This document shows positions 1 through 64,000 of a stretch of 64,000 bases of DNA, one piece after another. The notes under the pieces were generated by a model. That model was not told the origin of the DNA, ran no database searches, and was given only the letters and a program-made list of their open reading frames with translations. This DNA is from Elusimicrobiota bacterium. GTDB taxonomy: Bacteria; Elusimicrobiota; Elusimicrobia; FEN-1173. The stretch's first letter is position 1. Each line of letters opens with the position of its first letter. The stretch is from positions 14,707 through 78,706 of the forward strand of contig JAEURZ010000014.1 of assembly GCA_016788905.1 (NCBI GenBank), read 5' to 3'. Both the position numbers and the translations under genes were made by a program.

Positions 1-1736
1 ATATTCTCCTCGCCTACCTGTGTCGGTTTGCGGTACGGACACACTATGCAGTAACCGCGGGGCTTTTCTTGGCAGCGTAGTTGGGCCGCTTCACATGTCT
101 TGCGACACGCTCGCACTCAGTTCTCGGGATGAACGGCTCCCCGGATTTACCTGGAGAACCTCCCTACCACCTTGGACCGGTGACCTTCTACCGGCCGGCT
201 TACCTTTCTGCGTCCCCCCTCGGTGTGACCCACATAATGTGGTTCAGGAATATTAACCTGATGCCCATCATCTACGCCTTTCGGCCTCGACTTAGGATCG
301 ACTAACCCTGTTCAGACGAACTTTAAACAAGGAAACCTTAGGCTTGCGGCGGGTCTGATTCTCACAGACCTTATCGCTACTTATTCCGACATCCTCACTT
401 CCGTTTCGTCCAGCACTCCTATCGGTGTGCCTTCATCCTACAACGGAACGCTCCCCTACCCCGTACAATGGACGAATCCATCGTACAGCCGTGACTGCGG
501 TATCAGGTTTGAGCCCCGGACTTTTTCGGCGCGACTTAACTTGACGAGTGAGCTGTTACGCACTCTTTAAAGGATGGCTGCTTCTAAGCCAACCTCCTCG
601 CTGTCTGAGTCAAATCACATCCTTTACCACTTAACCTGAATTTTGGGACCTAGGTCGACGGTCTGGGTTGTTCCCCTCTTGCGCACGAAGCTTAGCCCTC
701 GTGAACTGACTGCAGAGTTTTCCCGTATGTATTCGGAGTTTGGTTAGATTCGGAACCGAGGTATTCGGCCCTACACTATCCAGTGCTCTACCTCACACGG
801 TCATCACTCCACGCTAGCCCTAAAGCTATTTCGGGGAGAACCAGCTATCACCAGCCTCGATTGGCCTTTCACCCCTAACCCAAGCTCATGCAGGACATTT
901 TCAACTGTCAACGCTTCGGGCCTCCATCACCGTTTAAGGTGACTTCACCCTGTCCTGGGTTAGATCGACTGGCTTCGGGTCTACTATTGCATACTTGTCG
1001 CCCGTTAAGACTCGCTTTCGCTACGGCTCCACACCTTCAAGGTGCTTAACCTTGCATGCAACAGTAACTCGCCGGATCATTCTTCAACAGGCACGACGTC
1101 GAGCATTCCCCTTGCGGGGCATAGCTCTTCGTCTGCTTGTAAACGCACGGTTTCAGGTTCTTTTCACTCCCCGTCAGGGGTCCTTTTCACCTTTCCCTCG
1201 CGGTACTTGTGCACTATCGGTCGCCAGAGAGTATTTAGCCTTGGAGAGTGGTCTCCCCGGATTCACGCCGAATTTCACGTGCTCGGCGTTACTTAGGTAC
1301 TTGTCGTGAGCCGCTTCGTTTTCGTTTACGGGACTCTCACCCTCTTTGGTCGGCCTTTCCAGGCACGTTCGACTAACGAAGCGATTTTTTACTCACCGGC
1401 TCTAAACCGGACAAGCCCTGCAACACCCACCATAGGATGGGTTTAGGCTGTTCCCCGTTCGCTCGCCACTACTGAGGGAATCTCGTTTGATTTATTTTCC
1501 TCCAGGTACTGAGATGTTTCACTTCCCTGGGTTGTCTCGACAACGGTACCTCTTCCAGTTTCCCGAAAGCATTTCCATTGCCGTTCCGTGATTTGTCACC
1601 ACGGAGGGTTTCCCCATTCAGAGATCTCCGGATCAAAGGTTGCTTGCACCTCCCCGGAGCGTTTCGTCGCTGGCCACGTCTTTCATCGACTTCTGGCGCC
1701 AAGGCATCCACCATGCGCTCTTAGTAACTTAGCCGC
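1..1736 (-). rRNA. rrl: 23S rRNA, 5' ~1.7 kb (3' part lies beyond window start)
   Basis: Reverse complement of 1690-1736 reads ...GGCTAAGTTACTAAGAGCGCATGGTGGATGCCTTGGCGCC, the canonical 23S 5' domain; conserved 23S blocks throughout 1-1700; no long ORFs. Confidence 0.85.
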
Positions 1737-1933
1737 ATCTTTATATCCTCAGTCGCATCGCGCTACTCAAGGCGTTTGGACATAAAACGTCCTAACGTCT
1801 TTTTGAAGCTCGATACAACATACAATTAGACGCTTGACTTTCCTATTCGTGTGTCAAAGAACCGCCTGCGATTGTGGCTTTTCATGCTGCCAGAACCCGG
1901 CGAACTGCAAAATTTGATTTTACAGGATCAAAG

Positions 1934-2006
1934 TGGAGCTGATCGGGATTGAACCGACGGCCTCCTGCTTGCAAAGCAGGCGCTCTCCCAGCTGAGCTAC
2001 AGCCCC
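1934..2006 (-). tRNA. tRNA-Ala (anticodon TGC) in the 16S-23S spacer
   Basis: Reverse complement GGGGCTGTAGCTCAGCTGGGAGAGCGCCTGCTTTGCAAGCAGGAGGCCGTCGGTTCAATCCCGATCAGCTCCA; cloverleaf, TGC anticodon; CCA not encoded. Confidence 0.9.
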
Positions 2007-2112
2007 ATCCTACAAAGAGTTTCACCCTAAATAGTTGGGGCATTCCTCGTATCCTTACGAGGGCAGCCCTCTTGAATAAGGCCCCGGCATCATCCTTACC
2101 CCGCCTTAAACT

Positions 2113-2186
2113 TGGGCGGAAGTGGACTCGAACCACCGGCCTCACCCTTATCAGGGGTGTGCTCTAACCAGCTGAGCTATCCGCCC
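2113..2186 (-). tRNA. tRNA-Ile (anticodon GAT) in the 16S-23S spacer
   Basis: Reverse complement GGGCGGATAGCTCAGCTGGTTAGAGCACACCCCTGATAAGGGTGAGGCCGGTGGTTCGAGTCCACTTCCGCCCA; GAT anticodon. Confidence 0.9.
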
Positions 2187-2357
2187 TGCGGAATTTCCGC
2201 GCCTCTCGCGCGCCGCAGACACCCATAGCTCCGCAAGGGTGCCCGTGATTCCAAAATTTCATTTCCAAATGCCACTTCGCAAGCTGGTGAGCGCCCCAAA
2301 GGCGCTACTGACGATCGACCTCTTTCAGCGACGCCGAAGCGTCCTGAAATACTCCTT

Positions 2358-3895
<1,538 letters not shown>

Positions 3896-4135
3896 ATCTG
3901 CGTCCAATCCTTGCGGACGGGAACAAACTTTAGAGGTTTGGTTTAGGGCTCTTGTGGAATTGCTTGAACTATAATGCACAAGCTTTATTCACACCTGAAC
4001 GTCGTATACCAATCGGCATCGAGAAGCACCCACGTCGGACCCTCTTGGTTAGAGTGTCTTTCGCTTGGAGCGCTCACCCGCCTGCGCGAATGGCTATTTG
4101 GAAATGTCAAAGAACAAAACTACGAAATCGACCCG

Positions 4136-4176
4136 ATTATACAAAAAAAATCCCAAGGGACGCAAGCGCCCCCTTC
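4136..4176 (-). promoter_or_regulatory. Candidate rRNA operon promoter (TTGCGT - 18 nt - TGTATAAT extended -10) ~240 nt upstream of the 16S 5' end
   Basis: Minus strand reads GCGCTTGCGTCCCTTGGGATTTTTTTTGTATAATCGGG; perfect TATAAT with upstream TG and A/T-rich spacer. Confidence 0.3.
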
Positions 4177-4389
4177 AAAGGATCCAGACTCCATCCTCTG
4201 GGTTCGATCCTCGGGTGGGACCGAAAATTAGAATTTCAAATTTTGCACAGCGGTTTCATTTCACCGCCAACAGGGAGGAATATAACACAAGCCCTAATTT
4301 GTGTCAAGAACTATTTCTCAAAAAAAGTTAATGTTTTTTTTGTCGGGCACCTTTTTGCGGCCGCCGCAAATCCTAGACGGAGGAATCCC

Positions 4390-4959
4390 ATGCACATCAC
4401 GCCACTCCCCCTGAACGGCCTCTTTCTCGTTGAGGCCCGCGTGTTTCGCGACTCACGAGGTTCCTTTTTCGAGAGCTTTAACGAAACGGATTTCGACACC
4501 GCGCTCTTGCCCACGCGGTTTGCCCAAGACAACGTCAGCTCTTCCGGCCGAGGGACCGTGCGTGGACTCCACTTTCAAAAACCGCCCCACGCCCAGGGGA
4601 AACTGGTCCGTGTTTTCCACGGCACGGTGCTCGACGTTGCCATTGATCTTCGAAAGGGGTCGCCGACTTACGGAAAATGGCACGCGGAAGAACTTTCTTC
4701 CGAAAATGCCCGGTCCCTCTATATTCCACCCGGTTTTGCTCACGGGTTTTGTGTGACGAGCGAAAGCGCTGTGTTCTTTTACAAATGCACGACCGCCTAC
4801 AGCCCGGCGGCCGAAAGCGGAATCCTTTGGAACGACCCCACTTTAAACATCGATTGGCCCGTGAAGCCCGGTCAAGCGCTTGTTTCCGACAAGGATAGCC
4901 GATGGCCACCGTTCGGGGACAACGACAGCCCGTTCGTTTTTGAAGTTCCCGCTAAATAA
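4390..4959 (+). CDS. rmlC: dTDP-4-dehydrorhamnose 3,5-epimerase (RmlC/RfbC), 190 aa; true start is the internal Met of the 335-aa ORF
   Basis: MHITPLPLNGLFLVEARVFRDSRGSFFESFN...RGLHFQ...YIPPGFAHGF is the cupin fold and motifs of RmlC; GGAGG RBS 7 nt upstream of ATG 4390; ORF part upstream of 4390 overlaps the rRNA leader. Confidence 0.8.
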   Translation: MHITPLPLNGLFLVEARVFRDSRGSFFESFNETDFDTALLPTRFAQDNVSSSGRGTVRGLHFQKPPHAQGKLVRVFHGTVLDVAIDLRKGSPTYGKWHAEELSSENARSLYIPPGFAHGFCVTSESAVFFYKCTTAYSPAAESGILWNDPTLNIDWPVKPGQALVSDKDSRWPPFGDNDSPFVFEVPAK

Positions 4960-5863
4960 CGGAAGGGCGAGACATCCGCCTCAACAAGGCAAGGCGGCGA
5001 GAGATATCGACGGGACGGACCGTTTGGAGTCGATCAAGCGAAAACTTTTCTACCGTAAAACTGGCCATCACGGTTCCATAGAAAAGGGCTTGGTGGAGCG
5101 TGGCTTCGTCCAATCGGTTCTTTTTTTTGTTGAGGAACCCTATAAACCCACCCGCGAACGTGTCCCCCGCCCCCGTGGGATCAAACACCTCTTCTAGAGG
5201 AAACGCGGGCGCGCTGAAAATATTTTTTTTTGAAAACAGCAACACGCCGTGTTCCCCTTTTTTGACGACCACATATTTCGGACCCCAGGACTGGATAAGC
5301 CGACCCGCTTGAATGAGGCTAGCACGCCCCGAAAACTGCCTGGCTTCCCCATCATTCAATATAAGGATATCGATCTCTTTGCACAACATTTTGAGTTTTT
5401 CTTTCTTTGTGGAAATCCACAAATTCATGGTGTCCGCTGCCACCAACTTGGGACGTCGAACCTGCCGCAAGACCCGCAATTGAAGATCAGGGTCAATATT
5501 GGCCAAGAAAACGCAATCTGCCGATCGATAGCTTTCGGGAAGATTTGGGACAAACTTTTCAAAAACGTTTAAACGCGTGTCCAGCGTTTTGGCCTCCGCC
5601 AAATCATATTCGTAAAAACCCGACCAACGAAACGTGTCCCCGTCGACGACCTGAAGCCCCTCCAAATTTATTTTCCGGCGGCGGAGCAGATCGAGATGCT
5701 GGGAAGGGAAATCACGTCCCACCACACCCACCAGCTTTATATCCGAATGGAAACTGGCCGAATAAGAAAAATAGACCGCCGAGCCCCCCAGAGCTTCCGT
5801 CCTTTCTCCAAAAGGTGTTTTGACCGAATCCAACGCCACTGAACCGACGACGACAACGCTCAC
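4952..5863 (-). CDS. PfkB-family carbohydrate kinase (ribokinase-like)
   Basis: C-terminal DPTGAGDTFAGGF anion-hole motif and N-terminal GG-dipeptide region typical of the PfkB/ribokinase family. Confidence 0.7.
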   Translation of the reverse strand: MSVVVVGSVALDSVKTPFGERTEALGGSAVYFSYSASFHSDIKLVGVVGRDFPSQHLDLLRRRKINLEGLQVVDGDTFRWSGFYEYDLAEAKTLDTRLNVFEKFVPNLPESYRSADCVFLANIDPDLQLRVLRQVRRPKLVAADTMNLWISTKKEKLKMLCKEIDILILNDGEARQFSGRASLIQAGRLIQSWGPKYVVVKKGEHGVLLFSKKNIFSAPAFPLEEVFDPTGAGDTFAGGFIGFLNKKKNRLDEATLHQALFYGTVMASFTVEKFSLDRLQTVRPVDISRRLALLRRMSRPSVI

Positions 5864-5990
5864 AAGGATCTCCCTTTCTCAAAGTTAGCGACCGAGGAAT
5901 TCGCTGTGTTCATTATGACAAGCAAAACCCCCTCCAGGCAACAGACGAATTATCCCCATTGGCATACGATTCATCTGTGAACCCAGGGTT

Positions 5991-7031
5991 TTATTCCTTT
6001 TTGAATCGTCGAAACGCGCGGACCGCGCGACGATGGTCGCCATAGGATGTGGAGAATCGATGCCCACCCTCCCCGTCCGAGACAAAGAAGAGGAAGTCCA
6101 CAGGGGCAGGGGCCATGGCCGCCGTCAAGGAATCCCGACCTGGACTAGCGATGGGCCCTGGAGGAAGGCCGTAACGGCGATACGTGTTGTAGGGGGAATC
6201 CACTTCAATATCTTTTTTATAGAGAGGATTTTTCCATCCCCCTAAAGCGTATTGGACAGTGGGATCACATTCCAAGCGCATGCGGATTTTTAAACGGTTA
6301 TGATAAACAGCGGAGACCCGTGTGCGTTCGTCCGCCCGGCGCGTTTCCCGTTCGATGAGGGAAGCGAGGGTCACGATCTGACGTACCGTCCACCGCCGCC
6401 CATCCGCGGACAGCATCACCCCGTCGGGCCCTTCGGGAACAACAGCTTCTTGCCCATCCGGAAACCGGACCCCACCGGCCTGGACCGCGGAGAGAAACAC
6501 CTCCTGCCAAACAACGTTAAATCGATTTTGCATCACACGCAGGGGTTCTGAAACGGGCGAACCCGGATCAAAAAAGTAGGTGTCCGGGAAAAGAAAGCCT
6601 TCCCAGGGAGTGGCCACCGCTCGAAATTCTTCGGCCCGACAAACGCCCTTGGATTCCAACCTCTCGGCGATTTGCCAAACAGCAAAGCCTTCAGGAACCG
6701 TCACCCGGACCGTGGCCCCACGCCCCTGAACAAGAAACCGCAAAATTCGATCCGCTCGCTCCTGAGCGGGAATACGATAGAGGCCCGCTTTCAGTTTTTG
6801 ATCTGCCCGCGTCACCCGCGCCAGCATCTCGATCCACCGAGAAGATCGAACGTGACCGTCCTCCTTCAACCGTCGCGAGATCACCCGCGCGCTGGCACCG
6901 GGCAGAATTTCAATCAATCCTCCCATCGCCTCAGGAGGTGGTGTATTCACCCAAAGAAGTATTCCCAAGAGCGGCCCCCCGCCCCCAAAAATTCCGAGCA
7001 ACACTCCCAAAAGGACAATCCGTTTTTTCAT
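5991..7031 (-). CDS. mltG: Endolytic murein transglycosylase MltG (YceG family)
   Basis: N-terminal TM helix (MKKRIVLLGVLLGIFGG), YceG signature EGFLFPDTYFF; start ATG 7031 overlaps ruvX stop (ATGA). Confidence 0.75.
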   Translation of the reverse strand: MKKRIVLLGVLLGIFGGGGPLLGILLWVNTPPPEAMGGLIEILPGASARVISRRLKEDGHVRSSRWIEMLARVTRADQKLKAGLYRIPAQERADRILRFLVQGRGATVRVTVPEGFAVWQIAERLESKGVCRAEEFRAVATPWEGFLFPDTYFFDPGSPVSEPLRVMQNRFNVVWQEVFLSAVQAGGVRFPDGQEAVVPEGPDGVMLSADGRRWTVRQIVTLASLIERETRRADERTRVSAVYHNRLKIRMRLECDPTVQYALGGWKNPLYKKDIEVDSPYNTYRRYGLPPGPIASPGRDSLTAAMAPAPVDFLFFVSDGEGGHRFSTSYGDHRRAVRAFRRFKKE

Positions 7032-7450
7032 AGGGTCTCCCCCCGCTTTTTGTCCAGGAAAGCTTGGAGGAGCAAGGTGGCCGCCGCGCGATCCACCCGC
7101 CCTTTCGAGCGTCCCATTCCAGGCCCATCCCTCAAACGAGATTCGGCTTCCCAACTGCTCAGCCGCTCATCCCAAAAAATGACCGGCAAACCCACACGTT
7201 CCAGCCGCTCCGCCAACCGTCGAACAGCGGAGGCACTTTCCCCTTCTGTCCCGCTCATGTTTTTGGGCAACCCCAAAACTATCCCAGACGCTCCTCTGTC
7301 ACGGGCCAAATCACTCAAAGCCTGAATGAGCCCCGCAAGTGATTTGGGCTCCAATGTCTGAAGAGGATGTGCCATCCGACCCAACTCATCAGAAACGGCA
7401 ACCCCAACCCGTCGACGCCCCCAGTCCACACCCAGATAAACACTCTCCAC
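7028..7450 (-). CDS. ruvX: Putative pre-16S rRNA nuclease / Holliday-junction resolvase-like YqgF (RuvX)
   Basis: 140 aa, VYLGVDWGRRRVGVAVSD N-terminus and RNase H-like fold motifs; conserved yqgF-mltG gene pair. Confidence 0.75.
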   Translation of the reverse strand: MESVYLGVDWGRRRVGVAVSDELGRMAHPLQTLEPKSLAGLIQALSDLARDRGASGIVLGLPKNMSGTEGESASAVRRLAERLERVGLPVIFWDERLSSWEAESRLRDGPGMGRSKGRVDRAAATLLLQAFLDKKRGETL

Positions 7451-7695
7451 AGGTCCCTCCCAAATGGCGTTTCGCCTCTTTCCCCATCAACCTATAAGAA
7501 ATTGGCCACAATGAGCTTCAAGTTTACTCCCCATCCCGTCTGATCATACGGGCGAAGAAGAACCCCCACAAAGAGTCTCACGAGGCCAAAATATCAAAGC
7601 GATTTCTCTGACGCAATCAGGGAGATCCAAGAGAATGATGCAAGAGATCGAAAGTCCCCAATTTTACCCATAAACGGTGCTCTGGGTTGATACAT

Positions 7696-7726
7696 GAGGA
7701 GTCAAAAGGGCGATCGCCTTGACCCA
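7696..7726 (-). terminator. Imperfect palindrome GTCAAAAGGGCGATCGCCTTGAC downstream of the REC-MTase gene; possible terminator
   Basis: Inverted repeat containing GGCGATCGCC immediately after the stop of the 7752-9146 gene, followed by T-rich run on the minus strand. Confidence 0.3.
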
Positions 7727-7751
7727 CCGGTCGCCAAGGAGAGTCTTTTAA

Positions 7752-9146
7752 TTAGTTAAAGGGATTATTTTTTAGACCACCCATTCGAAAGAAAAAAACC
7801 ATGTCATCCAAATCCCGACGAAACTTACGGGGGAGAGCGGCTCTTTGAAGGCGGAGATTTGTTGAAAGGACAGGTGGCAATGGACGATCCGGCGTTTTAA
7901 CAAAAATAAACAATGGAACCCCATGGGTGCTGTACACCTGGGCCGAAGCTGGGAGGCATTCGCGCGTAAGAACTTGAAAATCTTTCAGACTAAAAGACGC
8001 CCGCAAAGACCGTTCAAAATCGAGGTTGAACAAATACGGCTGGGTTTTTTCTTCTTTATAGGCAAAATAGAGGACAGACTTGAGAGATTTCAGTCGGCCT
8101 AAATCGGCGAGAAAAATGGCCCCACCCGGTTTCAGTATGCGGCGAATCTCACGAAAACAGTCTTTTAAGTGTTCTCGCGTGGGCAAATGATGTAACGCAA
8201 CCGTACTGATAACCCCATCCACACTGCCCTCTTCGAAAATACCGAGTTGCGTGACATCGGATTTTTGAAAAGTGACATTGGTCAGCCCCCGACCTTGAAT
8301 GTACGCACGCGCCTGGTCCAACATAGAATCCGACATATCCACCCCCACAAAGGAAATGTCCGGGTTCAGCTGAGCCACTTCGGCCAGTTGGGTGGCCGGC
8401 CCACACGCAAGGTCCACCACCCGTGAGCATCCTTGAATCGCAAGACTGATTCGAGCCGCGTGGTGGAGATAAACGGCACGAAAGCCTCCCTCCCGTCGTC
8501 CCGCGGTGGCATAGGCCACCACTTCCGTTGAATCTTCCATGACGAGGTCCGGTTCAGGTTCTCTGCGCAAGCGGCGTTGCCCCATCGTTTCCCGAAGCAA
8601 AACCCAGAGCATCGGCAAATTCAAAAACCGTCGAAACGTAGAAAACAAATCAGATAGGACCACACGGAAGCAACGACGATCGGACGATTTAAAATAATCC
8701 GCTTCTTCCTGTTGTGATTTTTGATCCACGGAAGGCCTCGTCGCAGGAGGGGCCTCGGAAAGAACGAATGAGCGGCCTGTTCGGCGAAGAAGGCTCGCCA
8801 CCCGGGCCAAAAATTCGGAAGCCTCATAGGGTTTTGTCATGTAATCATCTGCCCCGGTTTGCAAACCTTCGACTTTGTCTTCTGTTTTTAATAGCGACGT
8901 GAGGAGAAGCACCGGGACCGTTCGCGTGCGCTGGTCATTGCGAAGGATTTCGCATAACTTTACCCCTGAAATCCCGGGCAATCGAATGTCCGCCACCAGG
9001 AGGTTCGGAGACTCTTGAAAAACAATTTTTAAGGCTTCTTCGGCGGATCCCACATCAATCACCTGGTATCCCGCCCGATTTAAAATAATCCGTGTCACAT
9101 TTCGCATTTCCGAATCGTCTTCAACGAGAAGAATGAGTGGTTTCAT
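7752..9146 (-). CDS. Response-regulator receiver domain fused to a class I SAM-dependent methyltransferase (464 aa)
   Basis: N-terminus MKPLILLVEDD...LLVADIRLPGISG...GADDYMTKP is a REC domain; C-terminus VVDLACGPA (motif I), VGVDMS, DGVISTVALHHL, LKPGGAIFLADL are class I MTase motifs; start overlaps the HK stop by 4 nt. Confidence 0.75.
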   Translation of the reverse strand: MKPLILLVEDDSEMRNVTRIILNRAGYQVIDVGSAEEALKIVFQESPNLLVADIRLPGISGVKLCEILRNDQRTRTVPVLLLTSLLKTEDKVEGLQTGADDYMTKPYEASEFLARVASLLRRTGRSFVLSEAPPATRPSVDQKSQQEEADYFKSSDRRCFRVVLSDLFSTFRRFLNLPMLWVLLRETMGQRRLRREPEPDLVMEDSTEVVAYATAGRREGGFRAVYLHHAARISLAIQGCSRVVDLACGPATQLAEVAQLNPDISFVGVDMSDSMLDQARAYIQGRGLTNVTFQKSDVTQLGIFEEGSVDGVISTVALHHLPTREHLKDCFREIRRILKPGGAIFLADLGRLKSLKSVLYFAYKEEKTQPYLFNLDFERSLRASFSLKDFQVLTRECLPASAQVYSTHGVPLFIFVKTPDRPLPPVLSTNLRLQRAALPRKFRRDLDDMVFFFRMGGLKNNPFN

Positions 9147-10528
9147 AAAATCCCCTTATGAATCGGTAACGTAAAAAACAAAGCGGTCCCCTGCCCAACT
9201 ACGGATTCCACACGCAGGCGTCCTCCGTGCCCCTCCACCAAGCTTTTCACAATAGAAAGTCCCAGCCCTGAACCCTCTTGAGGTCCCGTGTTCAGAACGC
9301 GGACGGGCTGAAAGAGACGCGACAACCGTTCCGGGGTAATTCCGGGCCCCGTGTCTTTGACACCAAACTCAACGAACCCGTTGGTTTGCGCGGCGCTGAA
9401 AATGACGATAGAATCACCCCCTTGAGTGAATTTAAACGCGTTGGCCACCAGGTTCAAGAAAATGCGCAAGGTTTTTTCTTCATCCGCTTCCAGAAGAGGA
9501 AGCGTTTCGGGAAACTGAACCATGAACATCTTGTTGGATTCTTTCGCGAACGGACCGTACAGTCGAACCAGTTCTTCCACAAGGGGGGCCACCTGAAAAA
9601 CAGTCTTCCGAAAGGGAATTTCCCCTTCTCTTAACCGGGCCGCGTCCAAGATATTATTGACCATGACCCTCAAGCGGAGAGCTCCCCTCTCAATAGATTC
9701 GATGAGAGTCCGATCTTCACCCGAAAAAGCTCCTGACCGCAACACCTGAGCCGCGGTACTGATGGCACTGAGCGGATTACGTAAATCGTGAGATATGGCG
9801 TAAAGAATTCGTTCCTTCATTTCATCCAGTTCCCGCAGCCGAACCGCCATACCGTTAAATTCCCGTGCCAGACCACCCAATTCGCCCGGCGCTTTTTCGG
9901 ATACCCGAGTGTCCAACGCGCCCGATCCGATTTTTCGCGCGCCCGCGGCAAGCGCGTGAATGGGTCGTGTCAAGGTTCGCGCGGCCAAGAAGGACAGGCC
10001 TGTTCCCATGAGCAACACACCGACACCCAACCACAAAAAACGCCCCACCGTAGAGATCAGGGCCAGACGAAGTCGAGTAAGGACCCTCTCCCCATCATAA
10101 ACCACCCGCGCGGTCGCGACCCAGTCTCCCCCCTGGAAAATGGGAGATCGATAGTCCCAGCGGGATCCGACGCCTGATTCTGTCAACATGATTTTTTGCG
10201 GTTCAGCCGGAGCCCAATCCGCCTTCTTCCCTTTTTTAGTCAAGTCCGTATGCATGAGTAATTTCCCCTGAGGATTCACGCAGGCCGCTTCCACTAGGGC
10301 ACCTTCCGTTTTCAGCTGATTCATAAAATCGATGAGGCCTAACTCATTCCGGGACAGGAGTGCGTCCCCACAAGCCAATCCGAGGTGGTCCACTGTAATC
10401 CAATGGGTTTTTTCTGCCTCGCGAACAAGGTGTTGACGCTCGGCCCAAAGAAGAACACCGGAATAGACCAGGAGGACAAAAAACGTGAGGGCGGCAATCG
10501 CAACGGCGAATCGGGTCCCGATGCTCAT
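9143..10528 (-). CDS. Sensor histidine kinase (two TM helices, periplasmic sensor, HAMP, HisKA, HATPase_c)
   Basis: H-box ISHDLRNPLSAI, G-box GTGLGLSIVKSLVEGHGG, N-terminal TM plus a second TM around residue 160. Confidence 0.8.
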   Translation of the reverse strand: MSIGTRFAVAIAALTFFVLLVYSGVLLWAERQHLVREAEKTHWITVDHLGLACGDALLSRNELGLIDFMNQLKTEGALVEAACVNPQGKLLMHTDLTKKGKKADWAPAEPQKIMLTESGVGSRWDYRSPIFQGGDWVATARVVYDGERVLTRLRLALISTVGRFLWLGVGVLLMGTGLSFLAARTLTRPIHALAAGARKIGSGALDTRVSEKAPGELGGLAREFNGMAVRLRELDEMKERILYAISHDLRNPLSAISTAAQVLRSGAFSGEDRTLIESIERGALRLRVMVNNILDAARLREGEIPFRKTVFQVAPLVEELVRLYGPFAKESNKMFMVQFPETLPLLEADEEKTLRIFLNLVANAFKFTQGGDSIVIFSAAQTNGFVEFGVKDTGPGITPERLSRLFQPVRVLNTGPQEGSGLGLSIVKSLVEGHGGRLRVESVVGQGTALFFTLPIHKGIL

Positions 10529-11739
10529 GGGTGATTCTTTAATTGCCGGACAACCCGATCCAAAGCCCGCGCCGCCATTTCATCATCCGGCGCCAACCCA
10601 ACACATTGCTCAAAAGCCTTCCGCGCGGCCGAAAGGTCCCCTCGGGAATATTCCATCAACCCCTTGGAATAATATTCTGCGGCTCTTTCGTGGTCTGGAG
10701 CGGTTGGGCGAGCCAGGGGTTTTTCACTTTTATGGGGGTAGGACTTTCCCCAATCCTCCCAGAGGCGCCCGAGATTTTCCCGAGCCGCTGTGTTCAAAGG
10801 ATCTTCTTTCAAAACAGCCAACCATTCGCGCACGGCTTCTTGACGACGCCCCTGAAACTCGGCTTCCCGGGCACGGCCAATGCGACGGCCTAAATCGGCC
10901 CTCTGGGATTCGCGTCGAACGATTTCCTCTAAACGTTGAACTTCTTCCTTTGCAAAACGGTTTGTCGAATCCAACACCAACCCTTCCCGATAATACCCCA
11001 AGGCCGCCCGATAATTTCCTTCTGAATATTGGGTTTCGCCCAATCCAAATTTCTTTCTTGCGAGAGCACGCCGTTCATCTATTTTCAGGCTGTTTTCAAT
11101 TTCCTGAACATAACGTGCTAACTCCTGATCGGAGGGATCCAAACTTAACGCCTTTTTCCATTCCGTCAAAGCGGGAACAATATCCATTCGTTGGTAAGCC
11201 ATAAAACCAGAAACACGATGAATATCCACTTCGGCGGGAAGCACGCCCGCCGCAACACCTGAAGAGAGGGAGAGACAAAGATCTCTAAGATACTCATTGC
11301 GGCGGGGGTCGGGGTCATCGTTCGCCAGGGAGATTTGCATTTGAAGTTCGACACCCCGACAGGTGTGAAGGAGAGATTCCGGCGTGGTCCGCCATTTGTG
11401 TTCATAGGACGCTCGAAGGTTGTTGAGCGCTTTCCGCGTTTCATGTTCCTGCTGATTTAAGGTGTGAAGGGCGCGAACGAGAGCGGGCCCGCGATCCTCT
11501 CGGGCAAGGACATCCAGTTCATTGGCCTTTTTTTCAATGGCCGCGGCGGTCACCTTCAGGCGTTTCAGGGCACCGACATGGCCTGGATCTTCCGAGAGGA
11601 TGTCCAGGAGCTTATCCATGGCCCCGGTCAGATCTCCCTGAGCCTGGAGTTCTTTCCAATCCTGAAATGGGGGTTTTCCCCCCGCCCAAAGGCCAACGGT
11701 CCCGAGAAAGAGAAAAACTAACGCCCCGAATCGTCCCAT
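10525..11739 (-). CDS. Secreted tetratricopeptide-repeat (TPR) protein with signal peptide
   Basis: MGRFGALVFLFLGTVGLWAGG signal; repeated helical A/L/Y-rich 34-aa units (AALGYYREGL..., AAEYYSKGLMEY...); 4-nt overlap with the HK start. Confidence 0.6.
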   Translation of the reverse strand: MGRFGALVFLFLGTVGLWAGGKPPFQDWKELQAQGDLTGAMDKLLDILSEDPGHVGALKRLKVTAAAIEKKANELDVLAREDRGPALVRALHTLNQQEHETRKALNNLRASYEHKWRTTPESLLHTCRGVELQMQISLANDDPDPRRNEYLRDLCLSLSSGVAAGVLPAEVDIHRVSGFMAYQRMDIVPALTEWKKALSLDPSDQELARYVQEIENSLKIDERRALARKKFGLGETQYSEGNYRAALGYYREGLVLDSTNRFAKEEVQRLEEIVRRESQRADLGRRIGRAREAEFQGRRQEAVREWLAVLKEDPLNTAARENLGRLWEDWGKSYPHKSEKPLARPTAPDHERAAEYYSKGLMEYSRGDLSAARKAFEQCVGLAPDDEMAARALDRVVRQLKNHP

Positions 11740-12776
11740 TCTTTTTTGAGCCGTTGGTTGGCCTCCCGCAACTTCAGGAGGGCTTTTGAGTGATGGGGGT
11801 CCGCCGCCAAGGCACGGTTGAAATTCACTACGGCTCGGGCAAAATCTTCTTGCCGCAAATAACCCAATCCCTTTTCATAAAACGCTTCCGCGGGTTTCCC
11901 AAAGTGCCAAACCAGTCCCACATGGTGCGTGTTCCCCAGATCCCCCAGAGGGGCAAACGCGTAATCCAAACGGAGATCTCCCACACGAAACCCCAACCCG
12001 TAAGTAAACGAATCTTCTGTACTCCCATCATACCCCAAACGAAAAAAGGACGAACCGCCGGAGGCGTATTCGATCCCCACCATCGGGCGGAGGTCTTCTC
12101 CGTTGGATTGGACCAGGTCCGCCGCTAGAGTAATTTTTTCATCCCAAACCCCTGTGGCAATCCCAAACCGTAATTCACGCGGCGGGCCTTGCCCGGGGGA
12201 CCAACCCACCCCCAGTCTTCGAACGGAAACTCCCGCGCGGAACCCCTGGAAAAACGTGGGCGCGGGGAGACGAGCCAATAATCCCCCATCAAAAAATGCC
12301 CCTTGAATGGATTGATCGTGAAATTTACGTTCGGTTTGATTCAACGCGATACCCGCCCACACTCGATTTCGAAATCCTCCCGCGCCGGAAATCTGGAACC
12401 AATCTTCGCGTGCGCCAATGTTGCCCAGCGCGTTTCCTGACGAATCCAGCCCCGAGATGGTTCCGTAATCGACACCTGACCACCGGGCGGCCAAGGTTCC
12501 TTTTTCCATGGGAAAGGCAACACCCAAGGAGTCTCTTATTATGGATTCGACCCCCTCGTGGTGGGAAAGGGACACTTCCCCCCGGGCCAACCGCCCCAGA
12601 CCGGCAGGATTCAAAACCCCGGACGCGTGGTCATCCCCCAACGCCGTCCCGGCCCCACCCAGGCCCATGGAACGAACTCCAGGAGAAGCGGAAAGGAATT
12701 CCCATTCTTCTCCCTCTCCTGCCAAAAGGGATAAGGAGAAGAGCACCCCTCCGACAGCGATAACTATTTTTTTCAT
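11718..12776 (-). CDS. Outer-membrane beta-barrel protein of the PorV/FadL-like type with a C-terminal TPR-like tail
   Basis: Signal peptide MKKIVIAVGGVLFSLSLLAG; N-terminal motif GLGGAGTALGDDHASGVLNPAGLG (as in PorV/FadL-family barrels); alternating Gly/aromatic beta-strand pattern; C-terminal YAFAPLGDLGNTHHVGLVWHF then a helical segment. Confidence 0.45.
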   Translation of the reverse strand: MKKIVIAVGGVLFSLSLLAGEGEEWEFLSASPGVRSMGLGGAGTALGDDHASGVLNPAGLGRLARGEVSLSHHEGVESIIRDSLGVAFPMEKGTLAARWSGVDYGTISGLDSSGNALGNIGAREDWFQISGAGGFRNRVWAGIALNQTERKFHDQSIQGAFFDGGLLARLPAPTFFQGFRAGVSVRRLGVGWSPGQGPPRELRFGIATGVWDEKITLAADLVQSNGEDLRPMVGIEYASGGSSFFRLGYDGSTEDSFTYGLGFRVGDLRLDYAFAPLGDLGNTHHVGLVWHFGKPAEAFYEKGLGYLRQEDFARAVVNFNRALAADPHHSKALLKLREANQRLKKEWDDSGR

Positions 12777-14197
12777 CGGATGACCATCAGTTTTCCTTTT
12801 TTAGCCACACCGGGGCTTTGAACATGATAGAGATAGACTCCCGGGACGACGGGTCTTCCCGATGTGTTTTTACCATCCCAGCAGAGAATGCCGTCTCCTC
12901 CCGTTTCTTCCAGCTGTCTCACTTCCCGCCCCGATGCCGTAAAAATTCGAAGCGTGGCCCGCTCGGCTAAGTTTGCGAAAGTGACCTGGGCGTCCGTCCC
13001 CTGGCGAAATGGGTTTGGCGATACACGAAGATCTTGGAGAGAAACGTCTTCCTGGCCCATCACCGACAGCGTCCCGAGTGATTGAACAATCGCCACGACC
13101 TTCCCGTCTTCCACACGAGAAGGGATCTTGTTCCAAAGCCCCGCGTGAAAATCAAGCCGGTAGAAACTGAGCGTGGTTTCCCGAACAAGGCCTGCCCCCG
13201 TTTCGACCCAACCGTCATTCGATGCGAAGTCGTAGCTCAGGGTCGCGGGGGCATGAAGATTTTCGTCCAAATGGGCGGGGCAGGCGCGGCTGGATTGGAT
13301 TTCCGCTAACCCATTCGGAAGGGGGCGACGTCGGACATCCCCGGTTCCCAGTATTTTATGATTGGCATCTAATATTTTTTCTGGAAGTGTCGGCGATTGA
13401 AGTGGATTCTCCAGGGGGGCGGCGTTGAAGGTCATGGTGTCTTCCGATGAAATATCCAATGGGGAGAGAGAGAGCTCCCAACGATTGTTTCCCCACAAAT
13501 AATTCGTTTGAGGAGGGCTGTCCGAAAGGGTGCGGGTTGATCCGAGAACGTGGAACGGGGTGGGAATCCCCTCCCGATTGAGGGCTCGAACACGTGCGTA
13601 GTATAATGTTCCCGGTGAAAGACACCCAATTTTTTTCGCTATTAAATTTCCGTATTCGGACGAAATAGATTCAACGAGGGGCTCATCAAAACCAGCCTTT
13701 TCCGAAAATTGGATTTGATAGTTTGTTCCAATGGGATTAATTTGCCCACTAACCCCGGTGGACCACCAAGCCACAGTAATGCTTCGACTCTGAACATTTT
13801 GAAATGGGATCGACCACGAATCGGAGGGAGGCGCCGCCAAAGAAGCAAAACTCCACCGTTGAAGCAATTCACTCGCGTTTTCAATCCAAAAAACATCCAC
13901 GCGATTTTCGGCGTTTAAAAAGAAATTTCCTATTTCCAATTGACCCTCTGTCCCGAGTGGGGCAAAAGTATAAACGCCCTGTACATTTTGTTCTGCATCG
14001 ATAATGCTAAAACGCAAATGATCACCAACGCCACAACTGTTATTCGTCCAATGGAGGGTCACTTTGGTGTAATCGTTTTGCGTCGCATAAAAATCTGACG
14101 CGCAGGGGAAAATGTCAATCGCTCCCAACATCAAACAAGAATAAAGGACAATAGATTTCACAATTTGAATTCTATCCCCAAAAATCTCTTTTAACAA
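12773..14197 (-). CDS. Secreted fibronectin-III-repeat protein with C-terminal T9SS-type / FlgD-Ig-like sorting domain
   Basis: FN3-like segments (YTKVTLHWTNNS, ITVAWWSTG...GTLYYARVRALN); C-terminus VSPNPF...ATLRIFTASGREVRQL...CWDGKNTSGRPVVPGVYLYHVQS...KGKLMVIR matches the Por-secretion-tail / FlgD-Ig consensus; N-terminal hydrophobic signal. Confidence 0.55.
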   Translation of the reverse strand: MLKEIFGDRIQIVKSIVLYSCLMLGAIDIFPCASDFYATQNDYTKVTLHWTNNSCGVGDHLRFSIIDAEQNVQGVYTFAPLGTEGQLEIGNFFLNAENRVDVFWIENASELLQRWSFASLAAPPSDSWSIPFQNVQSRSITVAWWSTGVSGQINPIGTNYQIQFSEKAGFDEPLVESISSEYGNLIAKKIGCLSPGTLYYARVRALNREGIPTPFHVLGSTRTLSDSPPQTNYLWGNNRWELSLSPLDISSEDTMTFNAAPLENPLQSPTLPEKILDANHKILGTGDVRRRPLPNGLAEIQSSRACPAHLDENLHAPATLSYDFASNDGWVETGAGLVRETTLSFYRLDFHAGLWNKIPSRVEDGKVVAIVQSLGTLSVMGQEDVSLQDLRVSPNPFRQGTDAQVTFANLAERATLRIFTASGREVRQLEETGGDGILCWDGKNTSGRPVVPGVYLYHVQSPGVAKKGKLMVIR

Positions 14198-14251
14198 CCC
14201 TTTTTGCTTTCGTTTAGGGAAGGGAGTAAAACCAGGACGAATGGATTGGAT

Positions 14252-15679
14252 TTACCGCTTGATTTGTTTAAGGACGTTGCCTTTGGGGTCCGTGATTTCG
14301 AGGAGGAGAGGCATGGAGCCTACGGCGTGGGTGGAACAGGAGAGACAGGGGTCGTAACAACGGATGGCACCTTCCACACGGTTCAGGGCGCCCTCCTTCA
14401 CATCGGCGCCGTTCACGTAGGTTTTGGCCACTTCCAAAACAGCTTGGTTCATGGACGGGTTATTTTGTCCCGTGGCGATCAGCAAATTGACGCTGGTGAG
14501 GATCCCGTTGGGGTCCACCTTGTAGTGGTGGAAGAGGGTTCCCCGGGGAGCTTCTGAACACCCCACCCCTTCGGACCGGTTTCGGCCCGCTTCGGAGCGG
14601 ATCTCTGTGGACATCACCCGGGGATCATTCAAAATCATCTCGACCAGTTCAACGGAACTCATCATTTCGATGATCCGCGCGTGATGGAAAGCGAAAGACC
14701 CAGAGACCGGCCGACCACCCGCAATGGAACGGAAATCTAAAAATTCTTTTTGCGCGTGCGGGGTCGGCATGCGGGTCGCCGCGTTCAACCGGGCCAGGGG
14801 CCCCACGCGATAGATCCCGCCGGGGTATCCCAAGGGTTTAAAGTAGGGCGCTTTTAAATAGGAATATTCCAACGGCCGTTCCGCAATAAATTCCGCGAAA
14901 CGGGCCGGATCCACCTGATCCGCCACGATGTTGCCCACAGCGTCCACCCACCGAAGTTTTCCATCATAAAGTTCGTGGGTCCCGTCCGGAAGAACCGTGC
15001 CTAAGTAAAGAGTGTCGAACCGGGCGAAGGCCTCCATTTCTTTCCGGTTGGCCTCCCAATATTTTTTGTAGAGCGCCAAAGCCACTCGAACGCTTTCCAT
15101 GGCTTCCGGAATCCAGGCCAAAAGCGCCAGTCGGTTTTCTTCGGTCAGGGCCTGGGTCACGCCCCCAGGAACAATGGCTCCGTTGTGGATCTTTTTCCCC
15201 GACAACCGGGAGGAGAGTTCCTGCCCGAATTTACGAAGCCGGATCCCCCGGCGTGCCACGTCCGGAAATTTTTCGGCGATATGCATGATATTGCGCGTCG
15301 TGGGGTCCGCGTCCCAACCCAAAAGGAAATCCGGCGACGACAAATGGAAAAAGCTGAGCGCGTGAGAACTGAACATCTGGCCCAAGTGCATGAGTCGGCG
15401 CAGAAGTGTCGCCGTGGGAGGGACCTCCACCGCCATAATATCTTCGCAGGCCTTGGCGCTGGCCACCGCGTGGCTCACGGGACAAATTCCACAAATCCGT
15501 GGTGTGATGATGGGCATTTCCGTGAAGTGCCTTCCTTCACAAAACTTTTCAAACCCGCGGAACTCTTCCACATGAAACCGAGCGTCCGCCACTTTCCCGT
15601 CATTTCCTAACATCAACGTGATTTTGGCGTGGCCTTCCACGCGGGTCACGGGATGAATCACAATTGTCTTGTCAGCCAT
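14252..15679 (-). CDS. hoxH: [NiFe]-hydrogenase large subunit, NAD-coupled (bidirectional) type HoxH
   Basis: N-terminal RICGICPVSH and C-terminal DPCLSCSTHAVG Ni-binding Cys motifs; 475 aa. Confidence 0.85.
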   Translation of the reverse strand: MADKTIVIHPVTRVEGHAKITLMLGNDGKVADARFHVEEFRGFEKFCEGRHFTEMPIITPRICGICPVSHAVASAKACEDIMAVEVPPTATLLRRLMHLGQMFSSHALSFFHLSSPDFLLGWDADPTTRNIMHIAEKFPDVARRGIRLRKFGQELSSRLSGKKIHNGAIVPGGVTQALTEENRLALLAWIPEAMESVRVALALYKKYWEANRKEMEAFARFDTLYLGTVLPDGTHELYDGKLRWVDAVGNIVADQVDPARFAEFIAERPLEYSYLKAPYFKPLGYPGGIYRVGPLARLNAATRMPTPHAQKEFLDFRSIAGGRPVSGSFAFHHARIIEMMSSVELVEMILNDPRVMSTEIRSEAGRNRSEGVGCSEAPRGTLFHHYKVDPNGILTSVNLLIATGQNNPSMNQAVLEVAKTYVNGADVKEGALNRVEGAIRCYDPCLSCSTHAVGSMPLLLEITDPKGNVLKQIKR

Positions 15680-16208
15680 TTTTTAAAGCCCCCGGGGGAA
15701 TGACCAACGGCTGGCCCTCCAGTAACGCCTTCAGTGCGGCAAAGATCAACTCAGGAGCGGGCGGGCACCCCGGCACATGTACATCCACCTTCACGTAACT
15801 GGCCAAGGGACAGGCGCGCGGAAGAAGGGTCGGAATGTCCACCGTCGGCATCGCCCCCTGTCCATCGTTCGTCACGATTTTATTGTAGGCGTGATCCAAC
15901 ATGGCCGCGGGGCCCAAAAGGTTCCGAAGGGCCGTCACGTTTCCTGTGACAGCACAATCTCCCAGCGCCACCACAACCTTAGAACGTTCCCTGATTTTCA
16001 GGATTTGCGCCCTGTCTTGATCTGTCGACACACATCCTTCCACCACCGCCACGTCGACGCCTTCCGGAAACTCTTTCGTGTCCACAAGGGGGCTTTTCAC
16101 CAGCGCCATGAGGGGCGCTAATTCTAAAAGTCCTTCGTCAATATCCAAAAGAGACATATGACAACCGGAACACCCACCCAGCCAAACGGTAGCGACGCGT
16201 TTTTTCAT
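15672..16208 (-). CDS. hoxY: [NiFe]-hydrogenase small subunit HoxY (NuoB-like)
   Basis: MKKRVATVWLGGCSGCHMSLLD proximal-cluster Cys motif and GCPP motif; 178 aa. Confidence 0.85.
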   Translation of the reverse strand: MKKRVATVWLGGCSGCHMSLLDIDEGLLELAPLMALVKSPLVDTKEFPEGVDVAVVEGCVSTDQDRAQILKIRERSKVVVALGDCAVTGNVTALRNLLGPAAMLDHAYNKIVTNDGQGAMPTVDIPTLLPRACPLASYVKVDVHVPGCPPAPELIFAALKALLEGQPLVIPPGALKNG

Positions 16209-16909
16209 GGGCGTTTTTCTCGTCGCGCGGCTAACGTTCCAGCCACGCTAGGATCTTTTTTTAATTCTCCCGGAACAGCCCCTTTTTTCCAGAGAGCGCC
16301 TGTAGGGCACAACTGAACACATTTTCCACAACTCGTGCAATCAGTGGATTCGGCCCAGGGACGATTAAAGTCCGCAAACAACCGACTTTGAACCCCTCGC
16401 CCCATGATGTCCCACACATGAGCCGTTTCAATTTCGTCGCACACGCGCACACAGCGCGTGCACAGGATGCACCGGTTCTGATCTAAAATAAAATCTTTGT
16501 GGGACGCGTCCACCCCCACCGCCGGTTGCAAGAACGGATAGCGAAAATGGTCGATCCCTGTTTTTACCGCCAGCGTCTGAAGTTCGCAGTGGTTATTGGC
16601 CACACACACACCGCACATGTGGTTCCGTTCGGAAAAAAAGAGTTCCAAAATCATTCGGCGGTAGGTGCTCAATTGATCTGAACTGGTACGAACTTTTTGA
16701 TAGGGCATCGCGGGTGTCGTACAGGCGGGGAGCAATTTCGTTGTTCCTTCAATCTCCAACAGGCACAACCGGCAGGCTCCCACTTCCGTCAAACCGTCCA
16801 CAGCGCAAAGGGTAGGGAGAAATACTTTTTCGCGGCGGCAAACATCCAACAAGGTCTCTTTGGGTTCGGCCGAAACTTCACGACCGTCAATTGTAATAGT
16901 AAAACTCAT
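16205..16909 (-). CDS. hoxU: Diaphorase iron-sulfur subunit HoxU (NuoG N-terminal-like, 2Fe-2S plus 4Fe-4S)
   Basis: MSFTITIDGREV...LCAVDGL...CRLC 2Fe-2S ferredoxin fold, then CxxCxxCxxxCP 4Fe-4S motifs; start taken at MSFTI (RBS upstream) rather than the ORF start at 16969. Confidence 0.8.
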   Translation of the reverse strand: MSFTITIDGREVSAEPKETLLDVCRREKVFLPTLCAVDGLTEVGACRLCLLEIEGTTKLLPACTTPAMPYQKVRTSSDQLSTYRRMILELFFSERNHMCGVCVANNHCELQTLAVKTGIDHFRYPFLQPAVGVDASHKDFILDQNRCILCTRCVRVCDEIETAHVWDIMGRGVQSRLFADFNRPWAESTDCTSCGKCVQLCPTGALWKKGAVPGELKKDPSVAGTLAARREKRP

Positions 16910-16994
16910 GGGTTCAGACCTCGTGTCCGAAGGCCAAAAGATTCGATCCCTCTCCCACCCCTCTCCCAAGAGGAGAGGGAAATCACGTTAAGGT

Positions 16995-18656
16995 TCATCG
17001 GACCGCTCCCACACTGTCCATGTGACAGACACCCGCGGGACATTGATGGTCTCGGATGTGGGCCGTGTATTCATCTCGGAAATACCGCAACGTTGAAAGG
17101 AGAGGATTGGGGGCGGTCATTCCGAGCCCACAAAGACTTGTGGCTTTCACCATGGGGGCCAACTCTTCCAACAGATCGAGATCCCCGGGAACCGCGCGTC
17201 CCGCGCAAATTTTATCCAGCAGGTCGTGCATATGTTTGGTCCCCACGCGACACGGGACACATTTGCCACAACTTTCGTCCATGCAAAATTCCATAAAGAA
17301 CCGGGCCACGTCCACCATGCAGGACGTATCGTCCATAACGATGAACCCACCCGATCCCATAATGGAGCCCAAAACCTGGAGAGATTCGTAGTCCACCCGG
17401 GTGTCCAAGTGCGCTTCGGGGATGCACCCACCGGAAGGACCACCGGTCTGGACAGCCTTGAAACGCCTTCCTGCGGGAATACCGCCCCCAATATCAAAAA
17501 TGATTTCCCGGAGCGTGATCCCCATGGGGACTTCGATCAACCCGGTGTTTCGGATTTTCCCCGCCAACGCAAAAACTTTCGTTCCGGAATTTTTTTGGGT
17601 CCCTATCTTCGAAAACCATTCGCCGCCTTTGGCGAGGATCGGAGCGATGTTGGCAAAGGTTTCCACGTTATTGATGAGAGTGGGTTTTTCCCAGAGGCCC
17701 GATTCCGCGGGATAGGGGGGCCGAGGCCGCGGTTGCCCGCGCCGCCCTTCGATGGAAGCGATCAGGGCCGTTTCCTCCCCACAAACGAACGCCCCCGCTC
17801 CGATCCGAATTTCCACGTCAAACGAAAAACTGGTTCGAAATATTTCACGGCCCAACAGTCCTTCCCGCCGTGCCGTTTTGATCGCCTGTTCCAAGCGTTT
17901 GATGGCCAACGGGTATTCAGCGCGCACGTAGAGAAAGCCCTTGTTGGCCCCTACCGCGTAGCCCGCGATCGCCATCCCCTCCAAAACCCGATGGGGGTCC
18001 CCTTCTAAAACACTCCGGTCCATAAACGCACCGGGATCGCCTTCATCGGCATTACAAATCACGTATTTTTGGTTGTTGACCATCTTGGCCACAGTCTCCC
18101 ACTTGAGACCGGTGGGATAACCTGCTCCGCCACGTCCGCGAAGACCGGACTTCTTCATTTCCGCCACCACGGCTTCCGGCGTCATTTCACTCAACAGGGT
18201 GTGAAGCGCCCGATACCCGCCGACGGCAATATATTCCTCTATGCTCTCCGGATTGATGCGACCACAATTCTCCAAGACGATCTTCTGTTGTTTTTGGAAA
18301 AAGTGAGCGTCGGGGGCGTCAGGTTCCCGGGGGGAATAGAGTTTATGCTTGGGTGAAACGGCCTTCCCACCCGTGATTTGTTCGAGTACAGCCCCCGCCT
18401 CCGCGGCGGAAATCCCCTGCAACAAAATATCGTCGTTGGCGAGCTGGACCAAAGGCCCTTTCTGACAGGCCCCCATACAACCGGAGGGGACCACCTCCAC
18501 TTGGGTTTCCAAACCGCGCTCTTTTACCAGCTTTTGCAACGTGGAAAGGGTTTCCCCGCTTCCGCAGGAAAAACACCCGGCCCCAGCGCACACCAGGAGA
18601 CGGCGCCTCTGCCCCATCTGGGCTTTAGCGTGGGCCGCTGTTTTCTCAAGATCCAC
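16995..18656 (-). CDS. hoxF: Diaphorase NAD(H)/FMN-binding subunit HoxF (NuoF-like with N-terminal thioredoxin-like 2Fe-2S domain)
   Basis: [26 protein letters not shown] site, C-terminal CxxCxxCxxxC cluster, N-terminal CxxxxC...CxxxC 2Fe-2S domain; 553 aa. Confidence 0.85.
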
Positions 18657-19134
18657 GGAGTTTCTCCTGAACCGCTCCAGAAATGGTCGAGGGGTCCACC
18701 CGCGCTAAAATTTCCTCATCATAGACGACCGCTGGCGCGAGGCCGCACGCTCCCAAACATCGGGCTTGGGCCAACCCCAATTTTCCGTCGGGAGTGACGT
18801 CCCCAGGTTTTAAACCAAACGTTTTTTGCAACTGATCCAAAATTTTTCCGGCACCCTTCACGTAACACGCCGTCCCCATACAGACCAGACACTGGTGATC
18901 CCCACGAGCTTTCAGGGAGAAGTAATGGTAGAAGGTTGACACCCCATACACACGGCTGGCGGGCACGCGCAACTCTTTGGCCACCATCCGCAACACGGGC
19001 TCGGGCAAATACCCAAATATTTCTTGAACAATATGAAGGATTTGGATCAGCGCGTCGGGGCGCCGATCGTAAAGTTTCATCTCCCGTGCCACACGTTTGA
19101 CCCGGGGATCGTCAGGCGTAACTGGACCGCTCAT
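18646..19134 (-). CDS. hoxE: Diaphorase 2Fe-2S subunit HoxE (NuoE-like)
   Basis: [13 protein letters not shown]...[16 protein letters not shown] thioredoxin-like [2Fe-2S] motifs; 162 aa. Confidence 0.85.
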
Positions 19135-19193
19135 GGGTTGTTATTCTACGTTCAAAACAAGTCAGAAACCATGATGAGCGTCATGTTTTTATT

Positions 19194-19787
19194 TTATGGG
19201 ATTCGATTCAGAAAACCTTCATCTTTAAGGTGACGCACCACCGCCTGGGCGGCCACGCGGGCGGGACGGGTGGTCCATTCATCTTTGTCCGTTCGCAGTG
19301 TCCCGTGAGCGGTCCACACCAGCCGGGTCGTCACGGCGTCATAGAGCCGAGCGCACCCGTTCGCATACCGTTGACCCCCAGGCCCTTGGGATTGAACAGT
19401 GGTCTGGGCCAAGGGGTTCTCTTTGGGGAGAGGCGCGAACGCTTCGGCCAATGTTCCCGGATGGGATTCCCCCCAGTGAACCATCGAGTGATGGTCCACC
19501 ACCAACACAGAATCGTACCCCAATTGGGCCGCCCGCGTTGGATTTCCCATGGCAAATTCCGTCACGTCCAGGCCCCGTCCGGGGTCCGACTGGGTTTCCC
19601 GAAACGCTTCCCGAAACGCCGTTTCGACACGTGATTTTGTGTCTCGGTCACCACGGAGATACACCACTAAGGTTCGATGATAAGGCCCCGAGGGGACAAC
19701 TCCTTCTTTTTTCGTTTCCAACCGCAACCCCACACAGCCGGTCAAAAGGATCGCCAACGTTAAACTTCTTAGGATTTTAGAGTCCAT
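19194..19787 (-). CDS. Hypothetical lipoprotein (~197 aa from the internal Met with lipobox LLTGC)
   Basis: MDSKILRSLTLAILLTGCVGL lipoprotein signal; ORF part upstream of that Met overlaps the ppsA 3' end and is likely non-coding. Confidence 0.5.
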   Translation of the reverse strand: MDSKILRSLTLAILLTGCVGLRLETKKEGVVPSGPYHRTLVVYLRGDRDTKSRVETAFREAFRETQSDPGRGLDVTEFAMGNPTRAAQLGYDSVLVVDHHSMVHWGESHPGTLAEAFAPLPKENPLAQTTVQSQGPGGQRYANGCARLYDAVTTRLVWTAHGTLRTDKDEWTTRPARVAAQAVVRHLKDEGFLNRIP

Positions 19788-22188
19788 CAGGGGGCCTCCC
19801 CGGCGCGGTTTCCGCGCCCGTGGACACTGATCCGGCGAGACTTTTGATGACACCGATGACGCTGTCGGGGTTGAGCGAAATCGTATCGATCCCGGACCGA
19901 ACGAGGAACGCGGCAAATTCCGGATGGTCCGAGGGGGCCTGCCCACAAATGCCCACCTTTCTTCCCTTGGCGTGGGCCCGCCGGATGATGTCCTCGATCA
20001 AACGCGTGACGGCAGGATTTCGTTCGTTAAACAGGGGGGCCAACGTTCCGGAATCCCGATCCACCCCTAAAGTCAATTGGGTGAGGTCGTTAGACCCGAT
20101 GGAAAACCCGTCGAATCGGTCAGCGAACGCCTCCGCAAGGATCACGTTAGACGGTATTTCACACATCACGTAAACTTCCAGCCCGTGCGCCCCGCGCGTC
20201 AAGCCGTTGGACGCCAGTTGGGCCAACACCTGGTCCGCCTCCTCAACGGTCCGACAAAAAGGGACCATGACCACCACGTTGGTGAACCCCTTCTTTTCTC
20301 GCACTTCCTTAATCGCGCGGCATTCCAGGGCAAAACCTTCCCGATAGTCCGGATGGTAGTAACGCGAGGCGCCACGCCAACCGATCATCGGGTTCTCCTC
20401 TTGGGGTTCGAATTCTTTCCCCCCCAAGAGGTTGGCATACTCGTTCGTTTTAAAATCGGAGAATCGCACAATCACAGGATGGGGATGCTGGGACGCGGCG
20501 ATTTGGGCCACACCCGAAGCCAACCGCTCCACGAAATAATCCGTGGGATGTTTATACCCCCGGGTCAGCCGAGCGATCTCCCGACGAACAGCGGGATTTT
20601 TAACCCGCTGGGGATGAACGAGAGCCATGGGGTGCACGCGAATGACATCATTGATGATAAATTCCAGCCGCGCGAGTCCAATCCCTTGGACCGGGAGACG
20701 CCACCATTGGAACGCCGCCGCTGGGCTGGCGATGTTGAGCATCAGAGGAACAGGAGGGGTGGGCAACTTTTCCAGGGGGATATCCACTTCTTCAAAGTCC
20801 AGGCGGCCGGGATACACCCGCCCGCGATCGCCCTCGGCACAGGACAGCGTCACGACTTGACCATTGAGAATGGCTTTCGTCGCTCGTCCGGTTCCCACAA
20901 TGGCGGGGATCCCCATCTCCCGACTCACGATGGCCGCGTGGGACGTGCGGCCACCGCGGTCGGTAATGATGCCAACCGCTTTTTTCATGACCGGCACCCA
21001 GTCCGGGTCCGTGTTGCCTGTCACCAATAGGTGACCTGGTTTGAATTTTTTAATATCCGCTGTTCGCTTGATGATTTGGGCGGGCCCGACAGCAATGGCG
21101 TCCCCCACCGCTAAGCCTTCCACCAACGGTGGCACGCGCTTTTTCAGGCGGTAGGCCCGTAAGGTCCCCTCTTTTTTCCGGCTCTGGAACGTTTCAGGCC
21201 GGGCCTGGACAAGATACAACGCCCCCCGTGCGCCGTCCTTTGCCCACTCCATATCCATGGGTTTTCCGTAATGTTTTTCGACCGTGACCGCCCATTGGGC
21301 CAAGGTCAGGAGCTCTTTTTCCGATAGGACAAACCGGAGACGTTCGCTTCGAGAGGTCGGCACGTTTTTTGTGGCGCCGCCGGCCACGTAAACCATTTTG
21401 ATGTCCTTCACCCCCAGGCGCGAGGTGAGGATCGGGCAAACGTCGGGCGTGCCAAGAAACGGTTTAAAAACCACATGCTCGTCCGGCGTGACCCGCCCCT
21501 GGACCACATTTTCCCCCAGCCCCCAGGCGGCGGTGATCACCACCACACGTGGAAACCCCGTGTCCGTGTGAAGGGAAAAAAGAACACCAGCCCCCGCTTT
21601 ATCGGCCCGCACCATTTGCTGAACGCCCACCGAGAGCGCAACCCGCTGATGGTCATACCCATTCTCTTCCCGATAGCGGATGGCCCGATCGGTAAAAAGG
21701 CTGGCGTAGCAACGGCGCACCGCGTCCACGAGAGCGGCTTCGCCTTTCACGTTCAGGTAACTTTCGTGTTGCCCCGCAAAACTGGCGTTGGGCAAATCTT
21801 CCGCCGTCGCGCTGGACCGCACGGCGACCCCCAGGCGAGGCTGACCCGCGTCACGGCAGAGGCGTTGGTAGGCGGAACGGATTTCGAATTCTACGTCAGA
21901 AGGGAGAACCCCTTGGAGGATCAATTTCCGAAGAGAAGCCCCTGTGGTGGCCAGGCTTTTGTTTTTGGTTTTGTGGGCCAGGAGAATACGGCGGATCGGG
22001 TCCCGCAATCGGTTCTGATCCAAAAACTTACCGTAGGCTTCAGCGGTGGTGGCGAAGCCGGGCGGGACACGAATCCCCTCCCGGGACAATTCCCGAATCA
22101 TCTCGCCCAAAGACGCGTTCTTCCCGCCCACGCGGGGAATATCGTTGAGGCTCACATCGCGGAAATCCACTACCCAGGACATAGACAC
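19777..22188 (-). CDS. ppsA: Phosphoenolpyruvate synthase (pyruvate, water dikinase)
   Basis: 803 aa; N-terminal ATP-grasp (DIPRVGGKNASLGEM), central phospho-His domain (GGRTSHAAIVSREMGIPAIVG), C-terminal PEP-utilizing TIM barrel with GICGQAPSD. Confidence 0.9.
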   Translation of the reverse strand: MSMSWVVDFRDVSLNDIPRVGGKNASLGEMIRELSREGIRVPPGFATTAEAYGKFLDQNRLRDPIRRILLAHKTKNKSLATTGASLRKLILQGVLPSDVEFEIRSAYQRLCRDAGQPRLGVAVRSSATAEDLPNASFAGQHESYLNVKGEAALVDAVRRCYASLFTDRAIRYREENGYDHQRVALSVGVQQMVRADKAGAGVLFSLHTDTGFPRVVVITAAWGLGENVVQGRVTPDEHVVFKPFLGTPDVCPILTSRLGVKDIKMVYVAGGATKNVPTSRSERLRFVLSEKELLTLAQWAVTVEKHYGKPMDMEWAKDGARGALYLVQARPETFQSRKKEGTLRAYRLKKRVPPLVEGLAVGDAIAVGPAQIIKRTADIKKFKPGHLLVTGNTDPDWVPVMKKAVGIITDRGGRTSHAAIVSREMGIPAIVGTGRATKAILNGQVVTLSCAEGDRGRVYPGRLDFEEVDIPLEKLPTPPVPLMLNIASPAAAFQWWRLPVQGIGLARLEFIINDVIRVHPMALVHPQRVKNPAVRREIARLTRGYKHPTDYFVERLASGVAQIAASQHPHPVIVRFSDFKTNEYANLLGGKEFEPQEENPMIGWRGASRYYHPDYREGFALECRAIKEVREKKGFTNVVVMVPFCRTVEEADQVLAQLASNGLTRGAHGLEVYVMCEIPSNVILAEAFADRFDGFSIGSNDLTQLTLGVDRDSGTLAPLFNERNPAVTRLIEDIIRRAHAKGRKVGICGQAPSDHPEFAAFLVRSGIDTISLNPDSVIGVIKSLAGSVSTGAETAPGRPPDGL

Positions 22189-22235
22189 CCCCCCTTGGGT
22201 CGCCCCTCCATTCTAACCGTTGGGGAGGAAATTGG

Positions 22236-22253
22236 GGATGATCCCGGTCATCC
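22236..22253. other. Perfect hairpin GGATGA-TCCCGG-TCATCC in the 81-bp crp-ppsA spacer
   Basis: 6-bp stem, 6-nt loop seen directly; followed by a second GGGGATGA repeat. Confidence 0.4.
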
Positions 22254-22269
22254 TGGGGGATGACGGGGA

Positions 22270-23061
22270 TCAGGGGCGTTGAAACGACGTTTCAGCCTGA
22301 CGCATCAGCTTGGTGGGATCCAGAAGAGTGATCGACTTTGGGTCGAGACGAACCAAACCCCATTGACGTAATTGACTGAGCAGACGGATGGTGGTTTCTT
22401 GGGTGGTCCCGATCATTTCGGCCATTTCTTCCCGGGTAAGCGACAGGGCGATTTTTGTTCCTTTGGGAGCGGGCCGTCCGTACGTGTTTCCTAACGTGAG
22501 GAGAAGCCGAGCCAACCGTACGAGAACCGGTTTTTCCACCATGTCCATCAGGCGGTCTTCCACTTCGTCCAGTTCCAGCGCCATCCGTTTGAGGAGAGCT
22601 TCCGCCACCAGAGGGTTTTCAACCATCATGGAAAGAAACGTTTTCCGATCCACAAAACAAATTCGGGTGTCCCCTAAAACTTCAGCCGAAAAACTGTGGG
22701 GTTTCTCCGTCAAGACCGCCCGATGGCCCACCAACGACCCTTCTTTCGCAATGCCAATAATTTGGGGACGCCCTTGGCTTCCCGATTTCGACAATTTGAG
22801 TTGTCCTTCATACACGCAATAGACCCCTAGGGCCGGGTGTCCTTCGTAGAAGATCACTTGGCCTTTTCGGTAACAATTGTCGGTTTTGCATCGGTCCAAT
22901 ACCCGAAGACGATCCCGGGTCAGACGGGAAAACACCCCCTCCAACCGGGTCGGACAGGCCTCACAATGAACGGGATTTTCCGCGCAGGTGGACATGCCTC
23001 TATTATACATATTGGAGTTCCCCACTCGCGTGGCTTCACGATTTTCTACAATAGCGTCCAT
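22270..23061 (-). CDS. Crp/Fnr-family transcriptional regulator with an N-terminal Cys cluster
   Basis: cNMP-binding beta-roll ([19 protein letters not shown]) and C-terminal HTH ([22 protein letters not shown]); N-terminal [11 protein letters not shown]; start placed at the ATG whose complement overlaps the purE ATG (alternative upstream start 23244). Confidence 0.65.
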
Positions 23062-23551
23062 GAAAAATCCCCTCGTGGCTGTCATCATGGGTTCGAAGAG
23101 TGATTGGGAAACAATGCAACACGCCGCGGCGGTGCTTAAGGACTTTGGCGTGTCGCACGAATGCCGAGTGGTTTCGGCCCACCGAACCCCCGCCTGGATG
23201 GCCACGTTCGCTGCCCAAGCGGAGTCCCAAGGATTGGAAGTCATTATTGCCGGAGCGGGAGGGGCGGCTCATCTTCCGGGAATGGTCGCGGCCCAAACCA
23301 CCTTGCCTGTTTTGGGTGTCCCGGTGGAAAGCCGCGCCTTGAAAGGTCTCGATTCCTTGCTTTCCATCGCCCAGATGCCCGCGGGAATCCCTGTGGGGAC
23401 CTTGGCCATCGGGAAAGCAGGGGCCACGAACGCCGGTCTTCTGGCCGTGGCAATATTGGCCAACAAACGGGCGGACCTTCGTAAAAAACTTACCGCGTTT
23501 CGATCTCGACAAACCAAACGGGTGTTAAAAGACACCTTACCGAAAACGTGA
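23060..23551 (+). CDS. purE: N5-carboxyaminoimidazole ribonucleotide mutase PurE
   Basis: [19 protein letters not shown]...[13 protein letters not shown] PurE signature; 163 aa. Confidence 0.85.
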
Positions 23552-24690
23552 CGACATTGATCCCACCCGGGTCAGCGGTCGGTGTTCTCGGATCGGGCCA
23601 GTTGGGTCGGATGTTTGCGATCGCGGCCCGACGCATGGGATACCGCGTTCACACGTATTCGGAAGAATCCGACACCCCCACCGGCCAAGTGTCTGACGTT
23701 GAAATCGCCGCTCCTTACGAGGATTTGGACGCCGTCCGGGCCTTCGCTAAGAACGTTTCGGTGGTGACTTTTGAATTCGAGAATGTCCCCGCGGCCTGCG
23801 TGCAAGCGGCGGAAGAATTTGTCCCCGTGCGCCCGAACGGGAATGCCCTTTTTATCTCACAACATCGCCTTCGTGAGAAAACATTTCTTTCTAAAAATGG
23901 TTTCCCCGTGACCGCCTTCCGTGAGATCAAATCTCTTGAGGAATTGACCGCGGGTCTTCAGGCCTTTGGTGTGCCCGCCATTTTAAAAACCGCGGGGTTT
24001 GGCTACGACGGGAAGGGGCAACGAATGATCCGAAAAATGGAAGAGGCCGCAGAAGCCTTCGCCAGTTTTCAAGGGGTTCCCACTGTCTTGGAAGCTTTTG
24101 TGGATTTCAGCTGTGAGCTGTCCGTGGTGGCCGCCCGGGCCTTGAATGGAGCCACTGCCGATTGGGGCGCTGTCGAAAACACCCACGTCAACCACATTTT
24201 AGACGTCTCTGTTTCCCCCCCCCTTTCCGTTCCCCCGAAACTGGCGAACGAAGCCGCCGCCATGGCCCATGACGTTTTGAAGGCGTTGGACGTGGTGGGG
24301 GTGATGTGTGTGGAGTTTTTTTTAACGAATTCCGGGCGGCTGATCATTAACGAGCTGGCCCCGCGACCGCACAATTCGGGCCATCTCACCTTTGACGCCA
24401 CGGTCACCAGCCAGTTCGAACAGCAATTGCGAGCCATCTGTGGCCTGCCCTTGGGCGCCACCGATCGGTTCGCCCCCGCGGCCATGGCAAACCTTCTGGG
24501 CGACCTCTGGGCCGCCGGAACCCCCGTTTGGGAACGGGCCCTGGTGTTTCCGGATGTCAAACTTCATCTGTATGGAAAAACCGAACCCCGCCCGGGCCGA
24601 AAGATGGGCCACCTCACAGCTCTCGCCCGAACGTCCGAAGAAGCCGCGCAATTGGTACGCCAAGCGCGACGGGCCCTTTCTCCAGCCTAA
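23548..24690 (+). CDS. purK: N5-carboxyaminoimidazole ribonucleotide synthetase PurK (ATP-grasp)
   Basis: [13 protein letters not shown]-terminus and ATP-grasp motifs; ATGA overlap with purE. Confidence 0.85.
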
Positions 24691-25919
24691 AGCTTTCCCT
24701 GCAAGGCGTGGCTCACCATCCCGGAAGGAATTTTGGGGTAAAAGTAGGTGCTTTTGGGAGGCATCACGGACCCTAGAGTGGAAACATCCAGAACTTCCTT
24801 CACGGTGTTGGGGGCCAAGAAAAACGCCCAGCCTTTGGAGTGTTGAGCACTTTTCACCGCTTCGGTGGGGTTCCGCGTAAAGAAAAAATCTTCCTTTCCC
24901 AACCCCTTCAGCGGCCCCCCGTGCAGACAAGCCACCGCTAGATTTTCGTGGGGCGTATTTTTTAGTTCCCCTGGGATTTGGGAAAACGTGTAGAGAAAAT
25001 ATTTTCCATCCCGATATACGCCCACCTCGAGGACTCCAGGTCCTTTTTTTCCATCGATAAGTTTCTTGAGAGCGTTCAGTCCTCGAACGGGTTTTAAGTT
25101 TCCCCATTTTTCTAAATTCACGAATTTCCGTTTTTCCCAGGGCACCGCGCGGTGCGTGGGAAGAACTTCCAGCCCCTTGTCGTCCGATGAGGAAAAGTAG
25201 GCCAGCACATGATCGGCCGCTGGGGCCCCGTTCTTTAAGGACCGGCGCGCCCATTGACTGTAGGCGAGAGACGTTTCGTAACGGTGGTGTCCATCCGCGA
25301 TGGCGCACGGGGATTTTTTGAAAACCCGTTGAAGTTCTCGAGCCGCAGCGTCGTTTTTCCAAATCCAAAGTCGATGGGTCACGCCGGATTCATCCTTAAA
25401 CTGCATCCAGGGGTGGCCTTTGGTCTGAAGACGCGTTAAGGCTTCCACACGACCCGAAGCGTCCCGAACCAAAAGTTGGATAGGGCTGGTTTGGGCACGG
25501 AGAGCCTTAAAAAGCAGAAGTCGATCCACCTTGGCGGTGGGTAATGTTTTTTCATGGGGATAAACACCTTGGCCCCAGGGAACCACCTTGAGCGCGGCAA
25601 AGAACCCACGCCGGACCAGGGGACGACCGTCCACCGGGGACCGAAACCGGGCTTCATACACATAGAATACCGGTGTTTTTTCACGGGTGAGAACCCCTTC
25701 CGCGTTCCACTTTTTCCATTGTTTCGCCGCCTCATCGTAGCGTGCCGAGGGATCCCCCATAGGCAGCTCAACCCGCACAAAATTTTGCGGGTCCTTTTTC
25801 ACCAAAGATTCTCGACCTGGAGGAGAAATAACATCATAAGGGGGGCAAACCAAGCGTCCGATTTTCTTTTGATATTTGGCGCCGTAAACAAAGGCTCGAA
25901 ACGGTTTAATGTCAGGCAT
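24687..25919 (-). CDS. DUF1015-family conserved protein
   Basis: N-terminus MPDIKPFRAFVY matches the DUF1015 start consensus (M..I.PF.A.RY); start at the internal Met 25919. Confidence 0.5.
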   Translation of the reverse strand: MPDIKPFRAFVYGAKYQKKIGRLVCPPYDVISPPGRESLVKKDPQNFVRVELPMGDPSARYDEAAKQWKKWNAEGVLTREKTPVFYVYEARFRSPVDGRPLVRRGFFAALKVVPWGQGVYPHEKTLPTAKVDRLLLFKALRAQTSPIQLLVRDASGRVEALTRLQTKGHPWMQFKDESGVTHRLWIWKNDAAARELQRVFKKSPCAIADGHHRYETSLAYSQWARRSLKNGAPAADHVLAYFSSSDDKGLEVLPTHRAVPWEKRKFVNLEKWGNLKPVRGLNALKKLIDGKKGPGVLEVGVYRDGKYFLYTFSQIPGELKNTPHENLAVACLHGGPLKGLGKEDFFFTRNPTEAVKSAQHSKGWAFFLAPNTVKEVLDVSTLGSVMPPKSTYFYPKIPSGMVSHALQGKL

Positions 25920-25954
25920 GATTTTTCCTTGTGTTGGGTTAGAATAAATCGAAA

Positions 25955-26947
25955 CTACAATTCCAGCGTGATCCCCCGCTTTAATTGGAGAGCTCTCTGG
26001 TAAACACAACCGGCCACCGCCACATCCTGAATGGCGAGGCCCGTGGAATCGAAAACCGTGATGTCCCGGTCCGATTGGCGCCCGGGTTTCTTCCCCGTCA
26101 CAATTTCACCCAGACTGGCCGCAATGTTTCGAACGGTGATGGTCCCCGCCTCAATACCCATATTGATTTCACCGGAATGAAGGGCTTGTTCGGGACTGTC
26201 CACAATGACCCGCGCCCGCTTCAATATCTCCACATCCAATTCCTGTTTACCCGGGGCATCGGCCCCGATAGCGTTGATATGGGTCCCTTCACGAATCCAA
26301 TCGGATTTCACCACCACGTCCCGGCCCGGCGTGGTGGTCACCACAATGTCCGCCCCACAGGCCTCTTGAACCGTTACCGGACGAAGAACTGGACCGCCCG
26401 AACGGGCGTGGCGCGTGCAGAAAGATTGAGCTTCTTCCAGCGATTGCGCCGCCACGAGAACTTCCCGCAAAGGGAAGAGAGTCGCCAGGGCCGTGAACTG
26501 GGTTGCCGCTTGCCGCCCGGCGCCCACCAAACCCAAAATACTCGATTCTTTCCGGGCCAAATATTTTGCGGCCACACCGCCTCCCGCTCCGGTCCGAACA
26601 TCGGTCAGCCGACCCGCGGCCATGACCGCGAGGGGCATCCCGGTCTCCGGGTCGTTCAGAATATAGATGGCGCTCACCGTGGGCAGTCCCCGTTTGGGGT
26701 TTCCCGGATGGGAATTGACCACTTTGACCCCCGCAAAAGGCCGATTCCCCGCACAGGAAATTTTAGGGATGTAGGCCGGCATGGCCCGCAGGTCGCCCCC
26801 ATATTCCGTAAATTCCAAATAGAGTTTCGGCGGCATTTGGGCATCGCCCCGGGCCAAATGGCCAAAGGCTTCTTCCACCAACGGCATGGCCGCCTCCACC
26901 GTAAGTAAACGATCCACCTCTTTTTCGGAGAGCCAGAGAATGTCCAT
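25955..26947 (-). CDS. Ornithine cyclodeaminase / mu-crystallin family NAD-binding protein
   Basis: LGLVGAGRQAATQFTALATLFP Rossmann motif and overall OCD-family pattern; 330 aa. Confidence 0.65.
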   Translation of the reverse strand: MDILWLSEKEVDRLLTVEAAMPLVEEAFGHLARGDAQMPPKLYLEFTEYGGDLRAMPAYIPKISCAGNRPFAGVKVVNSHPGNPKRGLPTVSAIYILNDPETGMPLAVMAAGRLTDVRTGAGGGVAAKYLARKESSILGLVGAGRQAATQFTALATLFPLREVLVAAQSLEEAQSFCTRHARSGGPVLRPVTVQEACGADIVVTTTPGRDVVVKSDWIREGTHINAIGADAPGKQELDVEILKRARVIVDSPEQALHSGEINMGIEAGTITVRNIAASLGEIVTGKKPGRQSDRDITVFDSTGLAIQDVAVAGCVYQRALQLKRGITLEL

Positions 26948-28224
26948 TAGACCTCCCGGAAGGCAGCTTGCGCCGCGGATAGCGTTTTTTCGATATCGTG
27001 AATCGAATGGGCGGCCGAAACGAAACTCGCCTCAAATTGAGATGGGGGGAAATACACTCCCCGCTTCAACAGACCGTGAAAAAATCTTCCGTAAGCGGCG
27101 GTGTTCGATTTCTCTGCGGAAACCAAATCCGTTACGGGATGAGGAGTGAAGAACACGGTAAACATGGACCCCACATTATTGACCGTGACCTCCACCCCCT
27201 GCCGACGGGCCAGATCCCGTAAGCCCTCTGTCAATAGCTTGGTTTTTTTTCGAAGGGCCCCATAGGGGGGGGATTTTTTTAACAGGGCCAACGTCGCCGC
27301 CCCTGCCGCCATGGCCACCGGATTTCCCGATAGAGTGCCCGCCTGATACACCGGGCCCAAGGGCGCGACCTTTTCCATCAAACGCTTGGGTCCTCCGAAA
27401 GCTCCCACGGGGAATCCGCCCCCAAGAATCTTGCCGAAACAGGTGATGTCCGCCTGAAGCCCCAACCATTCTTGCGCCCCGCCCCACGCCAACCGAAAAC
27501 CTGTCATCACCTCGTCCACGATAAGGAGAGCGCCGTGACGGCGGGGAATATTTTGGAGCGCCCCTTGAAATTCAGGCGAGGGGGAGACCACCCCCATGTT
27601 CCCCACCACCGGTTCAACGATGACGGCCGCAATCTTTTTTCCCCATTTTGAAAACACCTTGGCGAGCGCCACGGGATCGTTGTAGGGAAGGACCAAGGTT
27701 AACCGGGCCAGTTCCTTGGGGACTCCCGCCGATGTGGGGTGGCCCAGTGTGAGAGCCCCACTCCCCGCGGAAACCAAGAGGCTGTCCCCATGGCCATGAT
27801 AACAACCCGCAAATTTCACAATCAACGATCGCCCCGTGGTGCCCCGAGCCAATCGAAGCGCCGAAAGACAGGCCTCCGTTCCCGAACTCGTGAACCGGAG
27901 AAGATCAACGGTGGGATAGGCCTGGCGCACCAAATGGGCCAGGGCGAGTTCCCGGGGGGAGGGTGCTCCAAAGGAACTGCCCTCTTCCAAGGCCCGGCGG
28001 GCCTCCTGAACAACGACCGGATGGGCGTGGCCCAAAATCAGAGGGCCCCAGGATCCCACGTAATCCACATATTTTTTGTTGTCCACATCCGTGAGGGTAG
28101 AGCCCCGGGCCCGGGCCATAAAGACGGGGGTTCCCCCCACCGCGCGAAAGGCACGCACGGGGGAATTAACTCCTCCCACAAATATTTTTTGGGCTTGCTT
28201 AAAAAGAGTTTGGGAACGGGTCAT
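26947..28224 (-). CDS. hemL: Glutamate-1-semialdehyde 2,1-aminomutase HemL
   Basis: LFKQAQKIFVGGVNSPVRAF...VDEVMTGFR class-III aminotransferase / HemL signature; 425 aa. Confidence 0.9.
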   Translation of the reverse strand: MTRSQTLFKQAQKIFVGGVNSPVRAFRAVGGTPVFMARARGSTLTDVDNKKYVDYVGSWGPLILGHAHPVVVQEARRALEEGSSFGAPSPRELALAHLVRQAYPTVDLLRFTSSGTEACLSALRLARGTTGRSLIVKFAGCYHGHGDSLLVSAGSGALTLGHPTSAGVPKELARLTLVLPYNDPVALAKVFSKWGKKIAAVIVEPVVGNMGVVSPSPEFQGALQNIPRRHGALLIVDEVMTGFRLAWGGAQEWLGLQADITCFGKILGGGFPVGAFGGPKRLMEKVAPLGPVYQAGTLSGNPVAMAAGAATLALLKKSPPYGALRKKTKLLTEGLRDLARRQGVEVTVNNVGSMFTVFFTPHPVTDLVSAEKSNTAAYGRFFHGLLKRGVYFPPSQFEASFVSAAHSIHDIEKTLSAAQAAFREV

Positions 28225-29072
28225 GGGGTCTCCGTATCGTTGGGAGGTGCAGGGACATAGACCGTGGTGTTCTCCGGAAGCCCATCTCGACGAATTTGAA
28301 ATCCACCGGGTGGTAAAAATTTTACACGTTCAAATCTTTCGATAAAAGGCGCCAGAGGATTGAACTCAAAGAAGCGCGTGCGTGGGGTACCGTAATGCAT
28401 GGGGATCACAACACGGGGGCGAATTTCCTGGACCAACCCCGCCGCCGTTTCTGCGTCAACGGTGGTTCGGCCCCCCACAGGAATAAAAAGGACATCCACC
28501 CCCGTTAAGGCTTCTTTTTGTTCCGGTCGAAGGGAGCGCTGGCCCATATCCCCTAAATGGGCCCACCGAAGCCCTCCCATCTCCCACACATACATTCGGG
28601 TGGTTCCGTTCCTTCGCCCTTCCTGATCATCATGGTCCGCCAATGTCCCGACCACCTCGATTCCCGCGACCATTTGGGTTCCCGTACTGCGCACCACAGG
28701 AAAAGCCGCGGACGCCGATGGGGCCGCGCGGGATTCGGACCTTCGAGACAGACTCACTTCCTTCCCGGCGACCACATTATTTTCTTGGGCTGGCAAAAGA
28801 GCAGGAGGCTTAGGAACCGCGTCGTGGTCAAAGTGTTCGTGGGACACCAGGGCCGCGTCCGGCTTGATCTTCACCGCCGGATACCCGACCGTATCGTCAA
28901 AGGGGTCCAGAAGAAAAACCCGCCCCGCGCTGTCCTGAAGCGTGAAACAGGAATGCCCTTTCCAAACCACGAATACCCCGAGATTCGGATCGCCAGGCGG
29001 TCGGACCAGGGGACGCGAGAAACATCCACTTCCCCCCAGAACGATAAGACAAACGAACCAAAATGGCTTCAT
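28221..29072 (-). CDS. Metallo-beta-lactamase-fold hydrolase, lipoprotein
   Basis: Signal/lipobox LGGSGC; HEHFDHD zinc-binding motif. Confidence 0.6.
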
Positions 29073-30046
29073 TGATCCGCGAGCCGTTGAGCCATCTCCT
29101 GGGCGTGGTAGGTCAAAATCACGTCGGCGCCCGCACGCTTAATGGAAAGGAGGATTTCTTCCATGACCCTTGGCCCGTCCACCCATCCTTTCGCCGCGGC
29201 GGCCTTCACCAGGGCGTATTCGCCCGAAACGTTGTAAGCGGCCACCGGTACATCAAACCGATCTCTGACCCGTTGGATCACGTCCAAATAGGCTAACGCG
29301 GGTTTCACCATGACCATGTCGGCCCCTTCTTCTAGATCCAACGCTACTTCCTTGAGGGCTTCACGACCGTTGGCGGGGTCCATCTGATGGGTTCGTCGAT
29401 CCCCAAAGGCCGGAACCGACTGGGCCGCGTCTCGGAACGGGCCGTAGAAAGACGAAGCGTATTTAGCGGCGTAGGCCAAAATGGCCGTGTTCTTTCGACC
29501 GTCCGCGTCCAAGGAACGTCGGATGGCGGCCACCGCGCCGTCCATCATTCCGGAGGGAGCCACCCAATCGGCGCCCGCGGCCGCTTGCACGAGGGCTGTT
29601 CGGCTCAAGAGTTCAAGCGTGGCGTCGTTATCAATTTCAGCACCACGAACAACCCCACAATGGCCGTGATCCGTGTATTCACAAAGACACAAATCCGTTA
29701 TTACAAGCAGGTCAGGCAAGGCGTCTTTCACCGCCCGAACAGCCCGCTGGACAATTCCATCGGGAGAATAAGCGTCTCGTCCAAGGGGATCCTTCTTGGC
29801 TGGAACACCAAAAAGGATGATCGCGGGAACCCCCAGCTTCGCGCAGGCGCGGGCGTCTTTGACCATCTGATCGACGGAAAGCTGGCTGACGCCCGGCATG
29901 CTTCGCACAGAGCGGCGTTCGTTTTTTCCGGGTCGAACAAAAAACGGTTGAATCAAATCGGCGGGAGTCAGTTCTGTTTCACGGAGCATACGCCGGGAAG
30001 AAAGGGACGATCGGAGCCGACGGGGACGAATTTTAGGGAGGGGCAT
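29069..30046 (-). CDS. hemB: Porphobilinogen synthase (delta-aminolevulinate dehydratase) HemB
   Basis: RPRRLR...LIQPFFV N-terminus, active-site lysine context [12 protein letters not shown]; 325 aa. Confidence 0.9.
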
Positions 30047-30050
30047 GGAA

Positions 30051-30863
30051 CTATTTTACTTTTTCCCTGAAACCCTGGGCCAGAATCCGAAGCATCGCCG
30101 GATGGATGGGTCCGTTCGAAGCCAGCGTCTGGGACGTGTCGGTTAACGCGTAGGGCCGACCCCTGAAATTCGTCACCCGTCCACCGGCCTCCTCCACCAA
30201 CAATTTCCCAGCGGCCGCGTCCCAAGGTTTAAGATTAAATTCCCAATACCCGTCAAATCGCCCCGCCGCCACATAGGCCAAATCCAAGGCCGCCGCTCCC
30301 AGCCGCCGCAGCCCCTGAACCCGTTGCATGAATTGTTCCACGAAGGAGAGATAGAAGCGGGCTTTTTTATGCCTGTCGTAAGGGAAACCCGTCACGAGCA
30401 AACTGTCGATCAAACGTTGGGTTTTGGAAACATGAATCGGGCGCCCATTCAATGTGGCTCCTTTTCCTTTCACCGCAATAAATAGTTCTTCCCGAAAAGG
30501 ATCATAGACACCCCCCATCAAAACCTGTCCGTTTTTTTCCAATCCGATGGACACACAACTGATGGGAACCCTGTGGGCAAAGTTCACCGTCCCGTCCAAA
30601 GGATCCACCACCCAGCGGTATTCCGAGGAAGAGGCGTGGAGGCCTGACTCTTCCATGAGAAACCCATGGTCCGGGAACGCGCCGCGAAGAACGTTAAGAA
30701 TCTTTTTTTCTGCCGCGTGGTCCACCGTTGTCACGATGTCGACCACTCCCTTGTGCGAAATAGAAATAGACCGGCGAGCCCCCCGCCGGTGAATGGCCCC
30801 CGCCTCGGTTAAGGCGCGACGAAGCGCGCGCAACAAAGAAGTGGGTGTGGGCGTTGCGTTCAT
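30051..30863 (-). CDS. Inositol-monophosphatase-family protein (SuhB/CysQ-like)
   Basis: [12 protein letters not shown] metal-binding motif and GG..DP... IMPase fold. Confidence 0.75.
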
Positions 30864-30892
30864 GCTTGAACCGCACCGATCAGGAAATTATG

Positions 30893-30934
30893 ATGCTTAC
30901 AAAACATAATGTTTATTAAACATTATGTTGTTGG
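30893..30934. repeat. Left copy of palindrome-containing inverted repeat (ATGCTTACAAAACATAATGTTTATTAAACATTATGTTG) flanking the DUF234 ATPase gene
   Basis: Contains AACATAATGTT and its complement AACATTATGTT; 19/22 identical to the reverse complement of 32247-32268. Confidence 0.7.
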
Positions 30935-32217
30935 AGAAGGGAACCGATATCGGACATCCCCAAAATTCGATATTCGACAGGCGACAACGTTGAACTTAAG
31001 CGTGTTGAGATAAACCGACGCTCCAAATCCCGCGTCAGGCCAGCTCGTTCATCTGAAGAAAGTGCCCGCCATTTGCATTCCCCCACCAGGTGCGCACGTT
31101 GAGAAGGGATCCGCGCCACCACATCGATTTCGACCAAACTTTCCCAGTATCTCCCACCACCCGGAAAACGGGACCGACAAAAAATCTCCCATTGACGGGC
31201 CACATGCTGATGAATTCTCTCCAGTTTTTCCTTGGAATCCATCGCCCCCCATCGGTGTCGCGTGGGCAAATAGACGCTGTAGTAAAAGCGCAAGGCAGGG
31301 TCCTGAATGGTGTAAAGAACCTTTTTCGTGGAGCGTGGAGTTTGTCCAAAGGGGGATTCCCGGTTCACAAAGCCCAGATCCAAGAGGAGAGCCAGCGGTC
31401 GGGACAGGTTCCCTTGGGGAAGTCCCAACCGAGACGCGAGCTCTCCTGGTTTTGACACCCCACGCCCAATCAGGTCCACCAGCGCTTTCGCGACCGTGCC
31501 CGACACCCCTTCTTCCGTCAACCAGGCGGACGGCTCTGCCGCCAAGGGCGCGGACGGACGGTAATACAATTCCTCCACCTGTTCTAAAAGCGACCCACGC
31601 GGCATCATCCGCCAATAGTGAGGAACGCCTCCCACTATAGAGTATCGACTAAACGTGAGGGGATCCAAGGGATTATAGTGGAGTGCCCGACAGAACCATT
31701 CGTAAGGAAGGGGATCCAAGTTTAAATGGAAATCGGCGCGCCCAAAGAGAGGAGACTCTTGACGCAGGAAATGAGAATGCAGCATGGATTGGGAAGACCC
31801 AGAGACCAAAAGGAGGGTTTTGTGTTTCGGGAGTTCGTGGTCCACCCATTCCTGGAGAACGCTGGGAAGCGTGGGATCCCCCTGGACCCAGTAAGGAAAT
31901 TCGTCGAAGACGACCAAGCTCGGCCATTTTTCTCGGGAAAGGAGCGAAAGGAATTCCACCCAGCTTTTGGGAACCACACTTTTGAGGATCGGGAAATGGG
32001 ATTGAAACTCCTCGGCCAAGTGGAGAATTTGTTGTTGGGGTGTTCCCTCAACGGCTTGATGATACAGCCCCCCCCCCTCCTGACAGATTTCCCCCAGAAG
32101 AGCCGTTTTTCCCACACGACGGCGTCCCGTGACTAAACCGAACCCTCCGTGACGGAGAGCGCGGCGTAATTGCTTTAGTTCATCGGTCCGGTTCCAAAAC
32201 ACGCGCAGAGGGGCCAT
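30916..32217 (-). CDS. AAA+ ATPase with C-terminal DUF234 (PD-(D/E)xK-like) domain (archaeal-ATPase family)
   Basis: Walker A GLVTGRRRVGKTALL, Walker B LVVFDEF, C-terminal EIDVVA...VGECKW typical of DUF234; ATG at 32217 preferred over the TTG two codons upstream. Confidence 0.7.
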   Translation of the reverse strand: MAPLRVFWNRTDELKQLRRALRHGGFGLVTGRRRVGKTALLGEICQEGGGLYHQAVEGTPQQQILHLAEEFQSHFPILKSVVPKSWVEFLSLLSREKWPSLVVFDEFPYWVQGDPTLPSVLQEWVDHELPKHKTLLLVSGSSQSMLHSHFLRQESPLFGRADFHLNLDPLPYEWFCRALHYNPLDPLTFSRYSIVGGVPHYWRMMPRGSLLEQVEELYYRPSAPLAAEPSAWLTEEGVSGTVAKALVDLIGRGVSKPGELASRLGLPQGNLSRPLALLLDLGFVNRESPFGQTPRSTKKVLYTIQDPALRFYYSVYLPTRHRWGAMDSKEKLERIHQHVARQWEIFCRSRFPGGGRYWESLVEIDVVARIPSQRAHLVGECKWRALSSDERAGLTRDLERRFISTRLSSTLSPVEYRILGMSDIGSLLQQHNV

Positions 32218-32227
32218 GGCCAATAAT

Positions 32228-32268
32228 AATGCTAGTTAAACATTATGTTTGTCAAGCATTATGTTTAA
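32228..32268. repeat. Right copy of inverted repeat (AAACATTATGTTTGTCAAGCATTATGTTTAA) between cobA-hemD stop and ATPase start
   Basis: Two tandem ACATTATGTTT units; reverse complement ATGCTTGACAAACATAATGTTT matches 30893-30914. Confidence 0.7.
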
Positions 32269-33797
32269 GACAACGTTTTGACGACCGCGCGGGCGAGATC
32301 TTCAACGGTGGCGGAACCGGTGGCCTGAAGGGGGCGGATGCCCCCGGCGCGAAGCGCTTGGCTTGTGATCGGGCCGATGGAGACGGCGCGGGTCCGGGAA
32401 AAAATTCGTTGACGCTCCCGGGGGGTGAAATTCCTCATGAAGGAGGTGGCCGTTGACGAGGATGTAAACGTGACGGCGTCCATCTCACCGGCTCGAAGCG
32501 TGGCCTGGGCCTCCGGGGTGAGGGCCACCGGCTTTGTTTCGTAAAGGGGCCACAGGTCCACGGAGGCCCCGCGACGGGCCAAGACCGTTTGGATCACATC
32601 CCGGCCTTCTCGGGCCCGAACCAAAAGATACTTTTTCCCTCTCAGGGTTCGCCCGAACAAGGAGACCACTCCTTCCGATTGAAAGGTGTCAGCGGTTCGA
32701 TAAACACGAAGATCCTCAGACCGAAGGGCGTCCGCCGTTTTAGCCCCAATCGCGTAGAGAGGAAGGCAGGCCCGCCCCTTAAGATGTCTGGACAAAATTT
32801 TAGCTCCGTTCGCGCTGGTGACGATGAGACCATCATACTCCGAGAGTTTTTTTAAGAATTGCCGCCCGGTGGTATTGAGGGGCAACGGGGTGATGGCGAT
32901 GAGCGGGCTTTCGATGACACGGGCTCCCGATTCTTCTAAAAGCCCGGTGAGACCGGAGGCTTGATCCCGAGCGCGCGTCACAAGAACCGTTTTCCCAAAG
33001 AGGGGCCGTTTTTCAAACCAGTTCAGTTTAGTCCGAAACCCGGCAACATCACCCACCACAATGATCGCGGGCGCCCCAAGACGTTCCGCTTTCACTCTCT
33101 GGGAAATATTCTCCAACGTGCCGCGAACGGTCTTCTGTTGAGGCCAACTCCCCCATTGAACGACGGCCGCCGGGAGTGAAGACGGCCATCCGAGATCCAA
33201 AAGTCTCCGGGCGATCACGGGCAACTGGTTGAGACCCATCAAAACCACCAAGGTCCCCGTGGGTGAAATTTTAGCCCAATCCACCCCCGGCCCCCGCCGG
33301 CGGGCCGACTGCCCGGCGCTCTCTCCCAAATAGGGGTTTTCTCGGCCTTCATGCCCCGTCACCACTGTGAGTGCAGACGCGTGACCCCGGTGAGTTAATG
33401 GAATGCCCGCCAATCCGGGGACCGAGGTGACCGAACTCACACCGGGGACCACCTCAAAGGGAATCCCCTGATCAGCCAAGGCTTCCGCCTCTTCCGCTCC
33501 CCGACCAAAGAAGTAAGGATCTCCGCCTTTTAACCGCACGACAGTTTTCCCCTGTTTCGCTAACCGAACAATCAGCCGGTTAATGTCGGGTTGCCGTAGA
33601 AACACCCGCCCTCCGCCCCGCTTCCCCGCTTCGATAATTTTCACTTTGGGGGAACAGTGGGATAAAATTCGCCGGTCCACCAGGGCATCCAACACCACCA
33701 CATCGGCCCGGCGGAGACACTCCACCCCGCGCAAGGTCATTAAATCCGGACGACCGGGACCGGCACCAACCAGGTAAACTGTTTTTGATGGGATCAC
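32265..33797 (-). CDS. cobA/hemD: Fused uroporphyrinogen-III C-methyltransferase / uroporphyrinogen-III synthase (CobA-HemD)
   Basis: N-terminal VYLVGAGPGRPDLMTLRG SUMT motif; C-terminal half has the HemD fold; 510 aa. Confidence 0.85.
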   Translation of the reverse strand: MIPSKTVYLVGAGPGRPDLMTLRGVECLRRADVVVLDALVDRRILSHCSPKVKIIEAGKRGGGRVFLRQPDINRLIVRLAKQGKTVVRLKGGDPYFFGRGAEEAEALADQGIPFEVVPGVSSVTSVPGLAGIPLTHRGHASALTVVTGHEGRENPYLGESAGQSARRRGPGVDWAKISPTGTLVVLMGLNQLPVIARRLLDLGWPSSLPAAVVQWGSWPQQKTVRGTLENISQRVKAERLGAPAIIVVGDVAGFRTKLNWFEKRPLFGKTVLVTRARDQASGLTGLLEESGARVIESPLIAITPLPLNTTGRQFLKKLSEYDGLIVTSANGAKILSRHLKGRACLPLYAIGAKTADALRSEDLRVYRTADTFQSEGVVSLFGRTLRGKKYLLVRAREGRDVIQTVLARRGASVDLWPLYETKPVALTPEAQATLRAGEMDAVTFTSSSTATSFMRNFTPRERQRIFSRTRAVSIGPITSQALRAGGIRPLQATGSATVEDLARAVVKTLS

Positions 33798-34318
33798 GAT
33801 CGTTTTTCAAAACCAATTTTGCGGATCGGGTGAGTCGGTCCATCCAGAAGGGGATGAATCAGGTCGAACATTTTTTGGACGTAGTCGGTGAGCCCCTCGG
33901 TTCTTTTCTCTTGCGCCGCGATGCGTCGAGCAAGATCTCGATGCAGGGAGATCCCCTGGCGAAGCCGAACGAAAGCACGCATAATGGCAATGTTGACATC
34001 AATAGCGCGTGGGCTACGAAGCACACCCGACAACATGGCGACGCCCTGCTCGGTAAAAACGTAGGGGCGCGCCTTAGGATCGCGGTGCTTTTGCGAACCG
34101 GTCACAATCTGTGACCGGTTCAGCTGTCGTAATTCACCCAAGGATAATTGGAACATAAAATCATCTGGAAACCGTTTGAGGTTACGTCGAACCGCTTGGT
34201 TTAATACTTTTGTGGGGACCCCATAGAGGGTGGCCAGATCTTTGTCCATCATGACCTTGTGCCCACGAATCAAATAGATTTGTTCATGGATGCGCTGTTC
34301 AGGAATGAGGAAACTCAT
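33794..34318 (-). CDS. ORF6N-domain protein (KilA-N-related, phage antirepressor-like DNA-binding protein)
   Basis: IRGHKVMMDKDLATLYGVPTKVLNQAVRRNLKRFPDDFMFQLS matches the ORF6N domain consensus; 174 aa; 4-nt overlaps with both neighbours. Confidence 0.7.
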   Translation of the reverse strand: MSFLIPEQRIHEQIYLIRGHKVMMDKDLATLYGVPTKVLNQAVRRNLKRFPDDFMFQLSLGELRQLNRSQIVTGSQKHRDPKARPYVFTEQGVAMLSGVLRSPRAIDVNIAIMRAFVRLRQGISLHRDLARRIAAQEKRTEGLTDYVQKMFDLIHPLLDGPTHPIRKIGFEKRS

Positions 34319-35235
34319 GGGAGAAGAGTTTCTAGAATTTCCAGGGCCCCTTGATTAAGCAGACGTTGGGCAAGAGTTTGTCCTATTTTGGGGGCGTCAG
34401 TGAGGAGACCAGTTTCTGTGCCTTTCACATCATTTTTACCATCGACGGACGTGACCCGTCCATCCAAAACAAGTTGGCCCGCCTCTTCCCGGGCGTACGC
34501 CGCGATGGGAACGCGACATCCGCCTCCCAGAGCCGCCAGGAAGCCGCGCTCCGCGATGGCGGCGTGTTGGCCAGGCAGATGATTGAGCTGGGACACCCAT
34601 TTCATCGTCTCAGGATCTTCTCCGCGAATTTCGATGGCCACAAACCCTTGGCCGGGCGCGGGGAGAACAAGATCGAATGGCAAAACTTCCGTCACCTCTT
34701 CGGCCCGGCCCAAGCGACGCACCCCGGCGTAAGCCACCACCACGGCCGAAAAATCTCCCGCCGCCACCCGACCCAAACGGGTGTCCAAATTCCCCCGCAG
34801 ATCTTCAATCCGGATGCCTTTTTTGACCGCACGGATTTGGGCCTGTCGGCGGAGCGAACTGGTTCCGATGACCGATCCCCGGGGGAGTTCCATCAACTGT
34901 TCCCCGAACCGCGACACCACACAATCCCGGGGATCTTCCCTCTCCAAGATGGCGCCGACCATTAATCCCGAAGGGAGTTCCGTAGGAAGATCTTTCAGCG
35001 AATGGACCGCCAGGTCCACGGTCTTGGAGAGAAGGGCTTCTTCCAACTCTTTGGTGAACACCCCTTTCCCGCCAATCGACGCGAGGGAAGCGTCCGCCAA
35101 ACGATCCCCCGTGGTTTTAATGATTTGGAGATCGACTTGAAGACCCGGGGAAAGAGATTCCAATCGACTTTTGACAAAGCGGGATTGGGCCAGAGCTAAG
35201 GCGCTTCCGCGTGTGCCGATCGTTAAACGGGTCAT
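34315..35235 (-). CDS. hemC: Hydroxymethylbilane synthase (porphobilinogen deaminase) HemC
   Basis: LTIGTRGSALALAQ N-terminus and dipyrromethane cofactor Cys region; 306 aa. Confidence 0.9.
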   Translation of the reverse strand: MTRLTIGTRGSALALAQSRFVKSRLESLSPGLQVDLQIIKTTGDRLADASLASIGGKGVFTKELEEALLSKTVDLAVHSLKDLPTELPSGLMVGAILEREDPRDCVVSRFGEQLMELPRGSVIGTSSLRRQAQIRAVKKGIRIEDLRGNLDTRLGRVAAGDFSAVVVAYAGVRRLGRAEEVTEVLPFDLVLPAPGQGFVAIEIRGEDPETMKWVSQLNHLPGQHAAIAERGFLAALGGGCRVPIAAYAREEAGQLVLDGRVTSVDGKNDVKGTETGLLTDAPKIGQTLAQRLLNQGALEILETLLP

Positions 35236-36317
35236 CCGGGCTCCGCCTCAACGCTTAAGGATTCGCGGGAGTTGTGGCGGAGCGCCGCGGTGGTTCCCTG
35301 CCGCCAGGAATCATACCAGGGCGAAAACTCCTTGGCTTTTTCATCCACCAGCCGCCCGGCCTTGTCGATCTCCGACTCGCGTTGGACCAGACTTTCGGAG
35401 ACGATCCCTTCCAAGTCGTCGATGTTGTAGAGATAAACGCTGTCCAATTCATCCACAGCGGGATCCACATCCCGGGGAACCGCAATGTCAATAAAAAAGA
35501 GGGGTCGCCCATGGCGCTCATCGATAACGCGCGCGATGTCTTCTTTCTTAAAAATAGTTCCGGCCGCACCTGTGGAACATATGACGATGTCCGCTTGAAC
35601 CAGTTCTTGGGGAAGGGCTTCGAAGGGGGTGGGATGGGCCCCGAACTGTTCCGCCATGGCGACCGCTTTTTCAAGCGTGCGGTTGGCGATCGTGAGTCGC
35701 CCCACCTTTTGGCTTTTGAGCGCCCGAGCCGCCAGTTCCGCCATGGCCCCGGCGCCGACGACCAGAGCACGGCTCTCGGATAGTTCCCCGAAAATGCGGC
35801 GGGCCAGGGAAACGGCCAGACTGGGAACTGAGGTGGGCCCCTCGGCAATTTTGGTTTCCGTGCGGACGGTTTTTCCCACAAACATGGCCCGCTGAAAAAG
35901 AACGTTGGTGAGTTTGCCCGTGGACTGGGATTGGCGGGCCAGATCGTAGGAGCGTTTCACTTGACCCAATATTTCGGCCTCTCCCACCACCAGGGAATCG
36001 AGCCCCGCCACCACGCGAAACAGGTGCCGGATCGCTGCATCGTCCTCCAAGGCGTACAAGCTTCCGTCCAACGAGACATCCCCGTGTAAATCCAACAGAC
36101 CTTTCCGCAAGAGACATTCGGCATCACCTTCCGGCGGGGTGGCGGCGTACACTTCCACGCGGTTGCAGGTGGAGAGGACCACCGCTTCCACGACACCCAC
36201 CGACTGGCGAAGGGAAAACAGGAAGGCCGGCAACCGATTGTCCGACACCGCCAACCGCTCCCGCCATTCCACGGGGGCGGTCCGGTGAGACACACCCACC
36301 ATGCGGAGCCGTTTCAT
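35232..36317 (-). CDS. hemA: Glutamyl-tRNA reductase HemA (start at internal Met MKRLRMVGVSHRTAPVEWRE)
   Basis: VGVSHRTAPVEWRERLA, catalytic Cys context LSTCNRVEVY, NADPH-binding GAGAMAELAARAL; ORF part upstream of 36317 overlaps the preceding gene. Confidence 0.85.
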   Translation of the reverse strand: MKRLRMVGVSHRTAPVEWRERLAVSDNRLPAFLFSLRQSVGVVEAVVLSTCNRVEVYAATPPEGDAECLLRKGLLDLHGDVSLDGSLYALEDDAAIRHLFRVVAGLDSLVVGEAEILGQVKRSYDLARQSQSTGKLTNVLFQRAMFVGKTVRTETKIAEGPTSVPSLAVSLARRIFGELSESRALVVGAGAMAELAARALKSQKVGRLTIANRTLEKAVAMAEQFGAHPTPFEALPQELVQADIVICSTGAAGTIFKKEDIARVIDERHGRPLFFIDIAVPRDVDPAVDELDSVYLYNIDDLEGIVSESLVQRESEIDKAGRLVDEKAKEFSPWYDSWRQGTTAALRHNSRESLSVEAEPG

Positions 36318-37228
36318 TGTTTTTCTATGGCCACGTAGCCGTGGGTCTTTGAAACATAGTTGATTCCCATGTAACTCACGAGAACAAGCCCAAATCCGGC
36401 GAGCGATAGGTAAGCCGCCCGCCGCCCCCGCCAATTAAACCCGTAACGGAGAACCAGATAGGCCAGGTAGACCGCCCAAACCACAACGGACCAAATGATT
36501 TTGGGATCCGATACCCAGCCGCCCCCCCATGACGAATGGGCCCAGACAATGCCCAACCCGAGCCCCAGGGTGAGCGCTGGGAATGCAACCGCGATGAGCC
36601 GCGCGATCAAACGATCCATTTCTTCTAAGGAAGGCAATCGATACCCCAACTCCGTGGGGCGCCGGGTTTTAATCTGGCGTTCTTGGATGAGAAAAGCCAA
36701 CCCAATTCCGAAGGCATTCGCGAACGCCGCGTAGGCCAAGAAAAGGAGAGGCACATGGATGGCGGCCCAAACGGAAACCGGCATGACCGACAGATGGCGC
36801 GTGGCGTCCGCGGCTTTAAGAAAGTCTTCAACCGAAGCAAACGGACACCGAGGACTTGCGAGGAACGCTTTGGTCAACGCCAATCCCATCAAGAGAAGAG
36901 CCCAGGGCAAAACGAAGGCCCCCAAGATGGCAAGCCGCGCCCGCGTTTGAACCCCCAGAAAAACAACAACGATCAAGAGAGAAAAGAGCGAGAGGCTCGT
37001 AAACCAATTGCTCCAAAACCCGTAGGCCACGTGGCCGGGCCGATGGCTTTCCGCCCAGAGGCCGAGCGCGAGGCTTGCGGCGTGGAGGACCACGGATCCC
37101 CAAAGAATCCGATGCCCCAGGGAACCGTGCCGGTCCCGACGGGAGAACACGTAGGTCAAATACAGGATCACCGCGGTCAGGTAACCAATAAACCCAAAAT
37201 CAAAAAGAAGCGCTTCAATTTTTTGCAC
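36314..37228 (-). CDS. Cytochrome c assembly (CcsA/HemX-like) integral membrane protein
   Basis: Multiple TM helices, W-rich segment (WAHSSWGGGW) typical of the CcsA/ResC heme-handling family; position upstream of hemA as hemX in hemAXCDBL; start (GTG 37228 or ATG 37297) uncertain. Confidence 0.55.
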   Translation of the reverse strand: MQKIEALLFDFGFIGYLTAVILYLTYVFSRRDRHGSLGHRILWGSVVLHAASLALGLWAESHRPGHVAYGFWSNWFTSLSLFSLLIVVVFLGVQTRARLAILGAFVLPWALLLMGLALTKAFLASPRCPFASVEDFLKAADATRHLSVMPVSVWAAIHVPLLFLAYAAFANAFGIGLAFLIQERQIKTRRPTELGYRLPSLEEMDRLIARLIAVAFPALTLGLGLGIVWAHSSWGGGWVSDPKIIWSVVVWAVYLAYLVLRYGFNWRGRRAAYLSLAGFGLVLVSYMGINYVSKTHGYVAIEKQ

Positions 37229-37865
37229 GGTTTCTCCTGACTCTCCGCATTTCCCGCTGGGCCACACGGCGGAACGAGGCCGTGGCCTGGCGGCCATCCG
37301 TTTTGAACCGATCCATCCATTCCCGCGTCACAAGCTCGGTGAGAAGGGTGCGCCGCGCGCGAATGGGAACCCGCAAAAGCTCCGAACGAAGACCCTTTAA
37401 TACCGCCGCCACCCGCCCCACTTCGGGGCCAAAACGGGCGCGCAGTTCCGCTCCAAGAAATTTTGCCACCGCCGGGCTCAGCCCACCCGTCGAGACCGCA
37501 AAGGTCACTGGCCCCCGCCGAACCACCGCCGGAACAATAAAATCGCAGAGGGGCGGGCGGTCCACCACGTTCACCCAAACCCGCCTGGAACGACAAAGCG
37601 CGGCGATCCGTGCGTGAAGCGCTTCATCATCCGTGGCGGCCACCACCAGCCAGGGCGCGGGAGATAAATCCCCCGGCCGAAAAGAACGTCGAATAACGCG
37701 AATCTCATTTAATCCACTGAACCCCGGCAAAACACGCGGGGCCACCACGGTCACTCGAGCCCCCGCGGACCGGAGATCTTGGGTTTTGTGCAGAGCCAGC
37801 CTCCCCCCCCCAACCACCAGGCATTCTTTTCCAGTCAGGTTCAAAAACGCGGGGTAAAATCCCAT
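37215..37865 (-). CDS. Precorrin-2 dehydrogenase / sirohydrochlorin ferrochelatase (SirC / CysG N-terminal domain)
   Basis: FLNLTGKECLVVGGGRLALHK Rossmann motif of siroheme synthase N-domain; 216 aa. Confidence 0.75.
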   Translation of the reverse strand: MGFYPAFLNLTGKECLVVGGGRLALHKTQDLRSAGARVTVVAPRVLPGFSGLNEIRVIRRSFRPGDLSPAPWLVVAATDDEALHARIAALCRSRRVWVNVVDRPPLCDFIVPAVVRRGPVTFAVSTGGLSPAVAKFLGAELRARFGPEVGRVAAVLKGLRSELLRVPIRARRTLLTELVTREWMDRFKTDGRQATASFRRVAQREMRRVRRNRAKN

Positions 37866-38006
37866 GGGAGGCAGGTCCTCCCGTCAATCATAGTCAAAAG
37901 GAGACCGGTCCGGCAACCCAGGCCCGTGATTAATCCCTATTATCGTTTTATTGATAAATCGAAAATAAACTGATACGCTGTTTTCGGCCTCGACAGAAGC
38001 CTTTCT

Positions 38007-39176
38007 ATGACGAACCTTACAAAATCCCCTGGACGCTGGATCCATCGACCGGAAGGTTATCGCGCCTTTCTCCCAAACCCCTTACCCCCTGGGCTTTCTT
38101 TTTCCCCTCGAGTGAGCCGCGCCTTGTCCGATGCGGACCTTCTCTTGGGACGGTTGGCCGGGGAGGGGAAACAGCTTCCCAATCCCCACCTGCTCATTCG
38201 CCCCTTTATCCGAAGAGAGGCCGTCCTTTCCAGCCGGATAGAGGGGACCCAAGCAACGCTCGGGGAACTTTTGGCCGTGGAAGCGGGGGCCGCGGTGGAG
38301 CGAAGCCCCTTAGATCTTCGGGAGGTCGGCAACTACGTCGTGGCCTTGGAACACGGCAGGGCTCGGCTTAAAAAGATCCCCCTTTCTCTTCGACTTATCC
38401 GTGAACTTCATGCGAAACTCATGAAGGGGATGGCCCCCCCCCATTGGACCCCGGGAGAATTTAGACGATCCCAGAACTGGATCGGCCCCTCAGGATGCAC
38501 GCTCATGAACGCCAGCTATGTCCCTCCACCACCGGAGGAATTGATGAATTGCCTGGGGTCCTGGGAAAAATTTCTCCATGATCAAACGTTCCCCCCCCTT
38601 ATTCAAATAGCCTTGGCTCACTACCAGTTTGAAGCCATCCATCCTTTCCTGGATGGGAACGGGCGCGTGGGACGCCTGCTTATTTCTCTTTTCTTAACGG
38701 AAAGGGGAATCCTTCCCACTCCGCTACTTTATCTCAGCGCTTTTTTTGAGGCCACGCGTCCGGAATATTACGAGCGGCTGAGCGGGGTGAGCGCCCGAGG
38801 GGAATGGGATCTCTGGCTCCTCTATTTCCTCAGCGGCGTTGCACGACAATCGGAAGATGCTTTGAGCCGAGCCGAACGAATCAATCGGATTTTGGCGGAT
38901 TGGAGAATCCTGACCGCCAAATCTCCATCAAAATTACCCCCACAGATCATTGACAGCCTGGCCGCAAATCCTTTTCTCACAACAAAATCGGCTATGCAAA
39001 CGTACGGAGTCGCCTTTTCAACCATCCAACGGGCCATCGAATTTCTCGTCCGACGGTCCGTTCTCAAAGAAGTCAGTGGAGGAAAGCGGGACCGGGTCTA
39101 TTGCGCTCAGAAAATTCTTAGAATTTTGGAAGAACCCGCCCAACTCCTTCCTTCTCCCCGGAGTAAAAGAATTTGA
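38007..39176 (+). CDS. fic: Fic-family protein (AMPylator) with N-terminal inhibitory motif and C-terminal winged HTH
   Basis: Active-site HPFLDGNGRVGR (HxFx(D/E)GNGRxxR); inhibitory helix motif SRIEGT ((S/T)xxxE(G/N)) near the N-terminus. Confidence 0.85.
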   Translation: MTNLTKSPGRWIHRPEGYRAFLPNPLPPGLSFSPRVSRALSDADLLLGRLAGEGKQLPNPHLLIRPFIRREAVLSSRIEGTQATLGELLAVEAGAAVERSPLDLREVGNYVVALEHGRARLKKIPLSLRLIRELHAKLMKGMAPPHWTPGEFRRSQNWIGPSGCTLMNASYVPPPPEELMNCLGSWEKFLHDQTFPPLIQIALAHYQFEAIHPFLDGNGRVGRLLISLFLTERGILPTPLLYLSAFFEATRPEYYERLSGVSARGEWDLWLLYFLSGVARQSEDALSRAERINRILADWRILTAKSPSKLPPQIIDSLAANPFLTTKSAMQTYGVAFSTIQRAIEFLVRRSVLKEVSGGKRDRVYCAQKILRILEEPAQLLPSPRSKRI

Positions 39177-39194
39177 CCTTCCCCATTCTTCCCC

Positions 39195-39605
39195 ATGGCT
39201 AAAAAAACTCTCGCCGATCTTCTCCGCGTCCAAGCCCAACTGCGCGCACCGGGAGGATGCCCCTGGGACCGGAAACAAACCCACAAGACTCTGTTGAAAC
39301 ATTTGCGGGAAGAGTCGGACGAAGTGGCCCAGGCCATTCGCAAGGGAGACATGGAAAACCTGCAAGAAGAATTGGGCGATCTTCTCCACCAGATTATTTT
39401 CCACGCACAAATCGCCCGGGAAAAGAAACTCTTCACCATGGCCGACGTAGTTGATGGCCTCTGCCGAAAAATCGTGCGTCGACACCCCCATGTCTTTGGT
39501 CGCTCGAAAGCGAAAAGCGTCAAAGATGTCCTTATTCAGTGGGATGAGATCAAACGCCGGGAAAAATTAGCCAAAGCCAAGAAAGCCGCGCGGATGAAGA
39601 GATGA
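39195..39605 (+). CDS. mazG: MazG-like nucleoside triphosphate pyrophosphohydrolase
   Basis: CPWDRKQTHKTLLKHLREESDEVAQAI...EELGDLL EExxE/D motifs; 136 aa. Confidence 0.8.
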   Translation: MAKKTLADLLRVQAQLRAPGGCPWDRKQTHKTLLKHLREESDEVAQAIRKGDMENLQEELGDLLHQIIFHAQIAREKKLFTMADVVDGLCRKIVRRHPHVFGRSKAKSVKDVLIQWDEIKRREKLAKAKKAARMKR

Positions 39606-40354
39606 AGAAAAAGAAGTCCGTGAAAGCCGTGTTCTTTGATGCAGGGAACACACTTCTTCGCCCCTTCCCTTCCGTGGGACACATCTACGCGAAAACGGCA
39701 GGACGGCATGGGGTTCGAATCACTGTAGCGGGAGTGGAAGAACGATTTCAGGCCGCCTGGCGAGACCGTCACAGCCCGCACCATTTAAAAAGCGACCAGG
39801 CGGACAAATCCTGGTGGCGTGTGTTGGTCCACCGAGTGATGGGGTCTCACTTCAGTGAAAACAAGTTCCACCGCTATTTTGAAGACTTGTATCATCGTTT
39901 TGCCCATCCTCAAAACTGGCGGTTATTCCCCGATGCGCTCCCCACACTCCGAGCCCTTCGCCAAAAGAATTTTTCCTTGGGGATCGTTTCCAATTGGGAT
40001 TCCCGGTTGCTGGTGTTAAGTGAACGCATCGGATTAACAAATGAAGTGGCTTTCGTTCTCGCCTCCGCTGTCGAAGGCGTTGCCAAACCCGATAAGAAAC
40101 TCTTCCAAAAAGCGTTAAAACAGGCGCGAGTTTCCGCGCCTGAGGCCCTTCATGTGGGAGACAGCTTCAAGGAAGATTATGAGGGAGCCACAAAGGCTGG
40201 CCTTCGCGCCCTCCTTTTAGACCGCCAGGGCGTTCCCCTGAAAGGGGTCACCACCATCCGATCGCTCAAAGAAGTCCTTTCCCATGCCACAGAAAGGATC
40301 ACTCCCTCTAAAAAAAGGCCGGTTGAAGGAAAACCCCAGTCGACAAGGAATTGA
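39602..40354 (+). CDS. HAD-superfamily hydrolase (subfamily IA)
   Basis: Motif I FFDAGNTL, later motifs (GIVSNW, VGDS); ATGA overlap with mazG. Confidence 0.75.
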   Translation: MKKKKSVKAVFFDAGNTLLRPFPSVGHIYAKTAGRHGVRITVAGVEERFQAAWRDRHSPHHLKSDQADKSWWRVLVHRVMGSHFSENKFHRYFEDLYHRFAHPQNWRLFPDALPTLRALRQKNFSLGIVSNWDSRLLVLSERIGLTNEVAFVLASAVEGVAKPDKKLFQKALKQARVSAPEALHVGDSFKEDYEGATKAGLRALLLDRQGVPLKGVTTIRSLKEVLSHATERITPSKKRPVEGKPQSTRN

Positions 40355-41018
40355 TTAACGTTTCCACCCCATTATTTGCGGCGAGGTGAGGGAGAACTTT
40401 TAAGTTCCCCTGATAAAGGCGGCCCCAGGACGTTACCCGCAAAGCCCCCCCCACGAGTTTTTGGCCCTTCCACAGAATGTCATCCTGAGAAAATTCTTGA
40501 TAACAGGCGCCTGGAAGGCTCTTTCTTTGTTTCTCGACATGGTGGAGGGAGACCTCCACTCCCACAGAGCGTAACTCATTCGCAATCGCTTCATGGAACA
40601 AGCGGTAAACGTTCTTGATGCAAGGCGGAAGGGTGGAATGGTCCCGCCGCCACGCAATGGAAAAACTGAGATCCGTATCATGGAATACCATCCCTCCACC
40701 CGTGGGCCGTTGAACCACCGCCTTAGCCCCCGAAATAGCCGCGAAAGCCTCCGCCCCCGCCCGCGATTGAAGGCGTCCGTAGGTTACGGTGGGTTCCCGC
40801 CATTTGTAGAAACGGACGGCTGGGAATGATTGCGTATTACGTTGTGATTCAAATGTTTCCATGTCACGCCGCATATTTTCTTCCCCACCCAATGGCCCAT
40901 CCAAAGTCAAACCCCATGGACTGGGCTGAATTATAAATTGGGAGCAAGGAGAAACCGGGTCCGCAGGAGTGAAACTGTTCATGGAACCATTCTCGCTTTT
41001 CCTGAAAACTTCGTCCAA
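40308..41018 (-). CDS. Lipoate/octanoyl-protein ligase family (BPL/LPL catalytic domain; LipB/LipM-like)
   Basis: RPTGGGMVFHD motif and conserved lysine context (WKGQKLVGGA); start may be the internal Met (MRRDMET). Confidence 0.6.
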   Translation of the reverse strand: MDEVFRKSENGSMNSFTPADPVSPCSQFIIQPSPWGLTLDGPLGGEENMRRDMETFESQRNTQSFPAVRFYKWREPTVTYGRLQSRAGAEAFAAISGAKAVVQRPTGGGMVFHDTDLSFSIAWRRDHSTLPPCIKNVYRLFHEAIANELRSVGVEVSLHHVEKQRKSLPGACYQEFSQDDILWKGQKLVGGALRVTSWGRLYQGNLKVLPHLAANNGVETLINSLSTGVFLQPAFF

Positions 41019-41160
41019 TGACTCATTTTTTTAATGTTAATTTGACGAAAATGGAACTATATATTATAATTATCGACGGTGAATCGAACATCTATCCCTT
41101 GTTGGTTGGCTTTGTTGTGCATCGGCATGTCCACCCCCCCTGCGGAAAATCTACCTATCT

Positions 41161-42894
41161 TTGCCGTTCGAGGAGATCCTCTTGAATTCTAGAAAAGTTT
41201 TGTTGACCAGCGTCTGTCGTCCCTTTGGAACGGAATACGGGGACGCCGATTCCGTTGGGTATGAGCTTCTTCACAAACAGATCACACGAGCCCAGGGACT
41301 CTTCAGCCCCCGCGCGGTCCAGGTCCAGTATGGACTGGAATATATTGCGGCGAACCTGGAAACCCCCACTGTCGTTCTCCAATATCCTTCTCGTCGCGAA
41401 CTCATTCGCGAATTGAAGAAGGGTTACGATTACGTGGGCGTTTCGTTCATCATGGCACTCTTTCATAAAATGAAAGACGCCGTGGCCCTGATTCGCCGAT
41501 ATTCACCCCACAGCAAAATTATTCTGGGAGGATACGGCACGGTTCTTTCCGATGACGTATTGGCCCCCTTTGGGGACTATTTCTGTCGGGAAGAAGGGGT
41601 CACATTCTTCCGGCGTTTGTTGGGCGAAACACCGATCCCCAAACCCTATAAGCACCCCATGATTCACAGCGATCTCAAAATATTTTCCACACAAGCGTCT
41701 CGCACAGGGAAAATTTTTGCGGGGTTGGGTTGCCCGAACGGATGCGATTTTTGTTGCACCTCCCATTTCTTTAAGCGACGCCATGTGAAGTTGTTGCCCA
41801 CGGGGAAAGACATTTTTTCCGTGGCGGAGAAATTTCTCGACATGGATCCTTCAACCGTTTTCATTATTTTCGATGAAGACTTTCTTTTGAACAAAACCCG
41901 GGCCTTGGAATTCCGCGACTGCGTGAAACGAAGCGGGCGACTGCCCTCCCTGTTCGTTTTTTCCAGCATCAAGGCCATCAGCCAATACACGGTGGAAGAA
42001 ATCTTGGAAATGGGCATTGATGGCTTCTGGGTCGGTTACGAAGGGACGAAATCCGGCTACAATAAACAACAGGGACGACCTGTGGAAGACATCTTCACTG
42101 AATTCCGCGAACACGGCATCACGATCCTCGCTTCTATGATCGTTGGGTTTGATTACCAAAACCATGAGGTGGTGGCCAAGGAACTGGATGGTCTGATGAA
42201 TTTAAAACCGTCCTTGACACAGATTCTCATTTACGGGCCCGTGCCCAGCACGCCTTTCTACGATCGCATTATGGAACAGAACCTGCTTCGCGACGATTAC
42301 CGAGGCGAACCGGAGAAGTTCTATAAACGAGCCGACGGGTTTACCACCATGATCAAACACCCCACTCTTTCCCCCGCTCAGATCGAAGGGATTCAACGGT
42401 GGTGTTACGACGAGGACTTTCGTCGATTGGGGCCCAGCATTTTCCGTGTGATTGAATCGTGGGTTTTGGGGTACCACAAACTCAAGGATTCAACCAACCC
42501 ACTCCTGCGGGCCAAGGCGCGTTTTTACGCCAAGGAGATTCGTAAATCTTACCCGATCTTCTTGGCTGGACGGCTGTTGGGGCCAAACCCAGCGATTCGG
42601 CAATGGATCAAGGAATTGGAAACCCAATCCCATCACGCCGCCGGCCGTCCTTCCCTGAAGGAACGGGTCTTGTCTCTTTTTGCTTTGGGCATGGCCCTGT
42701 GGACTGGCTTTACTTTAAAATTCAATCTCTTCCAACACCCCTCCCTGCACCGAACAGCCTACCGTATGCCTGGGGAAAAGCAATCCATTCCGCTTTGGGA
42801 AAAACCTCTTGTGGAGGACTCTCTACACACAACAGACGTCTGCACCAACGAACCGGCGGAACCCGTGGAAGTCGGCTCTGGTCTGGAGAAATAG
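41161..42894 (+). CDS. B12-binding-domain radical SAM protein (class B), TTG start
   Basis: CPNGCDFCC radical-SAM CxxxCxxC preceded by a Rossmann-like B12-binding N-domain; 577 aa. Confidence 0.7.
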   Translation: MPFEEILLNSRKVLLTSVCRPFGTEYGDADSVGYELLHKQITRAQGLFSPRAVQVQYGLEYIAANLETPTVVLQYPSRRELIRELKKGYDYVGVSFIMALFHKMKDAVALIRRYSPHSKIILGGYGTVLSDDVLAPFGDYFCREEGVTFFRRLLGETPIPKPYKHPMIHSDLKIFSTQASRTGKIFAGLGCPNGCDFCCTSHFFKRRHVKLLPTGKDIFSVAEKFLDMDPSTVFIIFDEDFLLNKTRALEFRDCVKRSGRLPSLFVFSSIKAISQYTVEEILEMGIDGFWVGYEGTKSGYNKQQGRPVEDIFTEFREHGITILASMIVGFDYQNHEVVAKELDGLMNLKPSLTQILIYGPVPSTPFYDRIMEQNLLRDDYRGEPEKFYKRADGFTTMIKHPTLSPAQIEGIQRWCYDEDFRRLGPSIFRVIESWVLGYHKLKDSTNPLLRAKARFYAKEIRKSYPIFLAGRLLGPNPAIRQWIKELETQSHHAAGRPSLKERVLSLFALGMALWTGFTLKFNLFQHPSLHRTAYRMPGEKQSIPLWEKPLVEDSLHTTDVCTNEPAEPVEVGSGLEK

Positions 42895-42900
42895 CGGCTC

Positions 42901-43287
42901 ATGATGGAAACGTCTCCACTCCTTTTTATTCTGGTGGGAGGGTTGGCGGGAGTGGTTTCAGGTTTTTTGGGTGTGGGAGGCGGAATTGTTATTGTTCCCG
43001 CGCTCGTGTATTTCGCCGGGTTTGGTCAACTGAGAGCCACGGGGACCAGCCTGGCCATTCTGCTCCTTCCCGTGGGGTTCGGCGCGGTGATGGAATACTA
43101 TCGACACGGCAACGTGGACGTCCGCGGCGCGGCCTTTGGTGCCGTGGCCCTTTTTTTCGGCGCCTGGCTCAGCAGCCGTTTGGCCCAACGCATGAACCCC
43201 GCCTATCTCAAAATCGCTTTCGGCGTTGTCGTCATGGTCCTGGGCGCCTACATGATCCTCAGCACCTACTCCCGCCTCCGAAAATAA
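42901..43287 (+). CDS. Half-size TauE/SafE (DUF81) family membrane protein
   Basis: GxxGxGGG motif (GFLGVGGGIVIVP), ~4 TM segments, 128 aa. Confidence 0.6.
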   Translation: MMETSPLLFILVGGLAGVVSGFLGVGGGIVIVPALVYFAGFGQLRATGTSLAILLLPVGFGAVMEYYRHGNVDVRGAAFGAVALFFGAWLSSRLAQRMNPAYLKIAFGVVVMVLGAYMILSTYSRLRK

Positions 43288-43300
43288 CCCCAGAATCCCC
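43286..43300. repeat. Copy 1 of short dispersed repeat AACCCCAGAATCCCC (followed by GTTGA)
   Basis: Seen directly; near-identical copies at 43641-43654 and 54806-54820. Confidence 0.6.
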
Positions 43301-43363
43301 GCCGTTGACGTAAAATCGTTTTAATTATTGGCATGACATAGTAAAGTTTGTATTTACTATATC

Positions 43364-43810
43364 ATGTACAGAAGAGCCATGACATTTCACGAATTAGTGA
43401 AGAACTCCTGCTTTCTTTGGGGTCCCCGCCAAACAGGGAAGTCCACGTTGCTTCAGCAGAAATTCCCTAAAGCCTTGGTTTTTGATTTTCTCTTCTCCAG
43501 GAACGTGGAGAGATTGACTGCGGCACCTGACTCCTTCCGACAAGAATGTCTCCAACACAAGTCCACGGGCCATCCGGTCGTGATCGATGAAGTTCAACGG
43601 CTCACGGGTTTTCTCAACGACGTCCAGTGGCTGATCGTTAACCCAGAATCCCCAGTTGAGCGCGAGGACCGGCCAGGCTCAGAGAGCCTGGCACCTGGGG
43701 CGGCAGAGCCGCTGATGCGAGACGGAAAAAGCGGGCTTTTTTACGAACAAAAAAGTGCAGGTCGTAGGCCGCTCCCACGCGGGCCATTCCCCCTTGGCAT
43801 TCCTGGCTAG
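43364..43810 (+). pseudogene. N-terminal fragment of a DUF4143-type AAA ATPase (Walker A through Walker B only)
   Basis: GPRQTGKSTLL Walker A and VIDEVQ Walker B; family similarity stops at ~aa 95 (LIVNPESP) exactly at a copy of the ACCCAGAATCCCC repeat; remaining 50 aa low-complexity. Confidence 0.6.
43641..43654. repeat. Copy 2 of ACCCAGAATCCCC repeat, at the truncation point of the ATPase fragment
   Basis: TAACCCAGAATCCCCAGTTGAG vs TAACCCCAGAATCCCCGCCGTTGACG at copy 1. Confidence 0.6.
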
Positions 43811-44076
43811 CGCCGTCACACTTCCGCTCGCGCGGTCGCGGGGACTACGGACAAACTTTTTTGGGAAGGAAAAAGGTCCGGATTTTTCGTCGAATCCCGC
43901 GATCCAACTGAAGATTTCGGGTTAAATGAAACACCGTGTTTTTTCAAATTTGAAATGTCTTTTATTCGGTCCCATTCAACTCGAGCGGCATAGGGATATT
44001 ATAGCAAGGCCATTAACGAAACGGACTCAATTTTTGGGTTCGGCGAATTAAAGAAACATCTCCTATCCTGGATTGA

Positions 44077-45537
44077 TTATGGGCGGTAGCGTAGGCGGGG
44101 TTCTCGGGCGGCTTTGACTTCGTCTAGCCGGCGGACGGGGGTGGTGTGGGGGGCCGCTTTTACATGGTCCGGGTTGGATTTGGATTCTTCGATGATGGTC
44201 TTTAATGTTTCCACAAAGTGGTCGAGGGTTTCCTTGGTCTCATTTTCGGTGGGTTCGATCATCATGGCTTCCGGGACGATCAATGGGAAATAGATCGTGG
44301 GGGCGTAATACCCATAATCCAACAGCCGTTTGGCCACGTCCAAGGTTCGGACACCCGGACCGAAAGCGCCTTCCCCGGACACCACCACTTCATGCATGCA
44401 AGCGCCCGCGGGCATTTTGGGGAAGAGCGGGGTCAGTTTTGTCTTCAGATAGTTGGCGGCCAAAATGGCGTTTTCACTGATCTCTAAAAGCCCTTCGGCG
44501 CCCTGCAACCGCATGTAGGCGTAGGCCCGGATCAGAACACCCACATTTCCTTGAAAACCATGAACCCGCCCAATGGTGTTGACCCGATCAAACCGCCGTC
44601 GGTAAACACCTTTTTCCAACGCCACCCGCGGAACGGGGAGGAAGGGTTCCAATTCTTTTTTCACACCCACGGGTCCTGCCCCGGGCCCGCCACCGCCGTG
44701 GGGCGTGGCAAAGGTTTTGTGCAGGTTCACATGCAAAACGTCGACCCCGAGGTCTCCCGGGCGGACGAGACCCACCAGGGCGTTCAGGTTCGCCCCATCC
44801 ATATACATGAGGGCTCCCGCTTCATGGATTTTTTTTGCGATTTCCTGAATACGTGGTTCGAAAAGGCCCAGCGTGCTGGGGATGGTCATCATGACCAAGG
44901 CCACGTCTTTGGTCAGTTTTTTATAAAGATCCTCCACATCCACCTGTCCGTCTGGAGTGGACTTGACCGTCACCGAGGTAAGTCCTGCCACCGCCACACT
45001 GGCCGGGTTCGTTCCGTGAGCGGAATCCGGAATGAGAACCACCGGCCGTTTTTCGCCTCGATGCTCGTGGTAAGCCCGCGCCACCAAAATACCCGTCAGT
45101 TCACCCTGGGCCCCCGCGGAAGGCTGGAGGGTAAAAGCGTCCATCCCACAAATTTCACACAGCCACCGTTCCACTTCAAAGAGGATTTCCAAAATCCCCT
45201 GACTGAGCTCATGGGGGCGGAGGGGGTGAAGCCCCGCAAAGTCCGGGATCTGGACGATGCGGTCGTTTACTTTTGGGTTGTGTTTCATGGTGCAGGATCC
45301 TAGAGGGTAAAAATTTGTGTCAATAGAGAAATTTAAATGGGAGAGTCGCGTGAAATGTCGAACCACTTGAGGCTCCGACAGTTCGGGAAACGGCGCGGGT
45401 TCCTGACGGATCAGATCCGCGGGGATGTCTTTTTCCACAGGGACAACCGGAACATCGCACACCGGCCAGGAAAGTCCCTGACGCCCCGGCGCGCTTTTTT
45501 CAAAGAGGAGAGGTTCCACCACTTTTTCCACCGTCAT
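44077..45537 (-). CDS. gcvPB: Glycine dehydrogenase (decarboxylating) subunit 2 GcvPB
   Basis: PLP-lysine region and overall P-protein C-terminal half; start at the internal Met overlapping the gcvPA stop by 4 nt. Confidence 0.85.
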   Translation of the reverse strand: MTVEKVVEPLLFEKSAPGRQGLSWPVCDVPVVPVEKDIPADLIRQEPAPFPELSEPQVVRHFTRLSHLNFSIDTNFYPLGSCTMKHNPKVNDRIVQIPDFAGLHPLRPHELSQGILEILFEVERWLCEICGMDAFTLQPSAGAQGELTGILVARAYHEHRGEKRPVVLIPDSAHGTNPASVAVAGLTSVTVKSTPDGQVDVEDLYKKLTKDVALVMMTIPSTLGLFEPRIQEIAKKIHEAGALMYMDGANLNALVGLVRPGDLGVDVLHVNLHKTFATPHGGGGPGAGPVGVKKELEPFLPVPRVALEKGVYRRRFDRVNTIGRVHGFQGNVGVLIRAYAYMRLQGAEGLLEISENAILAANYLKTKLTPLFPKMPAGACMHEVVVSGEGAFGPGVRTLDVAKRLLDYGYYAPTIYFPLIVPEAMMIEPTENETKETLDHFVETLKTIIEESKSNPDHVKAAPHTTPVRRLDEVKAAREPRLRYRP

Positions 45538-46862
45538 CGGACCGCCTCGGCCAACAGCGCCCCGAACTGGTCGATGTCCGCCTTCGTTTTTATTTCGGTC
45601 ACACAAACCAACATCTGATCCGCCCGATCGGGGTAATACCCCCCCAAGGGAAGACCAGCCAACACACGCTTCTCCTCCAACTTCTTCACAATTTTTTCAG
45701 GAGATTGAGGGCAGCGAACCACAAACTCGTTAAAGAACGGGTGGGAGAAAACCAGTGGGAATCCATTCTTGGAAAGGACAGTTGCGGCGTGGTGCGCCTT
45801 TTGAAAATTAAGATTTGCCAAATCCACAAACCCTTTTTTTCCAAGGAGTGCCATGTGGATCGTGGACGCCAACGCGCAAAGGGCTTGGTTGGTGCAAATA
45901 TTGGACGTCGCCTTGTCGCGGCGGATATGCTGTTCCCGTGCCTGAAGTGTCAGCACAAAAGCGCGTTTTCCGTCAGCGTCCACGGTTTGACCGACCACGC
46001 GACCGGGCATTTTCCGAAGGAGTTCTTCCTTACACGCGAAGAATCCCAGATAGGGACCACCGTATCCCAATGGAAGACCTAAAGATTGTCCTTCCGCCAC
46101 CGCCATGTCCGCCCCGTAATCCCCAGGGGGAACGATCAGTCCCAATGAGACGGGATAGGTTGACGCCACCAACAGTCCACCGGCCCCATGAACCTGGTTG
46201 GATAATTCTCTCACGTGGATTTCTAAATTCCCGAAAAAATTGGGGTTCTGCACAAGCAGGGCCGCGGTGTTGGAACCCAGATGCTTTTGAAGCTCTGTCG
46301 GTTCAAGAATCCCTTGAGGACAAGGCACCCGCACCACCCGGGCCCCGCTGTGAGCCAAATAGGTCTGGATCACCTGGAGCGTCTGGGGATGGACCGTTTC
46401 CGGCACTAAAATTTCTCCCCGTCCCGTATGTTTGGCCGCCACCAGACAGGCCTCGGCCGCCGCGCTGGCCCCATCGTACATGGAAGCGTTGGCCACATCC
46501 ATTTTGAAGAGATCACAAAGAAGACTTTGAAATTCAAAAATGGATTGAAGCGTGCCCTGACTGGCCTCCGCTTGGTAAGGCGTGTAAGCCGTGGCGAACT
46601 CTCCCCGCAACGCCAAGGCCCACACCGACGTCGGGACAAAATGTTCGTAAGCCCCCGCCCCCAAATAGGATTGGGCCAAATGGTCCCGAGCCGCCAACTC
46701 TTCCATGTGACGGACCAGCTCCATTTCGCTCAGAGATCCGGGAAGGTTCAGCCGAGGACGGACCAAGGCCTTCGGAAGCGCCGCAATTAATTCGTCGAAC
46801 CGCGCCGCCCCAAGGGCCGCGAGCATTTCTTTTTTATGGTCGTCCGTATGTGGGATAAACAT
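45534..46862 (-). CDS. gcvPA: Glycine dehydrogenase (decarboxylating) subunit 1 GcvPA
   Basis: MFIPHTDDHKKEMLAALG... N-terminal P-protein half; 442 aa. Confidence 0.85.
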   Translation of the reverse strand: MFIPHTDDHKKEMLAALGAARFDELIAALPKALVRPRLNLPGSLSEMELVRHMEELAARDHLAQSYLGAGAYEHFVPTSVWALALRGEFATAYTPYQAEASQGTLQSIFEFQSLLCDLFKMDVANASMYDGASAAAEACLVAAKHTGRGEILVPETVHPQTLQVIQTYLAHSGARVVRVPCPQGILEPTELQKHLGSNTAALLVQNPNFFGNLEIHVRELSNQVHGAGGLLVASTYPVSLGLIVPPGDYGADMAVAEGQSLGLPLGYGGPYLGFFACKEELLRKMPGRVVGQTVDADGKRAFVLTLQAREQHIRRDKATSNICTNQALCALASTIHMALLGKKGFVDLANLNFQKAHHAATVLSKNGFPLVFSHPFFNEFVVRCPQSPEKIVKKLEEKRVLAGLPLGGYYPDRADQMLVCVTEIKTKADIDQFGALLAEAVR

Positions 46863-46909
46863 GGTTTGTTCTCATTGAGCCCCGAGGGGGAAAGGGCAAA
46901 TTTTAACTC

Positions 46910-47281
46910 TTATTTGGCTTTAATAAAGCTTTCGTATTGATCGTACGTCATTAATTTTTCTCGGTCAGCGGGAGAAGCCATCTGGATTTTGTAGAGCCAT
47001 CCATCCCCGTACGGCGATTGGTTGAGAAGAGCGGGGTTCTTCGTCGTCTCTGTGTTCACCGCCGCGACCGTTCCGGCGACAGGGGCGTAAATATCAAAGG
47101 CGGCTTTAACCGATTCCACCACGGCGCACGCCTCCTCCCCCTTAACGGAACGACCGACTTTAGGAAGTTCCACAAAAACCACGTCCGTGATTTCGTGCTG
47201 GGCGTGGTCGGAGATTCCCACTGCGCCATCGGGGGAAATCCATTCGTGTGACTTGGTGAAACGAAGATCTTTGGGGTCCAT
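46910..47281 (-). CDS. gcvH: Glycine cleavage system H protein (lipoyl carrier)
   Basis: ESVKAAFDIYAPV lipoyl-lysine motif; 123 aa. Confidence 0.9.
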   Translation of the reverse strand: MDPKDLRFTKSHEWISPDGAVGISDHAQHEITDVVFVELPKVGRSVKGEEACAVVESVKAAFDIYAPVAGTVAAVNTETTKNPALLNQSPYGDGWLYKIQMASPADREKLMTYDQYESFIKAK

Positions 47282-47290
47282 GGTTACCTC

Positions 47291-48427
47291 TCAGTTCGTT
47301 ATGGGGAGCACTGATTTACGGTAGAACGGCAACGCCGCTCGATCCGCCGGAACAGCCCGCCCGTGAATTCGAATCGTCCACTCGGGATTGGTTTCGGCCG
47401 TTGGGGGCAACAACCCGATGTCCACGTATCCCATCCCAATCCCCGCCCCCAGTGTGGGTGAAAACGTTCCGCTGGTGACATATCCCACCGGGTCTCCCGC
47501 AAAACAGATCTCACATTTTTCCCGGGGGACGCCTCTCTCCTGAAGTTGAAAACCCATCAGTCGGCGACGCGACCCCCCTTCCTTTTCCTTGACCAAAGCC
47601 CCGCGCCCCACAAAAAATGGCTTTTCCAGTTTGACCGCCCATCCCAACCCGGCTTCCAAGGGCGAATGGGTGTCATCGAGTTCGTGACCGTAAAGCCGGT
47701 ACCCCATTTCCAATCGCAAGGTGTCCCGGGCCCCCAACCCACAGTTAACGAGCCCCAGAGGTTTCCCCTCTTTCATAAGGAACTCATACACCGGGAACAA
47801 ATGCCCGGCCGGCCCAAAGAGTTCAAAACCGTCTTCCCCCGTGTATCCGGTTCGAGCCACAACAACCTCCATATCCATGAGGGGAATTTCGGCCACACCG
47901 TTTTTTTTCAACCCACAGGCCTCTTTCGATATTTTAGCCATGACTTCGCTCGCCGCGGGGCCCTGAACCGCCAACGCCGCCGGCTGGGGTTGTTCCGTCA
48001 TCTTCGTGTCCAGCCCCAAACGCGGGCGGATCCATTCCTCATCCACCGATACGCGAGACGCGTTGACGATAAGCAAATAGCGTTGAGGGTCTAAGCAGTA
48101 AACATACAGATCGTCCACCACCATCCCCTCTTCATTGCAAAGAAGTGCGTAGAGACCGCGTTGGGCGGGAAGGCCTCCGATATCATTGGTCAGAAGTTTC
48201 TGCAAACTTTCCTGGGCACCGGGCCCCGTGACCCACAGCTGGCCCATATGGGAGATGTCGAAAATACCGGCCCGTTCCCGAACGGCCCGATGCTCGGCCA
48301 TGACACTTTCAAATTGAACGGGCATTTCCCACCCAGCAAAGGGAACGAGGCGTGCGCCGTTTTGTTGATGTCGAAAATGGAACGGAGTTCGTCGGAGCGC
48401 GGGGGTGACGGACAGGGATTCGTTCAC
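47291..48427 (-). CDS. gcvT: Aminomethyltransferase (glycine cleavage T protein)
   Basis: VPFAGWEMPVQF and C-terminal barrel motifs; 378 aa. Confidence 0.85.
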   Translation of the reverse strand: MNESLSVTPALRRTPFHFRHQQNGARLVPFAGWEMPVQFESVMAEHRAVRERAGIFDISHMGQLWVTGPGAQESLQKLLTNDIGGLPAQRGLYALLCNEEGMVVDDLYVYCLDPQRYLLIVNASRVSVDEEWIRPRLGLDTKMTEQPQPAALAVQGPAASEVMAKISKEACGLKKNGVAEIPLMDMEVVVARTGYTGEDGFELFGPAGHLFPVYEFLMKEGKPLGLVNCGLGARDTLRLEMGYRLYGHELDDTHSPLEAGLGWAVKLEKPFFVGRGALVKEKEGGSRRRLMGFQLQERGVPREKCEICFAGDPVGYVTSGTFSPTLGAGIGMGYVDIGLLPPTAETNPEWTIRIHGRAVPADRAALPFYRKSVLPITN

Positions 48428-49320
48428 GATCGCACCATTTCGTCGGCGTGATAGGAACTCCGGACCCGAGGCCCGGCCATCACACGTTCAAAATATTTTT
48501 TAGCCTGCACGTTGAGCACTAGAAACTCCTCCGGTGTGTAAAAACGAACCACGGGCAAATGGTCGAAACTGGGGGGAAGGTATTGGCCCATGGTGAAAGA
48601 CCGGACACCCGCCTGGGCCAGGTCCTGAAACGTTTCGTTCAGTTCCGCCTCGCTCTCTCCCAACCCCACCATGAGACCCGATTTCGTGTGGAGCCCCGCG
48701 CGAGCGGACCGGGAAAGGACCGACAACGAACAATCGTACGTCGCCCGCGCGCGAACCCGGGGGGTTAACCGACGAACCGTTTCCATGTTGTGGTTAAAAA
48801 TATCCGGACCTTCACGGAAAACCAAATCTAGCAAATCCGGTCGCCCCTGGAAATCCGGCACCAAAACTTCGATGGTGAGGGAGGGGATCCCCAACCGCAG
48901 GGCCCGGACACAGGCCGCGAACTGAGTGGCCCCTTGATCCGAAAGGTCGTCCCGGGCCGGGGACGTGATGACCACGTGGCGCAAATTTAATTGACGGGCG
49001 GCTTCGACCAGATGGCCAGGTTCCTCCCCGTCCACAGGACCCGGCCGACCCGTGGCCTCCGCGCAAAACCCGCAACGGCGCGTGCAGGTGGACCCCAGAA
49101 TTTGAAAAGCCAAGGTTCCCCGAGCCCAACACTCCGTTCGGTTGGGACAGAGAGCCTGCTCACACACCGTGGGAAGTTTCGTTCCCTTGAGAACGTCCCT
49201 GACGTTAAACAACGTTTCCCCTTGGGGAACAACGCCCTTCATGAAAGCCGGAAGTCTCGGACGCCAGGCGAGAGGTGTTTCGCGTTGTTCCTTCAGAAAA
49301 ACAGGCCCGGCCCCGCTCAT
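48424..49320 (-). CDS. lipA: Lipoyl synthase LipA (radical SAM)
   Basis: CEQALCPNRTEC auxiliary cluster and CTRRCGFC radical-SAM motifs. Confidence 0.9.
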   Translation of the reverse strand: MSGAGPVFLKEQRETPLAWRPRLPAFMKGVVPQGETLFNVRDVLKGTKLPTVCEQALCPNRTECWARGTLAFQILGSTCTRRCGFCAEATGRPGPVDGEEPGHLVEAARQLNLRHVVITSPARDDLSDQGATQFAACVRALRLGIPSLTIEVLVPDFQGRPDLLDLVFREGPDIFNHNMETVRRLTPRVRARATYDCSLSVLSRSARAGLHTKSGLMVGLGESEAELNETFQDLAQAGVRSFTMGQYLPPSFDHLPVVRFYTPEEFLVLNVQAKKYFERVMAGPRVRSSYHADEMVRS

Positions 49321-50666
49321 CGCCCGAGCGCTCCTGGAATCCCTTCCGACAGGGTCGGGTGAGCAAAAATAACCTGCCGCAATTGGTCCACCGTTTGGCC
49401 CGCGGCCAAGGCCACAGAAAGGATATGGATCAGTTCCGTGGCGTGAGGACCGATGATCTGAGCCCCCAACAAACGTCCATCCTTTTTATTCGACAGGATC
49501 TGAATAAACCCTTCTCCTTCCTCCGCGGCAAGGGCCTTGGCCGACCCCTGAAAAAAGAAACGTTGGGTTTTAACTTCCAGGTCTTTGATTGAAGCCGAAT
49601 GGGTCCATTCGCCCACGCTCGCCACTTCGGGCCACGTGTAGAGACAACGGGGCACACGAGCGTGGGCGTAAGAGGTGCCCTTCCCCATCATATGCCCCAC
49701 AGCAACGGACCCCTGAACCGCCGCGGCGTGGGCCAACAGGGACAACCCGTTCACGTCCCCCACCGCGTAGATCGAGGCCCGGGACGTCTGCATAAAATCG
49801 TTCACCGCGATTCGCCCCCGTTCGACCGAAACGCCCGCCAACTCCAATCCCAAATCATTCAGTGAAGCGCGGCGCCCCACGCAAACCAAAACCCTCTCCG
49901 CAAAGCACTCCTCTCCCTTGGAAAGAGTGATCCGCCACCCGTCCGAACTTTTCTCGGCGGACGTCACCGTTTGTTCCGTATGGACTTTGATTCCCCGTTT
50001 TTCAAAACTTTGCTGGAGGAACCGGGACACCGAGGCTTCTTCCCCCGGCAAAAGTTGGGGCATTTTCTCTACCACAGTGACGGCGGTGCCCAGTTCATGA
50101 AAAAGACAAGCAAACTCTAACCCCACAGCGCCCCCGCCCACCACCACCAGACTTTTGGGAACTTGAGTTAAATTCAGAACACGGTCACTGTCTAAAATAT
50201 CTTGAACACTTGGATCAAAAGGAGGAGGGAAAAATGGTGCGGAACCTGTGGCAATGACCGCCGTTTCAAAATCAATGTTCTGGGCCCCTTCAGGCCCTGT
50301 GACACGAACAGAGTGGGGACTGACGAACCGGGCGTCTCCCCGGACCAATCTGATTTTCAACTGACCGAAACGCTGTTCAAGGGATTTTCGAAAATGTGTA
50401 ACAAGCCCGCGTTTTTTTTCTTGCAACATGTCCCAATGGATAGAAGCCGTGGATCCCCCCACCAGGTAGGCAGCCGATCGCACCTGTCGAAGAAGCCGGC
50501 CTCCTTCCAACAACATTTTGGAAGGAATACACCCAGCGTTTAAACAGAGTCCGCCCACTTCCGCTCGCTCAATTATGGTGACCTGGGCCCCCAACTCCGC
50601 CGCCCGTTTGGCCGCCGCTTCGCCTCCCGGCCCCGCACCGATGACCACCACCGATTTAGAATTCAA
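49317..50666 (-). CDS. lpd: Dihydrolipoyl dehydrogenase (L protein)
   Basis: VVIGAGPGG FAD motif, redox-active GGLCLNAGCIPSK, C-terminal HAHPTLSE. Confidence 0.9.
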   Translation of the reverse strand: MNSKSVVVIGAGPGGEAAAKRAAELGAQVTIIERAEVGGLCLNAGCIPSKMLLEGGRLLRQVRSAAYLVGGSTASIHWDMLQEKKRGLVTHFRKSLEQRFGQLKIRLVRGDARFVSPHSVRVTGPEGAQNIDFETAVIATGSAPFFPPPFDPSVQDILDSDRVLNLTQVPKSLVVVGGGAVGLEFACLFHELGTAVTVVEKMPQLLPGEEASVSRFLQQSFEKRGIKVHTEQTVTSAEKSSDGWRITLSKGEECFAERVLVCVGRRASLNDLGLELAGVSVERGRIAVNDFMQTSRASIYAVGDVNGLSLLAHAAAVQGSVAVGHMMGKGTSYAHARVPRCLYTWPEVASVGEWTHSASIKDLEVKTQRFFFQGSAKALAAEEGEGFIQILSNKKDGRLLGAQIIGPHATELIHILSVALAAGQTVDQLRQVIFAHPTLSEGIPGALGR

Positions 50667-50743
50667 ATGAAACTCCTCCTCTCGACCGAACTGAACATGA
50701 CGGACTCCACACTCGCCTCTTCCCGAAAATTTAAACCGGTTTG

Positions 50744-50773
50744 TGGAAAAAGGGGACGAATGTCCCCCCCCCC
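50744..50773 (-). terminator. Rho-independent terminator immediately after the glmS stop
   Basis: Minus strand reads TAA-GGGGGGGGGGACATTCGTCCCCTTTTTCC: GGGGAC/GTCCCC stem, ATTC loop, T5 tail. Confidence 0.6.
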
Positions 50774-52639
50774 TTATTCGACGGTGACGGATTTGGCTAG
50801 GTTGCGGGGTTGGTCCACATCACAACCGAGAAGAACCGCGATGTGATACGCCAACAGCTGGAGCGGCACCACGTTAACCGCGGGAGCCATGGATTCCGGG
50901 ACCTCTGGAAGCCAAATAATATCCGAGGTCAGCGCCGTGATTCGGGTGTCCCCTTCCGTGGCCAAGGCGATCACTCGCCCCCCGCGAGCGGACACCTCTT
51001 CCAAGTTCGTCATGACCTTGTCATAGACGCGGCTCTGGGTGGCGATGGCCACCACTGGCATGTCTTCATCGATCAGGGCGATGGGCCCGTGCTTCAATTC
51101 GCCCGCGGGATAGCCCTCCGCGTGGATGTAGGAAATTTCTTTCAGTTTCAACGCGCCTTCCAGGGCAATGGGGTAGTTGAGGTTTCGACCCAGAAAGAGG
51201 AAATGGCGACTGTGAAAATATTTTTTGGCAATGAGGGAAACAGCCGCCTCTGTTTTAAGGGCGTCCCCCACCCAGCGCGGGAGGTGAAGCAAATTCTTCA
51301 TGATGGTTTCCACTTCCGCCCGCGGCAACGTGCCCCGGATCAACGCCCCGTACAGCGCCAGGACATAGAGGACCCCCAACTGGGCGGTGAATGCTTTGGT
51401 ACTGGCGACCCCGATCTCCGGACCGCAATGGGTGAGGATTTTCCCGTGACATTCCCGGTAAAGGGTCGATCCCACTGAATTGGTAACGGCCAGAGTTCGG
51501 GCCCCTTTCCCTTTTGCGTGCCGGACCGCGGCAATAGTGTCCGCCGTTTCACCAGATTGAGAAATGGCCACCAACAAATCCTCCGGCCCCACGAGGGGAT
51601 TGCGGTAACGAAACTCCGAAGCGATTTCCACGTCGCAAGGCGCCTGAACCCACGATTCAAAAAAGTAACGGGCCAATAACCCCGCATGGTAAGAGGTGCC
51701 GCAGGCCACAATGGTCATTTTTCGAAATCCGCGAATTTGATCTTCCGAAAGTTTGAGGGTGTCTAAATGAACTTTGATTTCATCGATATTCAATCGGCCC
51801 CGAAGAGTGTCTTCCATGGAACGGGGCTGTTCATGGATTTCCTTCAACATGAAATGGCGGTAGCCGGCTTTTTCCGCTTGAAGGGGGTCCCAGGGGAGAT
51901 AGGTGACGGCGCGTTCCAAGGGCCGACCGGTTTCGATACTGAACAGCTGGACACCGTCCCGGGACAAAAGGGCCAGGTCCCCGTCCTGAAGAAAAATGGC
52001 GTTCCGGGTACGCGCGAGGATGGCGGGGGCGTCCGACGCGAGAAAATATTCGCCATCTCCCATTCCCACCAAAAGAGGACATTCACGACGGGCCCCAATC
52101 ACCACATCGGGACAATCGGCCGAAACGATCCCTAGGGCGAACGTCCCTTTAATTTCAGAGAGAGCCTCACGGACCGCTTCCACAAACTCCAGGGGAGCCA
52201 AGGGGACCCCCGCGCGTTGACGACGGGAGATCGCCCCACCCACAAGGTGGGCCACGACCTCCGTGTCCGTTTGGGATTCAAAGGTGACACCCCGAGATTG
52301 GAGTCCTGACTTTAACGCCATATAGTTTTCAATAATCCCGTTGTGGACCACCACGACGCGGCCCGTGGCGTCTCGGTGAGGATGGGCGTTCTCTTCGGAA
52401 GGACGACCGTGTGTGGCCCAACGCGTGTGCCCAACCCCCGCGTGACCGGAAAGGGGGGATTTTTTGAGATGGGTTTCCAGATTAACTAATTTCCCGACAC
52501 TCCGCCGAATGTCCAACCCCTTACCGTTCAGAACCACCATTCCGGCCGAATCGTAACCACGGTATTCCAGGCGCCGCAATCCGTCCAAAAGGACATCGGC
52601 CGCTTCTTCTTTCCCGATGTATCCAACAATTCCACACAT
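50774..52639 (-). CDS. glmS: Glutamine--fructose-6-phosphate aminotransferase GlmS
   Basis: MCGIVGYIG N-terminal nucleophile and two SIS domains; 621 aa. Confidence 0.9.
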   Translation of the reverse strand: MCGIVGYIGKEEAADVLLDGLRRLEYRGYDSAGMVVLNGKGLDIRRSVGKLVNLETHLKKSPLSGHAGVGHTRWATHGRPSEENAHPHRDATGRVVVVHNGIIENYMALKSGLQSRGVTFESQTDTEVVAHLVGGAISRRQRAGVPLAPLEFVEAVREALSEIKGTFALGIVSADCPDVVIGARRECPLLVGMGDGEYFLASDAPAILARTRNAIFLQDGDLALLSRDGVQLFSIETGRPLERAVTYLPWDPLQAEKAGYRHFMLKEIHEQPRSMEDTLRGRLNIDEIKVHLDTLKLSEDQIRGFRKMTIVACGTSYHAGLLARYFFESWVQAPCDVEIASEFRYRNPLVGPEDLLVAISQSGETADTIAAVRHAKGKGARTLAVTNSVGSTLYRECHGKILTHCGPEIGVASTKAFTAQLGVLYVLALYGALIRGTLPRAEVETIMKNLLHLPRWVGDALKTEAAVSLIAKKYFHSRHFLFLGRNLNYPIALEGALKLKEISYIHAEGYPAGELKHGPIALIDEDMPVVAIATQSRVYDKVMTNLEEVSARGGRVIALATEGDTRITALTSDIIWLPEVPESMAPAVNVVPLQLLAYHIAVLLGCDVDQPRNLAKSVTVE

Positions 52640-52641
52640 GG

Positions 52642-53370
52642 TTAGGTCCTCCTCTCCACACCCGCCACCAACGTTTTCATTTCCCGCACGGCCGATTCAA
52701 GACCAACAAACAACGACCGAGCAATAATTGAGAAACCAATATTGAGTTCGTTCATATGATCCAGCGTGGCAATCGGAAGAACATTTTGGTAGTCCAATCC
52801 ATGCCCCGCGTTTAAAACCAGTCCCAAGCGGTGTGCCAGAAGACCGGCTTCCTCAACCTTCTTCAGCGCCGTGCCCCGCGCCTCAGCCGGAGCGTCCGCG
52901 TAGGTCCCCGTGTGAATCTCCACCATATGCGCTCCCGCGTCTTTGGCTGCGGTCACCTGGTCCAAGTCAGGACCAATAAAAAGACTCACTTTGATTCCCT
53001 TGGATGAAATTTTTTGGCAAACGCCCCGCACACGGGCCATTTGGTTCATCACGTCCAGCCCCCCTTCCGTGGTCAATTCTTGGCGCCGTTCCGGGACAAG
53101 ACATACACTGAAAGGACGTAAGACACTCGCAATCCGAACCATTTCTTCCGTGGCCGCCATTTCAAGATTGAGCCGAAGGCCCTGGATCTTGGATAAACGC
53201 GAGACATCCATATCTTGAATGTGGCGACGGTCTTCACGCAAATGAACGGTGATGGAGTCGGCCCCTGAGGCCAACGCCACTTGGGCGGCCGCCACCACAT
53301 CGGGCACCGTGGATCGACGGGCTTGACGAACGGTGGCCACATGGTCAATGTTAACGCCAAGAAGAGTCAT
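52642..53370 (-). CDS. pdxJ: Pyridoxine 5'-phosphate synthase PdxJ
   Basis: LLGVNIDHVATVRQAR N-terminus; 242 aa TIM barrel. Confidence 0.85.
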   Translation of the reverse strand: MTLLGVNIDHVATVRQARRSTVPDVVAAAQVALASGADSITVHLREDRRHIQDMDVSRLSKIQGLRLNLEMAATEEMVRIASVLRPFSVCLVPERRQELTTEGGLDVMNQMARVRGVCQKISSKGIKVSLFIGPDLDQVTAAKDAGAHMVEIHTGTYADAPAEARGTALKKVEEAGLLAHRLGLVLNAGHGLDYQNVLPIATLDHMNELNIGFSIIARSLFVGLESAVREMKTLVAGVERRT

Positions 53371-53448
53371 CGGATTTACCGAAAAAAGAAAACCAACATC
53401 AAATTTATATCACACACTGAAATTTCACGCCCCAACGCAGTTTCACGG

Positions 53449-54783
53449 TCAAGCCGCGCGAACCAGACGGGCCAACGCTTCCGCGTGGGATTCAATGGCG
53501 CCCCGGTCAGGACCTTCAATCATAATCCGCAGAAGGGGTTCGGTCCCCGAATAGCGGACCAGGGTGCGCCCGGTGTCCCCCAGAAGAGTGTTCACCTCCG
53601 CCAAAGCCCGGGAAAAACCTGGGATCTTTTCCAACGGGGTACGCTCGCGAACGGGAACGTTCAATAAGACCTGGGGGTAGTGGACCGCCAACGAGGTCAA
53701 CGAGGAGAAACTTCTCCCTGTTTCAACCAAAAGCGCGGCCACCTGCAAGGCGGTGAGGATCCCGTCTCCCGTCGGGAGGAAATCCCGAAAGATCACATGC
53801 CCGGACGGTTCCCCTCCCAACGCCGCCCCTGTTTTACGCATTCCCTGCCACACATATTTGTCTCCCACCGCCGTCACTTCCCTTTGAAACCCCAGGGCGT
53901 CCAACGCCCGATGAAGACCCAGATTGCTCATCACCGTCACGACCACGGAATTGTTCGTTAATCGACCGCGTACCTTCAAGTGACGGGCCGCGGCCAAAAG
54001 AACAGCGTCCCCATCGCGCGGATGGCCCGCTTCATCCACAAAGATCGCTCGGTCCCCATCCCCATCGAAAGCCACCCCCAACCGCGCGCCTGTCCGGCGA
54101 ACGGCCTGGGCCAACGCCTGGGGGTGAAGAGCCCCGCATTGGCGATTGATATTTCGGCCATTGGGTGACGCGGAGAGCACCGTGACCTGCGCCCCCATCT
54201 GACGAAAAAGGTCCGGAGCGACCGTACTGGTCGCCCCTTGGGCACAATCCAAAACAAGGGGAACCCCGCGCAAGGATACACCCGCGGGCCAGCATTTCTT
54301 TAAAAACCGAATGTATCGATTTCGCGCTTGAAGAAACGGTTTCACACGCAACCGGAGAGGTGGGAGCGGTTCTTTCGAGAGGGCGCGGCGTTCAATCGCC
54401 TCCTCCCAGTCTTCTTCAAGTTTGTGGCCCCCAGGCCCGAAAAACTTGACCCCATTGTGGGCCGCCGGATTGTGTGAGGCGGAAATCACCGCGCCCGCAA
54501 CCACGGGCAACGAAGGGATAAGTGCGGCCACCGCCGGGGTGGGCAGCACACCCCCATCCAAAACTGAAAATCCCGCCGCGCCCAGTCCTTCCGCTAAGGC
54601 CCTCAGCAACACCGGCCCGGACGATCGGGGATCGCGAACAATAAACAATCTCTTGGGGCGACGAGGTTCCCGTTCCGCTAAAACGGTACCCGCCGCCCAT
54701 CCCAATCGACGGACAAATTGTTCCGTCAACGGATAACGGCCCGCCACTCCGCGCACGCCATCTGTTCCAAATAATTTTCCCAT
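53449..54783 (-). CDS. glmM: Phosphoglucosamine mutase GlmM
   Basis: MGKLFGTDGVRG and active-site Ser region (ISASHNPA); 444 aa. Confidence 0.9.
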   Translation of the reverse strand: MGKLFGTDGVRGVAGRYPLTEQFVRRLGWAAGTVLAEREPRRPKRLFIVRDPRSSGPVLLRALAEGLGAAGFSVLDGGVLPTPAVAALIPSLPVVAGAVISASHNPAAHNGVKFFGPGGHKLEEDWEEAIERRALSKEPLPPLRLRVKPFLQARNRYIRFLKKCWPAGVSLRGVPLVLDCAQGATSTVAPDLFRQMGAQVTVLSASPNGRNINRQCGALHPQALAQAVRRTGARLGVAFDGDGDRAIFVDEAGHPRDGDAVLLAAARHLKVRGRLTNNSVVVTVMSNLGLHRALDALGFQREVTAVGDKYVWQGMRKTGAALGGEPSGHVIFRDFLPTGDGILTALQVAALLVETGRSFSSLTSLAVHYPQVLLNVPVRERTPLEKIPGFSRALAEVNTLLGDTGRTLVRYSGTEPLLRIMIEGPDRGAIESHAEALARLVRAA

Positions 54784-54805
54784 CAGATCATATTCTCCTC
54801 AAGCG

Positions 54806-54820
54806 CACCCAGAATCCCCC
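54806..54820. repeat. Copy 3 of ACCCAGAATCCCC repeat (CACCCAGAATCCCCCCCC) in the cdaA-glmM spacer
   Basis: Seen directly; same 13-mer core as 43286 and 43641. Confidence 0.5.
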
Positions 54821-54999
54821 CCCTAAATCGAGGAGAAGAATCCGGGCAAAATTTTCAGGCTGCCGTTACCGCTGTTGACCCGCTTCGGGAACCGTCGACA
54901 CCGGAAATCGTTCCCGGGGGTTTAGATGCAAGCTCATCCACAGGAGCACGGCCAAAAGAACAGCCATACATTTCAATTCCCAATTCTTTTTCCAGCCCC

Positions 55000-55809
55000 T
55001 CACAGGTCTCCCTCCCGCGTCCGACGGTTGCGGAGGCCTTTTTCTCCGATCGACTTGTAAAACTCCATCAACCGTCGTTGCAACTCGTCCAGTGGGACAT
55101 CCCGATCCAGGTGTCCATGGCGCACCATCGAGACCGTCCCTGTTTCTTCACTTAAGACAATCACAATGGCGTCGGAAATCTCACTCAAGCCCAGGGCCGC
55201 CCGGTGACGGGTCCCCATCACGCGGGACAGTTCTGTGTCATTCGAGAGAGGCAACACACACCCAGCGGCCACCACCCGATCTTCCCGCAAGATGGCGGCT
55301 CCATCATGGAGCGGAGTGTGCGGAAAAAAAAGGGTCGACAATAGTTCCCGGGAAACTTGCCCGTTAATGACGGTCCCTGTTCCAATGAAATTCCGGAGTC
55401 CGGTTTCCTGTTCCAAGACGATCAACATCCCCACACGCCCCGCGGCGCCTTCACGCAAAGCGGCAATAATTTCATCAATGAACCCCAGTTCCTGTGGAAT
55501 CAAAGAACGGCCCAATCGATGACTCCCGAGATGGGCCAAAAGGGCCCGGAGTTCCGGTTGAAATACCACCGCAAAAACAACCGCCCACGCAATCCAAAAG
55601 GTTCGTAACAACCAGCCCAAGGTGGGCAACCCAAGCAAACGATCCGCCACAACCGTCGCCACAGCAAGAACAACAAATCCGCGTAGAACTTGGACGGCAC
55701 GGGTTCCCTGAATTAAAAGAAGAACGTGGTAAATAAGAATCGACACCAAAACCACGTCCACCACGTGGAGAAAGGGGCCCTGCCAGAATCGGAAAAAGAA
55801 GGCACTCAT
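55000..55809 (-). CDS. cdaA: Diadenylate cyclase CdaA (c-di-AMP synthase; 3 TM plus DAC domain)
   Basis: DAC motifs (PLHDGAAIL, GTRHRAALGLSEISDAIVIV); N-terminal TM helices; start at internal Met MSAFFF. Confidence 0.85.
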   Translation of the reverse strand: MSAFFFRFWQGPFLHVVDVVLVSILIYHVLLLIQGTRAVQVLRGFVVLAVATVVADRLLGLPTLGWLLRTFWIAWAVVFAVVFQPELRALLAHLGSHRLGRSLIPQELGFIDEIIAALREGAAGRVGMLIVLEQETGLRNFIGTGTVINGQVSRELLSTLFFPHTPLHDGAAILREDRVVAAGCVLPLSNDTELSRVMGTRHRAALGLSEISDAIVIVLSEETGTVSMVRHGHLDRDVPLDELQRRLMEFYKSIGEKGLRNRRTREGDL

Positions 55810-55874
55810 GGAGCCAGGAGCCCGGAGAGGGAACCCGCACAACCCCTCCCGAGGACCGCGTTCCTCCTCATGAC

Positions 55875-56714
55875 TTATTTGATGTACAGGTTATCGATCA
55901 ACCGGGTATGTCCAACCCACACCGCCGCCGCCACCAGGAACGGTCCTGATTTTTTTAGGGACGGCACCAATGTTTCCGGATCCACAATTTCAAGGTATTG
56001 GATTCGTATCCCAGAATGGCCCCGCAACACCGCCCGAGCGGCGCGGAGGGCCTCCACTTTATTCCGACGAGATTTTAACACTTGCCCCGCCGCCCGTAAA
56101 GCACGACTCAACAGGGGGGCCACCGCGCGATCCCCAAGAGAGAGAAAAGCGTTCCGGCTGGAAAGGGCCAGCCCTCCAAACTCCCGAACGGTTGGGCAGG
56201 CAACGACTTTGACCGGCAGATCCAGATCCTTCACCATCCGTTGGATCACCCGCAACTGCTGAAAATCTTTTTTTCCAAAATAGGCCCGGTCGGGTTGGAC
56301 TTGGTTCAAAAGTTTAAGCACCACCGTGGCCACGCCTCGGAAATGGCCTGGCCGGACAAGCCCACACAGGGGCTTGGAGAGTTCTTCCACAGTCACCCAG
56401 GTTTGAAAATCCGGCGGATACATTCCCTGGGGCGAGGGGGTGAACAGGAGGGCGACCGATTCACGCCGACAGAGATCGGCGTCCCGGGCAAAAGGGCGAG
56501 GGTAGCGGGTCAAATCCTCCTGGGGTCCAAACTGGGTGGGATTAACAAAGAGGGAAACCACCACGAAATCATTTTCCCTCTTCGCCCGTCGGATGAGAGA
56601 CAAATGCCCTTCATGCAACGCCCCCATGGTCGGGACCAAACCCACCGACCGCCCACGTCGCCGCCACGCCAAGACGATTTTTCGCAGGACAGCGGAGGAA
56701 CGAATTGTTTTCAT
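55875..56714 (-). CDS. panC: Pantoate--beta-alanine ligase PanC
   Basis: VPTMGALHEGHLSL HIGH-type motif; 279 aa. Confidence 0.9.
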   Translation of the reverse strand: MKTIRSSAVLRKIVLAWRRRGRSVGLVPTMGALHEGHLSLIRRAKRENDFVVVSLFVNPTQFGPQEDLTRYPRPFARDADLCRRESVALLFTPSPQGMYPPDFQTWVTVEELSKPLCGLVRPGHFRGVATVVLKLLNQVQPDRAYFGKKDFQQLRVIQRMVKDLDLPVKVVACPTVREFGGLALSSRNAFLSLGDRAVAPLLSRALRAAGQVLKSRRNKVEALRAARAVLRGHSGIRIQYLEIVDPETLVPSLKKSGPFLVAAAVWVGHTRLIDNLYIK

Positions 56715-57595
56715 GGGCGTGATCGATGAAACGCCCGATCAAAAAAGGCAAGGATCCGATCTTGATACTCCCGTCCCCCCACTTCGGCCAATTCCCCATG
56801 ATACGCCCCGGGAACCGTCCAGAGCGTTTTGGGTTCACCCGCCGCATCGAAAAGGCGGCGACCCTCAGCGGGGGGGGTGCGTCGGTCCCGTTCGCCTTGT
56901 AAAATAAAGAGAGGTCGAGGGGCAATCTTCCCGACGACCCGAAGGGGAGCGTAATCATTGGGGTCAAACCCCAATCGGTTCCGGACAAACCAAAGCGTCA
57001 GCCGTGAAAATAGTTTTGGAGCTCCATAAAATAACCGACCGTGGCGGGTGAGCGCCCCACTGAATTCACAGAAGGGGCTTTCCGCCGCAACCGCCAAGAC
57101 GCCCACGTCTTGGGCGGCGACCCAGATCCCAATGGACGCGCCCATGGACATTCCATACAGCCCCATCCGAGCGGATTCGGTCGGATGGACCGAACGAAGA
57201 TGACGGAGAGCGGCGTCCAGATCCCCAATTTCTTCACGGGAAAGAGACGCTTGCCCCGAATCGCTTTCCCCGTGGTTTCGAAAATCGAAGAAGAAGAGGT
57301 TGTACTCACCGCGCGACCTTAAAAAATGAGTCCGCTCCAAGATGTTGGACCGGTTCGCCCCCCACCCGTGACAAATAACGAGGGTCGTGTCGGAAGGGTG
57401 GGAGGACGGCACGAACCATGCACGAAGAACAAGATTCCCCGAAGAGTTGAACCGTTCCTCAGAATACGCCAACCCATACGTCCGCGGCGTGGTGGTGAGC
57501 GGTTCCCGCGGCCCACGAAGAACAAGGCCGGACATCCGCCACCCCAAAAAGAAAATGCCACCGACAACAAAAAAAACAATGAGAAGGAAAATCAC
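56711..57595 (-). CDS. Membrane-anchored alpha/beta-hydrolase
   Basis: N-terminal TM, nucleophile elbow GMSMGA, HG oxyanion motif (ICHGWG). Confidence 0.7.
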   Translation of the reverse strand: MIFLLIVFFVVGGIFFLGWRMSGLVLRGPREPLTTTPRTYGLAYSEERFNSSGNLVLRAWFVPSSHPSDTTLVICHGWGANRSNILERTHFLRSRGEYNLFFFDFRNHGESDSGQASLSREEIGDLDAALRHLRSVHPTESARMGLYGMSMGASIGIWVAAQDVGVLAVAAESPFCEFSGALTRHGRLFYGAPKLFSRLTLWFVRNRLGFDPNDYAPLRVVGKIAPRPLFILQGERDRRTPPAEGRRLFDAAGEPKTLWTVPGAYHGELAEVGGREYQDRILAFFDRAFHRSRP

Positions 57596-58416
57596 CGGTA
57601 AGTGTGGTCGCGTCCGGGAAACCGGGAGGTTCGAACCTCCGACCGGAATTGCTGGACAGCCCCGAGTGCTTCATCCCACAAATGGGCGTATCGTTTAACA
57701 AATTTCGGGGAAGGACCGTCGGAAAAACCCAGCATATCATCAAGAACCAATATTTGACCGTCCGTCCCCACCCCCGCTCCAATGCCAATGGTGGGAATTT
57801 TCAGGGCGCGGGAAATCTGGCGGGCCAGGGAGGCCGGAACCGCTTCCAAAACGAGGGCGAAAACACCTTCCGATTCCAACTGGCGGGCGTCTCTCAATAT
57901 CCTGGCGGCGTCACGAGGGGTTCGGCCTTGAACCCGATACCCCCCGAGCCGGTGAACCGCTTGAGGCGTTAATCCCAGATGCCCCATCACTGGGATATTG
58001 GCCCCGATGAGCGCACGAAGGGACGGCAAAATGGCCCCCGCCCCTTCCACTTTCACCCCTTCAGCGCCGCCCTCTTTAATCAACCGACCCACCTGCCGAA
58101 CCGCGTCCTTGGGATCGAACTCATAGGAAAGAAACGGCATATCCGCCACCAACAGGGCTCGGCTGTTCCCCCGCCGAACCGCCCGGGTGTGATGGAGGAT
58201 ATCCTCTAAGGTGACGGGAAGCGTGTTCGGGAAACCCAGCTTCACATTGCCCACCGAGTCGCCAACCAAAATCACATCCACCAAGGCTCGGTTGAGTAGA
58301 CGGGCCATGGGAGCATCGTAGGCGGTGAGCGCCGTTATTTTTTCGCCCGTGCGTTTCATTTCTCGAAGGGTGTGAACAGTGACTTTTCCGGGGGAGAGCG
58401 TGGGTTTCTTTTTCAT
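57592..58416 (-). CDS. panB: 3-methyl-2-oxobutanoate hydroxymethyltransferase PanB
   Basis: ITALTAYDAPMARL and VGDSVGNV motifs. Confidence 0.9.
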   Translation of the reverse strand: MKKKPTLSPGKVTVHTLREMKRTGEKITALTAYDAPMARLLNRALVDVILVGDSVGNVKLGFPNTLPVTLEDILHHTRAVRRGNSRALLVADMPFLSYEFDPKDAVRQVGRLIKEGGAEGVKVEGAGAILPSLRALIGANIPVMGHLGLTPQAVHRLGGYRVQGRTPRDAARILRDARQLESEGVFALVLEAVPASLARQISRALKIPTIGIGAGVGTDGQILVLDDMLGFSDGPSPKFVKRYAHLWDEALGAVQQFRSEVRTSRFPGRDHTYR

Positions 58417-58931
58417 CAGAGGGGTCTCGGATAGAGTTTAATGCTTTGGTCCGGATCTGTCAATTTCCGCCGATAATAACCCATGGATCGCCCGCTCACA
58501 ACGTCTTTAAACCGGGGGGCAATATCCGCCAGGGGCCACACCACGAATTTGCGTTCTTTCCATCGGGGATGGGGCAGGAGAAGTTCCTCTCGATGGCGAC
58601 GAACACCGAAGAAGATCAAATCCAAATCAATTTCTCGAGGCCCCCACCGCTTGCGTCGCCGACGGCCAAGAAGCCCTTCAATTTTTTTCATCTGTCCCAA
58701 CAAATCCGCCGGCCCCATCAACGAACGGAGTTCAACAACCGCGTTCAGGAAATGCCGCTGGCGTGGCCCCACAGGAGAAGTTTCATACACGGGCGAAACA
58801 CGAAACACCTTCACTCCCGGGATATTTCCCAGAGCCCGCACGGCCCGACGAAGAAAAACCAGTCGCCGCCCCACATTGGACCCCACACCCACGAAAACTT
58901 TCTCAACCGCCACGGGGTCTCTTTCCCGCAA
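58416..58931 (-). CDS. folK: 2-amino-4-hydroxy-6-hydroxymethyldihydropteridine pyrophosphokinase FolK
   Basis: VFVGVGSNVG...YETSPVG...REIDLDLIFF HPPK signature. Confidence 0.85.
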   Translation of the reverse strand: MRERDPVAVEKVFVGVGSNVGRRLVFLRRAVRALGNIPGVKVFRVSPVYETSPVGPRQRHFLNAVVELRSLMGPADLLGQMKKIEGLLGRRRRKRWGPREIDLDLIFFGVRRHREELLLPHPRWKERKFVVWPLADIAPRFKDVVSGRSMGYYRRKLTDPDQSIKLYPRPL

Positions 58932-59661
58932 GCCCCTGCATTAAAAACCGAAATAATCCGTACAAGAGTTGGATGTCTTGGCGGTGAATCCTCCAGCGCT
59001 GAAAGAGACGCCGCACTTTTCTTTCTTGAGCGGCCCTGGGAAGGAATGGCAAATACTCGGCGGCTTCGAAAAGGTTCATGGTTTGCCGCACCAACCGATT
59101 GAGATCATCTGTTGTTGCCAGGGGAGCCAGCCCTGGCAAGGGGCGACGAGGAAGGGCTTCCAGAACGCGGGCCCACTCGTATGCACACAGGGCCACGGAT
59201 TGTCCCATATTCATTGAAGGGCATCCTGGATCTGTTGGAATGGTGAGCCAGATATGACACCGGTCCAAGTGCGTGCTAGAAAGACCTGTCTTTTCCGATC
59301 CAAAGAGAATGGCGGCCTGGAACGTTCCTCTGTCTTTCGTTAGAAAGGGGGACGGAGCCACTTGTTTCAAATAATCCCCCAGGTTCGGCAAGGAAACAAC
59401 GGGCCGTTCCGGACGGCGATTGCGAAGGGCCGTGGTACCCAAAACCAATTGGCAGTCTCCGATGGCCTCATCCAAGGAAGAAAGCGAACGGGCGTCCCTC
59501 ACCAATTGTTCCGCTCCCACGGCGGAAGTCGTTTCCCGCCAAACGGGCGCGAAAGGTTTGACCACCACCAGATCGTTAAACCCAAAGTTGGCCATAGCCC
59601 GAGCCGCGGCGCCCATATTGAGTGGGTTACGGGGCCGAACAAGAACGAACCGAAGTTTCAT
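58903..59661 (-). CDS. SpoU/TrmH-family RNA 2'-O-methyltransferase (TrmJ-like); start at internal Met MKLRFVLV
   Basis: VLVRPRNPLNMGAAARAMANFG and AILFGSEKTGLS SPOUT motifs; ORF part upstream of 59661 overlaps the next gene. Confidence 0.65.
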   Translation of the reverse strand: MKLRFVLVRPRNPLNMGAAARAMANFGFNDLVVVKPFAPVWRETTSAVGAEQLVRDARSLSSLDEAIGDCQLVLGTTALRNRRPERPVVSLPNLGDYLKQVAPSPFLTKDRGTFQAAILFGSEKTGLSSTHLDRCHIWLTIPTDPGCPSMNMGQSVALCAYEWARVLEALPRRPLPGLAPLATTDDLNRLVRQTMNLFEAAEYLPFLPRAAQERKVRRLFQRWRIHRQDIQLLYGLFRFLMQGLAGKRPRGG

Positions 59662-60578
59662 GGAACCGGAACCAAAGGAGGAACGGGGCGTGACGGGGCT
59701 CGCAGGATCCAAACCCCCGCGGCCATAATCAGCCCGATCCCCACCAGTGAAATAATGTCCGGCAGACGCCTCCAAAAAATCCAGTCGGCAACACCGGCGG
59801 TCGCCACCGCAATATACATGAGAGCGCCCACATCCCCAGGGGAAGAGAGCCGATATCCTTCCGTCATCAGAAGTTGTGCTACGGTGGCCACAATACCCAA
59901 AGCGCCCAGGGCCACCCACAGGCCCACAGAAGGAGGGGTCCAAGCCCCCGCTAAGGGCGGAGCCGTCAACCCCGTGGCCACAAGTCCAAAATAAAAAACG
60001 ATGCGGGTGGGCGGTTCCGTTGTGGTCAGATGACGAATGCCCACTTGGGCAATGGCCGCCAATAATCCCGCCGCCAAAGCAAAGAGCGCCACCGGCTGAA
60101 AAATCCCTAATCCGGGTTTGAGCAGAAGAAGAATGCCCGCAAACCCCAGCCCCAGTGCCACCCCAGCGTGACGTGGGATGGGTTCACCTAACCACCACCG
60201 GGCCAAAAAAGGCATGAAGAGTGGCGCCGTGTAAGCCAGCACGTAGGCATCGGCCAATCGCATATGTCCGATGGCGTAGAAGGACAAATACATGGCCCCT
60301 ATCCCCGCCAGGGCACGGGTAAAGTGGGCCCCAAACCTCTTCGTTCGAAGGGAGCCTTTCCCCTGAAGAAAGGGGACGAGAGCCACCAAACCTACGGCGT
60401 TACGAAAAAAAACAATCATAGGGCTTGGAATTGATTCGGATGTCCATTTGACCAATACACCCAGTAACCCAAAGAGGATCGCCGCTAAAGCCACCAGGAG
60501 GGCCCCACGGCGGGACGTAAGGATCAATCCTTGCTCCTTCCCGTGAAACAAAAAACGGAGGCGATCCATTCCACCCAC
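59658..60578 (-). CDS. DMT-superfamily (EamA-like) transporter, 10 TM
   Basis: Two EamA-like halves of hydrophobic helices; 306 aa. Confidence 0.65.
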   Translation of the reverse strand: MGGMDRLRFLFHGKEQGLILTSRRGALLVALAAILFGLLGVLVKWTSESIPSPMIVFFRNAVGLVALVPFLQGKGSLRTKRFGAHFTRALAGIGAMYLSFYAIGHMRLADAYVLAYTAPLFMPFLARWWLGEPIPRHAGVALGLGFAGILLLLKPGLGIFQPVALFALAAGLLAAIAQVGIRHLTTTEPPTRIVFYFGLVATGLTAPPLAGAWTPPSVGLWVALGALGIVATVAQLLMTEGYRLSSPGDVGALMYIAVATAGVADWIFWRRLPDIISLVGIGLIMAAGVWILRAPSRPVPPLVPVP

Positions 60579-60615
60579 GGTCGATGGGACCCCCGAGCTT
60601 TCCGGGAAACGCTTG

Positions 60616-61779
60616 TTACCACTTCAATCGGCCGATGCGTTCCAAAGCCACTTCTAGCCTTTCCTTTGGAACCGTCAGGGCAAACCGAACATAGCCTTCG
60701 CCGGAAGGGCCGAACCCATTCCCGGGCGTACACACGATATGCGCCTCTTGCAAAAGACGCTCTGCCGTTCGGGCGGAAGAATATCCCTCGGGAGTATGCG
60801 CCCATACGTAAAAAGTGGCGGGTGGATTTGTCACGCGCCATCCGAGGGCCCGAAGCCGAGGGATAAATAAGTCCCGACGTTCGCGGTACACTTTTCGCAT
60901 TTCGGCCACGTTGTCCTGGGAACCGGTCAGAGCGGCGACGGCGGCCTCTTGCACTGCCTGGAATACGCCCGAATCAAAATTGTCTTTGAGCCGCCCCAAA
61001 ATTCGAACGGCGGTGGCGTTCCCACACACCCACCCCACCCGCCAGCCCGTCATGTTGTACGTTTTTGAGCAGGAATGAAATTCAATCCCCACTTCTTTGG
61101 CCCCAGGGATTTGGAGGAACGAGAGAGGTGGTTCTTCGTAGTACATTTCAGAATAAGCCGCGTCATGGATCACAAGGAATCCATGCTCTTTCGCTAACCG
61201 AATGACTGATTCGTAGAAAGACCGGGGGGCCATCACGGAGAGAGGATTCGACGGGTAATTGAGATAGAAAAGTTTTGCCTTCGACAAAATGTCTTTAGGA
61301 ATGCTTTCCAAATCCGGCAGAAATCCTTTTTCCTCCAGAAGCGGGGTAAAATATGTTTGCCCTCCCGCCAAGAGGATGGACGCGTTGTAGGCCGGGTAAG
61401 CGGGTTCCGGCACAATGGCCGTGTCACCGGGATTCATGAAAGCCAATGGCAAGTGCGTCAATCCATCTTTTGAACCGATAAGGGAATACACTTCCGTCGC
61501 TGGGTCCAAATCCACTTGAAACCGGGTCTTGTACCAATGGGTCACGGCTTGGCGAAAACTGAGAAGCCCTGCGCCAAAGGGGTATTGGTGGTTGGCCGGT
61601 TTCGTCATGGCCGCTTGCCCCGCCGCAATGATGGGCGCAGGGGTGGGAAGGTCTGGGTCGCCCACCCCCAATGAAATAATGTCCGCCCCTTTGTCCATGG
61701 CGGCCTTCTTGGCCGCGTCAATGGCCGCAAACAGGTAGGGGGGCAAGAGCCCCAATCGATCCGATGCGTTAATGGTCAT
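60616..61779 (-). CDS. PLP-dependent class I aminotransferase (aspartate / LL-diaminopimelate aminotransferase-like)
   Basis: ISLGVGDPDLPTP, conserved NPTG-like region (NYPSNPLS) and PLP-lysine context (SCSKTYNMTGWRVG). Confidence 0.7.
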   Translation of the reverse strand: MTINASDRLGLLPPYLFAAIDAAKKAAMDKGADIISLGVGDPDLPTPAPIIAAGQAAMTKPANHQYPFGAGLLSFRQAVTHWYKTRFQVDLDPATEVYSLIGSKDGLTHLPLAFMNPGDTAIVPEPAYPAYNASILLAGGQTYFTPLLEEKGFLPDLESIPKDILSKAKLFYLNYPSNPLSVMAPRSFYESVIRLAKEHGFLVIHDAAYSEMYYEEPPLSFLQIPGAKEVGIEFHSCSKTYNMTGWRVGWVCGNATAVRILGRLKDNFDSGVFQAVQEAAVAALTGSQDNVAEMRKVYRERRDLFIPRLRALGWRVTNPPATFYVWAHTPEGYSSARTAERLLQEAHIVCTPGNGFGPSGEGYVRFALTVPKERLEVALERIGRLKW

Positions 61780-61789
61780 AAATTCTCCT

Positions 61790-63124
61790 TCAATGGGAAA
61801 TGGGTGGTGCCAATTCTTTGTGCGAGGGGCTGCTCTCCGGATCCGTCAAAAGATCGTCTAAGGGGCTGGACGGAGCGTTGGCCATGTCGCGCAGGACATG
61901 GGTGTAGATCATGGTTGTCTCAACGCTTTTGTGTCCCAAGAGTTCCTGAACTTCCCGGATATTAACCCCTTTCATCAACAGATGTGTGGCGAAACTGTGC
62001 CGAAGCGTATGGACCGTGGCGTGCTTGGTTAACCCCGCTTTAACAACCGCCCTCGCCATGGTTTGTTGAATGGCCGAATCGCTCAGATGGTGTCGCCGCA
62101 CTTTTCCGCTCCGGGGGTCCACAGACAGTCGGTCTGAGGGAAAGACATATTGCCATTTCCATTCTTTCCCTGCACGGGGATATTTGCGGTCAAGTCCCTC
62201 GGGGAGATACACGTCTCCAAACCCTTTAGCAAGATCTCCATCATGGAGACGTTTAACTTCAAGAAGATGATTTCGGAGCGGGTCTCTGACCGATTTCGGC
62301 AGCATGGTCGTTCGGTCTTTGTCCCCTTTCCCCCCACGGATATACAGTGTTCCCCGATCAAAATCCAAATCGTGAACGCGCAATCGGGCCAATTCCATGA
62401 GTCGCATCCCCGTCCCATAGAGCAGTTCAAGGATAAGCCGATTTTCCCCCGTCGTCGAGGCAAAAACCTCGCGAACCTCTCCCCGCGACAGAACCACTGG
62501 CAATCGAATGCCCCGTTTCGCGCGAACTGTTTTTCGAATGTCGTCCAAGGACCGCCCCAATACATCCCGAAAAAGGAAAAGCAGTCCATTAAACGCCTGG
62601 TTCTGAGTTGAAGCGGAAACACGATCAACCACCGCCAATCGAGTCAAGAAATCGCTCACGTCTTCCGAGGTCCATTCCGATGGCTCTGTTTTTCCACGCA
62701 CAGAAGAAATATATTTATGAAACCGAGTATACCAATCTAAATAGGAGCGTTCGGTACTGAAAGAGTAATGCTTTAAACGCATTCTTTCCTTTAATTTTTC
62801 CTCCACCGCACCCCCCGTCGCTGGAGCGACAGGGAGCGATTCTTCTTTTGTTCCAAAATAACGATTATACAGGCGGACGGCTGATTCCGCTTGGGCGATT
62901 TGCCAGGGTTGAAATTTTCCCTGAATGGATGTATGCTTTAAAAAGCGTTCCAGGCCAATTTCAAACGGCACTGCCCCGTCAGTGTTCTGGCCCAAAAAGG
63001 TCAAATAAGCCTGGGCCCACTGCGCGAGAAAAGGGATTTGTTTTTCAAGAGCAAGGTTACGCTGCCGCAGCAGGTTTTGGAATTCAGGCAAGCAAGCCTG
63101 ATTATATGAAGTAAGCATAACCAT
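61790..63124 (-). CDS. intI: Integron integrase IntI (tyrosine recombinase with IntI-specific insertion), 444 aa with N-terminal extension
   Basis: [16 protein letters not shown], the IntI-specific additional segment [20 protein letters not shown] (cf. IntI1 [20 protein letters not shown]), [29 protein letters not shown] with catalytic Tyr. Confidence 0.85.
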
Positions 63125-63240
63125 GTAACAAGGGAATTTTACTTCGATTAATCATCTTGTATTTCATTTTATTCAAAATAGAAAAAGGCGTCAACGGGCC
63201 TTTCCCGAAGAAAGAAGAGTATAGATAATAATTGTTAGGC
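63125..63240 (+). other. Candidate attI site ending in the core GTTAGGC (63234-63240); AT-rich, divergent from intI
   Basis: GTTRRRY core site positioned 110 bp upstream of the intI start, followed immediately by an AT-rich ORF and an attC-like element. Confidence 0.5.
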
Positions 63241-63248
63241 GCTAAAGA

Positions 63249-63560
63249 ATGCGACTATTTAGACAACCGACAATAGATGATTTAAAAAATCGGGGATTTT
63301 TACTTTACACCAAATTTGGTCTTAACAAATCCCCCGCGGACAGTGTTCGGGAATCATTTCCTAGTGTAGAAGTTGAATTGAAAAACACGTGGATTACAGA
63401 TTTCAAAAAGATTGAAATAGAGCTGACACGTCATTATTCCCAGAGTTTGAATGACAATAAGGTCATTATGGATCAATTAAAATCGAGATTTCCTTTTTTA
63501 AATAGAAGGTCTTGTAAGCGGATAGAGTTTCTGTTGTGGTATTCGAGATTAAGAGGGTAA
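63249..63560 (+). CDS. First integron cassette ORF, 103 aa hypothetical protein (AT-rich, ~33% GC)
   Basis: Complete ORF between GTTAGGC (attI core) and GCCTAAC (attC inverse core); composition differs sharply from the ~60% GC host. Confidence 0.55.
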   Translation: MRLFRQPTIDDLKNRGFLLYTKFGLNKSPADSVRESFPSVEVELKNTWITDFKKIEIELTRHYSQSLNDNKVIMDQLKSRFPFLNRRSCKRIEFLLWYSRLRG

Positions 63561-63577
63561 TTTATAACAATAGGAGC

Positions 63578-63629
63578 GCCTAACAAGTCGCTGCAGCGGA
63601 CCAAGGAGTGGTCGCTTCGTGGGTTTAGT
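63578..63629 (+). other. attC-like site: inverse core GCCTAAC, palindromic CGCTGCAGCG / GCGGACC..GGTCGC stems, degenerate core GTTTAGT
   Basis: GCCTAAC at 63578-63584 is the exact complement of the attI GTTAGGC; imperfect inverted repeats follow; 3' boundary uncertain (GTTTAGT recurs at 63623, 63641, 63703). Confidence 0.4.
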
Positions 63630-63834
63630 TGTTTGAGTGAGTTTAGTCATCACCGCCATCGGCCGTAGGTTCCGCACTTTCCTTGGCCGCTGAGCTTGGT
63701 CCGTTTAGTCTGTAGAAAAACCCCTGCGAGCGCTTAGTTTCCCCTCCGTTTCATTTTTCTAGCGGTCCCCATCCAAAAGAGATAATCTTGAATTACCGTC
63801 GACGCTGACGACAATCCCCTTTCCGGAGGTCCCC

Positions 63835-64000
63835 ATGCCGCGGTATAAAGAAGCGAATTACGCGCAAGGGCAGTTTGTATCTATTCAGTTTGAACACCAA
63901 ATCCTACCTGGTAGTTTCGAGCATGCCCTCTCTTATATTGTTGACCACAAAATCAATATGACGGCGTTTCATAGGTTACGGAACAACGACGACGGAGGCG
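63835..64000 (+). mobile_element. 5' end of a transposase gene (IS5/IS1182-like N-terminal DUF772-type domain), truncated by the window end
   Basis: GGAGG RBS 6 nt upstream; MPRYKEANYAQGQFVSIQFEHQILPGSFEHALSYIVDHKINMTAFHRLRNNDDGG fits the Y.Q..LLP...D.LP..H.A..I...VD.LD...F...Y..D.GRP N-terminal transposase pattern. Confidence 0.45.

Follow-up and report, generated by a model that had tools for sequence, protein, structure and literature searches.

Why does a gene for a DNA-binding protein of the ORF6N type lie within a bacterial heme operon, and what does it do there? This question is raised by a 64-kb stretch of an Elusimicrobiota genome (in the following, the window), in which a 174-residue ORF6N protein is encoded between hemC and cobA-hemD. 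A preliminary description had taken this protein for a phage-type, prophage antirepressor-like one, and had proposed that the gene was either domesticated as a regulator of the operon or a cryptic insertion.

Profile searches recovered all genes previously assigned to this minus-strand operon, from sirC, a hemX-like gene and hemA to hemC, cobA-hemD, hemB and hemL (Table 1). Heme operons of the hemAXCDBL type are found in Bacillus subtilis and other bacteria, and the operon in the window resembles them in both content and order: hemA, a CcsA-like hemX, hemC, hemD (in this case as a fusion with cobA), hemB and hemL, preceded by sirC. It differs from them in that conserved genes of the IMPase family and of the MBL fold have been added, and that it holds two lineage-specific insertions, the ORF6N gene and an ATPase_2/DUF234 gene. 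Among the interleaved accessory genes, those for the IMPase and MBL proteins are common to all relatives, whereas the ATPase_2/DUF234 gene is not. For hemA and the ccsA-like gene, the longest reading frames begin too far upstream: the starts used by relatives give 361 and 304 residues, respectively. Read from the sequence, the genes are linked by an unbroken chain of −4 overlaps (ccsA/hemA, hemA/hemC, hemC/ORF6N and ORF6N/cobA-hemD), which includes the 4-nt overlaps already described on both sides of the ORF6N gene. No Shine-Dalgarno-like sequence precedes the ORF6N start, in contrast to that of sirC, which has GGGAGG, and none was found for cobA-hemD; a promoter consensus scan gave no match directly upstream of the ORF6N gene, and the sigma-70-like match upstream of sirC is the probable promoter of the operon. 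Neither hemE, hemN nor hemH was found among the scanned open reading frames of the window, and there were no Ahb genes among them. The surroundings are housekeeping DNA with an rRNA operon, chromosomal and elusimicrobial, and the window offers no prophage context around the ORF6N gene.

Table 1. Features of the heme operon and its surroundings, in window coordinates; operon genes are listed in the direction of transcription.
Feature	Position	Strand	Basis
Fic_N-Fic gene (PADLOC SoFic), divergent from operon	38007-39176	+	PADLOC, E = 8e-113
Sigma-70-like promoter match upstream of sirC	37887-37916	-	Consensus scan, 9/12 matches
sirC-like precorrin-2 dehydrogenase, first operon gene	37215-37865	-	TIGR01470, 133.7 bits (cut-off 62.3)
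CcsA/HemX-like membrane protein, 304 aa	36314-37228	-	PF01578; start codon from relatives
hemA (glutamyl-tRNA reductase), 361 aa	35232-36317	-	TIGR01035; start codon from relatives
hemC (hydroxymethylbilane synthase), upstream neighbour of ORF6N gene	34315-35235	-	TIGR00212, E = 1.5e-100
ATGA overlap, hemC stop/ORF6N start	34315-34318	-	Sequence reads ccATGAgt
ORF6N gene, 174 aa	33794-34318	-	PF10543, E = 4e-31, 107.5 bits (cut-off 27.8)
Perfect 12+12 nt palindrome, 3-nt centre	34095-34121	.	Palindrome scan
GTGA overlap, ORF6N stop/cobA-hemD GTG start	33794-33797	-	Sequence reads tcGTGAtc
cobA-hemD fusion (uroporphyrinogen-III C-methyltransferase and uroporphyrinogen-III synthase), downstream neighbour of ORF6N	32265-33797	-	TIGR01469 and PF02602
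Partner copy of palindromic repeat, upstream of ATPase gene	32222-32265	.	77% identical; repeat search
Promoter-like site of ATPase_2/DUF234 gene	32226-32255		Promoter consensus scan
ATPase_2/DUF234 gene (PADLOC PDC-S27-like)	30916-32217	-	Pfam; PADLOC, E = 1e-26
AT-rich palindromic repeat, 3' end of ATPase cassette	30886-30929	.	Repeat search, families D1 and I1
IMPase-family gene	30051-30863	-	Profile searches; order kept in all relatives
hemB	29069-30046	-	Profile searches; order kept in all relatives
MBL-fold gene	28221-29072	-	Profile searches; order kept in all relatives
hemL	26947-28224	-	TIGR00713; order kept in all relatives

The ORF6N gene occupies the same hemC/cobA-hemD junction in four lineages, namely the window genome (WIN), L201, L198 and L007, and is absent from 80 other hemC loci, three of them from the closest GTDB species (L018, L019 and L020; hemC 82–85% identical) and 77 from more distant taxa. 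In the three sister species, hemC is joined directly to cobA-hemD, and the empty site of L018 is clean, with the two genes overlapping by the same kind of GTGA. Moreover, the GC content at third codon positions (GC3) of the gene, 0.55, falls below the 0.59–0.67 of its neighbours, and is about 10 points under that of host genes in all four lineages. Judged by its distribution, the gene is an insertion, foreign to the operon. The preliminary description had suggested synteny and GC3 as checks and had named as an argument against itself that every relative might carry the gene at this position; both checks came out in its favour, and the observation survives because some relatives lack the gene there. 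By the same kind of comparison, the ATPase_2/DUF234 gene, missing from L007, L018, L019, L020 and L198, is a second, younger insertion; the repeat at the 3' end of its cassette includes a perfect palindrome (30903–30929). The divergent Fic_N-Fic gene is missing at the corresponding position in L007.

Among the four lineages, the ORF6N gene evolves with a dN/dS of 0.04–0.10, and its amino-acid identity between lineages exceeds that of hemC; between WIN and L198, for instance, the protein is 90% identical, compared with 78–87% for the hem enzymes. By these measures, it is conserved and under selection as well as intact, the last as the preliminary description had stated, and not a cryptic insertion. 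Simple vertical descent explains neither its low GC3 nor its synonymous divergence, which is 2–4 times lower than that of the flanks among WIN, L201 and L007. Furthermore, the ORF6N-free L018 falls inside the ORF6N-bearing group in the hem-protein tree, a position that requires the gene to have been lost precisely, or transferred laterally, at least once. In the L007 lineage, the protein has lost 20 residues of its conserved DNA-binding core through an in-frame deletion of 60 nt between 7-nt direct repeats (seen in five contigs, which come from at least four samples), which preserved the frame and both overlaps and left the operon intact. The protein is thus dispensable in at least one lineage.

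Could the gene then be useless to its host and persist only because the translational coupling of an essential operon holds it in place, allowing no changes other than in-frame ones and exact excision? The 4-nt overlaps on both sides, the cobA-hemD start without a Shine-Dalgarno sequence and the clean empty site in L018 fit this idea, as does the sole damaging mutation observed, the in-frame deletion with intact overlaps. However, frame preservation alone predicts neither the low dN/dS nor an identity above that of hemC, and eight wobble positions in a palindrome described below have been kept perfectly at a dS of about 1.2 (a chance of about 1e-3, by rough estimate). We consider such pure hitch-hiking quite unlikely.

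The protein is predicted to comprise a KilA-N/winged-helix-like DNA-binding domain (residues ~13–99), a long helix (103–158) and a disordered tail in which an I-G-F motif is conserved. Its AF2 model (mean pLDDT 76.7) matches, with Foldseek E-values as low as 2e-6, the fold of KilA-N, antirepressor and Bro proteins of viruses; it also matches SKI-DHD and MarR winged-helix folds, and PHROG 4792 (‘anti-repressor’) matches residues 11–124. The model agrees with the earlier assignment to the KilA-N-type DNA binders, and the protein is predicted to be a dimeric one. The N-terminal domain scores above the PF10543 threshold, as in phage KilA-N/ORF6N/Bro-N proteins, but the phage-type label does not suit this subfamily: unlike phage antirepressors, the protein has no ORF6C, KilA-C or ANT C-terminal domain and ends in one long helix followed by a short tail, phage genomes seldom carry the subfamily (4 of 50,697 records), and the nearest relatives of the protein reside on plasmids.

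Over its full length, the protein matches the PADLOC candidate defence family PDC-S05 (PDLC04869, E = 2e-52; PDLC04856, 177 positions, E = 4e-50). The PDC families were delineated from genes that lie inside BREX, DISARM and restriction-modification (R-M) operons, and PDC-S05 is a single-gene phage-defence candidate from this ‘guilt-by-embedding’ approach (Payne et al., bioRxiv 10.1101/2024.01.29.577857). It is common in wastewater communities (PMC12853721), the habitat of the window genome, and its sole experimental support comes from a protein with a RhuM domain, which protects E. coli from T7, T5 and T4 (10.1101/2024.09.26.614923). By comparison, the ORF6N protein of the window is a short form without the RhuM C-terminal part. 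It and some of its homologues sit inside multi-gene operons, as is the case for PDC-S05, but its own host operon serves housekeeping biosynthesis and is not a defence system. RhuM-like proteins are likewise embedded in R-M operons and possess an extra C-terminal domain, a proposed toxin, often with a fusion to DOC (Anantharaman et al. 2013, PMC3710099). The N-terminal region of the ORF6N protein shows homology to the PDC-S05 profile of 306 positions and its family, too, is found inside R-M operons, whereas the proposed-toxin domain is missing from it.

The nearest copies outside hem operons, P0004 (82% amino-acid identity), P0007 and P0009 (67–69%), adjoin parA on circular elements of ~9–10.5 kb, and one of the ParA circular elements shares its sample with the window genome. 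In a protein tree, the copies from hem operons group together in a single clade, which branches within those from plasmids. This placement points to an origin as a backbone gene of ~9–10 kb circular ParA plasmids and not as a phage gene. Other homologues are embedded in nuoM-nuoN, in a liv transporter operon and in a type III R-M system (between res and mod in L104 and L146), where their stop codon overlaps the downstream start codon; family members also occur on plasmids and in one prophage, and the family showed no association with heme genes.

The precise position of independent family members at gene junctions of unrelated operons might suggest an actively mobile, ORF-sized cassette that inserts at stop/start junctions in a homing-like or site-directed manner and spreads between related lineages. 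Its presence and absence also misfit the hem-protein tree, in which WIN, L007 and L198 are united to the exclusion of L018 in 0.9% of bootstrap replicates, and between WIN and L007, no other 153-codon stretch of the 3,475 aligned operon codons is as conserved synonymously as the ORF6N gene (81% identical synonymous codons, against an average of 50%; Fisher p = 2e-8). Yet the protein contains no nuclease, recombinase or transposase domain, its model consisting of a winged-helix domain and a helix only, and the gene shows neither terminal repeats nor a convincing target duplication. In every contig that carries it, the identical protein is at the same location; embedding on both sides is seen in only 6 of 34 well-flanked homologues, and the junction pattern can arise from survivorship of non-polar insertions. 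Finally, a nucleotide identity of at most ~75% between hem and plasmid copies argues against recent exchange. Active mobility therefore appears very improbable to us.

The palindrome mentioned above lies within the ORF6N coding sequence (coding strand, GAACCGGTCACA gat TGTGACCGGTTC) and encodes L-N-R-S-Q-I-V-T-G-S; it and the one in the ATPase cassette are the only two perfect palindromes with arms of at least 11 nt in the window. Its arms are identical across the four hem-embedded lineages, despite a WIN–L198 dS of 1.16, and the nearest copies on plasmids share them over 11 nt. Among 95 homologues, which were anchored solely by protein alignment, nearly all have such a palindrome at the corresponding codon. 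At positions 2–13 from the centre, 80–93% of these ORFs show a Watson-Crick pair, with an average of 10.2 of 12 pairs in real sequences compared with 4.8 upon synonymous-codon resampling; across 59 segments in register, pairing amounts to 92.6% of cells, compared with 68.7% in shuffles (reached in 0 of 500). These segments contain 164 double-sided changes and almost no one-sided ones, a strict Watson-Crick covariation that, at the level of sequence, constrains the protein itself. Beyond the intragenic site, the consensus 13-mer has 33 matches in 573 kb (0.55 expected), of which 20 lie 11–405 nt upstream of ORF6N start codons, and no matches in 847 kb of control loci; the same consensus thus recurs in promoters of stand-alone homologues. 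The PDC-S05 papers cited here make no mention of an intragenic palindrome. Given the family-wide covariation and the copies in these promoters, we infer that it is probably the operator of the ORF6N dimer itself; alternatively, the palindrome could be the site of a different factor or function as a cruciform.

Operators within genes have precedents in gal OI, which lies inside galE, and in lac O2, inside lacZ. As in gal OE/OI and lac O1/O2, the ORF6N site is dyad-symmetric and lies within a coding sequence, and stand-alone members pair it with at least one similar promoter site ~250 bp away. It differs in that it resides in the regulator's own gene, where it dictates part of the amino-acid sequence, and in that the putative operator of the hem-embedded copy has no promoter-proximal counterpart. 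These precedents matter for the proposed domestication, in which a dimer on the palindrome would act as a roadblock or brake, so that cobA-hemD, hemB and hemL would be transcribed less than sirC, hemX, hemA and hemC, and would thereby tune tetrapyrrole flux. The palindrome indeed divides the operon into an upstream and a downstream half and is perfect in four lineages, the protein is under strong selection, and its gene is fully integrated into the overlap chain. On the other hand, the same operon exists without ORF6N in three sister species and 77 other taxa, the L007 lineage dropped the DNA-binding core and retained the operon, and the family is found on plasmids, in a prophage and in R-M, nuo and liv operons. 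Moreover, the only copy of the probable operator in the 64 kb is the intragenic one, with none at the hem promoter. We regard a dedicated hem regulator as unlikely, since nothing supports it specifically. Of the earlier interpretation, the foreign, intact and KilA-N-like gene is supported, whereas the phage-type label and the domestication as a hem regulator are not.

The reading that we favour, with a probability of roughly 55%, is that of a plasmid-derived PDC-S05 DNA-binding module that was captured once, is self-contained and has a non-heme function, using the hem operon for its expression. A single capture from the ParA plasmid family would have brought it into the hemC/cobA-hemD junction of an activated-sludge Elusimicrobia lineage. 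With neither a promoter nor a ribosome-binding site of its own, it would be transcribed from the hem promoter and translated by termination-reinitiation at the overlap with hemC, from where ribosomes would be passed on to cobA-hemD via the second overlap. Frameshift or nonsense mutations would be polar on cobA-hemD, and the gene may therefore be further entrenched. The dimer would target the 27-bp palindrome within its own coding sequence, possibly with a transcriptional roadblock in the hem operon as a side effect. Selection on the protein would have kept the gene for a function not specific to heme, most likely interference with plasmids or phages that bear a matching operator; in the plasmid relatives, the parA–ORF6N intergenic region has no copy of the palindrome, so that action in trans on plasmids would need the intragenic site alone. 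Because it carries its operator within the reading frame, the gene would constitute a self-contained, self-limiting cassette, workable in any transcription unit.

The heme biosynthesis genes of the window form a single tightly packed operon on the minus strand, in which the ORF6N gene occupies the junction between hemC and cobA-hemD (see the table for all coordinates). The 4-nt overlaps that the preliminary description had claimed on either side of this gene are indeed there, ATGA with hemC and GTGA with cobA-hemD, and they belong to a series of -4 overlaps that runs unbroken from the ccsA-like gene to cobA-hemD. The first gene of the operon, sirC, is preceded by a GGGAGG ribosome-binding site and a sigma-70-like promoter match; neither kind of signal was found upstream of ORF6N or of cobA-hemD. 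The remaining window is ordinary chromosome, with an rRNA operon containing tRNA-Ile and tRNA-Ala and with glycine-cleavage, lipoyl synthase, glmS, pdxJ, glmM, cdaA, PEP-utilising enzyme, purK and hydrogenase/NuoF genes. The window ORFs scanned include no phage genes, the neighbours being heme, glycine-cleavage, lipoate, glmS and rRNA genes. Among these ORFs, drawn from 64 kb, neither ahbA/B/C/D nor hemE/N/H was found. Near the operon lies a B12-binding radical-SAM gene, at a place that is conserved in the related lineage L007; the best NCBIfam match of its product is far below the cut-off and identifies neither an Ahb nor a HemN enzyme.

Features of the window and of related loci
Locus	Feature	Position	Strand	Remarks
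Window	rRNA operon	1-3895	minus	at the window edge
Window	23S rRNA gene, 5' part	1-1734	minus	
Window	tRNA-Ala gene	1933-2006	minus	
Window	tRNA-Ile gene	2113-2186	minus	
Window	16S rRNA gene	2360-3895	minus	
Window	hem operon	26.9-37.9 kb	minus	order: sirC, CcsA/HemX-like membrane protein, hemA, hemC, 174-aa ORF6N protein, cobA-hemD fusion, ATPase_2/DUF234, inositol-monophosphatase-family, hemB, MBL-fold, hemL, archaeal-type alanine dehydrogenase
Window	ATPase_2/DUF234 cassette	30886-32265		PDC-S27-like; C-terminal MarR/HTH_20-like region
Window	cassette repeat, downstream copy	30886-30929		perfect palindrome at 30903-30929, arms of at least 11 nt
Window	cassette repeat, upstream copy	32222-32265		TTGACA-18-CATTAT promoter match
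Window	ORF6N gene	33794-34318	minus	174 aa
Window	ORF6N palindrome	34095-34121		12+12 nt arms, 3-nt centre
Window	segment deleted in L007	34130-34189		60 nt
Window	Fic_N-Fic gene	38007-39176	plus	divergent from the hem operon; SoFic match E = 8e-113
Window	B12-binding radical-SAM gene	41161-42894	plus	577 aa
L007	ORF6N gene	8001-8465		with deletion
L019	hemC/cobA-hemD spacer	6913-7325		413 bp, non-coding
L019	46-nt piece in sirC-ccsA gap	3905-3950		
L020	46-nt piece in sirC-ccsA gap	1078-1123		
L193 (JAYRXX010000073.1)	ORF6N gene	5001-5522		57% identical

The assignment of the 174-aa protein is secure: the Pfam ORF6N profile (PF10543) scores 107.5 bits against a gathering threshold of 27.8, and residues 13-99 span profile positions 2-86 of 86. 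The AF2 model, with a mean pLDDT of 76.7 (83-93 over residues 11-60 and 81-120), comprises an alpha/beta winged-helix-like domain, a long helix (residues 103-158), which would lend itself to dimerisation, and a disordered tail with a conserved I-G-F at its end. In Foldseek searches of BFVD, KilA-N and antirepressor proteins match this model (E = 2e-6 to 1e-3), and the N-terminal domain is predicted to resemble in its fold the KilA-N, Bro-N and antirepressor N-terminal domains. The PDB gave weak winged-helix matches only (SKI/SnoN DHD at E = 0.06, then MarR), and nothing useful when searched by sequence (best E = 0.76). Ant-type phage antirepressors differ in having a C-terminal ANT, ORF6C or KilA-C domain; the window protein has no Pfam match past residue 99, and its PHROG matches are confined to the N-terminal domain. 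The searchable literature gives no mechanism for 'ORF6N'.

To survey the junction, we scanned hemC in one genome per GTDB species. Only three close species were found, all of them Elusimicrobia MAGs from activated sludge (L018, L019 and L020), followed by Acidobacteria at 51% identity, and none of the 80 hemC loci (the 3 close species and 77 others) contains an ORF6N gene. In L018, hemC and cobA-hemD are joined by a GTGA overlap, and in L020 they likewise overlap; in L019 they are separated by a non-coding spacer. Remnants of ORF6N in these empty sites can be dismissed, the L018 and L020 junctions being clean and the L019 spacer bearing no similarity to ORF6N. This spacer has hairpin-forming segments, and a 46-nt piece of it recurs in the sirC-ccsA gaps of L019 and L020; it looks like a small repeat element, which suggests that the operon junctions accept insertions repeatedly. 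The identical ORF6N protein was found on nine contigs from several wastewater-type samples, always in the same context and with an Elusimicrobia MAG as its source in the NCBI annotation. Furthermore, metagenomic contigs of three other lineages carry the gene at the exact same junction: L201 (95% identical), L198 (90%) and L007 (94% over the aligned part).

These data bear on the proposal of the preliminary description that ORF6N is either a cryptic insertion or a domesticated one. Both synteny and base composition agree with a foreign insertion: the gene is missing in the three sisters and the 77 other hemC loci and kept in L201, L198 and L007, and its GC3 is 0.49-0.55 in all four lineages, against 0.59-0.67 in the host genes. 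It is also below that of its plasmid relatives (0.62-0.66), even at saturating dS. 'Cryptic', by contrast, does not describe it, nor does 'decaying'. In the comparison of the window with L198, synonymous substitution has reached saturation (dS 1.16 for ORF6N and 1.4-3.6 for its neighbours), yet the ORF6N protein is 90% identical, compared with 78-87% for the hem enzymes, and its dN/dS is 0.04; it has therefore been under purifying selection since these lineages split. Judged by these sequence comparisons, ORF6N is an old, well-kept insertion.

Several features, the low GC3 among them, are not explained by simple vertical descent. Among the window, L201 and L007, the synonymous divergence of ORF6N is 2-4 times below that of the flanking genes. 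Between the window and L007, it is the most synonymously conserved 153-codon stretch of the 3,475 aligned operon codons, its identical synonymous codons amounting to 81%, where the mean is 50% (sd 8) and no other stretch exceeds 70% (p = 2e-8 in Fisher's test against hemA, hemC and cobA-hemD). The L007 copy has also lost 60 nt in frame between two direct repeats of 7 nt (GTTCGAC), a deletion documented by five contigs of four or more samples, which takes out RRNLKRFPDDFMFQLSLGEL, the most conserved part of the domain, including its conserved FPDDFMFQL core. The palindrome described below, the reading frame and both overlaps are kept, and the survival of frame and overlaps is expected if frameshifts are polar on cobA-hemD. 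A pure hitch-hiker, carried along in its operon for the sake of translational coupling, could have lost its domain core in just this way; set against the dN/dS of 0.04 in the L198 comparison, we consider it improbable that ORF6N is nothing else.

In a bootstrap neighbour-joining tree of six concatenated hem-operon proteins, the window and L007 group in 100% of replicates, the ORF6N-free L018 falls inside the ORF6N-bearing set, and a grouping in which all bearers are monophyletic occurs in 0.9% of replicates, although this tree is built from the hem operon alone and could be misled by recombination. The sequences would be compatible with either a clean loss of ORF6N in L018 or a transfer of the gene between lineages. 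Transfer, and the diversity of places in which relatives are found, would suit a cassette that is still actively mobile. The gene itself offers little to such an idea: its protein has no transposase, recombinase or nuclease domain by Pfam, NCBIfam and structure searches. NTGA is all that its two junctions have in common, and translational coupling needs it too; beyond NTGA, no terminal or flanking repeats and no convincing target duplication were found around the gene. The window holds no further ORF6N copies. Active mobility is the reading to which we give the least credence.

Where the gene came from is indicated by its relatives, which are numerous: a search of 1.84 billion cluster representatives yielded 31,001 matches at E <= 0.001 and 15,354 at E <= 1e-10, among them many full-length proteins at 55-60% identity. 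The closest copies outside hem operons (P0004 at 82%, P0007 and P0009 at 67-69%) stand divergently beside a small parA gene, and a protein tree unites the four hem copies in a single clade that has P0004 as its sister and lies nested within the plasmid copies. The corresponding plasmid-like contigs (L011-L016, L195-L197) measure about 9-10.5 kb, and several have terminal assembly repeats (141, 127 nt) that indicate circular elements. Their backbone consists of an integrase, a 382-aa ORF, a 76-aa ORF and parA, with ORF6N divergent from the latter, and their cargo is variable (RES-Xre, ParE, PIN and MazE toxin-antitoxin pairs, HU, hemerythrin, cupin). One parA plasmid contig comes from the same sample as a window-type contig, and 48 indexed blocks of the collection hold the P0007 variant. 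Recent gene conversion between plasmid and chromosome can be rejected: nucleotide identity does not exceed about 75% overall or 85% within a 60-nt window, so that a recent exchange with the plasmid copies has not taken place. The sequence TCTCCCATGA stands directly before the start codon in plasmid and hem copies alike, but it is too short to serve as evidence. The preliminary label 'phage-type' thus fits the fold, with its KilA-N and antirepressor matches, but not the source: in curated collections, homologues occur in 4 of 50,697 phage records as opposed to 28 plasmid records. Scans of IMG/VR and of metagenomes returned 10 and more than 583 homologue loci, respectively. One phage-borne case is L193, where a solitary ORF6N gene, on the strand opposite to its surroundings, has a DNA methylase gene on each side and adjoins terminase and portal genes, in a prophage of the very MAG that supplied the ORF6N-free hem operon L020.

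The protein also belongs to a candidate phage-defence family. Three PADLOC profiles of PDC-S05 match it (E = 2e-52, 4e-50 and 6e-35), the first two over its whole length. PDC families were derived from genes embedded in BREX, DISARM and type I R-M operons (bioRxiv 10.1101/2024.01.29.577857), and PDC-S05 is among the commonest candidate systems of urban wastewater (PMC12853721). A RhuM-domain member lowered T7 and T5 plating about 1000-fold in E. coli (10.1101/2024.09.26.614923), and RhuM-like proteins embedded in R-M operons had been proposed earlier as toxins (PMC3710099). This RhuM-domain member is, however, the sole one with phage data, whereas the window protein is a short form that lacks the C-terminal RhuM part. 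For 6 of the 34 metagenomic homologues flanked by 1 kb or more in each direction, a co-directional gene lies no further than 100 nt away both upstream and downstream, and 9 others have such a neighbour on one side; these fractions are rough owing to crude ORF calling. The host operons include nuoM-ORF6N-nuoN in four related contigs, res-ORF6N-mod in a type III R-M system (homologues L104 and L146), and a Liv-type ABC transporter, whose periplasmic and permease genes ORF6N separates. Where the host operon is hem, liv or nuo, the stop codon of ORF6N and the next start codon share an xTGA overlap. Elsewhere, homologues are isolated genes flanked by long intergenic regions, or they belong to plasmid segments that are conjugative or rich in transposons. 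Members of the family habitually settle inside operons, of defence systems and others alike, and embedding may for this reason be a property of the gene rather than evidence for defence.

Two further genes with defence matches lie close to ORF6N in this heme operon region, a SoFic-type gene 3.7 kb upstream and a PDC-S27-like gene 1.6 kb downstream (E = 1e-26), so that matches to SoFic, PDC-S05 and PDC-S27 surround or occupy one biosynthetic operon. The PDC-S27-like ATPase_2/DUF234 gene is missing in every relative, has intergenic gaps of 47 and 52 nt and its own promoter-like site, and is flanked by two copies of a 44-nt AT-rich palindromic repeat (77% identical); it is a second insertion, younger than ORF6N. 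The Fic_N-Fic gene is missing at the equivalent place in L007, where a different Fic gene lies past the other end of the operon.

The window holds just two perfect palindromes whose arms measure at least 11 nt, one in the ATPase cassette repeat and the other inside ORF6N. The latter, GAACCGGTCACA-gat-TGTGACCGGTTC, encodes LNRSQIVTGS. In 95 distinct homologous ORFs, aligned through their protein sequences only and anchored at the residue that corresponds to I71, positions at distances 2-13 either side of the centre are Watson-Crick complementary in 80-93% of cases (67% at distance 7). When synonymous codons are resampled with the protein held fixed, a mean of 4.8 of 12 pairs remains, compared with 10.2 observed, and perfect 12/12 sites, present in 48% of the real sequences, occur in 0% of the resampled ones. 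The arms vary among homologues by two-sided changes, for instance AGGTCACAA/TTGTGACCT (RSQIVTS), AGGTTCCAA/TTGGAACCT (RFQIGTL), AAATCGCAA/TTGCGATTT (KSQIAIS) and AACTGGTCACAA/TTGTGACCAGTT (NWSQIVTSS). In 59 in-register segments, 92.6% of cells are paired, compared with 68.7% in shuffles (0 of 500 reach the observed value), a set that leans slightly towards structure through being picked for register, a bias from which the unselected count of 95 ORFs is free. In the same segments, double-sided changes number 164 against 42 in shuffles, one-sided changes of the G-U type are almost absent, and pairing falls to 23-42% once the partner column is slid.

An RNA hairpin on the sense strand is disfavoured, as G-T mismatches (14) are fewer than A-C mismatches (51), one-sided changes are few, and the symmetry often reaches to within one nucleotide of the centre. 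The rarity of G-T mismatches and this extent of symmetry argue instead for a dyad in double-stranded DNA. The residues encoded by the segment run from the end of a helix into a loop of low confidence (pLDDT < 50, residues 71-75), beyond which comes a hypervariable stretch; here the protein seems able to accommodate any sequence that the DNA imposes. The arms, including eight wobble positions, are identical in the four hem lineages, for which chance would allow, by a rough estimate from pS = 0.59, a probability of about 1e-3; they also equal those of the nearest plasmid copy, L195. The liv-embedded homologue has lost the palindrome. Several variants in nuo and type III R-M operons (L099, L104, L108, L111, L127, L128, L140) show a tandem duplication of the RSQIVT motif region; in L104, L111, L127 and L128, both copies are palindromic in DNA, giving two intragenic sites about 30-50 nt apart. 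We found no description of this intragenic palindrome, with its codon-level covariation and promoter copies, in the searchable literature, nor of the sequence itself.

The palindrome is probably the operator of the ORF6N protein, to judge from where its copies lie. The consensus 13-mer TC[AG]CA[AG]N[CT]TG[CT]GA matches the intragenic anchor in 70 ORFs and has 33 additional matches in 573 kb of ORF6N loci, where 0.55 would be expected by chance; 847 kb of ORF6N-free hemC loci contain none. Twenty of the 33 sit 11-405 nt upstream of an ORF6N start codon, in some loci as arrays (four in L119, three in L148, two each in L140 and L106). When each locus' own site was compared with its own upstream 300 nt, 7 of 60 loci had at least 15 of 18 matches, as against 2 of 968 control windows. 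The family would thereby fit the pattern of an autoregulator, with a covarying dyad site repeated in its own promoter. In gal and lac, looped or roadblock repression relies on a promoter site paired with a second site downstream, and family members with a promoter site and an intragenic site about 250 bp downstream resemble this arrangement.

In the window, the intragenic copy is the only one: neither hemC nor the hem promoter nor any other part of the 64 kb has a similar site, so that, if the palindrome is the binding site, the hem promoter has none. The plasmid copies have repeated AACGTCAA motifs in their parA-ORF6N intergenic region, which could have served as a site at the hem promoter; inspection by eye did not reveal this motif upstream of sirC, and the candidate was rejected. 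Nor is ORF6N a dedicated companion of hem genes, its homologues sitting in unrelated contexts. Domestication as a hem regulator, as envisaged in the preliminary description, would be in keeping with the coupled position of a conserved DNA-binding protein within the operon, but with these findings it seems unlikely.

We instead favour, with a probability of roughly 0.55, the combined reading of ORF6N as a captured, functional module that is not heme-specific. The gene would ride on the expression of the hem operon, with translational coupling to both of its neighbours, and its product would be a dimeric DNA binder that recognises a site carried inside its own ORF. Since the site would travel within the ORF, the gene would be portable and self-limiting, and this portability would explain both how a bare plasmid ORF could settle in a biosynthetic operon and why the same family is found inside R-M, BREX, nuo and liv operons. 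Selection may maintain it for interference with plasmids or phages bearing the cognate site, for a controller-like braking of its host operon, or for both functions.

More tentatively, and as a possibility that we would not yet bet on, ORF6N/PDC-S05 genes could be 'plug-in' regulatory cassettes, in which a 21-35 bp perfect-palindrome operator within the ORF dictates part of the protein. If so, a bare ORF would bring its own feedback control into heme, NADH dehydrogenase, transporter, restriction-modification and BREX operons and impose a roadblock on its host operon. The embedding of 'defence candidates' would then be a sign of portability, or of a controller-like function, and not of effector activity, and the hem copy would be a natural example of a plasmid-derived internal brake or plasmid-exclusion factor.

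While the kind of gene, ORF6N or PDC-S05, and its embedding habit are already known, three aspects are new. The first is a dated capture into a core operon, in which a mobile-element gene was spliced into a biosynthetic operon without breaking it, took over the stop/start overlaps of its translational coupling, and shows that such a gene can persist for long (dS above 1). The second is that the family embeds in housekeeping as well as R-M/BREX operons, which qualifies 'guilt by embedding' for PDC-S05. Lastly, the intragenic palindrome, with its codon-level covariation and promoter copies, provides a specific candidate DNA target for a large uncharacterised family. It explains the conserved look of a surface loop in the protein and constitutes an unusually clear case of a protein sequence shaped by a constraint at the DNA level.

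Follow-up and report, generated by a model that had tools for sequence, protein, structure and literature searches.

The heme-biosynthesis operon of an Elusimicrobia lineage carries a foreign single-gene insertion encoding an AAA+ ATPase-nuclease, and the palindromes on either side of this gene are, as judged from their sequence and conservation, two copies of the ATPase family's own control region rather than the ends of a transposon. The best reading of the locus is an old, embedded single-gene cassette corresponding to the PADLOC candidate PDC-S27. Its upstream palindromes suggest a leaderless, operator-laden promoter, and the gene is probably autoregulated through the winged-helix domain of its product. 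A self-contained cassette with its own duplicated control module, in which autoregulation is the most likely logic and the downstream copy would be a second operator, is the explanation to which we assign a probability of about 0.6.

The insertion into the heme operon

The window, meaning the whole 64-kb stretch of DNA analysed, contains the insertion and its borders as follows:

32265..33797 (-), cobA-hemD fusion gene, left border of the insertion (Pfam TP_methylase and HEM4)
30916-32217 (-), DUF234 ATPase gene, 433 aa (Pfam, PADLOC, alignment, AlphaFold2)
30051..30863 (-), suhB-like inositol-monophosphatase-family gene, right border of the insertion (Pfam Inositol_P)

The initial annotation had drawn attention to two sizeable spacers flanking the ATPase gene, and these (30864-30915 and 32218-32264) are the only ones of any size in the hem operon, all remaining junctions overlapping or being at most 4 nt long. 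Using the window's SuhB protein as a query, seven related metagenome loci without the ATPase were retrieved (L027-L032 and L085; SuhB 67-76% identical), in which the gene order is hemA-hemC-cobA/hemD-suhB-hemB-MBL-hemL. In ATPase-less relatives cobA-hemD directly abuts and overlaps suhB, with L028, L029 and L085 having an ATGA junction in which the cobA-hemD stop overlaps the suhB start. The suspected single-gene insertion is thereby confirmed by seven empty sites, and the window shows no recognisable target-site scar of the kind anticipated. The cassette would have been gained by an ancestor of the present Elusimicrobia lineage, exactly at the overlapping cobA-hemD stop and suhB start. The cobA-hemD stop codon TAA (32265-32267) now falls within the outermost upstream dyad, r1, and the 24-30 nt preceding suhB may be a remnant of the former cobA-hemD 3' end, although they resemble neither the upstream copy nor the empty sites more closely than expected by chance.

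The product is the AAA+ ATPase with a PD-(D/E)xK-like DUF234 C-terminal domain that had been predicted, as evidenced by its matches to ATPase_2 (PF01637; 52.2 bits, cutoff 33.2) and DUF234 (PF03008; 31.7 bits, cutoff 22.5; COG1672), its AAA+ motifs (Walker A GRRRVGKT, Walker B VFDEF), and the invariance of G31-K37/T, D105-E106, D365, E380 and K382 in an alignment of 23 sequences. An AAA+ domain is followed by a winged helix (residues ~240-305) and by the nuclease domain containing D365, E380 and K382, consistent with the listing of DUF234 as a PD-(D/E)xK family (PMC3424549). MarR_2 and HTH_20 matches at residues ~253-288, and an ArsR-type match, are below the Pfam/NCBIfam cutoffs, and the AlphaFold2 model (pLDDT 88) has the helix-turn-helix-wing pattern. 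The nearest folds to this model are 2qen and 2fna, followed by Apaf-1, ORC2/Cdc6, MuB and RuvB; among solved structures no full-length protein was found, 2qen and 2fna covering the ATPase part only. Amino-acid identity to the orthologues is 83-87%, against 48-50% identity at four-fold degenerate sites, hence the ATPase is under purifying selection. The protein also matches the PDC-S27 HMMs over residues ~7-330 (PDLC04984, E 1e-26; PDLC04985, E 9e-18; PADLOC has no curated cutoff), which makes the gene a candidate for phage defence. A literature search on DUF234, PF03008 and COG1672 returned a few passing references, none of which concerns regulation or mobility.

The presumed control module and its conservation

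The two copies of the module comprise the following elements:

32221..32266 (-), upstream promoter-operator module AAACATAATGCTTGACAAACATAATGTTTAACTAGCATTATTATTG; best nhmmer profile match in the window, E 5.9e-12
32254-32266 (r1), 32238-32250 (r2) and ~32224-32234 (r3) (-), upstream dyads; palindrome centred on r2
32250..32255 (-), -35-like hexamer TTGACA between r1 and r2 (promoter scan)
32226..32231 (-), -10-like hexamer CATTAT within r3, ending 8 nt before the ATG (promoter scan)
30886..30930 (-), downstream second module copy CAACATAATGTTTAATAAACATTATGTTTTGTAAGCATCATAATT; nhmmer E 0.012 direct, 0.11 inverted
30918-30930 (r1'), 30902-30914 (r2') and ~30888-30898 (r3') (-), downstream dyads
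30887..30915 (-), promoter-like site TAAACA-17 nt-CATAAT facing suhB (promoter scan, 9/12)

Allowing up to two mismatches, AAACATWATGTTT matches the 64 kb five times against a chance expectation of 1.18, a count reached by none of 100 shuffles, and four of the five matches, with 0-1 mismatch, cluster around the ATPase gene at 30902, 30918, 32238 and 32254. A profile of the module, run against the window and the flanking regions of homologous loci, identified no further copy. Both results support the earlier statement that the motif is restricted to the ATPase flanks of the window, and the occurrence upstream of many unrelated genes that would mark a generic operator was not observed in the window or the locus flanks. 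The same annotation had placed the motif twice in each spacer: the dyads on both sides are real, but there are three per side, forming a ~45-nt module of CATnATG dyads with a 16-nt period that is a palindrome as a whole, and one of them, r1', lies outside the spacer, encoding the last five ATPase codons and the stop. The flanking inverted repeats are likewise genuine (30890-30926 against 32226-32262, 37 nt, 78% complementary), but the two sides match just as well in direct orientation (30886-30929 against 32222-32265, 77%), because each site is itself a long palindrome, that upstream pairing 32226-32243 with 32245-32262 at 83%.

The upstream copy is tied to the gene family. A scan of genomes for the family returned 19 loci, a small number because just two peptide patterns were used, and the 22 homologous loci span at least six phyla (Elusimicrobia, Omnitrophota, Chlamydiae, Planctomycetes, Deltaproteobacteria, Acidobacteria and Pseudomonadota). 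The cassettes lie in unrelated neighbourhoods, following genes for ClpB, Ddl or a radical-SAM protein, or preceding ATP synthase genes. The module nevertheless adjoins the ATG directly in all 22 (ATPase identity 48-87%), and in each its dyads flank and fill a promoter of the form TTGACA-18 nt-CATnAT, followed by the ATG without a Shine-Dalgarno sequence. In the window, the promoter scan matched this site at 10 of 12 positions (TTGACA-18 nt-CATTAT), to a TTGACA/TATAAT-like consensus that may not be that of Elusimicrobia, and the same site was called in L002 and L006. The TTGACA hexamer is nearly invariant across the family, and in about 20 of the 22 loci the ATG follows the -10 after 6-10 nt (mode 6-8). 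Between the three lineages represented by the window, L002 and L006, the upstream module is identical at 40 of 40 positions, compared with 48-50% of four-fold degenerate sites; the spacer between -35 and -10 is conserved as strongly as the hexamers, while the centre base of each dyad varies freely. A leaderless mRNA is implied by the -10 ending 8 nt before the ATG and by the lack of a Shine-Dalgarno sequence, a geometry, read from sequence, that agrees with leaderless spacing (ATG about 7 nt after the -10).

The downstream copy has a narrower distribution, being limited to the window (L001), L002-L005 and L006-L007, and a profile search within 3-6 kb detected no downstream module in any of the 19 loci outside the window's lineage. 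Hence the possibility, raised in the initial annotation, that relatives might have the same gene without repeats applies to the downstream copy in these 19 loci, but not to the upstream copy, which is present in all 22 loci. Within the lineage, the three sublineages all agree in about 25 of 40 columns, against roughly a quarter expected under neutrality (an estimate from ~49% pairwise identity). This downstream copy retains one full dyad, r2', intact in all three, together with flanking half-sites; r3' and the -10 hexamer are not conserved across L002 and L006. In the window, suhB's ATG lies 24 nt downstream of the promoter-like site. The promoter scan calls no equivalent in L002 or L006, so that promoter-like sequence is a feature of the window's copy only, and a role as a restart promoter cannot explain the conservation of the downstream copy.

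These features would be unified by a module in which three dyads are interleaved with a sigma-70-type TTGACA-18 nt-CATnAT promoter. With 6-10 nt between the -10 and the ATG, the mRNA is probably leaderless and would need no ribosome-binding site. The ATPase's own winged helix would bind the dyads as dimers or as a higher oligomer, keeping a potentially toxic nuclease at low expression in any host; the overlap between dyad-symmetric sites and the promoter of a gene encoding a putative DNA-binding protein is the arrangement expected of autoregulation. The downstream copy would then be a second operator before suhB for the same protein, acting as a roadblock or looping partner, and in the window only it may double as a restart promoter for suhB-hemB-MBL-hemL. 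Operator sites had been one of the two interpretations originally offered, and they fit the data, in that the dyads overlap predicted promoters before the ATPase gene and, more weakly, before suhB. There is also a hint, from about 12 sequences, that protein and dyad co-vary: homologues at 32-37% identity with CATnATG dyads (L108, L022 and L020) have L-S/N-R in the putative recognition helix, whereas those with other dyads (L024, L109 and L110) carry H, E or S there.

Alternative explanations for the paired palindromes

The other original interpretation took the palindromes for the terminal inverted repeats of a small single-gene insertion, which would make the unit a transposon, autonomous or not, with the ATPase gene as its sole cargo. 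The borders of the insert do coincide with the modules, the cobA-hemD stop lying in the outer dyad and suhB starting 24 nt past the downstream module; the arms pair as an inverted repeat; the product combines nuclease and AAA+ domains, with weak AAA+ similarity to TnsC (E 0.009) and to MuB, one of its fold neighbours; and the family is solitary and scattered over phyla. However, all 22 loci have the upstream copy as the promoter region of the ATPase gene, and terminal repeats were rejected on profile searches of the 19 other loci, which recovered that copy alone, rather than the same repeats at both ends of independent copies. Moreover, the window's copies match as well in direct as in inverted orientation, and the window contains no second copy of the unit. 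A Pfam search of the product found no transposase family; in principle, its PD-(D/E)xK and AAA+ domains could themselves act on DNA. Flanking direct repeats that look like target duplications occur in L106 (21 nt), L013 (19 nt) and L114 (34 nt, 31/34 identical), each unique in its region and 4-100 nt from the cassette; these lengths and variable distances mean there are neither fixed element ends nor a target-site duplication of fixed length. In L106, a recent-looking insertion, the perfect 21-nt repeat begins 4 nt after the stop codon, hence the inserted unit includes just a single module. In the window, L002 and most other loci, no direct repeat beyond chance level flanks the cassette, and all-against-all BLAST of the flanks revealed nothing shared between non-orthologous loci. 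On these comparisons the transposon reading does not hold, and it is very improbable. Also improbable is a bolder proposal, that the DUF234 cassette is an autonomous single-gene mobile element of an undescribed kind, its protein recognising its own 45-nt module and inserting "module plus gene" into hairpin-forming or stop/start junctions between co-directional genes, leaving target duplications of 19-34 nt. The two modules in the window would then be a trace of insertion, left, for instance, when a tandem or circular form contributed slightly more than a single unit, and the embedding of PDC-type genes in operons would reflect an insertion mechanism rather than defence. As to possible vehicles of transfer, searches of viral contigs found no exact match to the module, and those of plasmid and phage collections found only homologues at about 21-32% identity.

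The remaining alternatives concern what the modules do, rather than how they arrived. An iron-, heme- or stress-responsive repressor of the host could use the dyads as operators of the hem operon, with the ATPase gene merely lying between its sites. In favour of this, the AT-rich dyads do coincide with two promoter-like sites within an operon for heme biosynthesis, and the ATPase itself is a putative ligand of them. Yet the ATPase-less relatives have the same hem operon with overlapping genes and without the sites, the module accompanies the ATPase gene into unrelated contexts in at least six phyla, and the 64 kb contain no further copy and no regulon signal. To our knowledge, the half-site AAACAT does not resemble the Fur, Zur or LexA consensus, nor do NrdR half-sites match it. 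We consider a host regulator highly improbable. The least probable of these explanations is that the palindromes act as RNA, in the form of a hairpin at the ATPase gene's 3' end serving as terminator, stabiliser or insulator. Although pairing of r1' with r2' would give a 12-bp hairpin with UUUUG after it, and the 82-nt stretch around them folds with an MFE of -15.6 kcal/mol (z-score -2.0), the stem consists entirely of A-U or G-U pairs with no G+C-rich portion, the terminator scan makes no call, and L006 folds differently (z-score -1.1). An intrinsic terminator was rejected as a weak, A-U hairpin of unconserved shape. Furthermore, a leaderless mRNA of the cassette would not include the upstream copy, and conservation tracks dyad symmetry with a free centre base, the pattern of a protein-binding site. 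A more serious, but still unlikely, alternative is that the upstream copy alone is functional, with the downstream copy a decaying by-product, perhaps left by the promoter of a second, tandem cassette since lost or by a duplication during insertion. Degeneration of the downstream copy is evident from its nhmmer E value (0.012; upstream 5.9e-12), its third dyad and -10 hexamer are not conserved, and it is absent elsewhere in the family. Nevertheless, it has persisted since before the three lineages split, and its central dyad is intact in all three despite their four-fold sites being saturated (~49% identity), with more invariant columns than neutrality would leave.

Relationship to known regulatory and defence systems

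The proposed autoregulatory cassette resembles the control of mobile restriction-modification systems by C proteins (C.PvuII, C.AhdI and C.Esp1396I), in which tandem palindromic operators directly upstream of the regulator's own gene overlap its promoter, mRNAs are leaderless, and weaker extra copies of the motif sometimes occur downstream (PMC2632904); here, the leaderless start is a prediction. The purpose may also be shared, as C-box control allows a nuclease, after horizontal transfer, to be expressed in measured doses whatever the host (PMC2632904; see also PMC2175313), and the same is predicted for this cassette. The systems differ in that C proteins are separate Xre-type proteins of ~80 aa, whereas the regulator here would be a putative winged helix within an ATPase-nuclease. 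The 433-aa AAA+/winged-helix/nuclease product is not a small Xre-type HTH protein, and its Pfam search returned no Xre/HTH_3 match. C-box promoters have two boxes and usually lack a good -10, as opposed to three dyads with a 16-nt period and a clear -35/-10 pair, and the cassette has no methyltransferase partner.

The first ~300 residues share an AAA+ plus winged-helix fold with Orc1/Cdc6-type and STAND-type AAA+ proteins, represented by archaeal ATPase_2 proteins (2qen, 2fna), and the dyad-like repeats adjoining the protein's own gene recall the origin-recognition boxes found beside orc1/cdc6. However, this protein has an additional C-terminal PD-(D/E)xK domain, and its gene is bacterial, solitary and horizontally spread, with no link to replication.

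The mode of insertion can be compared with the findings of Furuta, Abe and Kobayashi 2010, who described nuclease units without an integrase or transposase among housekeeping genes, flanked by direct repeats of variable length (PMC2853133), as in L106, L013 and L114. Their criterion was a duplication of more than 30 bp together with an empty site; of the repeats reported here, that of L114 alone attains 30 bp, and all three are known from occupied sites. The window differs from those insertions in having no recognisable direct repeat.

DUF234/PDC-S27 proteins, in which an ATPase is fused to a PD-(D/E)xK domain, number in the thousands across Bacteria and Archaea, and validation is pending for most of the PDCs discussed alongside them (PMC12988326); for PDC-S27, no reported validation of phage protection was found in the literature. 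The cassette is similar to the "embedded" genes of Payne et al. (10.1101/2024.01.29.577857) in being a single gene in the same orientation between genes of an operon, but what defined the latter was their position within BREX, DISARM or type I R-M operons, whereas the operon here serves heme biosynthesis. No mention of the cis-module was found in the PDC-S27 and embedded-gene papers searched. A cis-element that is nearly unchanged across phyla therefore offers a candidate DNA ligand for the family, CATnATG dyads with a 16-nt period, as well as a simple hypothesis of autoregulation. If correct, the combination of a promoter that dispenses with a ribosome-binding site and a self-encoded repressor would explain how such a gene functions after transfer between distant phyla. 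The locus also contains a second candidate, ORF6N/PDC-S05, likewise embedded in the heme operon. Embedding as a criterion for defence hence needs care, as both candidates sit in an operon with a housekeeping function.

The hem operon and its ATPase gene

The DUF234 ATPase gene of this Elusimicrobia MAG lies within the following operon.

Genes of the hem operon, in window coordinates
35232-36434, minus strand: hemA
34315-35235, minus strand: hemC
33794-34318, minus strand: ORF6N-domain gene
32265-33797, minus strand: cobA-hemD
30916-32217, minus strand: DUF234 ATPase gene
30051-30863, minus strand: suhB-like phosphatase gene
29069-30046, minus strand: hemB
28221-29072, minus strand: metallo-beta-lactamase-fold gene
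26947-28224, minus strand: hemL

Neighbouring genes overlap or are separated by at most 4 nt, except where two larger spacers flank the ATPase gene, as the initial annotation had described. Its suggestion of a single-gene insertion was borne out by a metagenome scan with SuhB, which recovered seven relatives' operons without the ATPase gene (L027-L032 and L085; SuhB 67-76% identical); in the comparison it had proposed, cobA-hemD there abuts suhB, its stop overlapping the suhB start as ATGA in L028, L029 and L085. Orthologues occupy the same site between cobA-hemD and suhB in L002-L005 (83% identity), and another, 87% identical, is followed by suhB and preceded by a DDE transposase gene in L006 and L007. 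ATPase proteins encoded in the window, L002 and L006 are 83-87% identical, against 48-50% identity at four-fold degenerate sites. The gene is thus an old insertion, predating the split of these three lineages, and is under purifying selection. In L006, the DNA preceding the ATPase gene has been replaced by the transposase gene (DDE_Tnp_IS240 / rve_3; 1239-1970) together with some 500 nt of non-coding sequence, despite which the 45-nt module described below is intact at 2433-2480.

The 433 aa protein matches ATPase_2 and DUF234 above Pfam thresholds, and residues ~245-305 give MarR, HTH_20 and ArsR-type matches, all sub-threshold. Walker A, Walker B and the D...E-x-K nuclease motif (D365, E380, K382) are invariant across a 23-sequence alignment. 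The structures closest to its AlphaFold2 model (pLDDT 88) are the archaeal ATPase_2 proteins 2qen and 2fna, followed by the folds of Apaf-1, ORC2/Cdc6, MuB and RuvB; a search of solved structures found no full-length member of the family. The protein also matches the PADLOC phage-defence candidate PDC-S27 (E 1e-26), which combines an ATPase with a PD-(D/E)xK domain and was discovered through "guilt by embedding", and for which the literature searched reports no experimental validation (PMC12988326; 10.1101/2024.01.29.577857).

A palindromic module before the ATPase start codon

The palindromic repeats reported around the ATPase gene are real and non-random: with up to two mismatches, AAACATWATGTTT occurs five times in 64 kb against a chance expectation of 1.18, a count no shuffle reached, and four of these occurrences (30902, 30918, 32238 and 32254) have at most one mismatch. 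The motif had been counted twice per side, but each side carries three dyads with a 16-nt period, forming a module of ~45 nt (32221-32266 upstream, 30886-30930 downstream). A profile of this module found no third copy within the 64-kb window, in agreement with the initial annotation.

The upstream module directly precedes the start codon in 22/22 retrievable close-family loci, which encode ATPases of 48-87% identity in unrelated gene neighbourhoods of Elusimicrobia, Omnitrophota, Chlamydiae, Planctomycetes, Deltaproteobacteria, Acidobacteria and Pseudomonadota MAGs. Among the three orthologous lineages, a 40-nt stretch (ACATAATGCTTGACAAACATAATGTTTAACTAGCATTATT) is identical, its flanks having diverged. 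Judged from these alignments, the palindromes before the gene are a hallmark of its family. The module consensus is AAcATnATGCTTGACAaACATnATGTTt....aaGcATnAT, in which the centre base of each dyad varies freely and the promoter spacer shows the same degree of conservation as the hexamers; at one locus, L013, the module is a perfect 15+1+15 palindrome. The geometry is TTGACA, 18 nt, CATnAT, 6-10 nt (mode 6-8) and ATG, with no Shine-Dalgarno sequence, a spacing as expected of a predicted leaderless mRNA. The operator part of the earlier interpretation holds, the module overlapping promoter-like elements before the ATG in these loci.

Recognisable CATnATG modules extend to homologues at 32-37% identity (L022, L020 and L108, the last on Protochlamydia plasmid pPNK). 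The distant homologues L024, L109 and L110 have other repeated dyads, and their putative recognition helix also differs at the L-S/N-R position; in this small sample, the paired differences suggest that the winged helix of the same protein binds the dyads. Some members have a fourth dyad, an additional ATGCTTGTCAAACAT-type unit lying upstream of the usual three (L015 ~3925-3990, L017 ~3930-3990 and L112 ~2935-2998). In L105 and L106, the ATPase start is called at position 6001, at an ATG within the third dyad, although the family alignment places it 15-18 nt downstream; similar N-terminal extensions are probably frequent in public annotations of the family.

Proposed regulation and apparent mobility of the cassette

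The most likely model for the cassette, comprising module and ATPase gene, is a circuit of the C-protein / C-box kind known from mobile restriction-modification systems: there, palindromic operators lie on the regulator's own promoter, mRNA is leaderless, and nuclease expression limits itself and does not depend on the host (PMC2632904). The cassette does not belong to the C-protein family: a winged helix contained in a large ATPase-nuclease forms its putative DNA-binding part, it has three dyads, and both -35 and -10 elements are clear in its promoter. The ATPase family and this type of regulatory logic are already known; the literature searched yielded no description of the conserved, predicted leaderless promoter-operator module, of its duplication behind the ATPase gene, or of the embedding of a PDC-S27 candidate in a heme operon.

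That a host protein regulates the hem operon through the dyads is less likely: in relatives without the ATPase gene the operon has no such sites, and the module accompanies the gene into unrelated contexts. An RNA hairpin is also a less likely reading, since the stem that the downstream dyads can form is all A-U or G-U and the terminator scan did not call it. Transposon ends are likewise less probable, and that part of the earlier interpretation does not hold. The inverted repeat proposed to flank the gene is present (78% over 37 nt), but a direct repeat is equally good (77% over 44 nt), because each side is itself palindromic. A second, weaker module directly after the ATPase stop was found by profile search only in the window/L001, L002-L005 and L006-L007 lineages, and at none of 19 other loci; with the variable flanking repeats described below, this counts against terminal inverted repeats.

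The downstream copy overlaps the last five ORF codons in the window and L002. It is promoter-like in the window (TAAACA-17 nt-CATAAT; the suhB ATG follows 24 nt later), and the same scan gave no promoter score in L002 or L006. That it is a relic is less likely: its middle dyad is intact in 3/3 lineages and ~25/40 columns are invariant, by our estimate above the level of saturated neutral sequence. It is therefore read as a retained second putative binding site, possibly doubling as a restart promoter in the window only; a lost tandem cassette and a more-than-unit-length insert are candidate origins. A plus-strand promoter-like site in the same spacer (30866-30894; TTGAAC-17 nt-TATGAT), which would read antisense into the ATPase 3' end, probably arises as a side effect of the palindromic module.

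Outside the window lineage, the ATPase gene is solitary, usually between co-directional housekeeping genes, the upstream of which usually ends at or within the module. No integrase or transposase was found near the cassette at these loci, and non-orthologous loci share no flanks beyond module plus ORF. Flanking direct repeats far exceed chance at three loci: L106 (21 nt, perfect, beginning 4 nt past the ATPase stop codon and splitting a terminator hairpin), L013 (19 nt, one mismatch) and L114 (34 nt, 31 identical, with a hairpin inside). Their varying lengths and distances to the cassette argue against fixed element ends, and the cassette looks mobile without terminal inverted repeats. From comparison of cassette loci, these repeats resemble the "insertion with long target duplication" of restriction-modification units (PMC2853133).

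At L114, the cassette lies between nucleotidyltransferase/HEPN and Gp49/HTH_3 pairs (2091-2832, 4646-5346); both look like toxin-antitoxin modules, so that the locus forms a small cluster of selfish or defence genes and differs from the housekeeping settings at other loci. At L105, an apparent tRNA gene, judged by eye (~7410-7470), starts ~85 nt past the ATPase stop, adjoined by a convergent second ATPase of AAA_14 + DUF4143 type (7520-8716).

Other variation in the hem operon

The suhB-like inositol-monophosphatase-family and metallo-beta-lactamase-fold (MBL) genes, unusual neighbours for heme synthesis, are conserved operon members in the window (26947-36434), L027-L032 and L085, in the order hemA-hemC-cobA/hemD-suhB-hemB-MBL-hemL. 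A second extra gene in the window (33794-34318, minus strand) encodes a 174-aa ORF6N-domain protein matching PADLOC candidate PDC-S05 (E 2e-52), and overlaps both hemC and cobA-hemD at start and stop (ATGA and GTGA). It is missing from L002-L005, where hemC and cobA-hemD overlap directly. The same junction holds a 311-aa ORF, CorA-like by eye, in L085 (2525-3460), and ORFs of 82 aa and 366 aa in L028 (2023-3400); it looks like a recurrent insertion spot, holding different inserts in relatives. In L003, hemB and an ornithine-cyclodeaminase-family gene are each in two ORFs (8398-9317, 11442-12438), likely through an assembly or sequencing frameshift; both are intact in L002 and L004.
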